DNA of 60,755 nucleotides, counting the filler, from Hausera hauseri (Eukaryota), in the NCBI GenBank assembly GCA_046269625.1. It is 12 parts of 12 records of this genome, joined end to end, with 100 filler letters (N's around TTAATTAATTAA, not from the genome) between each part and the next. Parts side by side here need not be neighbours in the genome. Positions count along the whole stretch, not along the records: positions 14,442 to 24,713 come from JBJURY010212188.1; 11 more parts are not named here. One strand, given 5' to 3'. Positions 1 through 60,755 of the stretch are shown here, piece by piece; the stretch's first letter is position 1; each line of letters starts with the position of its first letter. The translations under genes and the position numbers were made by a program. The notes beneath the pieces were generated by a model. It made no database searches and had not been told where the DNA came from. It saw only the letters and a program-made list of their open reading frames with translations.

Positions 1-1893
1 CAGCCCTATTAGCCGTACATGTGTGTATCATTTTTTCTACCCCATGACTCACCCGTGAACCACATCATTTTTCCTTTCCTGGGGGGTGGGTATTGGCAGA
101 ATGCGCTCACATCCTACTACTTTCTACAATATTTTTATAAAAAGCATTTATTATGTCACGTTAAACAAATTTCCTTATTAATTTCTAACATTTAAATTTA
201 ACGACACTTTAGTTTGGCAAATTAGGCTCTAAAAATTTGTTATAAAGACAAACATTTACATGCTTTATGCAAAGTTACTCAGCATTCCATGGGGCTTTTA
301 ACTTAACTGATATATGATATCATACCAACCTGCCAGTTAGGATTAACAAACACCCAGCTATTTAAAATAATAATAATCCTTATTGCTTATATTTAAACAT
401 ATGGACTAATTCGAAACCAGAAATGTACTATGATTTACAAGATGTAAGAATATAAATCTGTTTAAATGTACCGACAAATTTTGTCGGGTTCCATGATGGC
501 AAACATCAATTCCCTTCCGAATGAATTAAGACTCAACTCAGTTTTCACCGAATAAACTCTGATCATAATCTCTCGGAGGGCGGATTCAATTTCTTTATTT
601 CAATCACTGATAACGATAGTAAAATTTCACAGTGCAACACTGTTTATTTTGTTACAGTAGTAATCGAATATTAATAACAACTCTTGTCTACCCGAACTGA
701 TGTCATCTTTATTCATGGGCCCATGTGTTCCGACGGTTTTGTTCATGTCGAATACTATTTCTTTCTCTGTATAGTTAGACAGTAGTCAAATACTGAATAA
801 TTCCTTTGAAAAAAATTCCTCTCTCGCAAGAAAGAGGTTTTCCGCTTTTATTTGACTGGAATTTCTCCTGGCACAACTATTCGAACTGATCAATAATTCT
901 ACAAAATGTTCCTGTTCTTGTAACTATTGCTCTACTATCGAGTAAACCAAATTTCCTCGTTGCTGAATGTATCTGGAAGAAATCAATTCAGTTAACATCT
1001 AAAGATTATGGAAATACCTGTAATCTATTCTACAAAAGGCTAATTTTCACAAAAATAGAATTTTTACGTTAATAATTCAATAGCAAAAATTTTGTGTCTG
1101 TCTCACTGACAGAAGCTTAAATATCGCTCGCTATGTAACTTTTAAATTTAGATTTGGTATTTCCAAATCTCATCATCCAATTATCGTCGGCCTTTTCCTC
1201 TCTGTGACAAAAATTGAAAAATTACTCGGTATTTATTTTAGAAATTCCAGATTTGTAATTTCCAAATTCCGCAATCCAATGATCGCAGGGTCTCTGGAGT
1301 AATTTAGATAATTGGAATGTCACTTGGTGATTCATTTTGGAAATTCCAGATTTGGATTGCTGGATAACACAATAACTCAATTTTGAAATTTCAAAATGAT
1401 GTTTTTCATGATTTTTTGCAAAATAATAAAATTAAATTTCTATGTTCAAATGTTTTTCAAATATAGAAATATGCAAAATACGTAATGCATTTTATGTTTG
1501 CAGGGCATCATAGTGTACTTTTCTTCGGGTTTGGTATTGGAAATGGCAATTGTACTCTATTTCATTGAGAATGGTGGTTGTAATGTTTTTAAAAAAATAT
1601 CGGTCGACACAATGATGCACGATATAAATTCCAAAAGCAATATGAGATCAAAAGTGGCTGTGGCAAAATTTTTTATTTAAACGTAAACTGCAAAATTAAT
1701 TATTTACATCATCTAAACAAATAGGCATAAAAAGTTGAAAACTGAAAGTAAAATCCGAATTAGACAACTGTTACACAACAAAAATCAATCAAAATTGAAG
1801 TGATTATTGATATAGAGGCAGAAAATTTCGTGAGCAAACAGTGGGAAATATCCTCATTATCATATAACATATACAGGAACACCATTTTTATTA

Positions 1894-2110
1894 TCAGTTG
1901 ACAAATTTGTAAATCAAATATCCACAGGCAGCAGATAAGAATCCCACGGCGGCACTGACACCCAACAGAAATTTCGTACGATCAGACGATACCAGACGAC
2001 CCAATCCCATACGATAAAGAAGACTTTCTCGAGCTAGATTTTGCTGGCGCATGTTTTGTCGAATATCTTTGACCATTTCACGGATACGTTCTTGTCGTTG
2101 TTCAAGAATA
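1894..2110 (-). CDS. C-terminal fragment of a putative tail-anchored protein (coiled-coil + terminal TM)
   Basis: Reads QRQERIREMVKDIRQNMRQQ...FLLGVSAAVGFLSAACGYLIYKFVN*: a charged helix followed by a hydrophobic segment at the extreme C-terminus; family not established. Confidence 0.3.
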
Positions 2111-2471
2111 AGTTTTTTTTACATCATTTGACACGGATGGTTGGAGAACTTGATTATTGAACGAATTTTCAATTGGCATATCTGATCTGTTATTAGCGTC
2201 CATGGAAATAGACAACGTTTTATTGATCGGTTTTTCTTCTTCGAATTATTGACTCGACAATACTTATCCGAGTCGCTTTCAAAGCATGACAAACTGTCTT
2301 CAGAAAAATTGGGATAAGTAAGTGTTTCTTTTAATAGTAAAATGTCACTACTCTGATCGGCTGTTGACTCAGAGGTAGATTTGACAGACTGTTTCGGAGA
2401 ATGAGCAATAATATTTAATTTCATTTTACAATTTGTGTATACATAATCCGTGTTGAAGTAATCGGGTTTGT

Positions 2472-2905
2472 TTAATGGAGTGCAGTTGCGTCATATCCGA
2501 TGGTTTTTGTCAAATGAGTCGTTTTCGTGTCTGCACTGTAATTCAGACCCGTTTCAATGAGTGCTTTGATACTGTATAGACTGGTGTTGCCTTCAATTTT
2601 GACGCTGCTTAGAGTCAGTGAAGCCTCCAGGAACAGCGTGAGGAAAAGGTAATTGGCAGGTGTGGCAGTGTCTGTTGCAGCGAGAACAGCTGATGCATCC
2701 TTTTTAACAATGACTTTTACATAAGTAGCGTATCGTTCAAATAGAGATATTCATTGTCCGATGCCATAATGCTGAACTTGATGTCAATGTTATCGTCCGT
2801 TAAAACCGAATCAACGTGGTAAATTTCTTCAAATGCTGCATTGTCAATAACACCTTGTGTCGCGGCTTTGTCAAATATACACAATTCAGATGTTGAAGAT
2901 GCCAT
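2472..2905 (-). pseudogene. Maverick/Polinton major capsid protein (PY, double jelly-roll) N-terminal fragment
   Basis: SELCIFDKAATQGVID...IKFSIMASDNEYLYLNDTLL, then after a frameshift YVKVIVKK...PANYLFLTLF...SLYSIKALIETGLNYSADTKTTHL. This matches the Maverick MCP pattern SELDLF..PPTQ...EYLDL..TLL...PVNN.LHSLF...Y.Y.AYIETLLNY. Confidence 0.8.
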
Positions 2906-2951
2906 TTGTTTATCAATCGAAAATCGTACGACAACGACGTTTGTTTATAGT

Positions 2952-3268
2952 TCAAAAGTTAGCTGATCTACCACGTTTTCTCAAGCCTCTACCAGCGAAT
3001 TGTTTTTTGACTAATTCAACGACTCCAGGTGCAGCGCTTTTTATTTCTGACAAGACGTGTTCCTTCAGTGATGGTAAAATCGATTTGGTTTCATATAGTA
3101 CATCCTGTGCTCTTTTGGTGCTGCAGCTCCAATACGCTTTAACACTGGAAATTCTAAACGTGCCAATGTACGCAACCATCCACAGCCACACTGTTTACCA
3201 ACAAAATATGGCAGTTCACCGGCTTGCTGGGGTTTACTTTAATAGGAAACAATTTCTGAATCAATCAT
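2952..3268 (-). pseudogene. Maverick small basic virion/core protein (PM-like) between penton and MCP
   Basis: QQAGELPYFVGKQCGCGWLRTLARLEFPVLKRIG... then frameshift to AQDVL...KQFAGRGLRKRGR. QxG/GxG motifs, amphipathic helix and basic tail in the canonical position upstream of MCP; one internal stop. Confidence 0.6.
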
Positions 3269-3500
3269 GTTGGTTTTGACGGAAATGAAGAGTTAGACTG
3301 CTTTTGATACCGTACGCAAATTCAGTAAGGTAGCCCGAGTCACATGGGATATTCACTTCAACATTGTTTATATATGTAGTTTCCACAAGCAGGTATATTG
3401 TATTATCGAGCTTGACAGTTACATTGTCGCCAGTAGCGGTACACGTACTCCACCCACCAAAATCGGTTCGGTGACGTTCACGTAAATGTACATTTGACTT
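3261..3500 (-). pseudogene. Maverick minor capsid protein (penton, PX) C-terminal fragment
   Basis: QMYIYVNVTEPILVGGVRVPLL, then frameshift to GDNVTVKLDNTIYLLV...VEVNIPCDSG...FAYGIKSSLTLHFRQ; matches penton consensus LYVYCDIVEP..VGD...PLLR...Y.PV....IEI.I.DDTG..V.F..G....TLHFR. Confidence 0.75.
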
Positions 3501-3899
3501 AGTTTTCAGTTTGGATTTAAGTGTTGAAACATGTGCCTTCGTATTCGCCTCAAACAAATGTTTTTCAAAACTCAATACCATGGCTGTGGTGCCCACTGTG
3601 GCATATGCCCTTTGGCCCATTTTGGTTGGGCACGGCCGGGCGTTTCGTTATCACCGCGCCGGACCTATAGTCGGGTCCGACTCTCAGCCTGAAAAGTTTT
3701 ATCCACTGGATTTGACGAAAGGTTACCAGAAAGTTTTAAAACAATGACGATGTACTGTTCAAGAATGAATCGCGATAATTATGATCTCCTGTCAGGCGAA
3801 GAGTTGCTGAAGAAAACTAAGATCTCTTAAGTTGGAAATCCGTTTCACCGCAAAATATCGACAAACATTCAATGAATCCCTACTTACTTTACAACCTCA

Positions 3900-3995
3900 T
3901 ACCGCAGATGATTTACCAGCACTGAACAATGGCGATGAATATATTTATACATGTGATGTTGAGTAGAGTATTATCGACGATAAGACTGCTAGTAT
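3900..3995 (+). pseudogene. possible second, oppositely oriented penton fragment
   Basis: ADDLPALNNGDEYIYTCDVE*SIIDDKTASI resembles the penton DL.GG...LYVYCDIVE.QIVGD motif; short and degenerate. Confidence 0.3.
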
Positions 3996-5379
3996 ATGTT
4001 GCGACGTATACGTTGGTGTGACTTTGTTGTTGTATTTTGTAGTTGGTTAGTTGCGTCGGCAACTCGTGCCTCCGTGTTCAACATTCTCTCTCTGCATTTG
4101 TCTATCTCTCTATCTCTCTGTGCCAAACAATTGACTCCGACAGCGTAATGTTTTAAAGCGTAAATCAGATTTTATGTATCAAAATGTTTATCTTTCCTAC
4201 GTCTTTTCTTGTACATAATTTATTTGCGTCATGTACGGTTTATTTTCATGCATAAAACAACCGATCTATCCGCATTTTCCCGTCTTATTCCGCTTTGTTG
4301 TATAGAATTGTTAATTGCAACACATTCACCTTACCGGACTATTTTGATCATATTTTTTACGGTATTCAAAAATTAAAACTATATATGGGAAAATGCCCAT
4401 ATTATACACAAATTGATTTAAACGATATTTTTAACATAGTATTTGTTGTTTATGGAAAGATGACCATGTTGAAAAGCCAATATTAAATTTTTGTTTCTTA
4501 TACTGCATTTCTTATACTTTAGTAATTGGGAATTATACGTTAACCTTTTGCAATTATATTATTTTAATTATCAAATGAAGCATATGACTTTTAACGAAAT
4601 TCACAGTAATGATAAATGTTCAAAAGTGCCGTCGAATTGGCCAGACAAAACTAAAGAATCGAACAAGGAGCTATGGAATTAAAGAAAATAACTAAGGATA
4701 TAACTAATCGATTTTTATTGTACCCCGTATTTTTGGTCGTTGCAACAATCCTTCAATTATGGGATCTAATAATAACGTTTGGAATCCCAACCGGTATAAA
4801 TTACCTATCAATTGCGACAAAATTTCGTATGCTGTTTCTGGATATGAAATTGGGCACTAATTACATCAACCCCATGAAGAAGAAACTTAATAATATAAAA
4901 CAATATTATTTTTCTGTTTAAAAAGTCGCCCTTACTGAAAATTGATAAAAATGTTGGGAGGAACAAGTTTACGTTTGGGGACAAACCGGCTCTGCCAATA
5001 ATTACGGGTAATAAAGTAGTATTATCCAGATTTATTTTGGTCCAGGAGAAATCAGTGAGAATCATATTATTACACAGGAGGCTCCATAATTAAGTGCGAT
5101 TTTTATCACGAAATGTTAAGTTATTTCTGAATATCTTTATTTTTTATCGCCATACTTAGTTTAGAATCACAATGGAAGTTGTTTAAATTCACAGATATTT
5201 TCTACCACAAGCAATAATATTTGTAAGATCTTGACGAAGGTGCAAGAGTTCTTTCTTAAAAGTGGAGCGTTGTAAATTTGACAGAGTTCGAAAAAATTCT
5301 TCATTTCGTCTTCCGTATGGAATGTTGTTATGTTTCAATTAATTAGAATGGAGGACTTGGCACCAACCCCCCCCCCCGC

Positions 5380-5500
5380 AGGGAAGGAAGGAAGCCAATG
5401 GGAGGAGAACACGTCATCGAGGGAAGGGAAACTGGCAAATGGGAAGAGGACACGTCATCGCGGGGTGAGGAAAACTGACCAATCAGGAAGGGAAGCTGGT
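5380..5500 (+). promoter_or_regulatory. short direct repeats carrying CCAAT-like boxes and ACACGTCATCG (CRE half-site) motifs
   Basis: Two ~40-bp copies (caatgggaggagaacacgtcatcg / caaatgggaagaggacacgtcatcg) plus a further ccaatca; function inferred only from motif content. Confidence 0.3.
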
Positions 5501-5565
5501 GCCAAGTGGGTTTGACTATAGAACAAAGCATTATCTGTTGGTGCCAACTGGGTTTCACTATTCCC

Positions 5566-5665
5566 NNNNNNNNNNNNNNNNNNNNNNNNNNNNNNNNNNN
5601 NNNNNNNNNTTAATTAATTAANNNNNNNNNNNNNNNNNNNNNNNNNNNNNNNNNNNNNNNNNNNN
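5566..5665. other. artificial contig linker
   Basis: 44 N + TTAATTAATTAA (stops in all six frames) + 44 N. Confidence 0.99.
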
Positions 5666-6001
5666 CCTAATTATCGATTTTTGATTTTTCGAAAATCCAA
5701 TATTATTGATTTTTGCACACTTGCACATGTGCTGCACACTTGAACTTGCACCAATCGATGTGCACTCATGTGCATTATCGACTAGCACAAAACGCATATT
5801 GATTCGATCAATAGTGCACTGTGCAGAGATCGATTTGTGAAAAGTACAAAAATGTTCATACCAACGGTGCCTAACGGCACCGTTGCTAGGCACTCTTTGA
5901 ATCGATAGTGCTCCGGGTGCATTACTGATCGGCACATGTACAAAATCGATTTATCGATTATCCCCCTCCCGATGGTTCAGAACCGCCATTTTCACACTAC
6001 T
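5666..6001 (-). mobile_element. Maverick/Polinton-type terminal inverted repeat (5'-AGTAGTGTGAAAATGGCGGTTCTG...)
   Basis: The minus strand begins AGTAGT, a typical Polinton terminus. Rich in short palindromes (ATCGAT, GTGCAC, CAACGGTGCC..GGCACCGTTG). A diverged reverse-complement copy lies at 46615-46960. Confidence 0.6.
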
Positions 6002-6003
6002 AC

Positions 6004-9000
6004 ACGGGTTTTATCAAAAATCCAAAGATAGCGGCCAGTTGACGCGGCAGCATTAAAAAGAAAAGTCCGAAAATATGTCATTGATGCAACTGACCAAACA
6101 ACCATCAAGGAGTTCCTGGAGTACGCAGAGGAAGATACAGAGAGAATTCTCAGAGGCAACATAGCTGAGCTTAAGACCCTTAAGGTGAATATGAAACTGG
6201 AGGCCACATACATCAATGTTGATGGCGTGGAATCCAATAGAGACTTCAAGACCAAAAATAGGCCAATATTGGAGACGCACGAGAAGCTGATCCGTGTAGC
6301 CAATGAGAGCCAGGATAAGAAGAGTGGATGGACTCTGCCAACCATCAAGAGATTGCCTGTGTATGTTCACAAGTACTCTGCCATGCAGGCCAGCTCCTAT
6401 ATACAGCTTCCGGAATGGATCGCTAATAAAAATGCATGCATTAATGTCCTTAATGGTGACAACAAATGTTTCATATGTGCCGTTTTATGTAAACTCGTAC
6501 GGGATCAAAAACATGCAGCAGGTAGAGTTTGTCTATATAATGATCTGCAGCACAACTATGGCTTCTAATGTATTAAGTTTCCTCCATCCTTTGACGAAAT
6601 TAATAAGTTTAGTCGAGTCAACAATATATCCATTAACATCATCTGATTGGATGATGAGAACAACTTCTATCCCCTGCAGATATGCGATACTAAATTGGAA
6701 GATCATAGGGATCTGCGCCTAATAGACGATGGAGAAAAGAAACATGTTTGGATAAAAAACTTTGAGCATCTAGTCAGATCTCAAATTACCAAACGCACAA
6801 CAAGAATCGAAATATGCAAACGATGCTTTTTCCATTTCAGAGGCGATGAGGCCGTGGACAAGCTTGAAGAGCACAAAATGTACTGCAGCAACAATTACTG
6901 TATCAGGACAGATTTTCCCAAAGATTACTACATTGAATTCAAAGAGTTCGAGAAGAATATCAAGGTCCCAATAGTTATCTATTGCGACTTTAAAGCTATT
7001 CTGTGTCCAGTTCAGAGTTGCAGTCCTAATTCCCAACACAGCAGCACAACGGCATTCCAATATCATGAACTCTCATCATATTGTATGTATGCCAAAGGAT
7101 TGAACAGTGAACTATATCTATTCAGAGGTTCAGGCGCAGCAGCACATTTCATAAAACGACTTGAAGATATGGCTCATAAGCTTGAGCGATATGTTGCAGC
7201 AGCATAAGCATATAATGAGCATGTCGAAAAAGCAAGAAGAAGAATGGCGCAAGGCAACAACATGTTACTTGTGCTCCAAATCATTCACTAAAAAGAATCA
7301 TAAAGTCAAGGATCATTGACATTTTACAGGCAAATATCGAGGCGCAGTATGCAACAACTGCAATCTGCGGTGAAACATATGTACGTATGTGCCTGTAGTG
7401 TTCCATAATCTCAGTGGCTATGACTCCCATTTTATTGTTCGGGAACTGGGAAACATTGAGGGAAACATTGATGGATCCCTAATAGTGAGGAAAAATCAAA
7501 AATCAGGCTTCACTTCATAGACAGTTTACGTTTCATGTCGTCTTCACTTGACAGTTTAGTGAAGAACCTCCTTGCAGAAGAACTCAAGGAGACGAAGCGA
7601 TTCTTACCCACTGCTTTTGACATCGTCAAGAAAAAAGTCGTGTTTCCCTATAACTACATAACCTCATGGTAAACACTGGATGAGATCTCATTGCCGGCCA
7701 ATAAGGACTTTTACAATATTATCTCTGATTGCGACATCAGTGATGCCGACTACCAGCATGCCTAGAACGTCTGACAAGCATTCCAATGTCGAACGTTAGC
7801 GGAATACAGCGACATATACCTCAAGAGGGACGTGCTGCTGCTGACGGATGTCTTTGAGAGCTTCAGGGATGTTATAGTGAAAATATATGCTTTGGATTTG
7901 GCTCATTTCTTTACGGCTCCAGTATGAGTTTGGCAACAAGTCTGCGCTATACTGGTATTAAGCTGCACATCATAAAGGATTACGACATGATCCTCATGAT
8001 TGAGAGAGGCATTAGAGGCGGAATATGCCAGGACATTTACCGGTATAGCGGAGACAACAACAAGTATATGGCCCAGTATAATCCATCCAGAGAATCCTCA
8101 TATATATCATACCTGGATGCCAACAACTTGTATGGATGGGCAATGAGCAACCCATTGCAATATGATAACTTCAAATGGGTCCAGAATCCTGAAAACATGC
8201 CTATATTTGACATAGATCCCACTGGAGATACGGGATACATACTGGCGTTAGATATGGAATATCCGGCTTAAATTCACACAAGGCATCAACAGCTGCCTTT
8301 GCTCCTTGAGAGCAGGCCTCCGCCCCGTGGAAAGCACAGAAAGCTCCTCTGTCATCTGAGTAATAAGGAGAGGTATTTACTTCACTATATCAATCTCCAG
8401 CAGGCCGTTAGACATGAACTTCGCATTACTATGATCCAGAGAGCCCTGCAGTTCAACCAGTCCATGTGGCTGCAGTCATACATAGATCTCAATACGAAGC
8501 TGCGGATTAATGCCAAGAACGACTTTGAGAAAGATCAATTCAAATGATATAATAACAGCGTTTTTGACAAGACCATGGAGACTATCCTCAACAGTATCAA
8601 CATTGAGCTAGTATGTAACTGGAAACGAGCATAGATGCTCATTGCCAAGCCTAACTTCCATAGCAGCACTATATATACTGAGAACGTGGTCATCATCCAT
8701 GTGCTGAAAACAGCATTGGTATTCAACCGGCCATATATGTGGGTATGGCAATATTGGATCTATCAAAGATCTTGATATACAGATTCCATTATGACATCAT
8801 CATCCCCATGTTTAAGTCTATGCAGCTGATGTATATGGATACTCATAGTTTCATCTATCAGATCCATACACATGATATTTATCAGGACTTTTTCCAATTG
8901 GCCAAACATAAGGATACCTCGGACTATCCGAAGGAATATCCCACCTATTCAATTGCCAAATAATGAAGTTCTTAGTAAATTCAAAGACGAGATGAATGGA

Positions 9001-9140
9001 GCAATCATCTCGCGATTTGTAGCTCTTAGGTCCAAAATGTATGCAATTCATGTATGTGATCAGATCAAAAAGAGAGCCAATGGCGTTCAAAAGGCTACAC
9101 TGGTCAAAAAGATCCGTTTTCAGGATATAGTATAAAGCCA
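6004..9140 (+). pseudogene. Maverick/adintovirus protein-primed DNA polymerase B (vOTU-like + EndoVII/HNH insert + exo + pol), many stops/frameshifts
   Basis: Motifs in order: SGWTL...SSYIQLPEWIANKNACINVLNGDNKCF; IVIYCDFKAIL; VKDH*HFTGKYRGAVCNNCNL; VVFHNLSGYDSHFI; FIDSLRFMSSSLDSLVKNL; GIRGGI; YLDANNLYGWAMS; KNDFEKDQFK; YMDTHSF; FVALRSKMY. Confidence 0.92.
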
Positions 9141-9229
9141 AGTAAAACTAAGTAACTACTATATATGTTAAGGCCAACTAATATCATAACACATTTATTT
9201 AGTAACAATATAACTTTTATATAACGCTA

Positions 9230-9700
9230 AACACTTTTAGTGTGTGTGCGCTTGTCTGTGCTTGTAAAATGTAAGTAACATGATAAAAGGTATATCATAT
9301 ATATATGTCAGTATGCTTGTACATGTAAAATGTAAGTAACTTGAGAAATGAATGATTAAAATATATGGTGTGTGCTTGTGTGCATGTCTGTGCATGTAAA
9401 GTGCAACTAACATGAAAAAAGGTATATCTCAAGTATATGTCAGTGTGTGTGTGCTTGTGTGCATGTGCATGTATGTGTATGTAACGTGCAACTAACCTGA
9501 GAAAGGGTATATCTCAGATATATGTTAGTGTGTTTGCCTGTGAGTGTTTTTCTGAGCTTGTAAAATGTAAGTGACCTGAGAAAATGTAGAGCTCAGATAT
9601 ATGTATGTGCATGTATGTAAAATGCAACTAACTTGGGAAAATGTATAGCTCAGTTATATGTCTGTATGCTTGTGCATGTGTGTAAAATACAAGTAATATT
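9230..9700. repeat. degenerate tandem repeat, ~55-90 bp units
   Basis: Recurrent gtgcatg...gtaaaatg(t/c)aa(g/c)taac(t/c)tgagaaa.ggtatatctcagatatatgt, about 6-7 copies. Confidence 0.75.
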
Positions 9701-9709
9701 TAGCTAATA

Positions 9710-9809
9710 NNNNNNNNNNNNNNNNNNNNNNNNNNNNNNNNNNNNNNNNNNNNTTAATTAATTAANNNNNNNNNNNNNNNNNNNNNNNNNNNNNNNNNNN
9801 NNNNNNNNN
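9710..9809. other. artificial contig linker
   Basis: N44-TTAATTAATTAA-N44. Confidence 0.99.
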
Positions 9810-10205
9810 AATCGATGATGGCCTATTCGATTTCCACGCCGAACTTATTAACCGATGATTCAAACATATTCTTTTCATCAAAAAAGAATCTACTTCAAGC
9901 TACGAATACAAACGATATGACTGCAAGGATAAATCCCAAAGGTTCTCATTGAGAAATAAGAAAAACTCTGATCCACTGCAAAATGACGGAGGATTGATTC
10001 AGGAAAAAGAAGCAAAGTAGCTGATGAGAGAAAACGAAGATAAACACGTTCCGTATCTCCTTCGCCGATGGGTTCCAGCGACGAATTGATACCAGCTTGC
10101 TGCAGAAACCACAAATTAGTCGGAAAAAAGTGTCAACAGCAACCGTAATGCTATTTGAGTTTCCGCAATTTGACGAAAGAAATTTCACACTTATCAATAT
10201 TTCAG

Positions 10206-10490
10206 TGGTGCGAATAACAGAAGATTGATTAGAAAGCGTTCTGAACACAATGAAGGGGAAATATTCTCCTTGGAAGAATTATCATTACATAAAGACATTG
10301 GAAAAATTGAATATATTGATAAATGGTGCCGAGAGCTGAAAATTCTCTATTTACAGAATAATCTAATTAGCAAAATAGAAAATGTTGACCGATTATCGAA
10401 ATTGGAGAATATCGATTTAGCGCTGAATAATGTTGAAATTATTGAAAATTTGGAACTGTGAATCATTGAAAAAATAAACCTGTTATTTTA
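10206..10490 (+). pseudogene. LRRC6: LRRC6/DNAAF11 (TilB) N-terminal LRR fragment, frameshifted
   Basis: VRITED(fs)[53 protein letters not shown]...[13 protein letters not shown](fs)CESLKK closely follows the conserved LRRC6 N-terminus ITEDLIRR.AEHN...[39 protein letters not shown]. Confidence 0.85.
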
Positions 10491-12601
10491 TTCGAACAAT
10501 TTTATCCAGTAAATGATATCTCGAAAACAATTACTAATACAATATATAGATGTATCGGTTATGGACTGAAATTTGTTATGTTACGCTGTAAGATAAATTG
10601 TGATTTTGTTTACCTTAAACCCTGTGAAAACTCATTGGAATGTTTTCCTATTATGAAGTCTGTTAAAACCCAAACATCAATAACCTTAGAATGCTCTGGT
10701 TATAGATGGTTTGTAGATCGGGAGCTTTTGATTAAGAAAGAAGTGATAACAATTCAAGCTTCAGTTACTCTACCAGTACCACTTATGTTCAGAAAGGTAA
10801 CAAATTGTCGTGTATTGAATACATAAATAGAACGGACACAAAAGTGTATTTTAATGTCATGGTAACTTATGTATATGTCAAAGATGGTCAAAATATCAAT
10901 AATTCTTTTACCAGTAGTTGAAAAAAATCTATAAAGTTGAAATGGATATTCCATTGGGAAGTGATCAGAATTTAAAAATGTTTTATTGTTGCGTTACCAT
11001 TTTAAATGATTCGAATAACCTTATTTGTAAACCGAATTCAAATAGACAGTTGTATTTTTCAGACAGTGTTAAGGTATCGTATGAGCCACAGTTAAAAAAG
11101 GGCATTATAAACCATTTAGATCCACGAACGCGGATATTTTCTCAAATCTGCAATTTGACAAGAAATAGAAAATGTATAAATAGTTCGATTATTTTGGAAA
11201 TAATATAGAATAATATAAGCTGCTATAGCAGCTGAAAATAATGATGAAAATTGATCATAATTTGAATATAAATTAAAATTATGAAAATTGAATTTGTGAT
11301 ATCTGATTCAAAAGTCCGGATACGGATGAAATCAAACACATCAAATTTTATGAAAAACAGCAAAGGAATCATGAAAATTTATACATCAATTGAAAGAGAA
11401 AACTTTGGGGATCATGCATGTCGAATCTCACTCGGTAAGATGTTGATGAATGAGAGAAAAAGGTTCCAAAAACGTAGACGATGTAAATTGTCCCAATCGT
11501 CTCAATCACTTCAACAAATACAACATTATTTTCCATTAAAAGATTTCAATCAGAAAGGTTATAATTCTTTGACTGTTCCAGATATTTTACTGATGGTTGA
11601 ACTGAAAGATGAATGTGAAACTTATTAACGATATATTTGGTCATCTAAATGTCGCTGTGTCAATATGAAAAAATAATCAGTATTTATATTGGCCTGAGTT
11701 TGGGAAAAAGGCTTATGAAAGGACTTCAGAATGCCCCCAAAAGGTACGATCAAATCCTGAAAATATAAATTCGAAGTATGGTGGAATTGAAGACAGATTT
11801 CACGACGACGAATTAAATTATATAAATGGAAAGAACGGTTTTGATCTAATTGTTGGATGGATCAAGGACAATCCAACGGTTAGACGATTGTTTGCTCTGA
11901 ATACAATGTTCTGTAAACAATTTCATTTATCTATAGAAAAGGAAACACAAACAAGGTCAAAGGATCGACCACAAGTTCTAGCTGATTTAACAAAGAGAAT
12001 TGCGAACGGAACGGTGCTATCATCTATCGAGAGAGAGAATCTGTACATCAAAAAACGTTTGAAGGTGTTGTGTGATGTGTTTGCATGGATGTATGTCTGC
12101 TAAAACCCGTATGCATGTCTGGAGCCACAAAATTAATGGTGGAGAAAATCCCCCGGAGAGCAGCACTCCGAAAACAATGGCTAAGTGTGTTGCCAAAATT
12201 AATTTAGATGTTTTTTTATATTCTTATATATTTGATAGAGGGTCTAGGGGATTTCGGGGATTGGGAAAGAATTATGAATTACGTTTTATAAAGTTTGAAT
12301 CGGATTCAGAGATATTCGGATTTGAAATCAACACATGTAATCGTAAGACGAATACATGCGTGTGTAGTATTCTAATAAAAAAGACAGACGATCTCGTAGA
12401 GAAATTTAAAATCAAAGTATATTATTCGATTCGAAATCTTTCAATGAATAATAAAGATGTGTGTATATCAAAAGTGAGATTAAATGGGCCCAGGAGGAAA
12501 ATAATAAAGTTTACGCTGGGAAATGAGTTGGGGGTCAGACAAATTATTTGTTTAAAAGGAGTATTACGTAGTTTATTATATCATTACAATATGAAACATC
12601 C

Positions 12602-13620
12602 AATAGTCAAGTTGTTTAGCTGTCAGTAGTCAGCGCATGGTCTAAAAGTACCGTCCTTTTTTGTACAACGTGTAACGATGATGACCAAGAAGATTTGGAA
12701 CGGCGCACTATGCCGAAACGTTCTAGTTCAAGAAATTCGGCTTCTACGGGCTGTCTACGACGGGTAGCAGAGGTCGTACCTTTTGACCTATTGGACGTTG
12801 ATGCTGTGTAACTATATGGTGTAGAGTGCTGTTGGCGGGAGTGAAAGTACGATCTTTTTTAAGTACGCGTGGACATGATTTGTTCACGAATTGCTGTAAC
12901 GTTGTAGGTAACTGTGAGATATTCGGTGAAAGTGGTGAAACGGCTTGGGTAGTAGCAGATGCAATTTGTAAGTTGTTAGGTGATGTGCAGTCAAGTGGTA
13001 TTTGGTGTAAGATGGTTGAATTAAAGATGATGTTGGATTAAGTTAATTCGCTGAATGGAACTATGTTGGTTGCAGTACCACACTCATCGACATCAGATCT
13101 CGATCGTATATTCATATTATTGTTCAAAAATTTAAGAATAGAATTATTGTTTTAAAAAATAGAATTATTCATTGACTTTTTTAAGATTGACTTCCGCATT
13201 CCGGTCGACCGCGCGGTAGTCGAAACGCTATTTACATGTTCAGAAATGTCGCCAACGGTACCTTTCCTCAAACTCCGCTGACTGCAGTTAACCAGTAAGT
13301 TGTAGTGTGAGAGAAAGTCAGATCCTAGGATTGCCGACTGGACGTTAGCTACTGTAAACGTCCAGTGGAAGGTTGAAAAAAAATTCGGCAAAGTGAAAGA
13401 TAGTTTAGTCATGCCAGAAATGTGCAGCGGTTGGCCTTAAGCAGTGTATAAGTATTTGATCTTGAATGAAGTATTTTGTGCAGGAAAATTTGATGGTAGT
13501 AAAGAAATTGCTGCACCTGTATCGACGAGAAAGTCAATAGATTGTGTTGAAGGAACAGTGATTGCAGCCTTTAGAGTAAATACTGCAAAAGAGACGTTTC
13601 GGCGTTCAGAATGTGAAGCA
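12602..13620 (-). mobile_element. Ty3/gypsy LTR retrotransposon fragment (aspartic protease + RT N-terminus), degraded
   Basis: FLVDTGAAISLLP; WTFTVANVQSAILGSDFLSHYNLLVN; GIVRRSKSSWSSSLHVVQK(fs)KDGTFRPCADY*QLNNLT. Confidence 0.85.
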
Positions 13621-14341
13621 CTTCCTTTGCCAGAGTTTGCCGTGACCTCTGGCGGCGAACTTAGTTTTTTTGAAAAGATGAACTTGGACGAGTGTGAGAA
13701 GTGAAGGCAACACGTCCGTAATTCGTATTGCATTTGAAGGTGCAGCCGGGGATACATTTACATTCTTGATTTTTTGCATCATACTATAATTATAATCCTG
13801 CATACTGAAATTTTGTGTTGTGCATACTATTAACTTTATATATATTTACTCTTTTATATAAAATAATGAAGGTTCATTGTTTGGTTCGAATTGTAGGCCT
13901 CAAACGAAATAAAACAAAATAACATCTTCATGGAATGTGGGCGAGTAAAAAATGCCGAAGAAATGTACGAAATGCCGGTGACAAGATCGAGATGAAGAAA
14001 GAGCGAAATGGATAAAAGGATTTGCTCGACACGAAGCCAATTATTGTTAAAATTCAAGAGATTTTTACCAATCCATATGATCTTTACTCACAGAATGGTG
14101 TAGAAAAAAATGATTTGAATTGATTAGAAGAAAAGTATAGAAGTAGCACAGTCTAAGCAGGATATTTTCAGATTGGAGCAGTAATTATCCCAAACTATTT
14201 AAAATATATATATTCTCTGTGGGGGGGCTCAAATGAGAGAATATTTTTTTAAAAATCTGTGGCTCTTTTTTACATATGCTCCCATAACGTTGCATTTTAT
14301 TTATTTATTTTTTATAGCAACAGAATGGAATTACATAAATG

Positions 14342-14441
14342 NNNNNNNNNNNNNNNNNNNNNNNNNNNNNNNNNNNNNNNNNNNNTTAATTAATTAANNN
14401 NNNNNNNNNNNNNNNNNNNNNNNNNNNNNNNNNNNNNNNNN
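14342..14441. other. artificial contig linker
   Basis: N44-TTAATTAATTAA-N44. Confidence 0.99.
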
Positions 14442-16365
14442 CCGGCTTTATTGACGGTTGTATATTCTACTGTATCAGTCGGTTCATCCGTACATCCCAA
14501 CATATATCGTTCTGCTCTGGGAAGTACTTGTTCTTCGTGAGTTTCGACGTAAGGGTAATATTCTTCTTCTTTAATGTTCGATAGCCATTTCTCGTCACCA
14601 TATATTTCGAGATCGTAGTCCAAGTTGGTCAGGGAAATTTCGAATTGTCTGGTGTAATTGAGTGTTGGTTCATGACGGAATAAGTTTTTTCTTCCATGTT
14701 TACGCTTGTATATACATATAGCAACAATCACTGTTACAACAAGTATAATACTAGTGGGTAATACAATTACTATTAGCAAGAGTTTATTGTAACTCGATTG
14801 TAGTCCCTGTAATGGCTCAACCAATGGTACCATGGTTTTTAATGTTTCATTGTTCTTAGGATAGTCTGTGGATATTTTAAAAAGAAATCTTCCTCTCTTC
14901 ATTATTTCATTAAGTGTAGGGAATTTGAATAGTGAATTTACTCCTTTTCTGAGAGTTGTGACTTCAAACAAAGCAACTGTTTTTAATCTTCGTATTGGGT
15001 CATAATAAGTTAACTGAATGTGGGCTAGATAAGGATGACCTGATATTAATTGGGCACACTCAACATGTGTGCTAGTAATCAAAAAACAGGCGCCATTTGT
15101 ATTTTCCAATGTGACGATAAAGTCAGGATCTGGCAAACTGAATATTACACGATCCGATCTTACTTGTACATAAATGTCCAATGGCTTAAAAGAAATAAAT
15201 TGAATGCGTTCGGGGGCTTGCCTTATTCCTGCTATTATGTATGGAATTTGATTATGAACCGAATAATGAAAACTACTTAACCAAAAGGTATTTGGACAAG
15301 ATTATTGTAGTTGGAGCGTGAGAAGTATCTGTCGATTATCCTCTTTCGTACACGATATTGGAGGTCGGGAGCTTGTGACCTCTACGTTATAAAGCTCGTC
15401 AGTATATTGTTTCGCAGCACATGAAAGAGCATAACTAACTCTACTGATTTGTGGTGCTACCACTAGGATTCCCTTATCGTTGAATATCTTTGCTCCAATT
15501 CGTTTATTATCTTCACTTGAAGGTGCACACGGTATTATTGGTGCTTTTCTTTCTCTTCCTGTTACCGTACGTCGCCATATACCATTTACGAGGCGAAACA
15601 TAGTGAATATTAATAAATATTCTTGGTCAGGTCATGTATATATGCAAGTCGATTGATTATGTTCTCGGAAATAGTAAACACTATTTTGCCCAAAAGTTGT
15701 ATCGGCATATCGTGTGGTTATTTGCATTACTCTACCTTTTGGGATTTTTCTATCCCATTCAATTGGTAAGCATGGCTTTTTATAATCGGGTTGGCCTATA
15801 AACACTCTTTCTTCTAAGAATGATCTGTCGATTTTGGTTAACTCTTTCTGTTCAGGTGAATTGTCCATTAAAGATAACATAACTGTTTTTGGTTTCAATG
15901 GTATCATTATTTTGAATGTTCGATCTTCATAGAGGGGTGAATTCTTATCCTCTGATATATGAATCTGTACCGAATAAATAGTCCCAGGCATAACCTTACA
16001 ACAATTTTCCCCATATGAGGACGTAGTCGTACATAACATTTTTTCTTTTCTATACAATGTTAACGTTCCCCAATTTTCGTTTAATGTTTTATTACTATTT
16101 ATCCCAATTCGTGGATTGAATAATCTCAGGGATAAGCAATTTCTTGTGTGATTATATTGAATATACAGATATCCTGGAGTGATACCTTGCGCATCCCATG
16201 GTTCTATTTTTGGAATTCTCTTCAAGTATTTCACGAAATCCGAAAATGTATTCAACGATGCTTGAGTGATTACATTTGTTGTCTTCACTGAACTTACTGT
16301 TGGCTGTGTAAATGAATCTAGTATACAACAGACCAATATTCCCATTGGTAATAATATTCGGTGGG
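14442..16365 (-). other. receptor-like module 2 (paralog of module 1) with Tyr-rich cytoplasmic tail
   Basis: LCTTTSSYGENCCKVMPGTIYSVQI; NRQILLTLQLQ*SCPNTFW vs DRQILLTLQLPSPCPNIFW in module 1; TM LLLIVIVLPTSIILVVTVIVAICIY-KRKHGRK; tail with VEYTTV. Confidence 0.55.
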
Positions 16366-16419
16366 ATATTAAATCGTGTTTAATCCGTGATGATTGGGTC
16401 TGGACAGGTCTTTTGGTTT

Positions 16420-17720
16420 TTCGGTGTCTTTTGACGTATAATAATACTACCCATATTAATATAGAAATGAGAACAATAATGGGTACGACAATTATTAGTA
16501 GCAGATATTTATCGTCTTGTTTCGTCGTCTTAATAGATGTTTGGTTCTGCACTATTATCTTATTCTCGTCTGGTACTATTTGCCGTTCCATGTGGGTATC
16601 GGATCGTTTACCGGGTGTAATCATATGACACAGTGCTATCGGTTTTTGTTGGTATATTATTTGTATAATATAAAGACATTGAGGTTTGAGACTGTCACAA
16701 CTAATAGATGTATCCTTAAATAGTGAACATTTAACTGTATCATCATCAAATGATACCATATAATTGTTATTGGGGAAGTTAAATATGGCATTTCTGTCAT
16801 TTACTTGATAAGAAATATTCAACGGTGTAAATCAAATCGTTTGAATATGTTCGGGAAGTTGTAGACCATCGTAGGATGCATGTAATGGTAAGTTGAATGT
16901 ATCAAAATAAGTGGTTCTAATCCAGAATATATTTGGGCATGGAGATGGTAATTGTAATGTCAGCAATATTTGTCGGTCACTACCTGGTACACAAATTTCC
17001 GAAGGTTCCATACTGGAATATTCTATACTATAATTTCTATCATTTGTTAGTTTCGCTGTACATGTTATAGTGTAAGTGACGTTTTCTATTCTGGGTAGAA
17101 TTCTCATAATTCCTTTAGAGTTATCGACATCGGCGTTTATTGGTCGATCAAATTCAGGTGTCAAACGACATTTTTTACCATTGTCTTTAATGGGGTAAAC
17201 TGTTCTGACTTTTGTCCTGATTGGATCAATAGTGGTCGTTTCTATGGGTATTTCAACAAAAACAGTCCGTCGCATAGTAATATTGTAACCGAACTCATTT
17301 GATCGTATAATAATCTGTAATAACAGGAAAGTTAAAGAGTAAGTGTATCCTTGAATGACTGGGCAACACTTATTATCCTTTAATTCTGAATAAGCAACAC
17401 AAATAGGTTTATTCTTTTTAAACAGTGTTATAACTTCTCTTTCTTGTCCATTTAATTTGTGTACATAGGTAATCATCAAGCACTTTCTCTTAGGATTATA
17501 ATAGATTGAAAAAACCTTGAATGTGAATTGTCGACCGTTGTTCAGATCTAAGCTCGTATTTTCTGGTAGTTTCAAATAATCTTGATACGTAATGTGTAAA
17601 TTCCGCCTTTGATCAGGGGTGAAAATCGGAGTTTAATTCAGTTGGGGTGGTAAAATTAATTGTGCCAAAATATTAGTCATGCATAATGCTATTATACATG
17701 AAAATAACGTCATTTTTCCA
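16420..17720 (-). other. receptor-like module 1: signal peptide + Cys-containing FN3-like repeats + TM
   Basis: Signal-like MTLFSCIIALCMTNILA; ICVAYSELKDNKCCPVIQGYTYSLTF; SCDSLKPQCLYIIQI (FN3-like LxPxxxY); TM YLLLIIVVPIIVLISILIWVVLLYV followed by KRHRKTKR. Confidence 0.55.
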
Positions 17721-20700
17721 ATTGGTGATTGTATACTCTGATATTGCTGACCTGACGAGTAATTATCGACATCCTGTTGATTAACCGGTTCACGGGTGTT
17801 TTTGCTCAAGATTGGTTCTGTGCTTACTATAGAATTTATATTCTGGCTGTTGTCAACGGATTGGACGTCTACCTTAAGATTTGAGCCATTCGGTTCATTG
17901 TGATTTACATCGGTGGTAGAATTTTCTTCTTCTTCCAATACTGGTTCTAGGTTAACTTTATTTTTTATGGTAGGTTTTGGAAGGAGTTCAAGTAATTTGT
18001 CAATGTTCTCTTCCATTCTATTCCAAGCCTTTTTGTCTCTGGTAGGTCCTCTGAATTTCTTTTTCTTTCTTAAGTACTGCTTTATATTAATCATGTGCAT
18101 CACCATTTCTATCATGAACCATTGACAAGGTAACTTAGTCGATATTGCTGATCTTTGGGGTATTTTAGCCAAATACTTTATTAGATATGTCTCTTCTCCT
18201 GGTAATAAATCCATTTGGGTTAATCCTAGATAAGCCATTACTCTGTTAATCCATCGGGTTTCAAGGGCTATCTTACTGTCTATTCCGTATTTTTGAGCAA
18301 GTATATCTATTCTTTCGTCATGTAATTGTACTGAACGATAATAAATTTCCAGTATGCTGGCTTGTGTTGGATTAATTGTTTCTTTATCGGTTATTTCTAT
18401 TTCCTTAGGTTGATTTTTATTTCTGTTAAAACTATGGAAAAGAATCTTTATCATGTATTGACGAACTTCTTCTGTATCCACATCAGGTGTTAGCAAAAGG
18501 TTATTGATATGAAAATATTCCACCACTCGTTGTAACACACTCTGTTGGTAATATTCGTTATCATTATAAAAGGAGTTAATATATTGACTTTTAATCCATG
18601 CTACCACACTATGAGATATGTTGAGGTGTTCTGTTCCTAATTCCCATAACACTTGGTACACCCATCTATCCATTTCTGGAGTTGGTTCGGATAGGGTTTT
18701 TAGGCCATTGTTTAAAAGTTTAGCACAAATAAGTCTGCTGTGAGTTATCTTACTTGCTGGCGTCAAAGTATCTAATAATTTAATCTTACAGCATCTTAGA
18801 TTTGACGTATTAGGATTTTCTTCGGTGATGATTCCTCGGTTGACCAAAATATCTGAGTAGTTATCGAAACATCTTCTCATCATGTCATAATACTCGAAAT
18901 CATAGAGGTAATTCAATATCGCTTGTTTTTCTCCAGTAATTTCAACATCCTCTTCTTCTGTGTTATGAATGAACAATCTTTGCCATTCTCTTTTTATAGT
19001 TTGTTCCTTTTCCAATTCTTTAACATTAGTATAATATACATTCCAGACAGGGTCGTATGTCTTACTGATTTTCTTTTGAACTTTTTCTAGCCTTGTCTGT
19101 TGTTCGGATCTAGTTCCTTCTGTTGGTTGATTAAATCCTTTATTAAAATCCTTGATTATAGTTTGGATCATTCGTTTATATCTGGAATACCTTGAATAGC
19201 CTTGGAACTCTAACTTAGTGTTGTTAAACGCTTTAATACACAAATACATTTGTGTATACTGTTTTATAGTAGGCTTATGTATTTTTATCTGATGTAATAG
19301 ACGAGTCGTCCATATTTTATTTTTATATTCTCCTTTATCATAACCGTATTTTTGTGCTGATGCTAAGATTTTCCTATCATAATACTCGCGTATTCGTAAT
19401 CTATAGGTGGCTTCAGGGTATTGTCTTCTTTCATAAATCTCCTTTTCCATTTGTAAATGTGGTGTATCGCTATTTATTCTCATTCGTGTATTATAAAGAT
19501 ATCTTCTTTGTGCTCTTAACCATTCTCTATCAAGATGTACTATTCCTAGCGCTAACCTGTCTATAAGATGTTCATTATGCAATATTTCTACTTCATGCCG
19601 AAGTTCTTCCAATATTTGTAAAATTGATTTTACTAATATCTTGTAATACTCTGTTCTTTCCATAATGTCAGTGACTGCTTCGATTAATTCTGTCATGAGG
19701 GGTTCATCTTCTAGTCCGGCTTCCCATAATAACCAATCTATCCATATATGTCTCTTATATTCCTCAGTATTGTTTCTGATGTTTTGAATTTTATGCGTCC
19801 ATAATCCATTAATTATATGGTCGTTACCACAGTCTTTCATCGATTCTCTAAGGATTTCCTTATCATGAGTTGATATTTTTAATCGTTTAGGTCTGCGTAG
19901 TGCTATATTAAGCAATTGATATAAGGATATGTCCCAAGTGACAAAGGATGTAAAAACTCCTGCATGTAGATTAAGAGGGTTTGTTTTCAAATATTGTTGG
20001 GCCTCTAGTGCTATTGTTTCTAAAGCATAGGCATCCCCTTGTTGAAAATATTGCTTTCCAGGATTATAAATATGCAATTTCAAATATTGATATTCAGGAG
20101 ATTGTCGTTTATCTGGAGACCTATTGATCTCCCACAAGAATATTCGTGTCCAAGTTTGCCTATAGGTTACTTCCATGTCTGATTCTTCTATCATTTCTTT
20201 GATTGATTCGATTTCATTATTTTCTGTTTTCAAACTCTTCGAATATTGTTGACGGAGAGAATGTACTATTTCATGTAGATTTTGTTTTGGGTATTGTTGT
20301 CTTAATTTAACTACTTCACTTTCTGCATTCATGTCCAATTTTCGTAATTTGTTAAGCATTTGTAATAGATGTGTCGCTTCATTAACTTCGATTGATCGTT
20401 CTACTTCATTTTTCTTGTATGCTTTGTATCTTTTTATTATCGCTGTTATATTTCGGTAGGATGAATTGTCCCAAGTATTTCCTTTAGTTATTTCGTTATT
20501 TCTTATTGTATCACATGATTTTAATAGTAGAAATTTGTCTTCTGCTGATACTTCCTCATACGTTTTCCCAAATTCTATTAAAATAGTATCAATTATTGAT
20601 TTAAATATATTATTTTCTGATATAATGTACCGTTCTATGGCTATTCTATTAAGTTCCCTCTGTATTTCTTCGTTATCCATCCAAGGTATATCTTCCAATT

Positions 20701-22555
20701 CTGCCCTTGGCCATGTGTGACTTTTTGTCGTCTCCTTTGTAGGATTATTTGCTGATTCTTGCAGTAAACGCTGTATATAAGGATCCTTTGACCATGGGTT
20801 TTCAGTTATCTCTATTTCGGATATCATGTAACTTAATACTATTTTCGGGGCTAGTATGTCTGAAATTTCACCTAAGAATCTTTCTCTATTAGCCTGTCTC
20901 TTCTTTTCCCATTGCCTTTTTGCAAATTGAATTAGTTCGGTTAGTTGTTCGATTGCGTAGATTGCCAATATATATGATAGAAATTTCACATACTTCGCAT
21001 AGTCTAGTTTATTTGTATTGATAGGTTGTGCAGCACAACCATTTATTAAACAGCATGTTACTAAGGTTGATAAAAGTATTGGATTGGGTCTAACATAACT
21101 TCCTTCATTTTCTTCGTAATCAGGAGGTGGTAGTTGTTTGATGGTCTTTTTATAATGTTTTATTACTCGGCAAAATCTATAGAGCGCTACCACTATTAAC
21201 GCAACTATCGTGCTACTAGCTAAACCTATTAGAAACATTAGTAGTAAAAATGATTTATAATCTATGACTGGTAAGGCCGGAATAACTGCATAATCAATTT
21301 GACTTGCTTCAGTTGAGGTTACATTAAATGCTGAGAAGACTATAGGTATTGCTAATCGTTTATAAACGTATGATGTTTTGCCAGAGACGTCATCGTACTT
21401 TGGAGGTGGTTCCTCTTTTGCTGCTTCTACATCTAATGTTAAATGTTCTTTCCTTTTCATTTCTTTTTGTATTTTATACGATCTCTTAATCAATATGGCA
21501 ATGTAACTAGTTAATGCTAAAACGAATATTATTAGTAGCATTAGTGACATCACTTCCATAGTTTGACTATATATATATATCTCCTTATTACAAGTTTTGG
21601 CCTTAGACATAGGTATCAAGCTATTCTCAATCATGTATCCACTAGTCGTTGGTAGTATAACTCGTCCGGTAGAATTAAATCGTTTATATCGATTAATCCT
21701 CTTATTGAAGAATATTATCGCTCCTATTATAAGGCTAATTAGAAGTGTCAATATTACTGAAGAAATTGTATATTCCAATATGGAAATCGGAGGGATTGTT
21801 GACTTACTGACTTGCGTTGTAGTGTTGGTAATCAATTCTGCATTGGCTTTTTTAATTAGGAAGGATGGCATAAGCATTGTCGCTGCTAAAGTAAAAGGTT
21901 TAGTTTTGAATTTCACCCAATTATTAATTTTTTCTCGACCAGTTGGCTTTCTTTGTGATATTATCCTTTCCCTTTCTAACTTAAACCTTTTTGCTTTCTC
22001 GTTCGGCATAGGTAGTGAGCAAAATATTAGGCGGTATCGAATGGCATTTATTCGACCAGTTAATCCTTCGGCATTTACATCGCACATTGAATATATATCT
22101 TGATAATCTTGTTTTGATAGTTCTTGGTTTAAATTTCGTTCTAAGTATTTATTCCATAAGATCTTGATCTCCTTTTCCTCTATTATTTGTAGCGCTTCAT
22201 CATCTAACTTATCCTTCGACTCCATTATTGAATAAGCCGTAATGCAATGTGTATATACATTTCCTTTACATTGCTTTGTTAGTTCTAATCCGAACCATTC
22301 GTATAAGGTTAAGTTATAATTAATTATACTGCACATTTCAAAATCGTTTACATAATCGTTTATGCCTGGTAATTCATCCTCTATCTGTTTCTTACCATGC
22401 TTGACTGGTAAGGGTGCTCTATCTCCTCGTAGAAATCTCGTTAAAAATTTTCTTTCGGCTTCACTTCCTACGAATAAAGGTTGGAAATCCTCATTGGATC
22501 CGATTACAAGTGTTTCATTATCATTGAAACTATGCCTTATATTTATTAAGTCCAC
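17633..22555 (-). CDS. largest intact segment (1640 aa) of the polyprotein: alternating signal-like/TM segments, two PPxY motifs, helical Trp repeats
   Basis: Uninterrupted 4.9-kb ORF in AT-rich DNA; TM stretches ISSVILTLLISLIIGAIIFF, VMSLMLLIIFVLALTSYIAILI, FLLLMFLIGLASSTIVALIVVALY; PPPKY and PPPDY. Confidence 0.8.
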   Translation of the reverse strand: MDLINIRHSFNDNETLVIGSNEDFQPLFVGSEAERKFLTRFLRGDRAPLPVKHGKKQIEDELPGINDYVNDFEMCSIINYNLTLYEWFGLELTKQCKGNVYTHCITAYSIMESKDKLDDEALQIIEEKEIKILWNKYLERNLNQELSKQDYQDIYSMCDVNAEGLTGRINAIRYRLIFCSLPMPNEKAKRFKLERERIISQRKPTGREKINNWVKFKTKPFTLAATMLMPSFLIKKANAELITNTTTQVSKSTIPPISILEYTISSVILTLLISLIIGAIIFFNKRINRYKRFNSTGRVILPTTSGYMIENSLIPMSKAKTCNKEIYIYSQTMEVMSLMLLIIFVLALTSYIAILIKRSYKIQKEMKRKEHLTLDVEAAKEEPPPKYDDVSGKTSYVYKRLAIPIVFSAFNVTSTEASQIDYAVIPALPVIDYKSFLLLMFLIGLASSTIVALIVVALYRFCRVIKHYKKTIKQLPPPDYEENEGSYVRPNPILLSTLVTCCLINGCAAQPINTNKLDYAKYVKFLSYILAIYAIEQLTELIQFAKRQWEKKRQANRERFLGEISDILAPKIVLSYMISEIEITENPWSKDPYIQRLLQESANNPTKETTKSHTWPRAELEDIPWMDNEEIQRELNRIAIERYIISENNIFKSIIDTILIEFGKTYEEVSAEDKFLLLKSCDTIRNNEITKGNTWDNSSYRNITAIIKRYKAYKKNEVERSIEVNEATHLLQMLNKLRKLDMNAESEVVKLRQQYPKQNLHEIVHSLRQQYSKSLKTENNEIESIKEMIEESDMEVTYRQTWTRIFLWEINRSPDKRQSPEYQYLKLHIYNPGKQYFQQGDAYALETIALEAQQYLKTNPLNLHAGVFTSFVTWDISLYQLLNIALRRPKRLKISTHDKEILRESMKDCGNDHIINGLWTHKIQNIRNNTEEYKRHIWIDWLLWEAGLEDEPLMTELIEAVTDIMERTEYYKILVKSILQILEELRHEVEILHNEHLIDRLALGIVHLDREWLRAQRRYLYNTRMRINSDTPHLQMEKEIYERRQYPEATYRLRIREYYDRKILASAQKYGYDKGEYKNKIWTTRLLHQIKIHKPTIKQYTQMYLCIKAFNNTKLEFQGYSRYSRYKRMIQTIIKDFNKGFNQPTEGTRSEQQTRLEKVQKKISKTYDPVWNVYYTNVKELEKEQTIKREWQRLFIHNTEEEDVEITGEKQAILNYLYDFEYYDMMRRCFDNYSDILVNRGIITEENPNTSNLRCCKIKLLDTLTPASKITHSRLICAKLLNNGLKTLSEPTPEMDRWVYQVLWELGTEHLNISHSVVAWIKSQYINSFYNDNEYYQQSVLQRVVEYFHINNLLLTPDVDTEEVRQYMIKILFHSFNRNKNQPKEIEITDKETINPTQASILEIYYRSVQLHDERIDILAQKYGIDSKIALETRWINRVMAYLGLTQMDLLPGEETYLIKYLAKIPQRSAISTKLPCQWFMIEMVMHMINIKQYLRKKKKFRGPTRDKKAWNRMEENIDKLLELLPKPTIKNKVNLEPVLEEEENSTTDVNHNEPNGSNLKVDVQSVDNSQNINSIVSTEPILSKNTREPVNQQDVDNYSSGQQYQSIQSPIGKMTLFSCIIALCMTNILAQLILPPQLN

Positions 22556-24713
22556 AGATCATATCTTCTCTATTAATTGTGGTATGGTTAATAGTTGTAG
22601 CTCGTGCATGATTATTAATTTATGTATCGGATTCTTTAAGCAAACTGATCGTATTCCGCACCTGTAATTCCAGGCTTTAATCAATTCATGCATGGGGTTA
22701 TACCATGAGAGTTTTATTCCTGATACATTCATAATTTCATCAAATATTCTTAAGCCAGAACTATAAATCATTCTTTCGTTCTCGTACTTTTCTCTAAAAG
22801 ACTTACCTTCAATTATTGCTTCCTTAGCTAGCTGACATCGAAAGCTAGTGATTAGCAATAGATTATCTTTCATTGGATGAATATTGGGGTTGTAATTCGA
22901 TTCTTTTTGATATTGTTCAAAATATTTCTTATACATGTCAATGTAAAATGATATGAGTTCTTTTCTTAGATGGACAGACAAACTCCATAGATAATTTGCG
23001 TATTGAATACTTTGGTGAATATCCCAGCCGTTTTTTTGACGAGAAGTTATCTCGTTTTGATACATTTCTAGTTTACCATTTCTGTTCGGATTGAGTCGTT
23101 TAATACTTTCTTTCTATTCCAACTGCATTACATGTTTGTCTATGGTCATTAATCATAATTCTTTTATCTGGGGCTTGATCAAGCGTAGTTACAGGGTTTC
23201 TATTATTCAAAGGTAAGTGAGTTACTCGATTAGCGACGGTATATAATTCGTATTCCTCCGTTGATAATTCGTGTCGTTTTCTGCGAAGCTTATTTATATG
23301 ACGAAATATTGGAACGACTTCGTTAACAGTCAAATATGGGTGATCTGTCACTGATTCTACCCCTTGGGCGATTAATGCTACGATTATTTGTGTCTCTTCC
23401 GAGAGTACATCAAAAGGAGAATAAATTTCTTCTTTTATATAATTGATTATGTCTTCATTTTGAGTTATTAACTGTAAATAGTGTTGATTAAGTTTCAGAT
23501 ATTTAGCATAAATAGCCAAGTTTAACTGAACTGACATATTTAGATCCAACCACCCCTCATCTTGTTCAAATCCTCTAACGAAAACTTGTCGTTCTCTTTA
23601 TCTTCTTGTATTCTTTTACGTTCATAACTCTCTATTTGCCGAGATAACGGTAGGTGTGTATATATGGTAGAGCTTTGAGATTTATTCACTTCTAATTGTT
23701 TAATGCAGTACTTATCTTTGTGATCAATATTTTCATGCTCGAGTGACAAGGATTTATTTGTCGCTATCTCCTTTAATTGTGCCGTAGTTTGACGTTTTAT
23801 TAATTTTGTTTTGATAGTTGGGACTTCTTCTAATACAGTATGTCCTTCAATCGGAGTAGTATCCTCATCGCTAGTTGATTGTTTAGTTGTTCTCATATGG
23901 AACATTAGATTAATCAATATTATCAGTATTCACCAAGTCAACGAACTTTCTGGTATATTTTTTGATATCGTTGGAGCGGCTTCTGCTGTTCCAAACAATA
24001 TAAATGGAATGATGAGTAATATTAATATTGGGTAAGTTAATCCGATACCAATTGTATTGAACTGGTTACTATTAATTGATATCTGTTCATATATTTCTTT
24101 TTCTTCATTAATATTCGAAATGCTTTCCTCAGTAGGTTCAGTTTTATTCATGTCGGTATTAATACCACTAATTACCTGATTGTTAGGGTTATTACTTCTA
24201 ACTGCCGACCAGAAAGCGTCATTCTCCTCCTTGAAACGTTTATCCGTGTATTCCTCCATCTTGGATAATTTTTTATTATAGTGTAACCCTAAGATTTGCT
24301 TGTCAAAAGCATTTGATTCTCGGAGACTCCTTATCCTAACCGCTGTTGTTTCTTTATTATTACCCATCCTTTGTCTGCAAGTGCTTATTATTCTTTTTCT
24401 TTCTTCTTTAAATGGTCTAGCTATTTCATTATTATCAGGTAGTTCGCAAAATATTATATGATACCGTACGGCATTTAATTTACCAGAAAATTCACTTGCA
24501 CTTACAGTATCAAATTTATGTATATCCATATAATCCTCTGGGGTTAATATGATGTTCTCATCTCGTTCTATATAATCATTCCATACTATCCGTGCTTCGC
24601 CTTCCTCAAATAGTTTAATATCTTCTCGAATAAGATCATCCTTTATAGCCATAAGTGTGTAAATCATCCAGCAGTTAATCGCATAAGTTTTAAACTGGGA
24701 ATTAATATTTAAC

Positions 24714-24813
24714 NNNNNNNNNNNNNNNNNNNNNNNNNNNNNNNNNNNNNNNNNNNNTTAATTAATTAANNNNNNNNNNNNNNNNNNNNNNNNNNNNNNN
24801 NNNNNNNNNNNNN
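24714..24813. other. artificial contig linker
   Basis: N44-TTAATTAATTAA-N44. Confidence 0.99.
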
Positions 24814-26330
24814 ACGCTTTTACAGAATCAGAAATCAAAAATAAGCGAGAGTTTGTACAGAAATGGCAGAGGGACGTAATTATTGAACTAAGCGATTATC
24901 ATCAGAAACGATTCATCAATTATATCGAATTAGGCGATTTACTGAAAATTATTCAGTATGCCTGTGGAAACGGAATAGGGTTTCGAACTACCCAGATAAA
25001 AGAAATACAACCAAAATTGAAAGAAATTCGAGAAAACGTACAAAGAACGAACACAGCCCTAGTAGACTACGGACTTCCAGATATTGGGAATGAACCAGAA
25101 TGGAATGCTTATTTAGAAACAATAACAGCCGAAAATCGCATATCTCCGGTATATCTAAATGAAATAGAAATGTACCTGCAGAACAGGAAATTTAACGTGG
25201 AGATGCTCCTGAACTCAGCGTTAACCGAAAATGATTTGATTGAATTAATTAATGTAAATGTTACTGAAAATAAGCTCAGACAACGCATTTTGACTTTGAC
25301 TAAATTATGCAGCGAAAACATAATTTACAACACCTTGCCGAAACTTTTAATAAAGAAGTATGCGAAAATTTGGAAAGATAAACCTGAGATAACGATGAAA
25401 ATAAGGATATCATCTGAATAGATGAATGAAAAATAATGTGAGTAACCACTCATTCCTACATAAAGGACGTAATAAAATGGTTATTATATAATGGCGGAAC
25501 AAATGAGCTAAATTATAGATTTTACTTTAGAGGGAGAATACTCGACGATTTAGAAAAGTTAATAAATTTCGGAATTATCCCCGATGAAACAAACCGGATA
25601 GTAGTAATAATATCCAATGAACAGACGAAAGAAGAAGCCACGCGAAAAGCTAAAACGGAACAATATGTAGGGCAAATCATGAAAGTACGAGATGCCGCAA
25701 TGTATTTCGAGTATTTACAGATAGATGAAGACAAGGAACAATATGACAAGAATCTAGTGCCATTAAGTAGAATGTTGACCAATGTCCCGAGACGAAACGT
25801 CCAGTCGGTAGACCGAGGAAAGCCAGAGAAGAAGTTGACTATAATGGAAAATTGATTAAGGATTTGAGGCAAATGTCGATTTCTACCCTTAACGCAGACA
25901 ATGAGGAGTTAAACGAGTTAGTGAAAAATTTAATACGTATCGTAAATTATTCAAGTCTTCGCGGAGATACATTAGACGAGAAAGAAAAAGCGATATTTAA
26001 CGCAGCTAGGACAGTGAGAAGTTTGCGTTTTAAGCTGTCAAAAAGTAGCTTAACTGACGACGCAGTAGTTGAGAAAATTATGGTGGAGAATATGACAGAA
26101 GAGCTAAGAAAAGTATTATTGTACTTGGCGATCAAGACAAGTCCAAATCGAGAGGATGAACTAAATTGAGCTACAAGCTTGGCACGAAAAGAAGCTAGAA
26201 AACTTCCGTGTAAAGTAAATTGACCAAAATTATTCGACAAGAAAGAAGACAAAAAGAATAGTAGTAACGGACTCGGAGATATTATACGGAATTTAACGAC
26301 AACAGAAAATAACAACAGAAAGAATGAATC
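24814..26330 (+). pseudogene. degraded helical polyprotein region upstream of the glycoprotein
   Basis: Frame open from the contig start (KREFVQKWQRDVIIEL...PEWNAYLETI); contains motifs resembling those of the 14442-24713 polyprotein. Confidence 0.5.
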
Positions 26331-26339
26331 AAATTGGTT

Positions 26340-28681
26340 AATCAGCTTACAACCATAATGATGCTAATGAAACAGATGGGTGCTGTTACTGTCTACGATT
26401 GCGATAGATGTAAGCTTGGACAAAAATATTCACTAATGGATTTCGAAGCATGCGAAGATGCCAGACCACACAAATTGGAAACAAAGGGGAAGAGTTATTT
26501 CCTATATTAACAACAAGAGTTAATGTCCTTGGATAGCATGGAATGTATGCTAAGACAATCTCGTAGTATTTTCCACTGTAGATTAATGCATGGACATTCC
26601 TCAATAATTAAACCAACAATCCCTCCAATTCCAATGAATTTGGAAAGACAACATTGCAAGCAAGCCCGAGAAACCGGAAGACTAAAATGGGACAGTATAA
26701 AACTAGAAATGCAGCCCGGAAAGATAATCTTAGCATACAAGATAATAGTTGGAAGGCTCGATATGAATAACGGACACTGCAGCGGAGAGGAATACGACAC
26801 CGGAAAAGGATTAGAAGCGAACTTAGTAGTAGGGGACTTTTATGAATCAGAAATGCGAGTACAGAAAGTGATTTTCCATAGCCTTACTAAGCTATATACC
26901 GAGAATCAAAAATGTCACATACAAGACGAAACCTGTACTTTCAGAAGCTCTATCGTCATATGAGAACCGCTCGTTGAAAAGGCTGTAATTTTATTAAGAT
27001 TAAGGAATTGAAGTTTAATAAAACTACTGTGACACGATACTTAGACAAATCCGATATCAGTTCAAGAACACCTACGATATTAATCTCTGATCAGCATGGA
27101 TTGAAATTCATAAAGAAAAGGAATGATTTCACGTTGTGAAGTAGTAATGTTCACCACTAACTATGTAGCCTTTGTCGTCGCAGAAACGGAGGTAAACGCG
27201 AAAACATATAACTTAGATACTCAAAACGTTCGAATCGAATATTACCTAAAAAACCGAGATGATTATTTCTATTATAAAGGGCAAGTCGGAATATCCGAAT
27301 TATACCATAAAATGATAACTAATGATTGCAAATTGGATACGGAAATTATGAGGACAAAATTAGCTCTTATTTATGCGAACCCTAAGTTAGACTCATCGAT
27401 TATTCCAATGAGAGAAGGAATCTTCGGCCGAGTTACTGTCGAGATTCTACCGACATGAGTGCGAGAAGAGATGTACCAATTAATGTCGCAGAAAAACGAT
27501 GTATACAAGAACTCCCCGTGATCTATCAAAACACTCCACGCCTAGCCATGCCCCTCACCAGGGTGTTGCTAAACAACGCAACATAACCTACAATCTTAAA
27601 GAATTGTAAAATAAGTTTGGGTGAACGAAACGGATTGGGTTAGCTTAACTAATGTAGGTGTCACTATCATTCATAAAAAACTAACTGGAACTAATTTAAC
27701 AAAAGGAATTACTGATGACAAGTTTCAGAATACATCTCAAAAAGGTATTTATAGGCTTAAAGAAATCGACGCTTTTCGGCAATTTCTCGCTTTTCCACGG
27801 CAGCCAACACACGAACTAAACCGAGCTATGGCATCAGTAGTAGACGATACCCGTTATCAGGCCAAATGGGAATCCCTGCTTGGTGCAAACCATTACCAAC
27901 GGGTAGCCACGGAAATACTCTACAAAATATGGGGAAAGTTTTTAATCTTTGGACAAGCTGCATCTGGATTTTTAGCAATCGATTTCTTGGTACAACTAGT
28001 AAAAGCGGTAATCCAAGCGGTTATAAACGGGTACGAAATATCACGCTAACAGGATTTTCCTGCAAGATCTTAATCGCAATTATCACGCCTTTCGGCAAAA
28101 TGCTTAAAGCATATGAAAAAAATCGATGGAAAAATGAAGTTGAACACCATGTCGGCTACCATAATTATAAACGACGAGCAAGATCCACAGTTCTATTGAA
28201 ACGCAAAGCTAAGAAATCAATGACACGAAGAGATAACTCCGATGATGACGAGCCTAAGGGAGGAGAAGCAATCCTCAGACAAAATAGACACAGAATGTAT
28301 TCAGTGATTAAGGCACAGTTACCCATCATGCAACCGACAGCTCCAATATATGAAGAGTGCGACAGAACATCTATTGTATCATACAAATCGGAAACTCATC
28401 GCAAACCCTTCAGCTATGAAGACCCTTATAAGGGAACAAAACAATATGGAGTATTAAAGAAAATGAAAATCACTAATCAGAGACGAGCGGAAGATGACCA
28501 TAAAATATTATACTCACCAAGAATAGCTCGTAATATAGAGTCAAGATCGACAGTTTGGGGAATACAAGGAATGAAAACGCCCCAAAATCCATTAGCACCA
28601 GAACCATTAATTAGAAACAATGCAAATAGCATAGCGATTAATGACTTATATCTTAACGAAGAACTGAAACAGTTGATCTAA
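26340..28681 (+). pseudogene. chuvirus-like (Jingchuvirales-type, class III/gB-like) envelope glycoprotein with long cytoplasmic tail
   Basis: Signal-like LTTIMMLMKQMGA then VTVYDC...YSLMDFEAC; CMLRQSRSIFHC..HGHSS...QHCKQARETG; IVGRLDMNNGHCSG; ELYHKMITNDCKLDTEIMRTKLALIYANP...GIFGRVTVEIL; GIYRLKEIDAFRQFLAFP; KIWGKFLIFGQAASGFLAI...INGYEI(fs)TGFSCKILIAI. Motif order follows chuviral G consensus as I recall it. Confidence 0.8.
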
Positions 28682-28750
28682 AATATCATTTAATCACCAG
28701 AAATAACGATAAACGAACATAAGATTTCTTCAGTTAAGCGACCAAAGGAC

Positions 28751-29554
28751 GTGTCAAGTTGTTATGGAACAGTTATGGAAGGGAGACCCTTCACAAAAGT
28801 TACCATTGAAGATAGGGAAGTCTATGCCTTAATCGACACTGGATCAGAGAAATCGTTTATCAAATTAGAATCAATACCGCCGATACTACGGAAACAATTG
28901 CAGCCAGCATCGTCGTCAGATCCAGGTAGCATAGGAGCTTTCGGGCAGGAATCCAAACCGAAATTTAAGTGGAGTCCCTTAGTTCAGTTAATGTATCAAA
29001 TTCTTCGACACGCGTTTGCCGTAATGGATCAGCTAACCGATGATGTAGCATTAGGTTGCGATATACTGAAACAATTACCTAATATCGCAATAAATTTATA
29101 TACTGGAAAACTACTGGAACTTGAACCAGTGAAAGGTATTAAAACAATAAAAGAAAGGAAACTAGGAGAGGTATGGATTCCCGTCGACGAAAATATTCCG
29201 CCCAGAACCGAAATGTTAATTTGTGCTCAAATCCGTGAAGAGGACGACCAACCAGTATACTTTGAACCACAAGACGTTAATCGAAATATCATACTTAGTA
29301 ACGTTTTGACAAGAGCAATGACAGGAAGGGTACCAGTCAGATTAGTGAATAATGCACCGACTTACGTACAATTATATGCCAATACCACCTTGGGTCATAC
29401 TTATAAGGTATCGGCAATAATAATCGAAGAAAAAACAAATATGCTGAATTTCCACCTCATGTTGAAACTAAGTTTTCAGCAGAAGCATATTGCCAATTTT
29501 ACGAATTATTATGCAAATATAAGTCGATTATTGCTCAAAATGAAGAAAATATAG
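28751..29554 (+). CDS. Ty3/gypsy aspartic protease plus degenerate dUTPase-like spacer (fragment of pol)
   Basis: VYALIDTGSEKSFI ... DVALGCDIL; then IPPRTEMLI...VPVRLVN...LYANTTLG. Confidence 0.85.
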   Translation: MSSCYGTVMEGRPFTKVTIEDREVYALIDTGSEKSFIKLESIPPILRKQLQPASSSDPGSIGAFGQESKPKFKWSPLVQLMYQILRHAFAVMDQLTDDVALGCDILKQLPNIAINLYTGKLLELEPVKGIKTIKERKLGEVWIPVDENIPPRTEMLICAQIREEDDQPVYFEPQDVNRNIILSNVLTRAMTGRVPVRLVNNAPTYVQLYANTTLGHTYKVSAIIIEEKTNMLNFHLMLKLSFQQKHIANFTNYYANISRLLLKMKKI

Positions 29555-29579
29555 GTAGAGCAAGAACATTAAAACTAAC

Positions 29580-30104
29580 CATTCCATTAAAAAAGAAACC
29601 TGGCTCCAACGACGAAATTGATCTGGAAGAGCAAAAGATGCCAAAATGGTACCCACCGCCTCATTCATTAAGGTCCTAAATAACTAAAGAAGTAAAACGT
29701 ATGTTGAAGGTTGACATAATACGACCAAGCTACCTATTTTCGTATTCACCAATACTCATGGTCAAGAAAAAGTGTACCACCAAACATCGATTCTGTATAG
29801 ATTACAGAGCCCTAAACACGCTTATGATGAAGGACTCATTCCCACTACCGTCAGTAAAGGAAACATTAGACAGATTATCAGGAACAAAATGGTTTACCAC
29901 ACTAGACTTACAATCAGGATATTGGCAAGTAGAAATTGAAGACGATCGTTATAAAACAGCAATTAAGACGCACGACGAAGTTTACGAATTTAACGTCATG
30001 CCGTTCGGTATAACAACCGGCCCAGCCATCTTCACCAGAATGATGAATAAGATGTTAATGGGACTAGATCACGCGTTCGCCTATTTAGACGATGTAATGA
30101 TAGC
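29580..30104 (+). mobile_element. Ty3/gypsy reverse transcriptase (truncated by contig end)
   Basis: HRFCIDYRALN..MKDSFPLP..ETLDRLSGTKWFTTLDLQSGYWQV...YEFNVMPFGITTGPAIFTRMM...AFAYLDDVMI (YLDD). Confidence 0.95.
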
Positions 30105-30204
30105 NNNNNNNNNNNNNNNNNNNNNNNNNNNNNNNNNNNNNNNNNNNNTTAATTAATTAANNNNNNNNNNNNNNNNNNNNNNNNNNNNNNNNNNNNNNNN
30201 NNNN
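30105..30204. other. artificial contig linker
   Basis: N44-TTAATTAATTAA-N44. Confidence 0.99.
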
Positions 30205-31149
30205 AACTTTTTCCTCTTTTTGACCGACTTTCACACTTTTCCCAAACATGCGAACCAAATGCTTCCTACATTATTCGAACGCCCATACTCTACTCTACAT
30301 TTTCTCTTATCCATCCCTAATCAAATTTTGCTACTGGAAAAAGTTCGTTTTTTTCTTTTGCATTGCCCGGCTTTCTCTTTTGCGACACAGGAAATCTCAC
30401 CGCACAACTGAACTCGCCGTTGTCGAAATGACAAAAGAGCATGCGAGCCGCTTGTGATTGGTCAATTGGTGCGTGGGTGGACCCCACCTCTAAATATTAC
30501 CCGCATATTACGTATTACATATATATTATATTACTGCTTTTTACTAATTGCGAAAAAATGTAAGTACAATTTCGATTTTCTTTCATATTATTGTATATTT
30601 CAAGAACTTTTCGGTAAATATACCTATTACTTTCGATAAAGAATGTATCTTTGTTTAAATTACTTACTAGTGTACATAATCAAAAAATTGTACGTTTTAA
30701 CAATTTTAATAAAAATTTATGATCCCATTTAATTTAACAATATATTGTACAATTTTGTTAACAGAGCGAATTGGAAATTACAAAATTCGTCTTATTTTTT
30801 GATGTTTTGGGAAACGGTCCTTAGTCGGTTAGCTAATATTCATTAAATAAAACATCATAATTTGTGTGGTTTCCAATCGGGGTATAACTTATGCCAATAG
30901 TACCAACCATAAAAAATTGACATCCAGAACTTAGAAATTTCCTATTAAGAGTAAATATAATTTGCATATTTGAATTCACCATTACCGTCCTATACAGAAT
31001 TTCATCAAAATCTGCGTTGTCGTATTTTTCGTATTGGCTTGATGAAATGGTTGAAAATATTGAAAATATATTTGAAAATGATACTGAAAATGTGAAAACT
31101 TAGAATTTCTATCGTTGGTTTCCACCGGTATCAGTGCAACAACAGTTCT

Positions 31150-32260
31150 GGGTCTTTCAATATTGGAAAATTGAAGCAATTGAACTATTTTGTTAAATTG
31201 AAGGATCTTCTAACAGAGATAGAAAATCTTAATTCACTCGAACTAATATCATTTGACATGTCTGGTTCGGAAAAGTTGACAATGCAATTACCTGCATCGG
31301 TTAAAAGGAATTCCTGCGTCAAAAAAAAGAAAAGAGATTTCAGTATTGACAAAAGTGAACAATTTAAGCTTTCTACTTGTGATTTGTCTTATGATGATCC
31401 TTTAGTGGCGGGTATAGTCCATATGTTCGGCCTTATCGTTTTTTTCAAAAATGGTGGAGACGTTATACGCTGCTCGGCGAAGGCCGGAATGGATATGTTT
31501 GGTTTAGCTGAAAAAAGAATAGGAATGCAATGAGAATGCACTCTAATGGATTGTTTATTTTGCCTCATTTGGCATGCGTCCAGACGAATTCTATACCAGC
31601 TATACGGATAGAGTGTACAACATGAACGAATGTCATTTTTATTGAGATAACAATAATGTGGTTGTTTTATGGATGTAGAGATTGGGTCAAACCATATGCT
31701 GATTTCAAATTGAGAGGGTTATAGCTATGTGGTGTGGAAATTCGTGCACGGAGGTTGTTATTTGAGATTGATACTGGAAACCTCAATATTATCTTCAAGG
31801 AATTGAGCAATAAAAGGGTTACGCGAAAATACATCGGAAGTTTCTAATATGTTTATCTCTCGGTAAGTAGGAAGGTGAAAAATCATATTTGGCTCCCAAA
31901 GGATGGTATTGGTATTGTTTACTTGCAATGTTATATAGTACGTGTAAGTCCTAACGTAATTGACAGAGCAGCAAGTTCTAGTATGTTTTTCAAGGATAGT
32001 ACATACAGAGGAGAGATTATGTTGCTATATAAAGACAAAGTTAACCGTGTGGTGTCTCATTAGCTGTAGATGGGTTTAAAGGCACATACTGGGTTTATGC
32101 GTTTCTATACTGATAATCGTAGTTCGTGCAATCAATCCAGTTTGTAGGGTAGTCGTGGTGTTTCGATTAATGTCAGCGATCGTAATAGGTATTAAGAGCT
32201 CGAGGGAAAGGGGAATAAAAATACCCAAATATATATTAAAAGTGAAGTAAACAGGGCAAT
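31150..32260 (-). pseudogene. post-integrase ORF: signal-like segment + two C-x9-CC FN3-like domains
   Basis: Continues the integrase C-terminal frame: FTFNIYLGIFIPLSLELLIPITIA; HKPSMCL*; VCTILEKHTRTCCSVNYVRTYTYYITL; YCYLNKNDIRSCCTLYPYSWYRIRL; scattered stops. Confidence 0.55.
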
Positions 32261-32299
32261 GTTCTGAGCTTCTCTTCTGGTAAATTTTGCACAATGCCG

Positions 32300-33498
32300 C
32301 TATTTTGGGTTCGTCCGTTTTGGTTATTCCTGGCTTTATTTCGTGTATAAAATCGTTGTATGGAGTAGGAGCGCAAGTTACTCGTTGAACAGACACAGCC
32401 TCGTATTTATCTGGCCCTTTCTGAACAAAAAGTGTTTGTGGGTGTACATCGACAACTTTGTACGATACTTCACATGTATGTGTTAATTTTAATGATTTGC
32501 CTTTCTTCACCACGGAGTACTGAATTATGATGTAATCCCCAATTTTATACGTATGTAGTCACGCCTTCTTGTTAAATTGCTTTTTATATCCGGCTTTACA
32601 GTTCTGTTCAAACTCTTTTGCTTCTCGTTGAAAATATTCGAGTCGCTTGAGCAAATTCTGTTATTGTTCATCCATATGATCATTGGTAAACAAGGGTGAT
32701 TGTAATAATTTCGTACGTAATGGTAGAAAAGATAGACGTCCAAACATTAATTCAAAAGGGGAATGATTGGTACTTTTGGTAGGTGTAGTGTTGATTGAGA
32801 AAGCTGTAGTTTTCAAATGATTGTGCCAATCTTTGTAGAAAGAATACCCTGAATGGTACGATTCATCCTTTTGATCATACAGTTACATTGAGGATGGTAT
32901 GATGTCGTCAATAAATGTTTGCATTGGAATATTTTTGATAATTTTTCAAAGAATTCGCTAATGAAATAGGGTGAAGGATCAGTTAGCAGCTGTTTCGAGG
33001 TACCCAATACGGCAATAATTTCATAGAAAAAGGCTTCAGCGACGGTACTACTAGTCATGTTTTTCAATGGTACCTGTACAACGTAGCGAGTGAAGTAGTC
33101 AACAAGTGAAAGTATATATTTGTATTTTGAATCCGAAGCTGGGAATGGCCCAGAGATATCCATTGCGCACATTTCCATTGGATTACGAGCTTAAAGTAAG
33201 CTTCCTAAAACGGTTTGATACGATGTCCTCTATCTTTCCTTGTAGCGCACATTTTGCATGAACGTACCCATCCTTCAATATGTTTATTTATTTGAGGCCA
33301 ATAATATTTAGCAGTTATACGCTTCAAAGTCTTATTTAAAGACGGATGGTCAGCTAAGTGTGAATTATGTTCTTGTAGCATGACGGCTTTGATGGCCGGT
33401 GCAGACACCATAACCAGTTTTCGTTCCTCGATTCCTAATCGTAAAATGCCGTCTTCGATTTCTAAATTCGCTCGGTTCTTGTCATAAAACTTTTGCAT
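32300..33498 (-). mobile_element. Ty3/gypsy integrase (H2C2 zinc finger, core, C-terminal domain), degraded
   Basis: EHNSHLADHP...KYYWPQINKHIEGWVRSCKMCATRK; AMDISGPFP...KYILSLVDYFTRY...LLTDPSPYF...TTSYHPQCN. Confidence 0.92.
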
Positions 33499-33532
33499 GT
33501 GATTTGATGCGAGTCAACTAACTGTCCATTGA

Positions 33533-34357
33533 TTAGTTGCTTACTTGAACAATAAAGAGATCTTGGTTTTGTAAAATCTCGACATTTTGTACTTGGATTT
33601 GGTGTTGTTCTTGTAACATATCGTTAATTATTTTCTCATTCCAATGTTTGTCACTCTCGTTATCTAATGATTTATAGGCTGCGGCTACTATTCTTTCGTA
33701 TGGCATTTTTAAAAGTGCGTCGGCATCCATGATTTCTTTGCTAGGACGATATCGATACTCGAGATCATAATTTAAGTTCCAACTTCCATCCGAACGTAGG
33801 GATAGCAGCGCCTTGTGGTCGGTAAATATTATAATCTTATGGCCGTAGACATAATATTCGTAATGTCGCAATCCATTTCGGATGGCTAATAGCTCTAGTT
33901 CAGTAGTTGAGTATTTCCGTTTTGCATTATTCAAGCTACGTCCGCCGTAGGCGATTACATGTTCCGTTGCTTCTTCTGGATTTTGCTGAGCTAATATAAA
34001 ACCAATAGCTTTTATGTTACCATTAGTCTTCAAAATGAACGGTAATGAAAAATCCGGGTACCTCAATATTGGGGCTGACACCATTCGTTTTTTTATTTTA
34101 TCGAATGCGTTTTGGTTCTCTTCGGTCCATTCCCATTTTTGATCTTTTTGTAATAACCTATATTGAGACTGATTAATTTCTGCAAAATTGGGGATGAAGG
34201 TAGCATAAAATCCTCCAAATTCTAACCAGACTTTCATTTCATGAGCACTGGTTGGAGATGTATTCCAGTATTTTAGTTATTAACTCAGGGCTGGTTGATA
34301 TCCCTTTACTGGAAACGACAAATCCCAGGTATCTAACCTCCTTATACCATTCGCATT
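33533..34357 (-). mobile_element. Ty3/gypsy RT C-terminus/tether and RNase H, degraded
   Basis: FIPNFAEI...WEWTEENQNAFDKIK..MVSAPILRYPDFSLPFILKT...VIAYGGRSL...YSTTELELLAI...FTDHKAL. Confidence 0.92.
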
Positions 34358-34457
34358 NNNNNNNNNNNNNNNNNNNNNNNNNNNNNNNNNNNNNNNNNNN
34401 NTTAATTAATTAANNNNNNNNNNNNNNNNNNNNNNNNNNNNNNNNNNNNNNNNNNNN
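34358..34457. other. artificial contig linker
   Basis: N44-TTAATTAATTAA-N44. Confidence 0.99.
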
Positions 34458-34967
34458 GACATTAGTCCGAACCGATCTGGTGAGTTCGGCCACTATATAA
34501 TTACGATCATATCCGGCCATCCACATCAGTGGAGTGATATCAGCAGTAGTTAGGCCACCTGTGTGTGTGGGTACTACCACACTACGCGTTCTCGTCAGGG
34601 CCAGGAAAAAACATACTGGCCAAGACCTTCCAACATATTCTTGTAGTCCGTCCTGGAAACAGAAGCAATTCTGGCCAACGTTGGAAGGACCGCCCACAGT
34701 CCCCATGTTGAGAAGTGGATCACTCCTAGGAGGCCAAGCATCGCCCTGAAACCTGGAGGAAACCGGTCCACCGTACTAGACTCCACTGGTACAGAAGGAA
34801 TGCTCAACGAAACCCCACCTAAGCCCTTCTTAAAACAACAGCCCTTATTAGGGCTCATCACAAGAGCTGACGCTCGACAATGAAGAGATCAAACAACAAC
34901 AATTTTTTCTGTGTCAATTGGGTATGTTTAAAAATATTGATTGAGGTAGGGAAGAAAACTGCTCTTC

Positions 34968-46960: not shown

Positions 46961-47101
46961 CGGGTGCAATCGGTAGTGCACTTGATGTTGTATATGAATG
47001 TGTAGTTAGAATTTAAATCGATTAATTGGTTTTCGAATAATTCGCAAGTGGGCTAGAACCGCCATAGGCCTTTCCGGTATAAATTTTAAATCAATGATAT
47101 C

Positions 47102-47201
47102 NNNNNNNNNNNNNNNNNNNNNNNNNNNNNNNNNNNNNNNNNNNNTTAATTAATTAANNNNNNNNNNNNNNNNNNNNNNNNNNNNNNNNNNNNNNNNNNN
47201 N
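47102..47201. other. artificial contig linker
   Basis: N44-TTAATTAATTAA-N44. Confidence 0.99.
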
Positions 47202-47341
47202 ACAACAGAAGGTGCTTGAACTAGCAAAGCAGGAAACGAAGCTGGTCATTAAAGATTATGACCCCTCAAAAGATTACAACTTTAAGATCAGTGCTGTGAA
47301 AGGCGGGAAGGAGAGCAAACCTCTTCAAGGAAAACATGAAG
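47202..47341 (+). CDS. exon of a FACIT-collagen-like (collagen XIV/XX-type) FN3 domain
   Basis: VLELAKQETKLVIKDYDPSKDYNFKISAVKGGKESKPLQGKHE ends at a phase-1 G|GTAGG donor; FN3 signature (L/Y)xPxxxYxxxIxA...ES.P. Confidence 0.55.
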
Positions 47342-48099
47342 GTAGGAATTTTAAACGAACTGTGGTACTTCTAAGTCTATGTTCACAAAGCAAGTCTTGA
47401 TGATCAATTCAGATTATTTTGGCTGATTTTTGTCATTCATATTACTTATTAAATGCAACCACAATGAGAGTTCTGTGTGAACAATTTAACCTTCCACCTC
47501 AAAGCGACTCACATGCGCAGAAGAACCTTAACGTTGCACCGCAGTACACTGTTTACGACTGTAATAATGGATGCCACCATTTTTTTGATCAATTTTAAAC
47601 ATGACAAGATCATCACAAAATTATGGCATGAGGGAAGCTAATAAGAAGAAAACACAGGTAAAATGGAAATGGCCTTTTGTGGACCATTGGCTGCAACTTG
47701 TGCACGTGATCTGTGTGACGTCACGTTCTGAGTAGAAGAAATAATACACTATAGTTGATGTCATTATTTTCAATTTAAAAGAAACGTTGGAAAGGCTCGT
47801 AAATCAGTTCAACGAAAGTACAAAATAAGAAGGAAGCGAACTGATTTGTTGTTGTAAAGTTGAAGATTTGATATTTTTATATCAGTCTTGCATATCACCA
47901 AACGCTGTTGGAAATAATGATGCGGGGATCGGAGCACCTATGGACCTGTCCAGAGTGCAGTGATGATGATCCAGCACGTAACTCATAACAGCCTTGCATG
48001 ATAATAAATAACAATAATAAATTGACTCATACACCTTGTGGTGTCTCCTGAACTAGTGTCTTAGAAACAGTACGCACTCTTATCTGCTACCATTTCCGA

Positions 48100-48290
48100 T
48101 CTAGAAACTATTGAAGAAATGTTCAAACTATCAAACAGTTGTGCCATAAACTATCGGAGTGCTGTACCAGAAAGCAACAAAACTTGCGCCAGAAACTATT
48201 AAAGAGTTGTGCTAGAAACCACTGAAGAGTCGTGCCAGAAATTATCACAGAGTTGTATCAGAAACTATCAAAAAGTAATGCCAGAAGCAG
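48100..48290. repeat. degenerate ~22-bp tandem repeat
   Basis: Recurrent gtgccagaaactatcaaagagtt-like units, about 8 copies. Confidence 0.65.
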
Positions 48291-48721
48291 TGGCATGCGG
48301 TGACTTTCCTGGTAGGGGACTAGCTTCATGAAACTTTAAGAGGCTGAAAGAAGGTCCATTTTGATGTGATGTGTAGAATTATCTTAACAAAGGAAAATTC
48401 ACATGTGATAACGTACATAGTATAATTACCTTAAATTATGCATTTTTGAAATTAAAACTGAAATAAACATACAAACAAAAATAATAATGAACAGAAAATT
48501 CAACAAACAATAAAAACAGAAAAACAATTTTTAAAAGGATATGAGAACATGATTTTTATTTATACGTTGAGCAAACGAATGTAAAGGGATACTCAAGGTC
48601 CAAGACCAAACAATGAAATAAATTAACACATATGTGTATGAACAGAGCAGTCGATAGACCGAAAGAAGTAGATAAGAAAGAGAACACGCCAGACAACAGA
48701 AAAAAAGAACAGATTGGAAAT

Positions 48722-48798
48722 TGGTCACTCCTGGAATCGAACCCGCAACACTGAAACGACTGTAAGCCAAGCAGTCTAGCCACTACTCTAACCATGCA
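48722..48798 (-). mobile_element. tRNA-derived SINE head
   Basis: Minus strand shows A-box-like TGGTTAGAGTAGTGG and B-box GGGTTCGATTCC; no intact cloverleaf. Confidence 0.55.
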
Positions 48799-50394
48799 CC
48801 TTTATTTTTCTTTGCCTTCTTATTTACTTCTTTTGGTCTATCAAGTGCCTATTCATACACATATTTGTTTGTTTATTTCATGTATACGTTAATGCGATCC
48901 TCCTAGAATTTAAAAAAAGAGTATCGGTACGCGGAAAAATGTGGCTGAAAACCTCTGATTTGAAATAACACCTACAGTTTTTCATTTTTGTTTTAACTGC
49001 AATGTCTAGAGTGGGCCTACCTTTCTTTTTCTTCTTCAAAAGTGAAGGCTTTTGAAAGTTACAGTGAACATTCTGTCAAGAATACCGCGAAGCGACACGC
49101 GATCGCCATGCCTTGTCAGCTGACCCATTTCAACCAATCATGTTGAATTGTTTTGAGGGAACAATATACTAAACCAAGTCCCATTGCAAATATTCTTATT
49201 TAAACAATCGTCTAACTAAATTAAAAACCCATCACTTTTATACATCAAAAGATTCCTTACATTAATGAGAAATAAATGATGATTTCAAATAATACAATTT
49301 ATCTACTCAAAAGATAACACGAACTTTAAACTTTGAAACGACCGAACGCATTAGCGTGTAATGTTAATAATACTGTAGAAACATGCAGAGATTCGAGCCT
49401 AGTCCCTTGTATCTGAAACCAAACAAGGAGTGTCGGAGAATACAAAGTCGGTAAAACATCAAAGGAGGATTTTTCCCATTGAAGATAATGATCGGAAAAG
49501 CAGCACATTCATCAGCACCGAAGTCATCATTATACAAAGACATTTGATACTGAATAAGCTAGGGTTATATATTATTGGTGGCTTTAGTCATAATGAAGTA
49601 TTCAGCAAGACGGCAGCCAACTTTGTTCTGCTTAAGAAACCGCTTGATGAAACGCAAATGTCATGAGCAGAAACACGCGTAGATACTTTGATTGTCTAAA
49701 GTCACAAATGTTTACAACTGCTGTACTTTTATTTGATGACACACAAAAATATATTCGGCCACGCTAAGATACAGATGCATGTTCTGTATCAGATTGTCAA
49801 TGTTACACTCACCTTTTGTTCAAATACGATTTATTAATTAGGCCACATGACTGCTGTTTACAAAAATGCCCCAAGACAACACAACTTAATTGAGATAACC
49901 ACTGTCTGATTAATTTCATCGATATTATCTAGTTATCGCTATAGATCTAACTAATATTTCGTTATAAATATATTAATAGTTACAATGATACTGTGGTTTG
50001 TCATTTATTAATAGAACTACTGCGTCGGAACTTAGAACGAAAGTTGTGCGTTCTGGACCATTTCATTACAGACAAGTTTCAGAAGACTACCCGCATTAGG
50101 GTAACCCGGCCAAGGATAAACTGACAGGTGGACCAAAGAAAGATGGAAATATGACAACATACACCTTTGTGGTGTTAATTTGGCATGTGATTTCGTTGTG
50201 AAATTATAGTGGTTACATCAGTGATTTAGTGCGAAGTTAGTAAACAATAGTTACTGCACTATAAATAAAATTCGTTCGAGTAGTATTTAGATGATGTATA
50301 GAATTAAGTCATGATGCTCCGTTTTCAACTTTCGATTATATAAATAGAATTTAATTATGATGTTTAATCTTTGATACTTGATTTAATCACGTTA

Positions 50395-50560
50395 TAGTGG
50401 TGTGTCAAATTGCTTTGGTATATTGTGTAATCTATATTTTAAATGCTCATTGGTGTGAATAATTGCTTTGGTGTATAGTGTAATCCATATTTTAAATATT
50501 CATCGGTGTATAATTGCTTTGGTGTATAATGTAATCCATATTTTAAATGTTCGTTGGTGA
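50395..50560. repeat. 3 x ~52-bp tandem repeat
   Basis: aattgctttggt(g/a)tat(a/t)(g/a)tgtaatc(c/t)atattttaaat repeated three times. Confidence 0.8.
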
Positions 50561-51220
50561 TATGATTGTAACAGAGCTGACTTTCTGACATTAGTGGTTC
50601 CTTATTTAATTATGCAAAATGTCATAATACAGTGTTTGAGCACTGTCCTCGACCATCGTAATAGATAGATAATAGCAAATATCAAGTCTAATATCGACTC
50701 ACCACCACCAAATTCAAACCGATCAATATTCCGGAAAAGAATGAGTAAATGTTGATTAAACAATTGGCAGGATATGGAAAAAGCCTGGGAAGGAAGATTA
50801 CATTATACAAGAACCCCGAGGAGACTTTGTGATGGAAGGTACCAAAGGAAACATATGAACGGAATCAAAGCAGAAAATGAACTCACAAACCTCCAGATTA
50901 TTGAGGCTCATGGAAATACTTTGGTTGAATAAAGAGAGAAGCTTACGTTGGTCAGATGCAAGTATTCTCAAACCTATATAGTACTCGGTAAATGTTGAGA
51001 AAAGATTTATTTTGAAACGATGCATGTCGACTCCAGGTTTATAGAAATAGATTTTATAATGAGATTACAGCAAATGTAAAATGTGGATTTTATATGTTAG
51101 GTATCGTTTAAGGTTGATGATAACAGCCCCTGTACCACCAACAAAGATAAAATACACGAAATCAAAGAAGCAGCAGAAGAGCTAGCGAAAAAAGCAGCTG
51201 ACAAATGGAGATATAATGCT

Positions 51221-51320
51221 NNNNNNNNNNNNNNNNNNNNNNNNNNNNNNNNNNNNNNNNNNNNTTAATTAATTAANNNNNNNNNNNNNNNNNNNNNNNN
51301 NNNNNNNNNNNNNNNNNNNN
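51221..51320. other. artificial contig linker
   Basis: N44-TTAATTAATTAA-N44. Confidence 0.99.
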
Positions 51321-51842
51321 TAAAAGACTGCGGCATTCCTCCCAGCGTTAGCCAGCGTGTCTTCTTCTGCTACCGGACACACTGCGGCGAAGTGCTCAGG
51401 AGTGACTAGCATGTTACTCCTGGGCTTGATTAAGCTCGCAGAGCAATTTCAGTTTCAGCGCAGCCCAAGGCCGACTATCATGAATAAAGGTGAAAGAACG
51501 TGCGCATGCACATTATCCAGCTTCATTATAATCTTCGGGCATGTGTATTCAAACAGCGACACAGGCATCAGAATGTAAATCATTGGAACATGGCCATATA
51601 TAATAAAAGGCGAGAAAGACAACTCTGCGGTTTGGCAATAGAGGAATATGGAGGTGATCTGGATGAGAATCTAAAGGAGTTGAACAATTGTCTTGGATCC
51701 ATTGAGAATGACTATTAGAGAACTGACACAAGAAGGAGCTACATTGCTACGAAACAAATTGTCTTCTTCCCTGAATGTACCTAATGTTTCCAGTATAACA
51801 CTTGCGGACTGATTCCTTGGCACAAAATTGTTTTATGAAAAC

Positions 51843-52211
51843 GTGCTGACTTATGCCGAAATGTCGCCTTGCTTGACATTCAAACTTGCTGACTCATACC
51901 TAAATGTCGCCTTGCTTGACATTAAAACTTGCTGACTCATACCGAAATGTCACCTTGCTTGACATTCAGACGTACTGACTCATACCGAAATGTCACTTTG
52001 CTTGACATTCAAACGTGCTGACTCATACCGAAATGTCGCCTTGCTTGGCATTCAAACTTGCTGACTCACCGAAATGTCACCTTGCTTGACATTCAAACGT
52101 GCTGACTCATACTGCAATGTCGTCTTGCTTGGCATTCAAACTTGTTGACTCATACCGAAATGTCGCCTTGCTTGACATTCATACTTGCTGACTCGTACCT
52201 AAATGTCGTCT
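51843..52211. repeat. 43-bp minisatellite, ~8.5 copies
   Basis: gctgactcataccgaaatgtcgccttgcttgacattcaaactt head-to-tail, no spacers. Confidence 0.92.
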
Positions 52212-53685
52212 CATAAAAAAATCGCGCGCGAGAGGGGGGGGGGGCCGTGTCCATTAAAGGTGATTAGGACCCCTGTATTTATCCAAAAGACTTGCAGTGA
52301 GGCTTTGAGTTTATCTTTAAAACGTATTTTTTTGTGGCTACCATGTAAATGTTTACGTATCTGCAATTCACTAGTTTGAAAAGCATTTTAAACAGCGGAT
52401 TTTTCTGGCACGCGAGCTTCATGACCTGACCAGTGAATCTGTGACTGAATTACAGTATGAGGATGCCAACTTTGTCACATACATCAGTGTCTGGTTTTTT
52501 GTCTTGACATTTGATTTTCATCATCTTTCGGAAGCAATCTGTCTGAAAGTGGTTAAGCTTTTTAACGTGGCGTCTGTGTACAGTCTCAATGTTTCACATG
52601 CACAGGACGGCAGCAATGAAACCACTGCTACTGTGTATACTTTCAGCTTTGTCTAATACCACTTCGATGACAGTATATCTTGAACAAGTGTCATAATTAG
52701 TCATTGACGATCCACACTATCTAGTCATATGCTACATTGGCCGTGTTTCCTTGTTTGTAACTTTTAAATTTCAACTTGCTGTTTACTCCAATACCGACGC
52801 ACGCCATTTTAATCAACTTATGGAGATTTTCGTCTTCAGTCCGCACGCCTCACTGAAAACACAATTCCTCAATTCACTTTTATATTTTCTGGATAAACAA
52901 GCTATCAGTACTAGGATAGCCAACTTCCTTGTGCTGGGGTTTTATTTTCAAATAATCATGCTCCTGAAAGCGTATGGACATTTCATGTATTAAACGTAGT
53001 CCGGGTCGATGTTCATATTTTAAATGCAATCTTGAGCGAAAAATCTCAACATCCAATCTGTTATTATAAAATAAAACAAGGCCTTCGACAGTTTCTTAAT
53101 TGTTAGCGAATTAAATCTGCGTAATTTCTGGATTATAGAGATATCAATATTCTTGGAATGTGATGAGTCAGTGGGCAGATGAATCTCAGAGATAATTACG
53201 TTTCCGAAAGATGATCATGGACCGCCACTTCAAGAGACTGGTTAGGCTTGATTTGGCACACATCAGATGACATCAAACAGAAGGTCCTGATGAGATTCAC
53301 AGCGTACGTGAAGGCGGGATTCTAATTAAAAAGAAAACAAAAACATTTAATTAGCTTTTTGCTGTGTACTGTTGTGAACAAAAATAGGTTATTATAAATG
53401 TCCAAAACTGGCAATAGACACCCAGACAAATATTCCTGTTGCCCCTAATTTTTATTTAATAATTAAATTGCATTGGTTAATGATTAAACTGTGAATTTTG
53501 TCGATAATGATAAAGTGAGAACTGCTCACACACGAACTATACATTAGATATCTGATAGTTCCCAGAATTTGATACTTGTGACCAATGCAAGTGAAACCAA
53601 CAAATGTACATCTACCACAGAATAGTGAATGTCGACACATGTTGACTACCCATTCCAATTGTCAGTAATCGTTGATTACTTGTAC

Positions 53686-53694
53686 TATATAAAT
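53686..53694 (+). promoter_or_regulatory. TATA box of the serine protease gene
   Basis: TATATAAAT about 30-37 bp upstream of ATG 53723. Confidence 0.5.
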
Positions 53695-53722
53695 CATTCG
53701 ACATTGTACAAAAATCATCAAC

Positions 53723-54572
53723 ATGTCTATTAGTCCAGTAATATTACTGATGTGCGTTGCCTACGCAACAGCAGATTGGAAAGTAATTAACGGATCCAAC
53801 GCTATCATGAATGAATTTCCCGATATTGTCTCTATCGTTATAAACGGAGATCATTTCTGTGGAGGGACTTTAGTAAATAAAAATACTGTTCTTTCAGCAG
53901 CCCATTGTGCATGGCCGATCAAGGATTTGGATGCGAATTCGTTGCGTTATTACCGTGTCAAAGTTGTAATGGGTCAATATGATCAACATGTGAATTCGGG
54001 AATGGAGAAATCATTTCAAGTAACGAAGGTCATTATGCATCCGTACTACACACAGGCAAATTCATACGTATATGGTAATGATGTTGCAGTATTCAAATTC
54101 GAGGGAGAAATGTTAGACACTGAAGTGTCATACATAAAATATGTTAATCTGGCACAAAATGAAGTGTCAGCACCAGGAATGCGATGTCAAGTTGCTGGAT
54201 GGGGAAGCATGAATCCATCGGGAATTGGGGCAGCTCGAATTTTGCAGAAGGCTACATTGAATGTAAGAATTGTTTGTGACACAATAAGAAATATTTATTT
54301 GTATGATATAGGTTTTGTCGAATGATGAATGCTCTCGTGTCTTCTACAATGTGAGATACACACCATCGAACATCTGTGCAGGAAGCGGTGTACTTTCTAC
54401 CTCTGCGTGCAAAGGAGATTCTGGTGGACCATTGTATTGTAAAGATGGATTCAACAGAAATGTGCAAGTTGGTATCGTTAGTTATGGAGTAGTTCCTTGT
54501 GGACAACCAAATACACCGACTGTGTTTGCTCGAGTATCTAACCTTTATTCCTGGATAAAAAGTGTGTCTTAA
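53723..54572 (+). CDS. secreted S1A serine protease (chymotrypsin/elastase-like), 2 exons: 53723-54262 + 54312-54572, 266 aa
   Basis: Signal peptide, K|VINGS activation site, HFCGG, SAAHC, NDVAV, GDSGGP triad; 49-bp GTAAGA...ATAG phase-0 intron; AATAAA at 54578. Confidence 0.92.
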
Positions 54573-56531
54573 ATCTGAATAAATAGTTTTGTAGTGCTAT
54601 TTTTATTGAATGTATCAAAATGCGGTAATAATTCACTATAACCCTCTATCAACTTACGAAAATGCTTACAGTTGCCTGGTTTTCTTTGATTTTTGTTGAC
54701 AACTGCGTTGCTGCCATCTTTCTTGTATGTACAACTTATTATGCATCGATTTTTCGCCAATCTGGTGTTATGAGAAGAAGAGCTGTGATTTTAACAAATA
54801 AGATAAATTTAAAAATAAATTGAAATTTTAAAAAGTGATTATTTTCTTTTCCATTGAATATTGAAAATAAAAATTAAATTTTCAATTATCTAAAAACCAA
54901 ATCGTCTGAGTACACCGCATATGGCTTTAACTATGGGAGAATCAGCTCAATAAAGATAACATGTTTTCATTCTTTTTTCTCATGCCACTAGTCTCTTAGG
55001 ATTTCTGAAAATTGAAAACGGTTAAAGGAAATTTCTATTGACACTAATGGCTTTCAATGTTATGTTTGTTACCAGTAAAATGATGAAAATATAATATGGA
55101 AAAGTTATGAAATATTGGCTTCTAAATGTTAAATCATTTTGCACTTCTTCAATTTTCCTCTAACATGCATAAGAATTTTGAATTTTCATAAAATTTTCGT
55201 TTCTTTTTTCAACCAACATTTTACTGCAGTTGGATTTCCAGTTTGTCGTTCATGTTATGTCAAAGTACAATGGATTCGTCTAATTATCAATGTTGTGCCG
55301 GTTTTGACTTCGCCCCTTTGGTCCATTTTGGTTGGACACGTTCGGATGTATCACTTCACTGTGTATCACTGATATATCACTGTACAGTAATTTGATTCAG
55401 AGTATTTCATCAGATGGTATTGTGATTACCGAGACAGGTTCGCAATTGCAAATACCGAATGGTGTGAAACTACCGTCGTTGAGTCAACCACCGCTGATCG
55501 AAACATCATTTTACAACACCACACTGACGACAGATGACGATCAATTGTATCCGGATTTTAGAATCGATTTTAGATCGCATTCTTATTCGTATCAAATTAG
55601 AATATCAGATGCGGCCTTAGTCGGGTGATGATGATGCTCTACCTCCTCGAACAGTTTCCCATACTCCATTTTCCTTATCTTCTCAACTTTATTACTCCAG
55701 ATCTTTCGATTACTGTTACTCATCATAACTGTAAACTAATTCTAACATTCTATAACTCAAAGAATCACCTTCCCAAACAGAAAACATTATTGTATCAAAT
55801 CTACAGTTACAAAGAAGAAGATCGTTACTCAAAGTCGACCATACATCATTGTACAATCAGCATTCCCAATGACGGTACTAAACAACCTACTGGTAGTAAT
55901 GTTGCGTTGTTTCCAATTATCACTCGGTTGTTTCTTATCATTAATTCTGTCGATGGTAAACTCGTGGCTTTCTGTTCGTTTATTTGATTAAGTACATGAA
56001 ACTAATTTTGTTAGATATTGTTTGTAACCCTCGTTAGGTAGCTATCGTTGTTCGTTACACTATAAGTCATTAGTTTGTTGCAGTAGATATTTTCAGGTTT
56101 TAGTAGCGTCTACATTTTGTGTTATGCTTTGTGATGGTATTTTGTTACAATTTGTTTAATTGACGTTTGTTCTTTGGTCGAACATTAAGTTATTTGTTCT
56201 TATACACTGTTTATGTTGAACAATGTATTTTTATGAGCTGTTTTTTGAAATTGACTTAATCAATGCCAGTATATGTGTTGGAATCTGACTGACTAGTTGG
56301 GTAATCCGGAGGACTTGAGGTATAGTGAGGAAAGGTGTATATAGTGTATATATAGAGGTATGTGTGTGAGTATGCTTCTGCATATGTACAGAAAAAGTGA
56401 GCGAATGGTGACGTTGTATATAAATATATTGTACATATATATTTTATGTTTTTCATGTAAATTTTGTGTGGAATTGAGATTGTGTGTGAGAAACCTGCGT
56501 GCTTGAAGATGTAAAATAGGTATGGAAATGG

Positions 56532-56631
56532 NNNNNNNNNNNNNNNNNNNNNNNNNNNNNNNNNNNNNNNNNNNNTTAATTAATTAANNNNNNNNNNNNN
56601 NNNNNNNNNNNNNNNNNNNNNNNNNNNNNNN
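56532..56631. other. artificial contig linker
   Basis: N44-TTAATTAATTAA-N44. Confidence 0.99.
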
Positions 56632-56685
<54 letters not shown>

Positions 56686-56708
56686 AACAACAACAACAAC
56701 AACAACAA
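56632..56708. repeat. (AAC)n microsatellite
   Basis: ~25 AAC units with one AAT variant. Confidence 0.95.
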
Positions 56709-56849
56709 GGAACCGCCAGGCATCAACAAGTCTTGACGACTTAATCAGAAATAGTACCCAGCAGCAGCAGCAGGAACAGCATCAAAAAGAAGAATAACAG
56801 GAGGCCAGTATTCCCAACATTACAGTCAAGTGCGACCTGAAAAGATCGT

Positions 56850-59800
56850 ATGTGGACATGAAGGTGGACATGTCGGCTGAAACAACAGCAACAACGCAAT
56901 TGAAGGATGTACCCGCTCATGTGCGTAACCGATTGGAAACAGAGGTTGCCAAATTCCAACATTACCACCACCACCACTGCAAAGTGCAATATTATGCACT
57001 TGCAGAATTTGGAAACGTTGAAGGTGACAGGAAACAGTGGTACCTGTCACATCGAGCCGTACTGTATTCCGACGATCTTATTCCGACGTAGGCGAAAACC
57101 TCGAGGAGAAAATCGCCAACTACACGAAAAAGGGTAGTGGATGGCGAATTATACAAATTGTCGCTTTCGGCTTTATTGTAACTAAGTCTAGTGACATCAT
57201 ATATTTGTCCGGGCGATAATTCATACCGACACCTGCAGCTCTGAAGCAGTCTGTGGCGGTATTGAATATAAAAAATACTAACGACGGATACTGCTTTCTT
57301 TACAGTATTCTGGCGATATTGAAATGCGACGAAGTGGACATACATAATGCATCTTGCCAAAAACAGTATCAGAAATATTTTTACGAATTGCATTTCGATG
57401 AAAGCTGGATGCCGATGAAACTGAAATCCATTCCGACATTTGAACGGCGTAATCCGACACTGACAATCAACATGTTCCGGTATAACACAATCGTAGAAAT
57501 ATCGGCGGATGAAGAAATTTACAAAAAACCCCATATGGATATAATATAGGGTAGTCGGAACCCAAATGGCTGCCCAATAAATTTGTTGTTATTGGAGCAA
57601 AAGGAAAAATTCCATTGCGTTGCAGTGACAAATCTGGACAGACTGTTGAACATGGAACATGACCAGTTCATCGAAAAGCGAATACGGTGTAAATGGTGTC
57701 CCGTGTGTCTGCACTGATTCAGATCAGAGACAACATGGGAGAAACACATGACTCTGTGCAGAAAAAATTCAACGGGAACAACCATGTACGTAATGCCACT
57801 CAAAAAGGGGCTTCGATTCGGTGCCTGATCGAAAACAGACAGTCCAGCATACGTTGTATATGCCGATATCGAAGCTGCCTTACTACGGCACAACATATAT
57901 GACCAAAAACATGTTCCAATCGCCGCCGGTATGTTGTTTGTCCCAATAAAAGCCGCAGATCAACCGCAATATTACGTTTTTCATAACTGGAACTGCATAC
58001 GCGATTTCCTGCATCAGTTGGAAACAATAGTAGAAACGAAACTCGCACCCTGGTACAGTAGAAATAGCAATAAACCCTTGATGTGGTCAGATGAAGATGA
58101 ACGCCTGACGCTTGCAGTCACGGATGAATGTTATCTGTGCCACCACAAAATATTGCCGTTCGATACACAGGAACGGCTCGTACCGGATCACGATCATTTT
58201 ACCGGTCGATATCTCGGAGCAGCATGCAATTCATGCAATTTGGAAAGAAGGGTTCGGCCATTCCTGCCAGTGATTTTTCATAACTTCCGGGGTTATAATT
58301 GTGACCATATTTTGAAATGGGCCATCAGCGGATTTCCGCACTGGGAGCTATCCATAATCCCAACAACAATGAAGAAGTATCTGTCCCTATCGGCACGCAT
58401 AAACCGGTTTCAGGTACGGTTTCTTGACTCATTGCAGTTCCTCAATGAGTCTCTAGGAAAGCTCGTAAGTGCCTTGTCAGATGTGCCGATAACGCTGACG
58501 CAGTTCCCTGCGCATATTGTACGTAGCAAAGGCATATTCCCATATTACTTTGCTGTGTCATACGAGCGGCTTCAGACAACAGAGGAATTGCCGCCATAAT
58601 GGACCGGAATCACAGAGGAGGAGTACCACAGAGCACAGGAAGCGTGGACAGGACTCGGCTGCAGAAAAATGTTGGAGTACATGCTCCAGTACCTTAAACT
58701 GGACGTAATATTGCTGGCCGACGTGTTTCAGGCATTTTGTACTAAGGCGTTAGCGGAAGGTAGGCTTGAGCCGCTTAATTTTTACTCCATACCGCGGATG
58801 AGTTGGGCATCGGCCCTAATGTCGCTGGACAGTGAAATTGAGCTGCTGCAAGGCCCGGAAATGTACCGCTTGTTTGACTTTGGCATTCGTGGCGGCATGA
58901 CGTTTGTTAACAAACATCACGTAACCAGTGATGATACCACGTAAATGTTGTACATCGATATTAATAACCTGTACGGCTGGGCGCTTTCGCAACCTTTGCC
59001 GCACGGTTCATTTGAATAGGTTGTCGAAAAACCGGAATTGGATGCATTAAAGGACAGTCTGCCTGCAGCAAACACGACAGAAAGCAGCTCAGTCGGCTAC
59101 GTAATGGAAGTCGATCTCGTCGTTCCATATGAGCTGCATGACGCTCTGGACGAATTACCCGTGGCACAAATCAGCCAATGTCCACCCGGCAGCTGAAAAA
59201 AAAGTAAAAAAAACTGCTCATGACACATGAACCGAGGCTGGATTACGTAGTTCATTGGCGTCTGCTGCCGTTTTACATACAGCTCGATGTACGTGTCACA
59301 CAGCTGCATCGTGCAATCCGTTTCAATCAGGCGCCGATATTCAAGGCATACATCGATGGAAATTCTGGGAAACGAGCCGCAGCTTGTACAAAGTTCGAAA
59401 AGAACTATTACAAGTTGAAAAGTAATTCTTTTTACGGCAAAACAGTAGAGAACCTCAAAAAGTGGCTCAATGAGCGCCTGTGCAACAACAAAAAGCGGCT
59501 GGTTACTTACACCAGCAAGGCTCAATTTAGGCGGTCAATGCACATTGCCGACGGATTAGTCGCCGTGCTTCTCAACAGTGAAGAAGTAGTACTGGACCGG
59601 CCAAGCTACATCGAGCAAGTGGTATTGGACCTGAGCAAGTTGCGAATGTACGAGCTGCAGTATCGCGACTTGGCACGTTACTGGCAAATGTTTGGCGGCG
59701 GCGGCGGCGTCTGTGAGATCAATATCGTTGCCGGTGACACAGACAGCTTTTCCCTTGAGCTAAAAAACATAAATCGGAACCAGCTGGTCCGACAAATGAT

Positions 59801-60233
59801 GTCAGATGGACTACTGGACTCATCCGACTACCCACCGGATCATCCGCTGTACAGCAGCGCGATAACAAACAAAATCGGCTGCTTCAAGAACGAAAGCGAA
59901 GGCCGGGTCAACTACAGGGAATGGATATTACTACGCCCAAAGTGCTTCAGTCTGTTGACGGACTATGGGCCGAAAATGCGGGCAAAAGGCATCCAACTGA
60001 AACAGACGGTACTAAGTCATGGTTATTATCGCCGTGTCTATGATAAACATGAAGACGGAGAAGACGGAGGAATTGCAGGAAAGGTTGTTGTGTCTGAAAC
60101 GACCATAGGATCAATTACGCACCAGCTGTATACCATCACAAATCAAAAGGTTGCTTTGTCATGCAACGATGACAAGCGAAAGTGGCTGGGGCAAAATAAG
60201 AGTTGGGCGTATGGGCATTGGCTGTTGAAGTAA
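56850..60233 (+). pseudogene. second Maverick/adintovirus protein-primed DNA polymerase B (distinct family), with stops/frameshifts
   Basis: GSGWRI; VLNIKNTNDGYCFLYSILA; YVVYADIEA; VPDHDHFTGRYLGAACNSCNL; LPVIFHNFRGY; RFLDSLQFL; KGIFPY; LDVILLADVF; GIRGG; YIDINNLYGWALSQPLP; YKLKSNSFYGKTVEN; GDTDSF; LRPKCFS; DDKR...AYGHW*. Confidence 0.93.
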
Positions 60234-60482
60234 AGCACATACATTGCACAGTCAGTCAGCTTATATCAAGTACAATCAGTCAGACAGTCAGTACAATTTA
60301 TAAAAACTGACACTTACTGTCATTTCATTTGATGAATAATGTATATTTGTTCACGTGTTTTGTTTTGTTCTGTCTTTTTAATTTAACGTATTATTATTAT
60401 GTATGGCATTTAATAAAATAATGAATTAAGAGAAAAGTAAAATCAATATTTTATTAATCATAAAACACAAAAAGAACGCAAG

Positions 60483-60755
60483 TCAAATCAAACTAAATTT
60501 GCCCAATTTCACCATTGGGGATTTAACGCCACCCAGTTTTTTGTAGCCTTTCAATTTCAGCGTCAAGCAGCCTTTAGCACCTTCGGATGGCAAAGTCATC
60601 GCTTCTGCTTCTGTTGTTTTTGTTGTTGTTGTTGTTGTTTTTGTTGTTTCATCGCCACTTGAACAAACAATTTTTTTTATATTGCCCTTGAGAAAAAGAG
60701 ATGATGTGTCCCGAATATCATTGGACAACACCAAATCACTGTCGACGTTTTTCAG
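60483..60755 (-). CDS. 3' end of an unknown gene convergent with pPolB (probably a Maverick accessory ORF)
   Basis: Frame runs from the contig end to a stop at 60483; the AT-rich gap between the two genes has AATAAA on both strands. Confidence 0.3.
   Translation of the reverse strand: MKNVDSDLVLSNDIRDTSSLFLKGNIKKIVCSSGDETTKTTTTTTKTTEAEAMTLPSEGAKGCLTLKLKGYKKLGGVKSPMVKLGKFSLI

Follow-up and report, generated by a model that had tools for sequence, protein, structure and literature searches.

A contig of the Hausera hauseri assembly GCA_046269625.1 (JBJURY010212188.1, positions 14442-24713 of the window, i.e. of the whole 60,755-nucleotide stretch of N-joined contigs that was analysed) is read through by a single minus-strand frame with a few isolated stops, and raises the question of what this frame encoded and what kind of element carried it. 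We identified the frame between the N-spacers as one of at least 3,423 codons that is open at both contig ends and, read as a polyprotein, requires no introns. It contains 25 stops, whereas the two remaining frames of the minus strand have 326 and 321, and those of the plus strand 154-264. Nineteen of the 25 cluster at 23542-23116, where another frame stays open (23597-23103), and the remaining six are isolated (TGA at 23932, 22561, 16834, and 15634; TAA at 17635 and 15304). Outside the offset segment, these six stops in 3,256 codons contrast with ~252 expected from base composition, which agrees with the preliminary description of one long minus-strand frame broken by isolated stops and open at both contig ends; the sequence contexts and the paralog quoted there were also confirmed.

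Three details of that description were revised. The ORF end at 23540, listed among the stop lesions, is a consequence of the first of two frameshifts and not of a nonsense change. The offset segment bounded by compensating shifts was recovered as an offset with two cancelling shifts, but its bounds, as set by other copies of the sequence, are ~23596 to ~23133 and not 23549 to 23100. With these bounds, the TAG at 23116, directly after the second frameshift, lies in the family frame and is a seventh in-frame stop that had been missed. If the stop at 23116 were common to other copies, the frame would be split there into two ORFs. The features of the contig are as follows.

14442..24713, minus strand: whole contig, internal part of one long frame of a high-copy repeat family, decayed copy
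24341..24712, minus strand: repeat domain copy 1, ~125 aa, no family match (tblastn to copy 2, E 1e-24)
23885..24055, minus strand: predicted small cassette 1, with signal-like segment, ~12 residues, and anchor holding stop 23932 (hydropathy only)
23930..23932, minus strand: private stop (comparison with other copies)
23134..23596, minus strand: offset-frame segment between two cancelling frameshifts (register of other copies)
23114..23116, minus strand: seventh in-frame stop (TAG), with an in-frame ATG at 23065 (frame scan; no row at this site among the 40 listed of 94 rows of the copy comparison)
22559..22561, minus strand: private stop (comparison with other copies)
21890..22285, minus strand: repeat domain copy 2 (paralogy to copy 1)
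20939..21892, minus strand: four consecutive predicted small cassettes in a stop-free stretch (hydropathy and charge)
21395..21409, minus strand: PPxY motif in a predicted cytoplasmic tail
21116..21130, minus strand: another PPxY motif, in the predicted tail that follows
17730..20938, minus strand: charged region of ~1,070 residues, predicted all-helical (AlphaFold single sequence, pLDDT 35)
16400..17725, minus strand: putative receptor-like unit 1, with signal-like segment, beta-rich outer part, and anchor; stops 17635 and 16834 (paralogy, hydropathy)
14660..16378, minus strand: putative receptor-like unit 2, which has an additional module inserted; stops 15634 and 15304 (paralogy, hydropathy, model)
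14442..14698, minus strand: acidic, Tyr-rich stretch, predicted cytoplasmic and truncated by the contig end (composition)

Contigs related at a threshold of at least 80% numbered 20,490 in public run X1 and 3,703 in public run X2, with depth in 30 of 30 bins of the 10.3 kb, where the summed depth of related contigs is not the true copy count; thousands of related contigs across the full 10.3 kb identify the sequence as a high-copy repeat. Depth at the 80% threshold was lowest over receptor-like unit 1. At stop 23932, other copies differ within the codon at a depth of 842.2 of 842.2 (17 contigs, X1) and 131.5 of 133.9 (10 contigs, X2), and at stop 22561 at a depth of 12,281 of 12,301 (47 contigs, X1) and 407.7 of 407.7 (28 contigs, X2). 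The preliminary description had named conservation of the stops across copies as the observation that would speak for an array of genes; the two of seven stops that were compared directly are both private. Both frameshifts are private to this copy as well: judged by eye, the loose ends of other copies lose register at 23596/23597 for the first (7 + 2 contigs) and at 23133/23134 for the second (1 + 4 contigs). The empty indel table was read as aligner clipping, because none of the 16 longest pieces listed spans either shift. Within the offset segment, eight of eleven shared differences are at third codon positions as read in the offset frame. At 23537, this copy has an ATG where 99% of other copies differ.

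Silent changes account for 18 of 25 shared differences, compared with an expected fraction of ~0.30 (p 2e-5), and for 4 of 14 private differences (Fisher p 0.017 vs shared), in codon tests that use tool-selected difference sites. That the shared differences are mostly silent and the private ones are not indicates that the frame of the family was kept under selection and that the contig copy died. Decay itself is ordinary. The share of sequence words held by X1 (0.38) fits a distance of ~3% by simple arithmetic, which is too many differences for sequencing error. RNA runs were absent from the list of data sets with these words, which has no bearing on expression.

The frame product looks like a chain of signal-and-anchor cassettes, with membrane topology taken from hydropathy rather than from a signal-peptide predictor. 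The four consecutive cassettes each appear to consist of a signal-like segment, an outer part of 15-30 residues, an anchor, and a basic tail, as judged from hydropathy and charge; the signal of the second is below the hydropathy threshold and the anchor of the last is weak. The whole frame contains two PPxY motifs vs 0.34 expected, a number reached in 51 of 1000 shuffles (borderline, p 0.05). Such tails would recruit NEDD4-type ubiquitin ligases. The two PPxY sites also form a weak DNA repeat (D2); no long DNA repeat was detected within the contig. The charged region that follows has no hydrophobic segments and is all-alpha in its low-scoring model (pLDDT 35). The two repeat domain copies are 41% identical, and the two receptor-like units are 29% identical over 433 aligned residues (tblastn and MAFFT in both cases), with the signal of unit 2 placed after the anchor of unit 1 and no stop between them. 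Neither the units nor the repeat domain have paralogs elsewhere in the window. The single-sequence AlphaFold model of unit 2 is of low confidence (pLDDT 35). A Foldseek search with it returned FN3 proteins in the top five rows (E 3.7e-3 to 1.1e-2), and its residues 82-176 resemble Ig-like sandwiches at values within the chance range (VIA Z up to 6.5, rmsd 2.5 over 64). The receptor-like units are thus weakly predicted to carry Ig/FN3-type domains; Pfam fn3 gave no match, and neither Pfam nor PDB sequence searches matched FN3 or Ig in the frame. In the predicted cytoplasmic stretch at the contig end, Tyr makes up 10% and Asp+Glu 20% of the 89 residues. Three further candidate features were discarded: ITIM-like motifs (12 seen vs 13.3 expected), glycosylation sites, which are not enriched in the frame, and an FN3-like pattern (3 seen, 0.24 expected) that was drawn by eye from the same sequence and is therefore circular.

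Pfam, motif, and repeat scans of the contig recovered no gag, env, protease, RT, RNase H, integrase, or LTR, and Pfam and motif searches no RdRp, helicase, 3CLpro, NiRAN, ExoN, or protease motif. Only sub-cut-off noise from hydrophobic segments was obtained with Pfam in the frame, 0 of 9 queries matched PHROGs, and PDB profiles yielded nothing below E 0.2. The frame contains no CxxC motif, and the contig no CCHC motif or Pfam gag; the start of the frame lies beyond the contig end. The longest ORF, queried with its residues 1-1200 in phmmer, had 0 matches among 1.84 billion representative sequences. Word-indexed searches for relatives, longer ones in the case of the 1,641-aa ORF and shorter ones in that of the two receptor-like units, with near-length candidates outside their scope, were blank. 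Scans of viral contigs and metagenome contigs found no relative of the frame product, and structure matches in BFVD were diffuse and not meaningful (TM-score ≤0.14). With its private stops and shifts and no enzyme motif, the contig remains what it was first taken for, a decaying polyprotein without a recognisable enzyme. Full-length Burro-like proteins, sought via a neighbouring env or protease, were not found. The literature search, which covered sources other than the domain maps of Burro-2 to -4, yielded no report of a retroelement polyprotein with such membrane cargo; those maps could already show this cassette anatomy.

The coding strand of the contig consists of 39.5% A. Its 3-mer profile is closest to those of the env-PR-RT contig (r 0.95) and the RNase H-integrase contig (0.92) of the window, vs 0.45-0.73 for Polinton-type stretches, and its correlation of 0.88 with a host LRR stretch makes this a weak likeness. 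The contig at 24814-30104 holds a Gypsy element in which a fusion gene of Monjiviricetes type precedes protease and RT, and env before pol is the gene order of Burro (PMC6431247). The Gypsy contigs and contig 14442-24713 are separate scaffolds with nothing linking them. A viral or retroelement origin, as first proposed, is indirectly supported by copy number, selection pattern, and the A-rich coding strand, but no gag, pol, env, or LTR is present on the contig.

We consider it rather probable that the contig preserves, in a dead copy, a portion of the single giant frame of a high-copy element, most likely a Burro-like Ty3/Gypsy LTR retrotransposon, and that this portion has predicted membrane cargo instead of replication enzymes. 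A long element RNA would be translated into one polyprotein, whose internal signal sequences would make it cross the ER membrane repeatedly in alternating directions, with host signal peptidase cleaving behind every such signal. The products would be five small single-pass proteins and a paralogous pair of type I surface proteins that bear Ig/FN3-type domains; of the small ones, two would have PPxY tails for NEDD4-type ligases, and the fifth would include the 1,000-residue helical region. The released proteins may act at the host cell surface by adhesion or receptor mimicry and so aid spread or persistence of the element. Gag, env, pol, and LTRs would be situated beyond the contig ends, and after insertion the contig copy would have lost selection and then gained its stops and two frameshifts. 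A bolder and tentative version envisages an undescribed giant provirus-like invertebrate element with a polyprotein far longer than ~5,000 residues, of which more than 3,400 would be devoted to surface proteins processed by signal peptidase (Ig/FN3 mimics, PPxY adaptors), and which might manipulate host surfaces as large viruses do, at very high copy number.

Two rival readings concern the breaks. It is very unlikely that the contig is a row of separate element-borne or host genes with real stops and a frame common by descent; a milder form, with one real split at 23116, may apply. In-frame ATGs do lie close after three stops (24 nt past 23932, 30 nt past 15634, and at 23065 past the TAG at 23116); however, stops 23932 and 22561 are private, stops 16834 and 15304 are opposite sense codons in the internal paralog (tblastn/MAFFT alignment), and stop 17635 severs a signal-like segment from its own outer domain. 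There is no in-frame ATG within 300 nt past stop 15304, the ATG at 23537 is not common to other copies, and the contig frame has no intergenic sequence between cassettes. Moreover, the ORF at 22558-17636 contains several cassettes, and the ORF at 16831-15635 spans both the unit 1 anchor and the unit 2 signal, in each case without read-through. Barely credible is a frame kept intact by a variant genetic code or read-through, or a live copy in which the breaks are assembly errors. Six of the seven stops are TGA or TAA, but a reassigned codon would be frequent in an AT-rich frame and common to the copies, and the stops that were compared are private. The breaks comprise every type of stop codon as well as two frameshifts, and the private differences look neutral; the ~3% distance also exceeds sequencing error.

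Further rivals concern the carrier of the frame. With clearly less probability than a Burro-like origin, a different self-copying element or endogenous virus may have carried the frame as its polyprotein cargo; candidates are an LTR lineage other than that of Burro, a giant element of non-LTR or DNA type, and a class not yet described. What is directly in evidence is a selected high-copy polyprotein whose replication module is unnamed, and neither a Burro hallmark domain nor a relative was found; on the other hand, giant single intronless high-copy frames in invertebrates are best known from Burro (PMC6431247), and the composition is nearer to the Gypsy contigs of the window than to its Polinton-type stretches. 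It is unlikely that the contig derives from the polyprotein of an endogenised large RNA virus (a PSCNV-like nidovirus or large flavi-like virus) amplified as a passenger. Passenger EVE copies are expected to decay neutrally in all copies, against which stands the silent majority (18 of 25) of the shared differences, and the contig has no RdRp, helicase, or protease motif, no viral relative, and no BFVD match above a TM-score of 0.14. In favour of this origin, the cassette anatomy of the frame is of the same kind as the organisation described for the giant ORF of PSCNV (PMC6211748).

Most descriptions of giant polyprotein retroelements come from planarians, where the cargo known so far operates in apoptosis and ubiquitin pathways; for Burro1, a contribution to stem-cell survival has been reported (PMC13465017). 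If a membrane cargo of more than 10 kb is indeed under purifying selection in the Burro-like element that we favour, it would extend retroelement cargo to the cell surface and blur the boundary between retrotransposons and large viruses. Its orphan proteins would also come with an inherent test of function, by comparison of copy with copy. If the flanks are not Gypsy, the family would represent a large class of repeats that is overlooked altogether by annotation pipelines, as nothing in the frame matches Pfam.

Kuafuorterviruses (Troyka) were rejected as a counterpart, having a compact genome of 5-6 kb (PMC11673190) vs 10.3 kb for this piece alone. The sORF2/FAST-like proteins of MDG1-group LTR retrotransposons resemble the predicted small cassettes in having a short outer part (~30 residues), then a single anchor, and then a basic patch, all generic single-pass features; they are separate ORFs of 63-107 aa and mostly N-myristoylated (PMC11952523), whereas the contig cassettes are internal to long ORFs and follow signal-like segments. 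PSCNV has one giant ORF with a ~4,000-aa region proposed to be cut by signal peptidase, several hydrophobic segments, internal tandem repeats, and captured extracellular modules, and is in these respects alike (PMC6211748). Unlike the contig, a high-copy DNA repeat that carries no replicase and has weakly predicted type III/Ig-like modules, PSCNV is an RNA virus that encodes replicase domains and fibronectin type II modules. The order gag-env-pol, according to PMC13524379 reported only from flatworms, bryozoans, and nematodes, is that of Ty3/gypsy errantiviruses with gB-type env in Platyhelminthes, Bryozoa, and Nematoda; it fits contig 24814-30104 and gives a hint of the host group, for which the gene content of the other contigs of the window indicates no more than an invertebrate animal. 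The sections covered describe no multi-kilobase membrane cargo in these errantiviruses, and contig 14442-24713 has no env match.

Burro (GYPSM1) elements are giant Ty3/Gypsy LTR retrotransposons of planarians (Dugesiidae/Geoplanidae) and have ORFs of ~5,000 aa (4,873-5,140 aa), thousands of copies, and captured host-like domains (PMC6431247). Their polyprotein starts with a gag that has CCHC knuckles, and the env follows in the same frame, ahead of PR-dUTPase-RT-RH-IN. The contig shares with them a very long intronless frame, a very high copy number, decay by stops and frameshifts, and cargo in addition to replication genes, while the env-before-pol Gypsy arrangement is shared only elsewhere in the window (contig 24814-30104). 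The BIR, RING, MATH, ankyrin, BCL2-like, and SUMO-like cargo of Burro has no Pfam match in the 10.3 kb. Unlike Burro cargo, that of the contig is a predicted chain of membrane proteins with putative Ig/FN3-type domains that alone comprises 3,423 codons and, being without pol, implies a whole frame that would exceed the 4,873-5,140 aa reported for Burro.

The minus strand of contig 14442–24713 (JBJURY010212188.1) carries one main frame with 25 stops in 3,423 codons, versus 326 and 321 in the remaining two minus-strand frames, and this frame closes at neither contig end. Nineteen of the 25 stops cluster at 23542–23116, where a second frame is open; outside the offset stretch only six single stops (23932, 22561, 17635, 16834, 15634, and 15304) occur in 3,256 codons, compared with about 252 expected. 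The openness of the frame far exceeds chance, in agreement with the preliminary description of a long frame with isolated stops that runs off both ends. The offset segment between compensating shifts reported there is also present, but its limits lie at approximately 23596–23133 and not at 23100–23549. The TAG at 23116 is consequently a seventh in-frame stop, the other six being single TGA or TAA codons as described, and the ORF end at 23540, listed with the others, is a side effect of the offset segment.

Two public runs, X1 and X2, include related contigs, and contained 0.38 and 0.16, respectively, of the words of this contig. The X1 share fits nearest relatives about 3% distant from this copy (0.97 to the power 31), which makes X1 an improbable source of the contig. 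At 80% likeness, 20,490 (X1) and 3,703 (X2) related contigs were recovered, with depth in 30 of 30 bins, and single sites were covered by up to 67 distinct related contigs among those listed; summed depth is not equivalent to copy count, and the runs are possibly non-independent. The contig is a high-copy repeat. Most related contigs are less than 95% alike, and transitions predominate among the differences. Depth falls several-fold at 16500–17871 (receptor-like unit 1), 21302–21644 (one small-cassette bin), and 24046–24388 (linker), parts that may evolve faster or be absent from some subfamilies.

The breaks belong to this copy, as observed for stops 23932 and 22561 and for both frameshifts. 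Related copies differ at stop 23932 at a depth of 842.2 of 842.2 (X1) and 131.5 of 133.9 (X2), and at stop 22561 at 12,281 of 12,301 (X1) and 407.7 of 407.7 (X2). Conservation of stops across copies had been named as the observation that would speak against a single polyprotein; these two stops, the two of seven checked, are absent from essentially all related copies. By-eye comparison showed that loose ends of related copies match the window but lose register at two sites: 23596/23597 (7 and 2 contigs) and 23133/23134 (1 and 4 contigs). No indel was tabulated for 22500–23700, nor does any of the 16 longest pieces listed span either site, as would be expected from clipping at the shifts. Opposite stops 16834 and 15304 there are sense codons in the internal paralog, and stop 17635 sits between a signal-like segment and that segment's own outer domain.

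Codon positions were analyzed for 22500–23700 in 40 of 94 rows (39 after removal of one stop-codon row), with differences under 99% of depth treated as shared by part of the family and the others as private to this copy. Among shared differences, 18 of 25 were silent, against ~0.30 expected under random change (p 2e-5), and 17 of 25 fell at third positions, while 4 of 14 private differences were silent (Fisher p 0.017 versus shared); rows were preselected and contigs are non-independent, and the p-values are thus indicative. Of 11 shared differences inside the offset segment, 8 occupied third positions when read in the offset frame, confirming that this frame is the coding one there. Across the whole contig, the best-supported 39 of 2,111 rows (after removal of one in a stop), mostly private, included 14 silent differences, close to the neutral 21–30%. 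This pattern is one of selection among active lineages and neutral decay after insertion, classic for a mobile element. Together with the private stops and frameshifts, it bears out the earlier reading of a decaying polyprotein: the observation is real, and the contig is a defunct copy of a giant polyprotein maintained by selection in its family.

The anatomy of the protein, in N- to C-terminal order, was derived from hydropathy and internal alignment. Small cassettes consist of a predicted signal-like segment, a short outer part, and a membrane anchor.

Predicted parts of the giant frame
24712–24341, minus strand: repeat domain copy 1, 125 residues (internal alignment)
24055–23885, minus strand: small signal-plus-anchor cassette (hydropathy)
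21892–20939, minus strand: four small cassettes, after repeat domain copy 2 (hydropathy)
17725–16400, minus strand: receptor-like unit 1
16378–14660, minus strand: receptor-like unit 2

The ~530 residues between the first small cassette and repeat domain copy 2 were without a match; copy 2, at the C-terminal side of this stretch, is 41% identical to copy 1. PPxY occurs in the predicted tails of two of the four later cassettes (2 observed versus 0.34 expected, p 0.05), and these cassettes are followed by ~1,070 charged residues predicted with low confidence to be all-helical. Units 1 and 2, each with signal, beta-rich outer part, and anchor, are 29% identical across 433 residues, and an acidic tyrosine-rich C-terminal stretch continues past the contig end. 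The unit 1 anchor and the unit 2 signal lie within a single stop-free ORF, and the polyprotein reading is therefore independent of stop read-through. A single-sequence structure model of unit 2 was poor (pLDDT 34.7); its top five Foldseek rows were all fibronectin type III proteins, at weak E-values of 3.7e-3 to 1.1e-2, and residues 82–176 weakly resembled Ig-like sandwiches (Z up to 6.5). No FN3- or Ig-type match emerged from Pfam or from PDB sequence profiles. Motif scanning of the frame for protease, RT, integrase, knuckle, Walker A, and GDD was negative except for one FxDD inside an outer domain, and the statement that no domain is recognisable as an enzyme is borne out. A search with 1,200 residues of the frame against 1.84 billion representatives found no relative, and neither word-indexed searches nor searches of viral contigs, metagenome contigs, and PHROGs returned any relative.

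In the scheme that we infer for translation, threading, cleavage, and roles alike, a single long RNA would yield a single polyprotein, which alternating signal and anchor segments would thread through the ER membrane. Cleavage by signal peptidase would then yield the two receptor-like proteins and a set of small single-pass ones. The PPxY motif recruits NEDD4-type ligases, which the tails could engage, and the Ig/FN3-type units might serve in adhesion or receptor mimicry.

The window consists of 12 unlinked contigs separated by N-spacers. Among the remaining contigs are ones with genes of Gypsy elements, with Polinton-type polymerase B, and with trypsin and LRR genes, a mix that points to a repeat-rich invertebrate assembly.

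Features on the remaining contigs
5666–9709, plus strand: Polinton/Maverick-type DNA polymerase B piece (by eye)
10174–10458, plus strand: broken LRR gene (Pfam LRR_4)
26511–28046, plus strand: Monjiviricetes-type fusion glycoprotein PF24664, three pieces (Pfam)
28694–29551, plus strand: Gypsy protease, contig 24814–30104, downstream of PF24664
29680–30102, plus strand: Gypsy RT, contig 24814–30104, downstream of the protease
34276–32816, minus strand: Gypsy RNase H, integrase zinc finger, and rve core, contig 30205–34357
44009–44452, minus strand: gag-like ORF with one CCHC knuckle
53693–54569, plus strand: trypsin-family gene, two pieces, predicted signal peptide, probably interrupted by one short intron
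55308–55984, plus strand: two beta-rich ORF fragments, no Pfam match
56632–60755, plus strand: Polinton/Maverick-type DNA polymerase B piece and endonuclease VII domain (Pfam)

The fragments at 55308–55984 bear no significant resemblance to units 1 and 2. Fragments at 2475–2944 (minus strand), which had no Pfam match, we take by eye to resemble a Polinton major capsid protein. The LRR gene presumably resembles LRRC6/DNAAF11, a motile-cilia gene, and if so counts against a nematode host. On contig 24814–30104, a presumed dUTPase-like stretch apparently comes next after the protease (by eye), and a stretch upstream of the fusion gene, 24816–26160, is unassigned.

The best lead to the element class is contig 24814–30104, a decayed env-before-pol Ty3/Gypsy element in which the decayed fusion gene precedes protease and RT and shares their strand. 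Contig 30205–34357, with RNase H and integrase, starts just past the RT motif that ends contig 24814–30104, and the two could be adjacent parts of the same element. Adenine makes up 39.5% of the coding strand of contig 14442–24713, whose 3-mer profile lies nearest to these two contigs (r 0.95 and 0.92, respectively, versus 0.88 for a host stretch). Judging by the published description of Burro, we lean towards assigning it to a Burro-like element, one of the giant Ty3/Gypsy LTR retrotransposons of planarians, an assignment made with both contig ends inside the frame and the Gypsy contigs unlinked to it. An element of another kind is less likely; in its favor, none of the cargo domains named for Burro was found on this contig. 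The contig is probably part of a previously undescribed variant among the giant LTR elements. The literature searched, which did not extend to the two primary reports on Burro or their supplementary material, contained no description of such membrane cargo.

The hallmark of the planarian Burro elements is env between gag and pol in a single giant frame; their ORFs measure 4,873–5,140 aa, they number thousands of copies, and they carry cargo domains acquired by capture (PMC6431247). The gag-env-pol order is known only from flatworms, bryozoans, and nematodes according to excerpts of PMC13524379, and the order on contig 24814–30104 is that of Burro and of the errantiviruses of these phyla. FAST-like proteins of MDG1 elements, as far as excerpts of PMC11952523 describe them, have only generic features in common with the small cassettes. 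In the planarian nidovirus PSCNV, the 4,000 C-terminal residues have been proposed to undergo signal-peptidase processing (PMC6211748, in excerpt), the same processing as would apply to the polyprotein described here.

Follow-up and report, generated by a model that had tools for sequence, protein, structure and literature searches.

A giant, decayed reading frame on the minus strand of one Hausera hauseri contig (GCA_046269625.1) is a real, selected and multicopy open reading frame. In the leading reading, held tentatively, this long gene of the element would yield a product that is threaded through the ER membrane and cut by signal peptidase into single-pass proteins, two of them tiny and equipped with predicted cytosolic, Nedd4-binding PPxY tails. 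A wider proposal is more doubtful: that a giant animal retroelement carries, in the manner of a large DNA virus, a set of host-modulating membrane genes (ligase adaptors, duplicated receptor-like ectodomains and large cytosolic domains) in one polyprotein of more than 3,400 residues released by signal peptidase, and that its modulators evolve by duplication of signal/TM cassettes.

A giant reading frame kept by selection

The window, a stretch of 60,755 nucleotides including filler, consists of twelve contigs with N spacers between them. The minus strand of the contig at 14442-24713 (∼10.3 kb) is filled by one frame, which holds six in-frame stops and continues in another frame over one stretch (∼23597-23100). 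The remaining two minus frames of this contig contain more than 320 stops each. The frame and its larger modules are as follows.

14443..24712, minus strand: giant decayed reading frame of ∼3,420 codons that runs off the contig at either end
24326..24676, minus strand: soluble helical domain, copy A, 42% identical to copy B over 117 aa (E 1e-25)
21902..22249, minus strand: soluble helical domain, copy B, a duplicate of copy A
17760..20902, minus strand: soluble charged region of 1,047 residues with no TM or signal-like site, presumed cytosolic
16433..17713, minus strand: module E1, with a signal ending NILA, a 385-residue Cys-containing ectodomain and TM5 with a basic C side (hydropathy, charge)
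14443..16357, minus strand: module E2, with a signal, an ectodomain of ∼500 residues, TM6 and a tyrosine-rich tail; homologous to E1

Each copy of the helical domain precedes a cassette made of a signal, a loop and a TM helix.

The family is present in four runs of four organisms, from which 20,490, 3,703, 175 and 436 contigs were aligned; the best-matching run, perhaps a near relation of the source, does not count as independent. These contigs cover all 30 bins of the frame-bearing contig and are mostly less than 95% alike and rich in transitions. None of the runs listed consists of RNA data carrying the family. Only contigs at least 80% alike were aligned, and 18 of the 58 differences in 21080-21440 fall outside those listed, so that the counts lean towards conservation. 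Silent changes make up 28 of the 40 listed differences, where 31% would be expected (p 5e-7; crude dN/dS ∼0.19); 29 of the 40 occupy third positions, and in eight of the 12 replacements the residue stays hydrophobic. Over the wider frame (14443-23113), third codon positions account for 19 of 31 listed places (p 0.001), a count that comprises 40 listed rows minus 9 above 23113, with 2,684 further rows outside it. Judged from these alignments, the giant frame is under purifying selection.

Within the libraries searched, the protein appears to be an orphan. The cassette region has no homolog in a collection of 5.8 billion sequences, and no homolog of the giant-frame protein was found in IMG/VR, JGI metagenomes or PDB sequences, while a Pfam scan of the ORF pieces gave sub-threshold matches only. 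The segment 22558-18962, residues 1-1199 of a stop-free stretch, returned 0 matches among 1.84 billion representatives at E up to 0.001; should no more than the conservative part of the interpretation hold, the frame would still represent a large protein family that is unannotated and, for this segment, without relatives among those representatives. The soluble region at 17760..20902, into which the latter search reached down to 18962, lacks a significant Pfam, PDB or library match. Homology to viral glycoproteins of the flavi-, bunya- and alphavirus type gave no significant Pfam, PDB, IMG/VR or library match, and neither a class II fusion protein nor an RdRp was detected. The neighbouring fusion-protein remnant also drew a blank in the 5.8-billion collection, which is weak evidence from a search of proteins of 897-2560 aa only.

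Layout of the cassette region

The motifs quoted in the initial annotation (KKANA, STEA, GCAA, PPPKY, PPPDY, SYV, GTAEA and NILA) are all present on the minus strand. The cassette motifs sit in a stop-free segment of 1641 codons (22558-17636). Read along the minus strand, the parts are:

23891..24070, minus strand: cassette 0, a signal-like helix ending GTAEA, a 12-residue loop and a second helix, stop-broken in this copy
21839..21895, minus strand: putative signal 1, with a weak hydrophobic stretch as h-region (21895-21854) and ending KKANA (21853-21839); missed by the signal rule
21707..21766, minus strand: TM1, type-I orientation, tail without PPxY; K/R count 6 C-side, 1 N-side
21599..21661, minus strand: position needing a second signal, which in this copy does not resemble one; 9-residue hydropathy at most 0.8
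21488..21550, minus strand: TM2, type-I orientation; K/R count 7 C-side, 1 N-side
21395..21409, minus strand: PPPKY, 27 residues past TM2, a conserved island in other copies; followed by SYV (21373-21365)
21305..21355, minus strand: putative signal 3, with KR, a 10-residue h-region (21355-21326) and the STEA site (21316-21305), from hydropathy and the signal rule; the copy differences listed here (among the 40 listed of 58 in 21080-21440) are silent or preserve a hydrophobic residue
21179..21250, minus strand: TM3, type-I orientation, preceded by an 18-residue loop; K/R count 6 C-side, 1 N-side
21116..21130, minus strand: PPPDY, 17 residues past TM3, its sole listed copy difference silent; followed by SYV (21100-21092)
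21029..21079, minus strand: putative signal 4, with a 12-residue h-region (21079-21044) and the GCAA site (21040-21029), from hydropathy and the signal rule
20951..20983, minus strand: marginal TM4, preceded by a 15-residue loop; 19-residue hydropathy 1.13

The region had been described as a repeated unit. The complete unit, consisting of a TM helix, a basic cluster, PPPxY, acidic residues, SYV and a short signal, does recur, as a tandem duplicate, but it occurs only twice and not three times: KKANA leads over a 24-residue loop to the PPxY-free TM1, whose tail is basic, and then, across a non-hydrophobic spacer, to TM2. TM4 likewise lacks a PPxY. The picture of a regular series of PPxY cassettes thus gives way to two of them, one without a recognisable signal upstream. 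The tail with PPPKY is 44 residues long and contains nine lysines, and that with PPPDY is 33 residues long and contains four. Of the two more distant sites held to follow the same logic, GTAEA|AP fits, leading via a 12-residue loop to a helix that is stop-broken in this copy; NILA|QL departs from it, opening a 385-residue ectodomain rather than a tiny peptide.

Signals and membrane topology

According to the leading reading, the polyprotein would enter the ER membrane co-translationally. The short hydrophobic segments that precede STEA, GCAA, NILA, GTAEA and E2 would serve as re-entry signals and undergo cleavage. The predicted products comprise a pair of receptor-like proteins, large cytosolic pieces that stay tethered through the helices flanking them, and also tiny type-I proteins, three or four in number, of which two would bear lysine-rich PPxY tails. 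The TM2 and TM3 products (∼100 and ∼95 residues when the signal after each is counted) are the putative adaptors. By analogy with herpesvirus UL56, ORF0, UL42 and U24, they could bring a ligase to host membrane proteins, or sequester the ligase, with endosomes and lysosomes as the destination.

Topology was read from hydropathy and charge. For each of the strong helices (TM1, 2, 3, 5 and 6), the following 15 residues contain 6-7 K/R and the preceding side 1-3, which gives a C-side basic cluster in five of five (sign test p 0.03). By this charge rule, all five are predicted to be oriented N-out/C-in. When C-in helices follow one another, the chain must return to the lumen in between; re-entry signals are therefore needed, and both PPxY motifs come to lie on the cytosolic side. 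Lumenal placement had been named in advance as evidence against PPxY tails that recruit ligases, and the charge rule points the other way, with the motifs 27 and 17 residues past C-in helices.

The evidence for the signals themselves is uneven. A crude rule, which asks for a short h-region and small residues at -3/-1, is positive at GTAEA, STEA, GCAA, NILA and the E2 signal, that is, upstream of five of the seven stop-transfer helices, and finds no site in the 1,047-residue soluble part. It finds no match at KKANA and none before TM2. The best 9-residue hydropathy reaches 2.3 in the STEA and GCAA signals and 1.8 at KKANA, against 0.8 in the stretch between TM1 and TM2. The rule also fires at three places within ectodomains, and its two hits in the cassette region compare with a mean of 2.0 in 1000 shuffles. 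As it is equally frequent in shuffled sequence, the small-residue sites alone are not beyond chance, and it is their placement that makes the argument. An alternation of signals and stop-transfer helices is the simplest reading of this layout. The gap between TM1 and TM2 is real; it could stem from decay of the present copy, from a hairpin or from a signal of non-canonical type.

These same weaknesses, which count against the leading reading, are what an uncleaved or only partly cleaved polytopic protein would explain. In such a protein the short segments would be signal-anchors or re-entrant helices, and the PPxY loops would control the protein's own turnover. The absence of a good signal before TM2, the very helix that bears PPPKY, the failure of KKANA under the rule, the marginal TM4, and a signal rule that does no better than shuffles all lean in this direction, and the lysine-rich tails could themselves be ubiquitin acceptors. 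Against it stand the h-regions before STEA and GCAA, which at 10-12 residues are too short for ordinary membrane spans. At STEA, the small residues in positions -3 and -1 are free of listed changes among the other copies. E1 and E2, moreover, have the classic layout of signal, ectodomain, TM and tail. On balance a polytopic protein is unlikely, although it comes closer than any other competitor.

The duplicated PPxY motifs

Beyond PPPKY and PPPDY there is no further PPxY in the 2,890-codon frame piece 23113-14443, nor in the remaining coding frames of the contig. In shuffles of these 2,890 residues (20,000 rounds), two PPxY motifs occur with P=0.043 and two PPPxY motifs with P=0.00025, and one PPxY is expected in a frame of such length ∼28% of the time (shuffle mean 0.33). 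The units that carry the two motifs (units 2 and 3) resemble each other in protein sequence (score reached in 0 of 1000 shuffles), in DNA (1 of 500) and in their tails alone (4 of 2000). Because the two PPxY motifs are duplicates, they are not independent and count once, which weakens the case for the leading reading. Resemblance elsewhere is not significant: cassette 0 compared with cassettes 1 and 3 (164 and 221 of 500 shuffles), and TM4 compared with an upstream soluble helix (49 of 500).

Conservation of the motifs across element copies, proposed at the outset as a check, is borne out for both blocks, in a frame that is itself selected. Among the 40 listed of 58 differences, none changes a PPxY residue, and the two listed in PPPxY codons are silent. 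Five contig pieces listed from run X4 (records 19-23) cover only ∼21389-21440, the PPPKY block, before continuing into unlike sequence. One contig of run X3 covers both the PPPKY block and TM3, with a spacer that has diverged at equal length. The loose ends of aligned contigs start just outside the motifs, at 21139, 21389-21393 and 21429-21437, and the first SYV falls within the diverged part of other copies. Alignment depth is highest at both PPxY blocks and TM3, a measure that cannot rank the parts.

A PPxY is also a classic late domain, and the cleaved tails might serve budding instead. The processing would then be the same, with the PPxY motifs as membrane-anchored late domains that draw Nedd4 and ESCRT to the budding sites of enveloped particles. 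The presence of an envelope-bearing gypsy element in the neighbouring contig suits this explanation. However, PPxY late domains are known from Gag or matrix proteins and are not known from accessory type-I proteins. Motifs of the PT/SAP or YPxL type are absent both from the cassette region and from the modules below 17750. In the available account of herpesvirus PPxY membrane proteins, these lowered the yield of retroviral vectors rather than raising it (PMC5849660). A late-domain role is less probable again than a polytopic protein, and, by analogy with the herpesvirus proteins, host-protein removal is favoured over budding.

The carrier element

High copy number and decayed copies, both found here, are features of Burro-like elements, and the element is multicopy, likely mobile and likely a giant LTR retroelement. 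In the adjacent contig (24814-30104), protease and RT are preceded by a fusion protein of mononegavirus type. This env-PR-RT order is described for the planarian element Burro, whose internal region of up to 25 kb compares with an ORF1 of 4,873 residues in the accessible description (PMC6431247). Flatworms, bryozoans and nematodes are reported to have GAG-ENV-POL elements with the same order (PMC13524379). The part of a further Burro paper that is available deals with expression only (PMC8532177). Codon usage in the giant frame correlates at 0.83 and 0.82 with the ORFs of contig 24814-30104, at 0.61 and 0.47 with a second gypsy contig (30205-34357), at 0.61 with the host trypsin gene and at -0.07 to 0.50 with Polinton-like ORFs, all from samples of unequal size. 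From neighbouring contigs and codon usage we infer that the carrier is a Burro-like gypsy element.

The contig itself speaks less clearly, and this too counts against the leading reading. RT, integrase, Gag and LTR are absent from 14442-24713, a contig whose two ends both cut the frame, and gag, env, PR, RT, RH and IN are found in other contigs of the window, which hold gypsy remnants, Polinton-like remnants and a trypsin gene. This content suggests a repeat-rich invertebrate as host. The accessory domains of Burro (BIR, MATH, BCL2, ankyrin) are missing from the ORF pieces scanned against Pfam. E1/E2 have their best non-self match in contig 30205-34357, in the region past the integrase, but it falls short of significance (pairwise E 0.008; HMM E 0.27) and was rejected as evidence.

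These absences, together with the Polinton-like remnants in the window, would suit a frame of other than retroelement origin, namely a host gene family that is intronless and has expanded, or else a portion of some large DNA virus or transposon integrated in the genome. A single frame of more than 10 kb, scattered stops in one copy and selection across divergent copies form the pattern of a transposon family, and codon usage is nearest to that of the Burro-like gypsy contig. Such an origin is quite improbable.

Relation to known systems

Viral polyproteins processed by signal peptidase include flavivirus C-prM-E-NS1, bunyavirus Gn/Gc and alphavirus E2-6K-E1. As in these, stop-transfer helix, basic tail and putative internal signal would alternate here in one frame. 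Unlike them, the present frame shows no homology to known proteins of this kind, exists as multicopy integrated DNA, and would combine up to seven cassettes, whose loops measure 12-24 residues, with PPxY tails and long soluble spacers.

Cellular membrane adaptors with PPxY motifs include TMEM127, Commissureless, PRRG and PMEPA1. Ndfip is another (PMC5849660). The cassettes share with this group a short outer part, a TM helix, a basic patch and a PPxY within ∼30 residues of the membrane, and differ in having no detected homology to them and in being encoded by a multicopy element. In the accessible text on herpesviruses, UL56, VZV ORF0, HCMV UL42 and HHV-6/7 U24 are adaptors of Nedd4-family ligases, small single-pass membrane proteins with cytoplasmic PPxY motifs and little mutual sequence similarity (PMC5849660). 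They are described there as separate genes and as 'TA proteins', in contrast to the present case, where the PPxY, a putative ligand, lies C-terminal of a type-I helix within a polyprotein (PMC5849660).

Among retroelements, Burro/GYPSM1 (PMC6431247) and the GAG-ENV-POL errantiviruses (PMC13524379) resemble the present element in their giant ORFs, thousands of copies and accessory domains that touch on ubiquitination. The portions of their descriptions that are available contain no membrane-cassette polyprotein (PMC6431247, PMC13524379). More generally, searches of the open full-text literature, which excludes subscription papers and supplements, turned up no description of a PPxY-cassette membrane polyprotein of the signal-peptidase type in a retroelement. 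The ingredients are each known, and it is their combination that appears to be new.

Retrotransposons are usually viewed as minimal gag-pol(-env) machines. If the proposal is true, this transposon's coding investment in remodelling the host cell surface would match that of herpes- and adenoviruses, by a processing trick of RNA viruses, and its tiny proteins would be the smallest natural test cases of invertebrate PPxY membrane adaptors.

The sORF2/FAST-like proteins of MDG1-group retrotransposons offer a last comparison. As far as their available description goes, they are likewise tiny, N-out/C-in, polybasic and retroelement-encoded, yet they are stand-alone small ORFs, mostly myristoylated, in contrast to cassettes that are embedded in a polyprotein and carry signals and PPxY (PMC11952523). 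The cassettes have the short ectodomain, single TM and polybasic patch of these proteins and lack the stand-alone ORF and the N-myristoylation motif. That the small cassettes are cell-cell fusion proteins for passage of the retroelement between cells is the least probable explanation of all: ectodomains of 15-24 residues, one TM and a polybasic patch match sORF2 features in the text available (PMC11952523), and tail 3 contains an amphipathic stretch (moment 0.83), but none of the predicted sites would expose an N-terminal glycine, the loops fall short of the reported ∼30 residues and are weakly amphipathic (0.17-0.46), the cassettes sit within a polyprotein, and PPxY is not among the sORF2 features described in that text (PMC11952523).

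Putative receptor-like modules

The E1 and E2 ectodomains are 25% identical over 396 aa in pairwise comparison (E 5e-30). AlphaFold models built from two-row alignments were unusable (pLDDT 32 and 35). The impression given by the two ectodomains is of a fibronectin-III-like character.

Gypsy elements and receptor-like modules

The features described here are as follows (positions along the window).
1-9709 and 56632-60755: Polinton-like remnants
10174-10458, plus strand: decayed leucine-rich-repeat piece (Pfam LRR_4)
14443-17713, minus strand: two receptor-like type-I modules, homologous to each other
24814-30104, plus strand: decayed gypsy element in Burro order
26511-28046, plus strand: mononegavirus-type fusion protein
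30205-34357, minus strand: gypsy RNase H and integrase (Pfam)
about 32250-31390, minus strand: signal-like stretch and Cys-containing beta-rich region, downstream of integrase
35590-36805 and 41520-41944 (two contigs): mutually related repeat families, 73-106-nt and 85-90-nt
5747-5957 and 46660-46870: 211-nt element, opposite orientation in two contigs
53723-54569, plus strand: gene for a trypsin-family protease whose start is signal-like

The contig at 24814-30104 holds a decayed gypsy element arranged like Burro, the giant gypsy elements of planarians. A long frame, containing a weak AT-hook and a weak ubiquitin-like hint (25442-25630; PDB search, E 0.2-0.6), precedes the fusion protein (three PF24664 matches), and protease and reverse transcriptase follow it. 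The fusion-protein remnant had no relative in IMG/VR, nor among the 897-2560-aa proteins of a 5.8-billion collection.

In the second gypsy contig, the integrase is followed, apparently in frame, by the hydrophobic signal-like stretch and then the beta-rich region. This region resembles E1 and E2, the two receptor-like modules, in layout, but the homology is not significant. Each module contains internal repeats of ~110 residues around a Cys-Cys/Tyr motif, and tyrosine and acidic residues abound in the tail of E2. Neither a relative nor a fold was found.

Polinton-like remnants and repeats

Matches to protein-primed PolB and endonuclease VII lie at 57829-60230; by eye, the decayed ORFs in 5666-9709 resemble the ORFs there. 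Judged by eye, 2475-3647 possibly holds structural-gene pieces; Pfam matched nothing in the two pieces scanned.

On the minus strand, the related repeat families encode Pro/Lys/Thr-rich repeats, possibly representing another giant element. The 211-nt element holds an internal palindrome and may be a terminal repeat or MITE.

Leucine-rich-repeat piece and trypsin-family gene

The leucine-rich-repeat piece may resemble the motile-cilia factor LRRC6. Two frames are needed to read the trypsin-family gene, the host control in the codon-usage comparison, as would be expected if a single short intron interrupted it.

Follow-up and report, generated by a model that had tools for sequence, protein, structure and literature searches.

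Organization of the retroelement

The window analyzed here is a 60,755-nucleotide stretch of Hausera hauseri DNA, which consists of twelve separate contigs joined by N-padded spacers. The sequence under study is the contig at 24814-30104 (5,291 bases, GC content 0.37), which carries a decayed Ty3/gypsy LTR retroelement with a ubiquitin-like piece, a class III glycoprotein (G) resembling those of chuviruses, a tail, two TAA codons, a protease (PR), a spacer, and a reverse transcriptase (RT), in this order. The Pfam matches on the contig appear in the order of PF24664 (in four pieces), RVP, and RVT_1. Because the window is a chain of separate contigs, the element is cut off at 24814 and 30104, and Gag, RNase H (RH), integrase (IN), and LTRs are absent from this 5.3-kb contig, whose ends cut the element. 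The following features were recognized:

24816..25418, + strand: upstream polyprotein piece of 201 aa in an open frame, without family; its last ~25 residues are a candidate N-terminal part of a ubiquitin-like module
25442..25640, + strand: likely C-terminal part of a ubiquitin/SUMO-like module (profile of relatives)
25771..26352, + strand: AT-hook-like motif (AT_hook, E 0.059-0.072) and helical region at the position of the Bcl-2-like domain of relatives
26346..26393, + strand: what is left of an internal signal-peptide-like stretch, preceding the YDC start of G (mild hydropathy peak, 1.35)
26394..28046, + strand: ectodomain and anchor of a class III fusion glycoprotein of chuvirus-like (Monjiviricetes) type, interrupted by stops and frame changes (PF24664, model, and Foldseek)
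28040..28678, + strand: second hydrophobic stretch followed by a tail/linker of 213 codons, both read in the protease frame; the tail carries a PTAP motif and, close to its end, a possible worn YP-type motif
28679..28693, + strand: junction with two TAA codons, at 28679 and 28691 (frame reading)
28694..29080, + strand: retropepsin-type aspartic protease with the catalytic DTG at 28835 (RVP, E 4.5e-6)
29090..29434, + strand: PR-RT spacer domain (profile of relatives), at the place of the dUTPase-like domain in the published outline of Burro (PMC6431247)
29464..30104, + strand: reverse transcriptase as far as the YLDD motif, truncated by the contig end, with one stop at 29677 (RVT_1, E 1.2e-21)

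Besides the junction TAAs, there are five in-frame stops in 1,192 codons and several frame changes, which indicates decay along the whole copy. Damage extends to pol, where a frame change near 29434-29464 accompanies the stop in the RT. This copy of the element is dead.

The fusion glycoprotein

Four pieces of G score against the Pfam family Monjiviricetes_fusion (PF24664), in the same order as in the profile, with E values of 1.2e-9, 9.7e-7, 0.056, and 8.3e-15. For structure prediction, G was read with X at its stops and folded on an alignment of 80 rows. The predicted model has a mean pLDDT of 82.5; it leans on the alignment of relatives, and some 100 query residues lie off-frame. The best Foldseek match of this model was the G protein of Tacheng tick virus 4 (E 2.5e-28), and the top rows in PDB were herpes gB, the best of which was varicella gB (E 1.6e-10). 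The chuvirus-like nature of G claimed in the original prediction is thus upheld both by the PF24664 matches and by the fold matches to chuviral G and herpes gB, and the protein is, according to its predicted structure, a class III fusogen of chuviral type. A sequence search of PDB with G gave no real match. Likewise, no relative was found among 117 metagenome stretches scanned with a piece of this G, or among 600 viral and 493 prokaryote genome stretches scanned with an alignment (A3).

Further examination of the reading frames revealed a more broken gene than first described. The ectodomain fragments at 26394, 26523, 27123, and 27621 do lie in a common frame (position mod 3 = 0), and 27866, 28679, 28691, and 28751 in a common second frame (position mod 3 = 2). 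The claim that the ectodomain occupies one frame with a single shift was not sustained, as there are two frame excursions, one containing the third PF24664 piece (27386-27583) and the other near 26976-27113, together with four in-frame stops (26508, 26961, 27456, and 27584). A frame move near 28045 was seen insofar as the G-homologous reading keeps the ectodomain frame until about 28040-28046 and then leaves it, but it is not the sole shift in G. Moreover, the main hydrophobic anchor (27969-28025) is in the ectodomain frame, so the ATG at 27866 is no real start, and the proposed TM-tail ORF beginning there had to be abandoned. The part of the G region that is read in the protease frame is limited to the second hydrophobic stretch and the tail; the common frame of tail and protease is as predicted.

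Relatives with G and protease in the same protein

A full HMMER search of 1.84 billion protein representatives gave 167 matches at E ≤0.001, and the relatives are only 19-28% identical to G of this element. Eleven of the best 15 of these matches (P0003, P0004, P0006, P0007, P0008, P0009, P0010, P0014, P0015, P0016, and P0017) have a protease after G in the same protein, and the other four (P0005, P0011, P0012, and P0013) end inside G or ≤30 residues past the anchor. Five of the 11 proteins reach the RT (P0003, P0004, P0010, P0016, and P0017) and four of these five reach the integrase; the cluster mates P0153 (4,844 aa) and P0157 (3,003 aa) show the same domain order. Since protein libraries favor open frames, we also searched at the DNA level using G patterns. 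The sole locus obtained (L001, one of 593 candidate stretches) has one stop-free frame of 3,061 codons containing a Ubl-like piece, G, three protease motifs, RT, RNase H, and integrase. The position of G inside a Pol polyprotein, N-terminal to the protease, is therefore borne out by 11 of the 15 closest relatives and by L001.

RH-IN is present in P0003, P0004, P0016, P0017, P0153, P0157, and L001, and Gag or CCHC in P0009, P0012, P0014, and P0017. The design of the relatives consists of an internal signal, G, its anchor, a YP motif, and then one to seven protease domains, with a hydrophobic stretch directly ahead of the YDC start of G. From these sequences, G is internal in a predicted polyprotein, joined upstream to Gag or accessory domains and situated behind a putative internal signal peptide. 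As a separate observation, manual reading of L001 and P0153 found that the additional hydrophobic stretches located past G and before the last protease are paired.

A tree of G slices from 41 chosen sequences was built with FastTree. G of this element, which is a long branch (1.64) within this fast tree, groups on a side of 15 rows (SH 99) together with 12 env-pol proteins and two truncated ones. The other side is composed of 26 mostly free-standing G proteins.

Domains upstream of G and in pol

In the relatives, the region upstream of G contains Gag or CCHC knuckles along with a ubiquitin-like module and an AT-hook of the GRP type; a Bcl-2-like domain is weakly seen there in P0005, P0007, and P0012. 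For the corresponding part of this copy, Pfam gave no match to 24816..25418 and no ubiquitin match in the window. The score of 25442..25640 against a profile built from five relatives (9.8 bits) was reached by none of 200 shuffles, and by none of 60 when hhalign was used; additional leads were Atlas ubiquitin clusters (0.84-0.87) and ubiquitin-like chains in PDB (E 0.095-0.84). A Ubi/SUMO-like module ahead of G is likely on the basis of these comparisons. Its N-terminal half is doubtful in the window: the score of the end of 24816..25418 against the Ubl profile of relatives was reached by 0/60 shuffles with hhalign and by 81/200 with hmmsearch.

The Bcl-2 profile score of this copy was reached by 37 of 60 and 32 of 200 shuffles, and neither profile, Atlas features, Foldseek, nor VIA-align supported a Bcl-2 domain in 25870-26262. 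A single-sequence model of 25771..26352 is all-helical (pLDDT 57.5), with no clear fold match.

The pol of this element is assigned by sequence to the gypsy type, because its RT is 44-54% identical to those of eight env-pol relatives, which are proteins with a PR-RT-RH-IN order and gypsy-type Pfam domains. Pfam gave no match to the spacer at 29090..29434. A profile from six relatives matched it with 40.8 bits (E 1.2e-14), a score reached by none of 200 shuffles, and by this profile comparison the spacer is clearly homologous to that of the relatives.

Linkage of G to pol and the copy family

Several lines of evidence bear on whether G belongs to this element or arrived there as an independent chuvirus-derived EVE, or an Anakin-type env, inserted by chance upstream of an ordinary gypsy pol. 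Such an origin would agree with the resemblance of the G fold to chuviral glycoproteins, and insertions of this kind are described as common near retroelements (PMC7642597). However, G groups with env-pol polyproteins and away from free G proteins, the matches to G, protease, spacer, and RT come from the same relatives and are collinear, and the tail is open in the protease frame. A repeat search within the contig found no long repeat or LTR-like boundary, including between G and the protease, and the + strand is A-rich along the whole of 25-30 kb. In addition, many divergent copies cover all parts of the stretch: run X1 placed 15,323 contigs over all of its 30 bins, and 12,574 of them are <95% alike. 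Chance insertion is thus largely refuted, and we consider it very improbable. A stand-alone chuvirus EVE was also rejected, since G is linked to pol by both frame and descent (collinearity, tree, and open tail).

Because the contigs of run X1 fall over all 30 bins, the whole layout belongs to a many-copy family, although the depth of this run does not represent a copy number. No RNA data set was among the matches listed, which has no bearing on expression. One listed piece spans the shift at 28040 with a single gap, and indel rows coincide with other frame changes of this copy. Run X1 contains just 0.32 of the words sampled, and none of the listed pieces reaches across the stretch. Together with the short contigs of a repeat-rich draft, this would suit an assembly chimera of collapsed repeat copies, in which the breaks and junction stops would be partly artefacts. 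Nevertheless, a chimera formed within one family would leave the order of domains unchanged, and intact relatives confirm this order; we give this explanation hardly any weight.

The junction between G and protease

Both TAA codons are present, as is the junction peptide on which the original prediction drew (LKQLI-stop-NII-stop ... ALIDTGS). Between 28040 and 28836, 2 stops occur among the 265 codons of the protease frame, compared with 18 and 29 in the other frames. Neither an open stretch of 213 codons nor a frame with ≤2 stops arose in any of 5,000 shuffles. The open 213-codon tail in the protease frame is more than chance. From the start of the linker to the protease Asp there are 265 codons in this copy, compared with 92-352 in relatives. 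A single programmed frameshift at the junction was ruled out because the tail and protease are already in one frame.

The first TAA lies ~10 residues past the possible worn YP motif of the tail, which is a one-mismatch guess. In free G proteins, the median distance from the YP motif (found in 35 of 65) to the end of the protein is 16 residues, and the motif occurs in 9 of 11 G-protease linkers of relatives, counted after the near-duplicates P0006, P0015, and P0155 were dropped. As judged from sequence, the YP and PTAP motifs may act as late/budding or sorting signals.

These data were weighed with regard to a family in which the G tail ends at a genuine stop codon, so that a Gag/accessory-Env protein would be the main product and PR-RT-IN would be made at a lower level by readthrough or re-initiation. 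Two TAAs four codons apart were obtained in 1.9% of uniform-decay trials within the linker and in 7.9% anywhere in the element. This clustering, together with a position near where free G proteins end, keeps a real junction stop as a candidate, and the remaining linker and protease, with no stop in 460 codons, speak in the same direction. On the other hand, a full tail followed by a stop is seen in none of the best 15 of the 167 matches, nor in L001, two stops are present where one would suffice, and the YP-type motif by which the position is judged is itself uncertain in this copy. The contexts of both TAAs are presumably unlike the usual readthrough signals. Furthermore, a compensating indel pair, as found twice in G, could create both stops: the frame neighboring the protease frame is open over 28657-28719, across both TAAs, so a short compensated shift could also yield them. 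A real stop is therefore regarded as unlikely. The same low probability applies to the scenario in which a Burro-like lineage regained a stop at the end of a captured chuviral G, with an Env-anchored protease-RT-integrase produced by readthrough only; if true, such a stop-gated env-pol junction would set the Env:Pol ratio.

No copy bridging the junction was found among the matches listed in run X1 (8 of ~15,400 pieces and 40 of 1,256 variant places). Three word-index protein searches, one of them with the junction read with X, gave nothing at E ≤0.001, which is weak evidence.

A model of membrane-tethered Pol

Taken together, the reading that we favor, with a probability of about 0.82, is that of a decayed Burro-like Ty3/gypsy element in which G was likely part of one polyprotein with upstream accessory domains, PR, and RT, and in which the junction stops likely reflect decay. 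In such a polyprotein, the internal signal peptide ahead of YDC would thread G into the ER lumen and be cut by signal peptidase. The G anchor would then halt transfer, leaving the tail, protease, RT, RNase H, and integrase in the cytosol. We infer the cytosolic location of PR-RT, as in the original prediction, from hydropathy. In gB-type proteins, the hydrophobic stretches give one net membrane pass, and we assume the same of the pair at the end of G. Cytosolic Pol would stay tethered to the membrane via the G tail until the protease of the element frees it. This design would yield Env and Pol in equal amounts, with Pol at the membrane where particles bud.

The element brings one more family, divergent (<30% identity in G) and present in many copies, to a retroelement group that is small and little studied and that places a class III fusogen within the Gag-Pol polyprotein. 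The regular design across relatives makes membrane-tethered Pol a testable model. A dead copy such as this one lends itself poorly to studying how particles form and how they spread between cells. The finding would become more noteworthy if the junction stop proved to be conserved, or if the host lay outside flatworms, nematodes, and bryozoans.

Comparison with known systems

The layout with env before pol is already published, according to the descriptions of Burro, in print since 2019 (PMC6431247), and of GAG-ENV-POL errantiviruses (PMC13524379). Two other systems were considered and rejected. Troyka is not a match, as it has no env in its published outline (PMC12440569). Anakin comprises BEL/Pao elements with a chuvirus glycoprotein in mosquitoes, and shares with the present element the capture of the same glycoprotein family by an LTR element; Anakin is described with a BEL/Pao backbone (PMC7642597), whereas here G lies ahead of the protease in a gypsy-type pol. 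The BEL-linked match P0108 (DUF5641 followed by G) falls on the opposite side of the G tree from this element. Identity with Anakin was rejected, as the present element has no BEL/Pao backbone and its G is outside the free-standing insect clade.

Nematode elements with one continuous gag-env-pro-pol frame were reportedly described by Sacco et al. in 2022. The non-canonical endogenous retroviruses of that nematode study are cited in PMC13524379 as having env before pol in a metavirus. In that account, Chary and Hayashi (2026) describe GAG-ENV-POL gypsy elements with a gB-type env in flatworms, nematodes, and bryozoans. A gB-type class III env before pol is common to these errantiviruses and the present element; the elements listed there are intact ones only, in contrast to the broken copy studied here (PMC13524379). 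Compared by eye, G of this element and its top relatives are closer to the Schmidtea rows designated 'Platyhelminthes C1a' than to the bryozoan or nematode rows, and the nematode env rows are less like this G (PMC13524379).

Burro/GYPSM1 elements are giant gypsy-like LTR elements of planarians, up to >30 kb, for which Arkhipova and Yushenova (2019) reported an env in frame between gag and pol (PMC6431247). The Burro polyprotein is described as containing Gag, Ubi/SUMO-like, BCL2, mononegavirus-like Env, PR, dUTPase-like, RT, RH, and IN domains (PMC6431247). As far as that description goes, the present element is organized to work like Burro and shares with it a mononegavirus-like env ahead of the protease, a Ubi/SUMO-like piece upstream of env (with modest support in this copy), and a spacer domain between PR and RT (PMC6431247). 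Its decay by stops and frameshifts resembles that reported for the Burro copies of Dugesia japonica (PMC6431247). The two differ in that the env-pol frame is given as continuous in Burro and is interrupted here by the two junction stops, and in that the present element is seen over 5.3 kb only, whereas Burro is giant and has LTRs, Gag, MATH, BIR, and ankyrin domains (PMC6431247). With respect to the BCL2-like motif of Burro, this copy has a helical region at the right place, with profile scores within the shuffle range. Set beside Burro by published description, the present element is likely a member of Burro.

Contigs of the window and the neighboring integrase region

The window consists of twelve contigs, each of 4-10 kb, with N-padded spacers of 100 bases between them. 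Adjacency across a spacer need not mean adjacency in the genome. The contig next to the one that carries the chuvirus-like glycoprotein G contains:

30205-34357, minus strand: decayed end of the reverse transcriptase (RT), RNase H and integrase

It begins approximately 31 codons past the RT point at which the G-carrying contig ends (residues 1538 vs 1507 of P0003, the best protein relative). A hydrophobic stretch follows the integrase, as it does in the relatives, and no env-sized frame was found after the integrase in this contig. It may be an inverted continuation of the G-carrying element. P0003 itself was deposited as a hypothetical protein from a Flavobacteriaceae metagenome bin, and is likely to represent mis-binned animal DNA.

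Several other contigs also contain coding sequence:

14442-24713, minus strand: near-continuous coding sequence of about 10 kb (frames of 1,641, 399, 286, 266 and 260 aa)
44009-44452, minus strand: Gag-like CCHC knuckle fragment
53693-54322, plus strand: trypsin-family protease frame

The 10-kb block contains several hydrophobic stretches and PPxY motifs, and two occurrences of a block of ~80 residues, one close to 23933-24712 and the other close to where the 1,641-aa frame begins. A Pfam search of this region gave no clear family, and tblastn with 16 long relatives gave no match to it. One possibility is that a giant mobile element has an accessory region here. Separately, two decayed pieces (5666-9709 and 56632-60755) are related to each other and Polinton/Maverick-like, with matches to protein-primed type B DNA polymerase and endonuclease VII.

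Architecture of the relatives and motifs in the G tail

Tandem protease-like domains lie downstream of G in the protein relatives P0153, P0009, P0007 and P0004 and in L001, a locus retrieved at the DNA level by G patterns; P0153 has the most copies (up to seven Pfam stretches). Ankyrin and C2H2 pieces also occur in this set of relatives, as do additional membrane modules C-terminal to the integrase. Two short motifs were noted in the G tail of the window:

28334-28345, plus strand: PTAP motif
28646-28654, plus strand: possible worn YP-type motif

A YP motif is present in 9 of the 11 G-protease linkers of the relatives, at a frequency ~11 times that elsewhere in the same proteins. Among free G tails, 35 of 65 have it. 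The G-tail/linker motif may have been retained from the captured gene as a signal for sorting or as a late domain.

What the first reader, a model, noticed from the sequence alone, without database searches (positions are those of the whole stretch)
31150..32260. The same C-x9-CC FN3-like domain appears twice directly after a gypsy integrase (not in the ORF track)
Seen: reading the integrase C-terminal frame past its stops gives a signal-like FTFNIYLGIFIPLSLELLIPITIA, then HKPSMCL*, VCTILEKHTRTCCSVNYVRTYTYYITL (~31930-32005) and YCYLNKNDIRSCCTLYPYSWYRIRL (~31580-31655). These match ICVAYSELKDNKCCPVIQGYTYSLTF and LCTTTSSYGENCCKVMPGTIYSVQI in the 14442-24713 polyprotein. This is the best physical link between the receptor-like domains and a Ty3/gypsy pol, in the slot usually occupied by env.
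Basis: seen in the sequence. Interest (0 to 1): 0.8.

Follow-up and report, generated by a model that had tools for sequence, protein, structure and literature searches.

The report
Gypsy retrotransposon carrying fibronectin-like surface domains
A decayed retrovirus-like jumping gene in an animal genome carries, fused behind its integrase, a secretion signal and two cysteine-bonded domains shaped like those of cell-surface receptors, which looks like extra surface cargo and not a standard envelope gene.

Summary
The motifs are real and lie where stated, in the reading frame of the gypsy integrase C-terminus. A stop-free frame (32558-32076, minus) runs from the integrase tail through a signal-like segment into the first domain. 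The tail is strongly stop-depleted (5 in 279 codons, about 15.5 expected), and a 15-nt purine tract ends the contig, so the tail sits inside the element. AlphaFold folds the second domain (pLDDT about 60) and the first CC domain of the polyprotein (about 80) as seven-stranded FN3-like sandwiches; the first tail domain did not fold. Sequence homology to the 14442-24713 polyprotein is twilight only (best pair z 4-6; HMM E 0.02; hhalign not significant). No relatives were found in the databases. The window is 12 separate contigs, so the polyprotein is not physically linked. The tail matches no env class; a gB-type env sits upstream of protease-RT in the next contig, whose RT stops about 30 residues before this contig's RT begins. 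Best reading: accessory FN3 surface protein of a gypsy element, probably an attachment or adhesion factor, not a fusogen. One decayed copy; genome-wide test not possible.

The parts
34240..34357 (-). C-terminal end of gypsy reverse transcriptase (contig begins here)
   Evidence: blastp to gypsy Pol hits, 28-38 aa at 36-58%
33788..34129 (-). RNase H
   Evidence: Pfam RT_RNaseH_2 E 1.3e-29, RT_RNaseH E 8.3e-24
33232..33393 (-). Integrase H2C2 zinc-binding domain
   Evidence: Pfam Integrase_H2C2 E 1.4e-15
32816..33190 (-). Integrase core, broken by frameshifts and stops
   Evidence: Pfam rve E 0.0014, below cut-off; 28-36% to gypsy Pol hits
32380..32846 (-). Integrase C-terminal region (GPY/F-type module; label recalled)
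   Evidence: aligns over about 130 aa to integrase C-termini of gypsy Pol hits, 23-29%, 44-56 bits
32076..32558 (-). Stop-free ORF (160 codons) joining integrase C-terminus, linker, signal-like segment and start of domain G1; no Met before the hydrophobic segment
32175..32246 (-). Hydrophobic internal signal-like segment
   Evidence: only 19-aa window above 1.6 KD in the 586-aa frame, score 2.05; signal role inferred
31864..32177 (-). Domain G1, C-x27-C-x9-CC; 2 in-frame stops; FN3-like by homology only
   Evidence: best internal match L1, z 4.2-5.7; model pLDDT below 50
31500..31862 (-). Domain G2, C-x32-C-x9-CC; 3 in-frame stops; seven-stranded FN3-like sandwich
   Evidence: AlphaFold pLDDT 53-67 over the domain; VIA Z 8.3, rmsd 2.7, 89 aligned to fibronectin FN3
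31011..31499 (-). Distal part of the frame, unassigned; possible weak membrane anchor followed by a basic cluster near 31112-31011
   Evidence: 3 stops in 133 codons, not significant against six-frame shuffles; KD 1.55 in low-complexity T-rich DNA
30207..30221 (-). 15-nt purine tract two bases from the contig end, candidate polypurine tract before a missing 3' LTR
   Evidence: longest purine run on this strand; 1 of 24 contig ends has a run of 12 or more; shuffle P 0.0011
14446..24712 (-). Separate contig: open-ended 3,400-codon intronless polyprotein of alternating signal-like and transmembrane segments, ending in two tandem type-I receptor-like units; no RT or integrase inside
17240..17581 (-). 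Polyprotein domain L1 (C-x10-CC), first domain of unit A
   Evidence: AlphaFold pLDDT 70-85 from a polyprotein-only alignment, seven-strand sandwich; unit A best Foldseek hits are fibronectin FN3 tandems, E 5.7e-7
15545..16222 (-). Polyprotein domains L2 (C-x9-CC) and D0b at the start of unit B, colinear with G1-G2
   Evidence: L1-L2 z about 9; colinear alignment to G1-G2
26511..28184 (+). Neighbouring contig: decayed gB-type (Monjiviricetes/chuvirus-like) fusion glycoprotein upstream of protease
   Evidence: Pfam Monjiviricetes_fusion E 1.3e-33
28778..30104 (+). Neighbouring contig: gypsy protease and N-terminal RT ending just after the YLDD motif at the contig end
   Evidence: Pfam RVP E 6.5e-5, RVT_1 E 9.6e-20; 30-35 residues short of where this finding's RT starts

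Best explanation
This is the 3' part of one dead copy of a Ty3/gypsy element whose Pol frame continues past integrase into an accessory surface protein. Shown: same frame, no stop and no LTR between integrase and a hydrophobic segment, two cysteine-patterned domains, a purine tract at the element's 3' end. Inferred: in the active ancestor the hydrophobic segment acted as an internal signal that threaded the downstream part into the ER, where it was cut from Pol, glycosylated and disulfide-bonded, giving a tandem FN3-like protein that was displayed on the cell or particle surface or secreted. It belongs to the same orphan family as the receptor-like units of the 14442-24713 polyprotein, a younger insertion of a related element or virus. 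It is not itself the fusogen; the most likely job is attachment or adhesion to a target cell, complementing a separate gB-type fusion protein of the kind seen upstream of protease in the next contig. My odds by step: tail belongs to the element 0.85; FN3-like fold 0.75; specific kinship with the polyprotein domains 0.65; attachment/adhesion role 0.4 (ligand decoy or immune modulator is the main alternative).
For: Stop-free ORF across the junction; stop depletion, 0 of 300 shuffles; RH and integrase domains directly upstream; terminal purine tract, 1 of 24 contig ends; G2 and L1 each modelled as seven-stranded sandwiches, with FN3 proteins as top structural hits; the G1+G2 HMM ranks L1 as top non-self hit among 1158 six-frame windows (E 0.022) and the L1+L2+D0b HMM ranks G1 as top non-self hit (E 0.32); among ten internal comparators G1 and G2 score best with L1, L2 and D0b, not with the other polyprotein domains; shared register Cys(-9), hydrophobic(-6), Pro/Gly(-4/-3), Tyr(0) (FN3 tyrosine-corner reading is recalled); 4 N-glycosylation sequons and 10 Cys in 256 residues. 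Precedent for an in-frame Gag-Pol-Env polyprotein: Atlas (PMC9094657, passages); for env between gag and pol with many accessory domains: Burro (PMC6431247, passages).
Against: G1 did not fold (pLDDT below 50); G2 is moderate confidence, no Foldseek hit at E 0.001 or better and Z 8.3 is only at the edge of what common sandwiches give. L1 alone ties FN3 with C2 and Ig-like folds at Z 6.5-8. hhalign finds no significant match and the L1+L2 HMM does not rank G1 or G2 in its top ten. No Pfam fn3 match for any domain. No clear membrane anchor after G2. The fusion to integrase is seen in one decayed copy, so a lost stop codon cannot be excluded. None of 21 gypsy Pol relatives has such a tail. The link to the gB contig rests on complementary RT ends only; score correlation across 16 references was nil (rho -0.02). 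No functional data.
Confidence: 0.55

Rival explanations
1. The tail is element cargo with an FN3-like fold, but is unrelated to the polyprotein's CC domains beyond the generic fold; the Cys pattern is convergent.
For: hhalign probabilities below 1%; 13-19% identity; 6 of 10 C-x8-11-CC hits in the window are unrelated; G2-L1 and G1-G2 not significant.
Against: Reciprocal top non-self HMM ranks; G1-L1 aligns over about 80 residues nearly without gaps, including the upstream CL motif at identical spacing; two-domain colinearity p 0.001-0.04.
Confidence: 0.17
2. Passive capture of a spliced host receptor fragment (cytokine-receptor or adhesion type) by this one copy, decaying neutrally with no role for the element.
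For: Top fold matches are animal fibronectin and cytokine receptors; capture downstream of pol is described (PMC6431247, PMC5408684 passages); single copy seen.
Against: In-frame junction with an internal signal and no Met; probable relatives sit in an intronless multi-signal polyprotein unlike a host gene; no host receptor homolog among 1.84 billion representatives for the L2-D0b ORF.
Confidence: 0.12
3. The domains come from the structural polyprotein of an unknown RNA virus; contig 14442-24713 is an endogenised viral sequence and the gypsy element captured a piece of a related glycoprotein as its env-slot gene.
For: Polyprotein is intronless, signal/TM-punctuated and has no retroelement domain in 3,400 codons; invertebrate LTR elements take envelope genes from viruses (PMC13524379, PMC9094657).
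Against: No viral homolog by sequence; BFVD fold hits are generic phage FN3/Ig tail proteins; no polymerase or other viral hallmark in the contig.
Confidence: 0.1
4. The tail is a true envelope fusogen of a new or eroded type (for example class II, whose domain III has FN3 topology).
For: Env position; Atlas GC domain III has FN3 topology (PMC9094657 passage).
Against: The domains start right after the signal with no room for class II domains I and II; two sandwiches in tandem; no env Pfam match; no fusion glycoprotein among listed fold hits.
Confidence: 0.04
5. Chance reading of non-coding or antisense DNA, or an assembly chimera.
For: Five stops in the tail; a 145-codon plus-strand ORF overlaps the distal part; fragmented assembly.
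Against: 0 of 300 shuffles this open; foldable domain; junction is inside a contig and stop-free; plus-strand ORF has no Pfam match below E 0.1.
Confidence: 0.02

Closest known systems
Env-carrying Ty3/gypsy elements (errantiviruses, F-type and HSV/gB-type env; PMC13524379)
   Same: Gypsy pol with a signal-bearing extracellular protein in the post-integrase slot; GAG-ENV-POL order with gB-type env is described in flatworms, bryozoans and nematodes and matches the neighbouring contig.
   Different: The tail is neither F nor gB; the paper's main text has no occurrence of fibronectin or immunoglobulin.
Burro/GYPSM1 giant planarian gypsy elements (PMC6431247)
   Same: Env in frame upstream of protease, accessory domains in a huge polyprotein; the neighbouring contig shows env-PR-RT order with a weak ubiquitin-like segment upstream.
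   Different: No FN3 domain or post-integrase ectodomain is mentioned in the passages read; size, gag and LTRs are not testable here; the original Burro paper was not available.
Atlas virus and related belpaoviruses (PMC9094657)
   Same: Extracellular glycoprotein encoded in frame at the C-terminus of a Gag-Pol polyprotein; contains an FN3-topology domain.
   Different: BEL/Pao lineage with a class II GN-GC fusogen; here gypsy RT (YLDD in the neighbouring contig; gypsy-type RH and integrase) and bare tandem FN3-like domains.
Bdelloid Vesta/Juno ORF3 cargo (PMC5408684) and MDG1-group sORF2 (bioRxiv 2025.03.14.642691)
   Same: Non-env accessory membrane or cysteine-containing proteins in gypsy-like elements, some aiding spread.
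   Different: Those are separate short ORFs or enzymes, not FN3 ectodomains fused to integrase.
Fibronectin type III domains of fibronectin, cytokine receptors and receptor phosphatases
   Same: Seven-stranded sandwich and tyrosine-corner-like register; C'-E cysteine pair position as in cytokine receptor domains (recalled).
   Different: No sequence-level match (Pfam, PDB); 6-16% structural identity; extra CC pair; no WSxWS seen by eye.

Membership tests
Ty3/gypsy (Metaviridae) element | Pol order RT - RNase H - integrase | tested here: met
Ty3/gypsy (Metaviridae) element | Polypurine tract before the 3' LTR | tested here: inconclusive
   15-nt purine run at contig end, P 0.0011, but the following LTR is outside the contig
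Ty3/gypsy (Metaviridae) element | Paired LTRs, primer-binding site, gag | not testable with these tools
   contig is 4,153 nt and ends inside RT; host genome not available
Errantivirus env (F-type or gB-type fusogen) | Sequence match to F or gB fusion glycoprotein families | tested here: not met
   no Pfam family for the tail at E 0.05; only two unrelated weak hits at E up to 10, while the same scan detects the decayed gB env in the next contig at E 1.3e-33
Errantivirus env (F-type or gB-type fusogen) | Signal, ectodomain, C-terminal transmembrane anchor | tested here: inconclusive
   signal-like segment present; anchor weak, KD 1.55 in low-complexity DNA
Class II fusion protein (Atlas GC type) | Domains I and II preceding a single FN3-topology domain III | tested here: inconclusive
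   G1 did not fold; only about 105 residues lie between signal and G2, which argues against
Fibronectin type III fold | Seven-stranded beta sandwich (G2) | tested here: met
   seven strands in the model at pLDDT about 60; Z 8.3, rmsd 2.7, 89 aligned; moderate confidence
Fibronectin type III fold | Seven-stranded beta sandwich (G1) | tested here: inconclusive
   pLDDT below 50; inferred from L1 only
Pfam fn3 family | Profile match above threshold | tested here: not met
   0 of 5 domains match at E up to 10;
Same family as the 14442-24713 CC domains | Significant profile similarity beyond cysteine spacing | tested here: inconclusive
   HMM E 0.022 one way, 0.32 the other; hhalign not significant; G1-L1 p 0.012 with Cys fixed
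Burro-like giant gypsy | Env in frame between gag and protease in the same element | tested here: inconclusive
   seen in contig 24814-30104; link to this contig only by complementary RT ends
Burro-like giant gypsy | Internal region above 20 kb with one very long ORF | not testable with these tools
   pieces are separate contigs

The most novel reading that the evidence does not exclude
The three consecutive contigs sample one family of giant (over 20 kb) Burro-like gypsy elements whose single polyprotein of 6,000 or more residues is cut by host signal peptidase into a series of type-I membrane proteins, including FN3 receptor mimics with tyrosine-rich cytoplasmic tails, a gB-type fusogen upstream of protease, and a further FN3 ectodomain after integrase: a retrotransposon with a two-part, herpesvirus-like attachment-plus-fusion entry kit or its own cytokine-receptor decoys.
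Probability: 0.25. Interest if true: 0.82.

Novelty: new variant of a known kind. Interest (0 to 1): 0.58.

Why it matters
The extra genes known in invertebrate gypsy elements are viral fusogens, small fusogenic membrane proteins or enzymes. A receptor-like FN3 ectodomain fused behind integrase was not found in eight literature searches and has no relatives in the protein databases searched. If other copies confirm it, it adds a new cargo class and suggests that some retrotransposons encode their own cell-attachment or signalling-decoy proteins, which bears on how they pass between cells and how env-like genes arise. The claim currently rests on one decayed copy in a fragmented assembly.

Tried and rejected
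Database homology: phmmer of the 399-aa ORF 15632-16831 over 1.84 billion representatives gave 1 hit (E 1.2e-5), a helical repeat protein judged spurious. The 1,641-aa ORF gave 0 hits among 5,855 candidates of 902-2,872 aa. The gB region gave 0 hits among 2,922 candidates of 969-3,086 aa (length window probably excluded most relatives). The RNase H query gave 21 generic gypsy Pol proteins at 30-42% identity, 0 of 21 with a hydrophobic segment or a post-integrase CC motif. The ESM Atlas gave no usable hit for two natural ORF stretches; unit B and the tail itself were not searched there. The tail itself was not used as a query in the large protein collections because the caps went to the less decayed polyprotein, pol and env. 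PDB sequence searches: nothing useful. blastn and blastp across contigs: no DNA or significant protein link among the three contigs. hhalign: not significant, and the D4 control profile scored higher against G1 and G2 than the L1+L2 profile did. No class II or gB fusion protein appeared among listed fold hits, which does not exclude them. Placing the two RT/RH halves in one lineage by score correlation failed. The polyprotein contig is far less decayed (5 stops in 2,888 codons against 7 in 479), so it is not the same insertion. A disulfide covariation argument was dropped because D0b and the D4 domains keep different cysteine partners. The leucine-rich look of the plus-strand ORF 31096-31530 was not supported by Pfam. 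The ubiquitin-like segment at 25442-25660 had only a weak PDB match. Codon-position identity (position 2 above 3) was computed but is biased by protein-guided alignment. Host species was not identified. Viral and metagenome contig collections were not searched; the prokaryotic genome collection was not relevant. Repbase, the original Burro paper and supplements of the errantivirus survey were not seen and could hold a prior description.

Full report
Window structure. The 60,755 bases are 12 contigs of 4-10 kb joined by an identical 100-nt linker, so adjacency across linkers is not physical. The finding lies in contig 30205-34357. The polyprotein it cites fills contig 14442-24713. Between them is contig 24814-30104. 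Other contigs carry Polinton-type polymerase fragments, other gypsy pieces and a trypsin-like exon (labels by eye), consistent with repeat-rich unplaced contigs of an invertebrate; the species was not identified.

Observation. On the minus strand the contig reads RT C-terminus, RNase H (Pfam E 1.3e-29), H2C2 zinc finger (1.4e-15), integrase core (0.0014) and integrase C-terminal region, broken by several frameshifts and stops. The frame carrying the integrase C-terminus continues without a stop from 32558 to 32076, through about 45 linker codons and a hydrophobic segment (32246-32175) that has no Met before it, into domain G1 (C-x9-CC at 32003) and then G2 (31652). From the signal to 31410 there are 5 stops in 279 codons against 15.5 in shuffles, and 0 of 300 shuffles had any frame so open. 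The distal 133 codons are not significant. The sense strand ends in a 15-nt purine run two bases from the contig end, the longest on that strand; 1 of 24 contig ends has a run of 12 or more, and shuffles give P 0.0011. This is what a polypurine tract before an unassembled 3' LTR would look like, and it places the tail inside the element.

Is it the same domain as in the polyprotein? The polyprotein is an open-ended frame of about 3,400 codons with one short frameshifted stretch and 5 stops in its last 2,888 codons. It has a series of signal-like and transmembrane segments, a duplicated N-terminal domain (42% identity) and two tandem type-I receptor-like units, A and B, 35-40% identical over their distal domains. 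L1 and L2, the CC domains that begin each unit, are clearly homologous (z about 9). The tail is much more distant: G1-L1 z 4.2-5.7, G2-L2 3.2-4.3, G2-D0b 1.6-3.5, and these are the best of ten internal comparators. With cysteines fixed, G1-L1 has p 0.012. G1-G2 aligns colinearly with L2-D0b at p 0.001-0.04 depending on matrix. An HMM from G1+G2 ranks L1 first among non-self hits in 1158 six-frame windows (E 0.022); L1+L2+D0b ranks G1 first (E 0.32); L1+L2 alone does not list either, and no profile recovered G2 or D0b when left out. hhalign is not significant. The bare motif is not specific: 6 of 10 hits in the window are elsewhere. Kinship is therefore likely but unproven.

Fold. AlphaFold on a three-row alignment left G1 unfolded (pLDDT below 50) and built G2 as a seven-stranded sandwich at about 60. 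Foldseek's top hits were fibronectin and cytokine-receptor FN3 domains, none at E 0.001 or better; VIA-align gave Z 8.3, rmsd 2.7, 89 aligned to fibronectin FN3, with FN3 proteins filling most of the list. An alignment without any tail sequence folded L1 at pLDDT 70-85 and D4 at 67-83; unit A's best Foldseek hits were fibronectin FN3 tandems (E 5.7e-7; 74 hits at E 0.001 or better), although L1 alone ties FN3, C2 and Ig-like folds and viral hits are generic phage tail FN3/Ig proteins. Seven of the nine domains tabulated share Cys nine residues before a conserved Tyr, the register I recall for the FN3 tyrosine corner. No Pfam or PDB sequence match exists.

Relatives. None were found: one spurious hit among 1.84 billion representatives, none for the 1,641-aa ORF, no usable Atlas hit; 0 of 21 gypsy Pol relatives has such a tail. 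The tail itself was not a database query.

The env question. The tail occupies the env slot but matches no env family, while the neighbouring contig has a decayed gB-type fusion protein (Pfam E 1.3e-33) upstream of protease and RT. That RT ends at the contig edge just after YLDD, and this contig's RT begins 30-35 residues further on in the 10 of 21 references matching both pieces. Both contigs are heavily decayed. They may be two pieces of one element or family in ENV-POL order, but a score-correlation test gave no support and this contig would need to be inverted. The polyprotein contig is about eight times less decayed and is a different insertion.

Mechanism. Shown: in-frame continuation, coding origin, position inside the element, a foldable FN3-like second domain. 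Inferred: internal signal, ER translocation, release from Pol, disulfide-bonded glycoprotein (4 sequons, 10 Cys in 256 residues). An anchor is uncertain, so it may have been secreted. I favour an attachment or adhesion role beside a separate fusogen; a ligand-decoy role is the next most likely. The copy here is dead.

Comparison with print. PMC13524379 (abstract, passages, section 5 part 1, section 8) classes gypsy env as F or gB, reports GAG-ENV-POL in flatworms, bryozoans and nematodes, and never mentions fibronectin. PMC6431247 (passages) describes Burro, with env in frame between gag and pol and many accessory domains. PMC9094657 (passages) describes the single Gag-Pol-Env polyprotein of Atlas and the FN3 topology of GC domain III. 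PMC5408684 (passages) lists non-env ORF3 cargo. bioRxiv 2025.03.14.642691 (abstract), PMC12440569 (passages) and PMC13238120 (passages) add no FN3 case. Eight full-text searches found no gypsy element with an FN3 ectodomain; the original Burro paper was not held, and Repbase and supplements were not seen.

Verdict. Interest 0.58; 0.82 if the giant-element reading holds (probability about 0.25).

Noticed in passing
window 5566, 9710, 14342, 24714, 30105, 34358, 38692, 42830, 47102, 51221, 56532: Identical 100-nt linkers (N44-TTAATTAATTAA-N44) join 12 separate contigs; any cross-linker synteny in this window is not evidence of linkage.
   Followed up: yes
window 24814-30104 (+): Decayed element with unknown ORFs, a weak ubiquitin-like segment (25442-25660), an AT-hook, a gB-type/chuvirus-like env, protease, a possible dUTPase-like spacer (by eye) and RT: Burro-like ENV-POL order; RT end complements the RT start of contig 30205-34357.
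   Followed up: partly
window 14446-24712 (-): Orphan 3,400-codon polyprotein with about a dozen signal/transmembrane segments, a duplicated 117-aa N-terminal domain (24676-24326 and 22249-21902, 42% identical), a 1,000-aa unassigned middle part and a tyrosine-rich cytoplasmic tail on unit B. Probably more interesting than the tail itself.
   Followed up: partly
window 31096-31530 (+): 145-codon antisense ORF overlapping the distal tail, with a leucine-rich look; no Pfam support.
   Followed up: partly
window 30330-30480: GC-richer stretch with CCAAT-like boxes just upstream of the terminal purine tract on the element's sense strand.
   Followed up: no
window 5666-9709 and 56632-60755: Polinton/Maverick-type DNA polymerase B fragments (recognised by eye); 5666-6000 shares about 340 nt at 80% with 46615-46950.
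   Followed up: no
window 53693-54600 (+): Trypsin-like serine protease exon(s), the only clear host gene; could identify the host lineage.
   Followed up: no
window 44000-44452 (-) and 13440-13757 (-): Other gypsy fragments: a gag zinc knuckle and an aspartic protease motif (by eye).
   Followed up: no
window 35591-36027, 51770-52250, 9240-9679: Tandem repeats with units of about 85-90, 43 and 60-130 nt.
   Followed up: no
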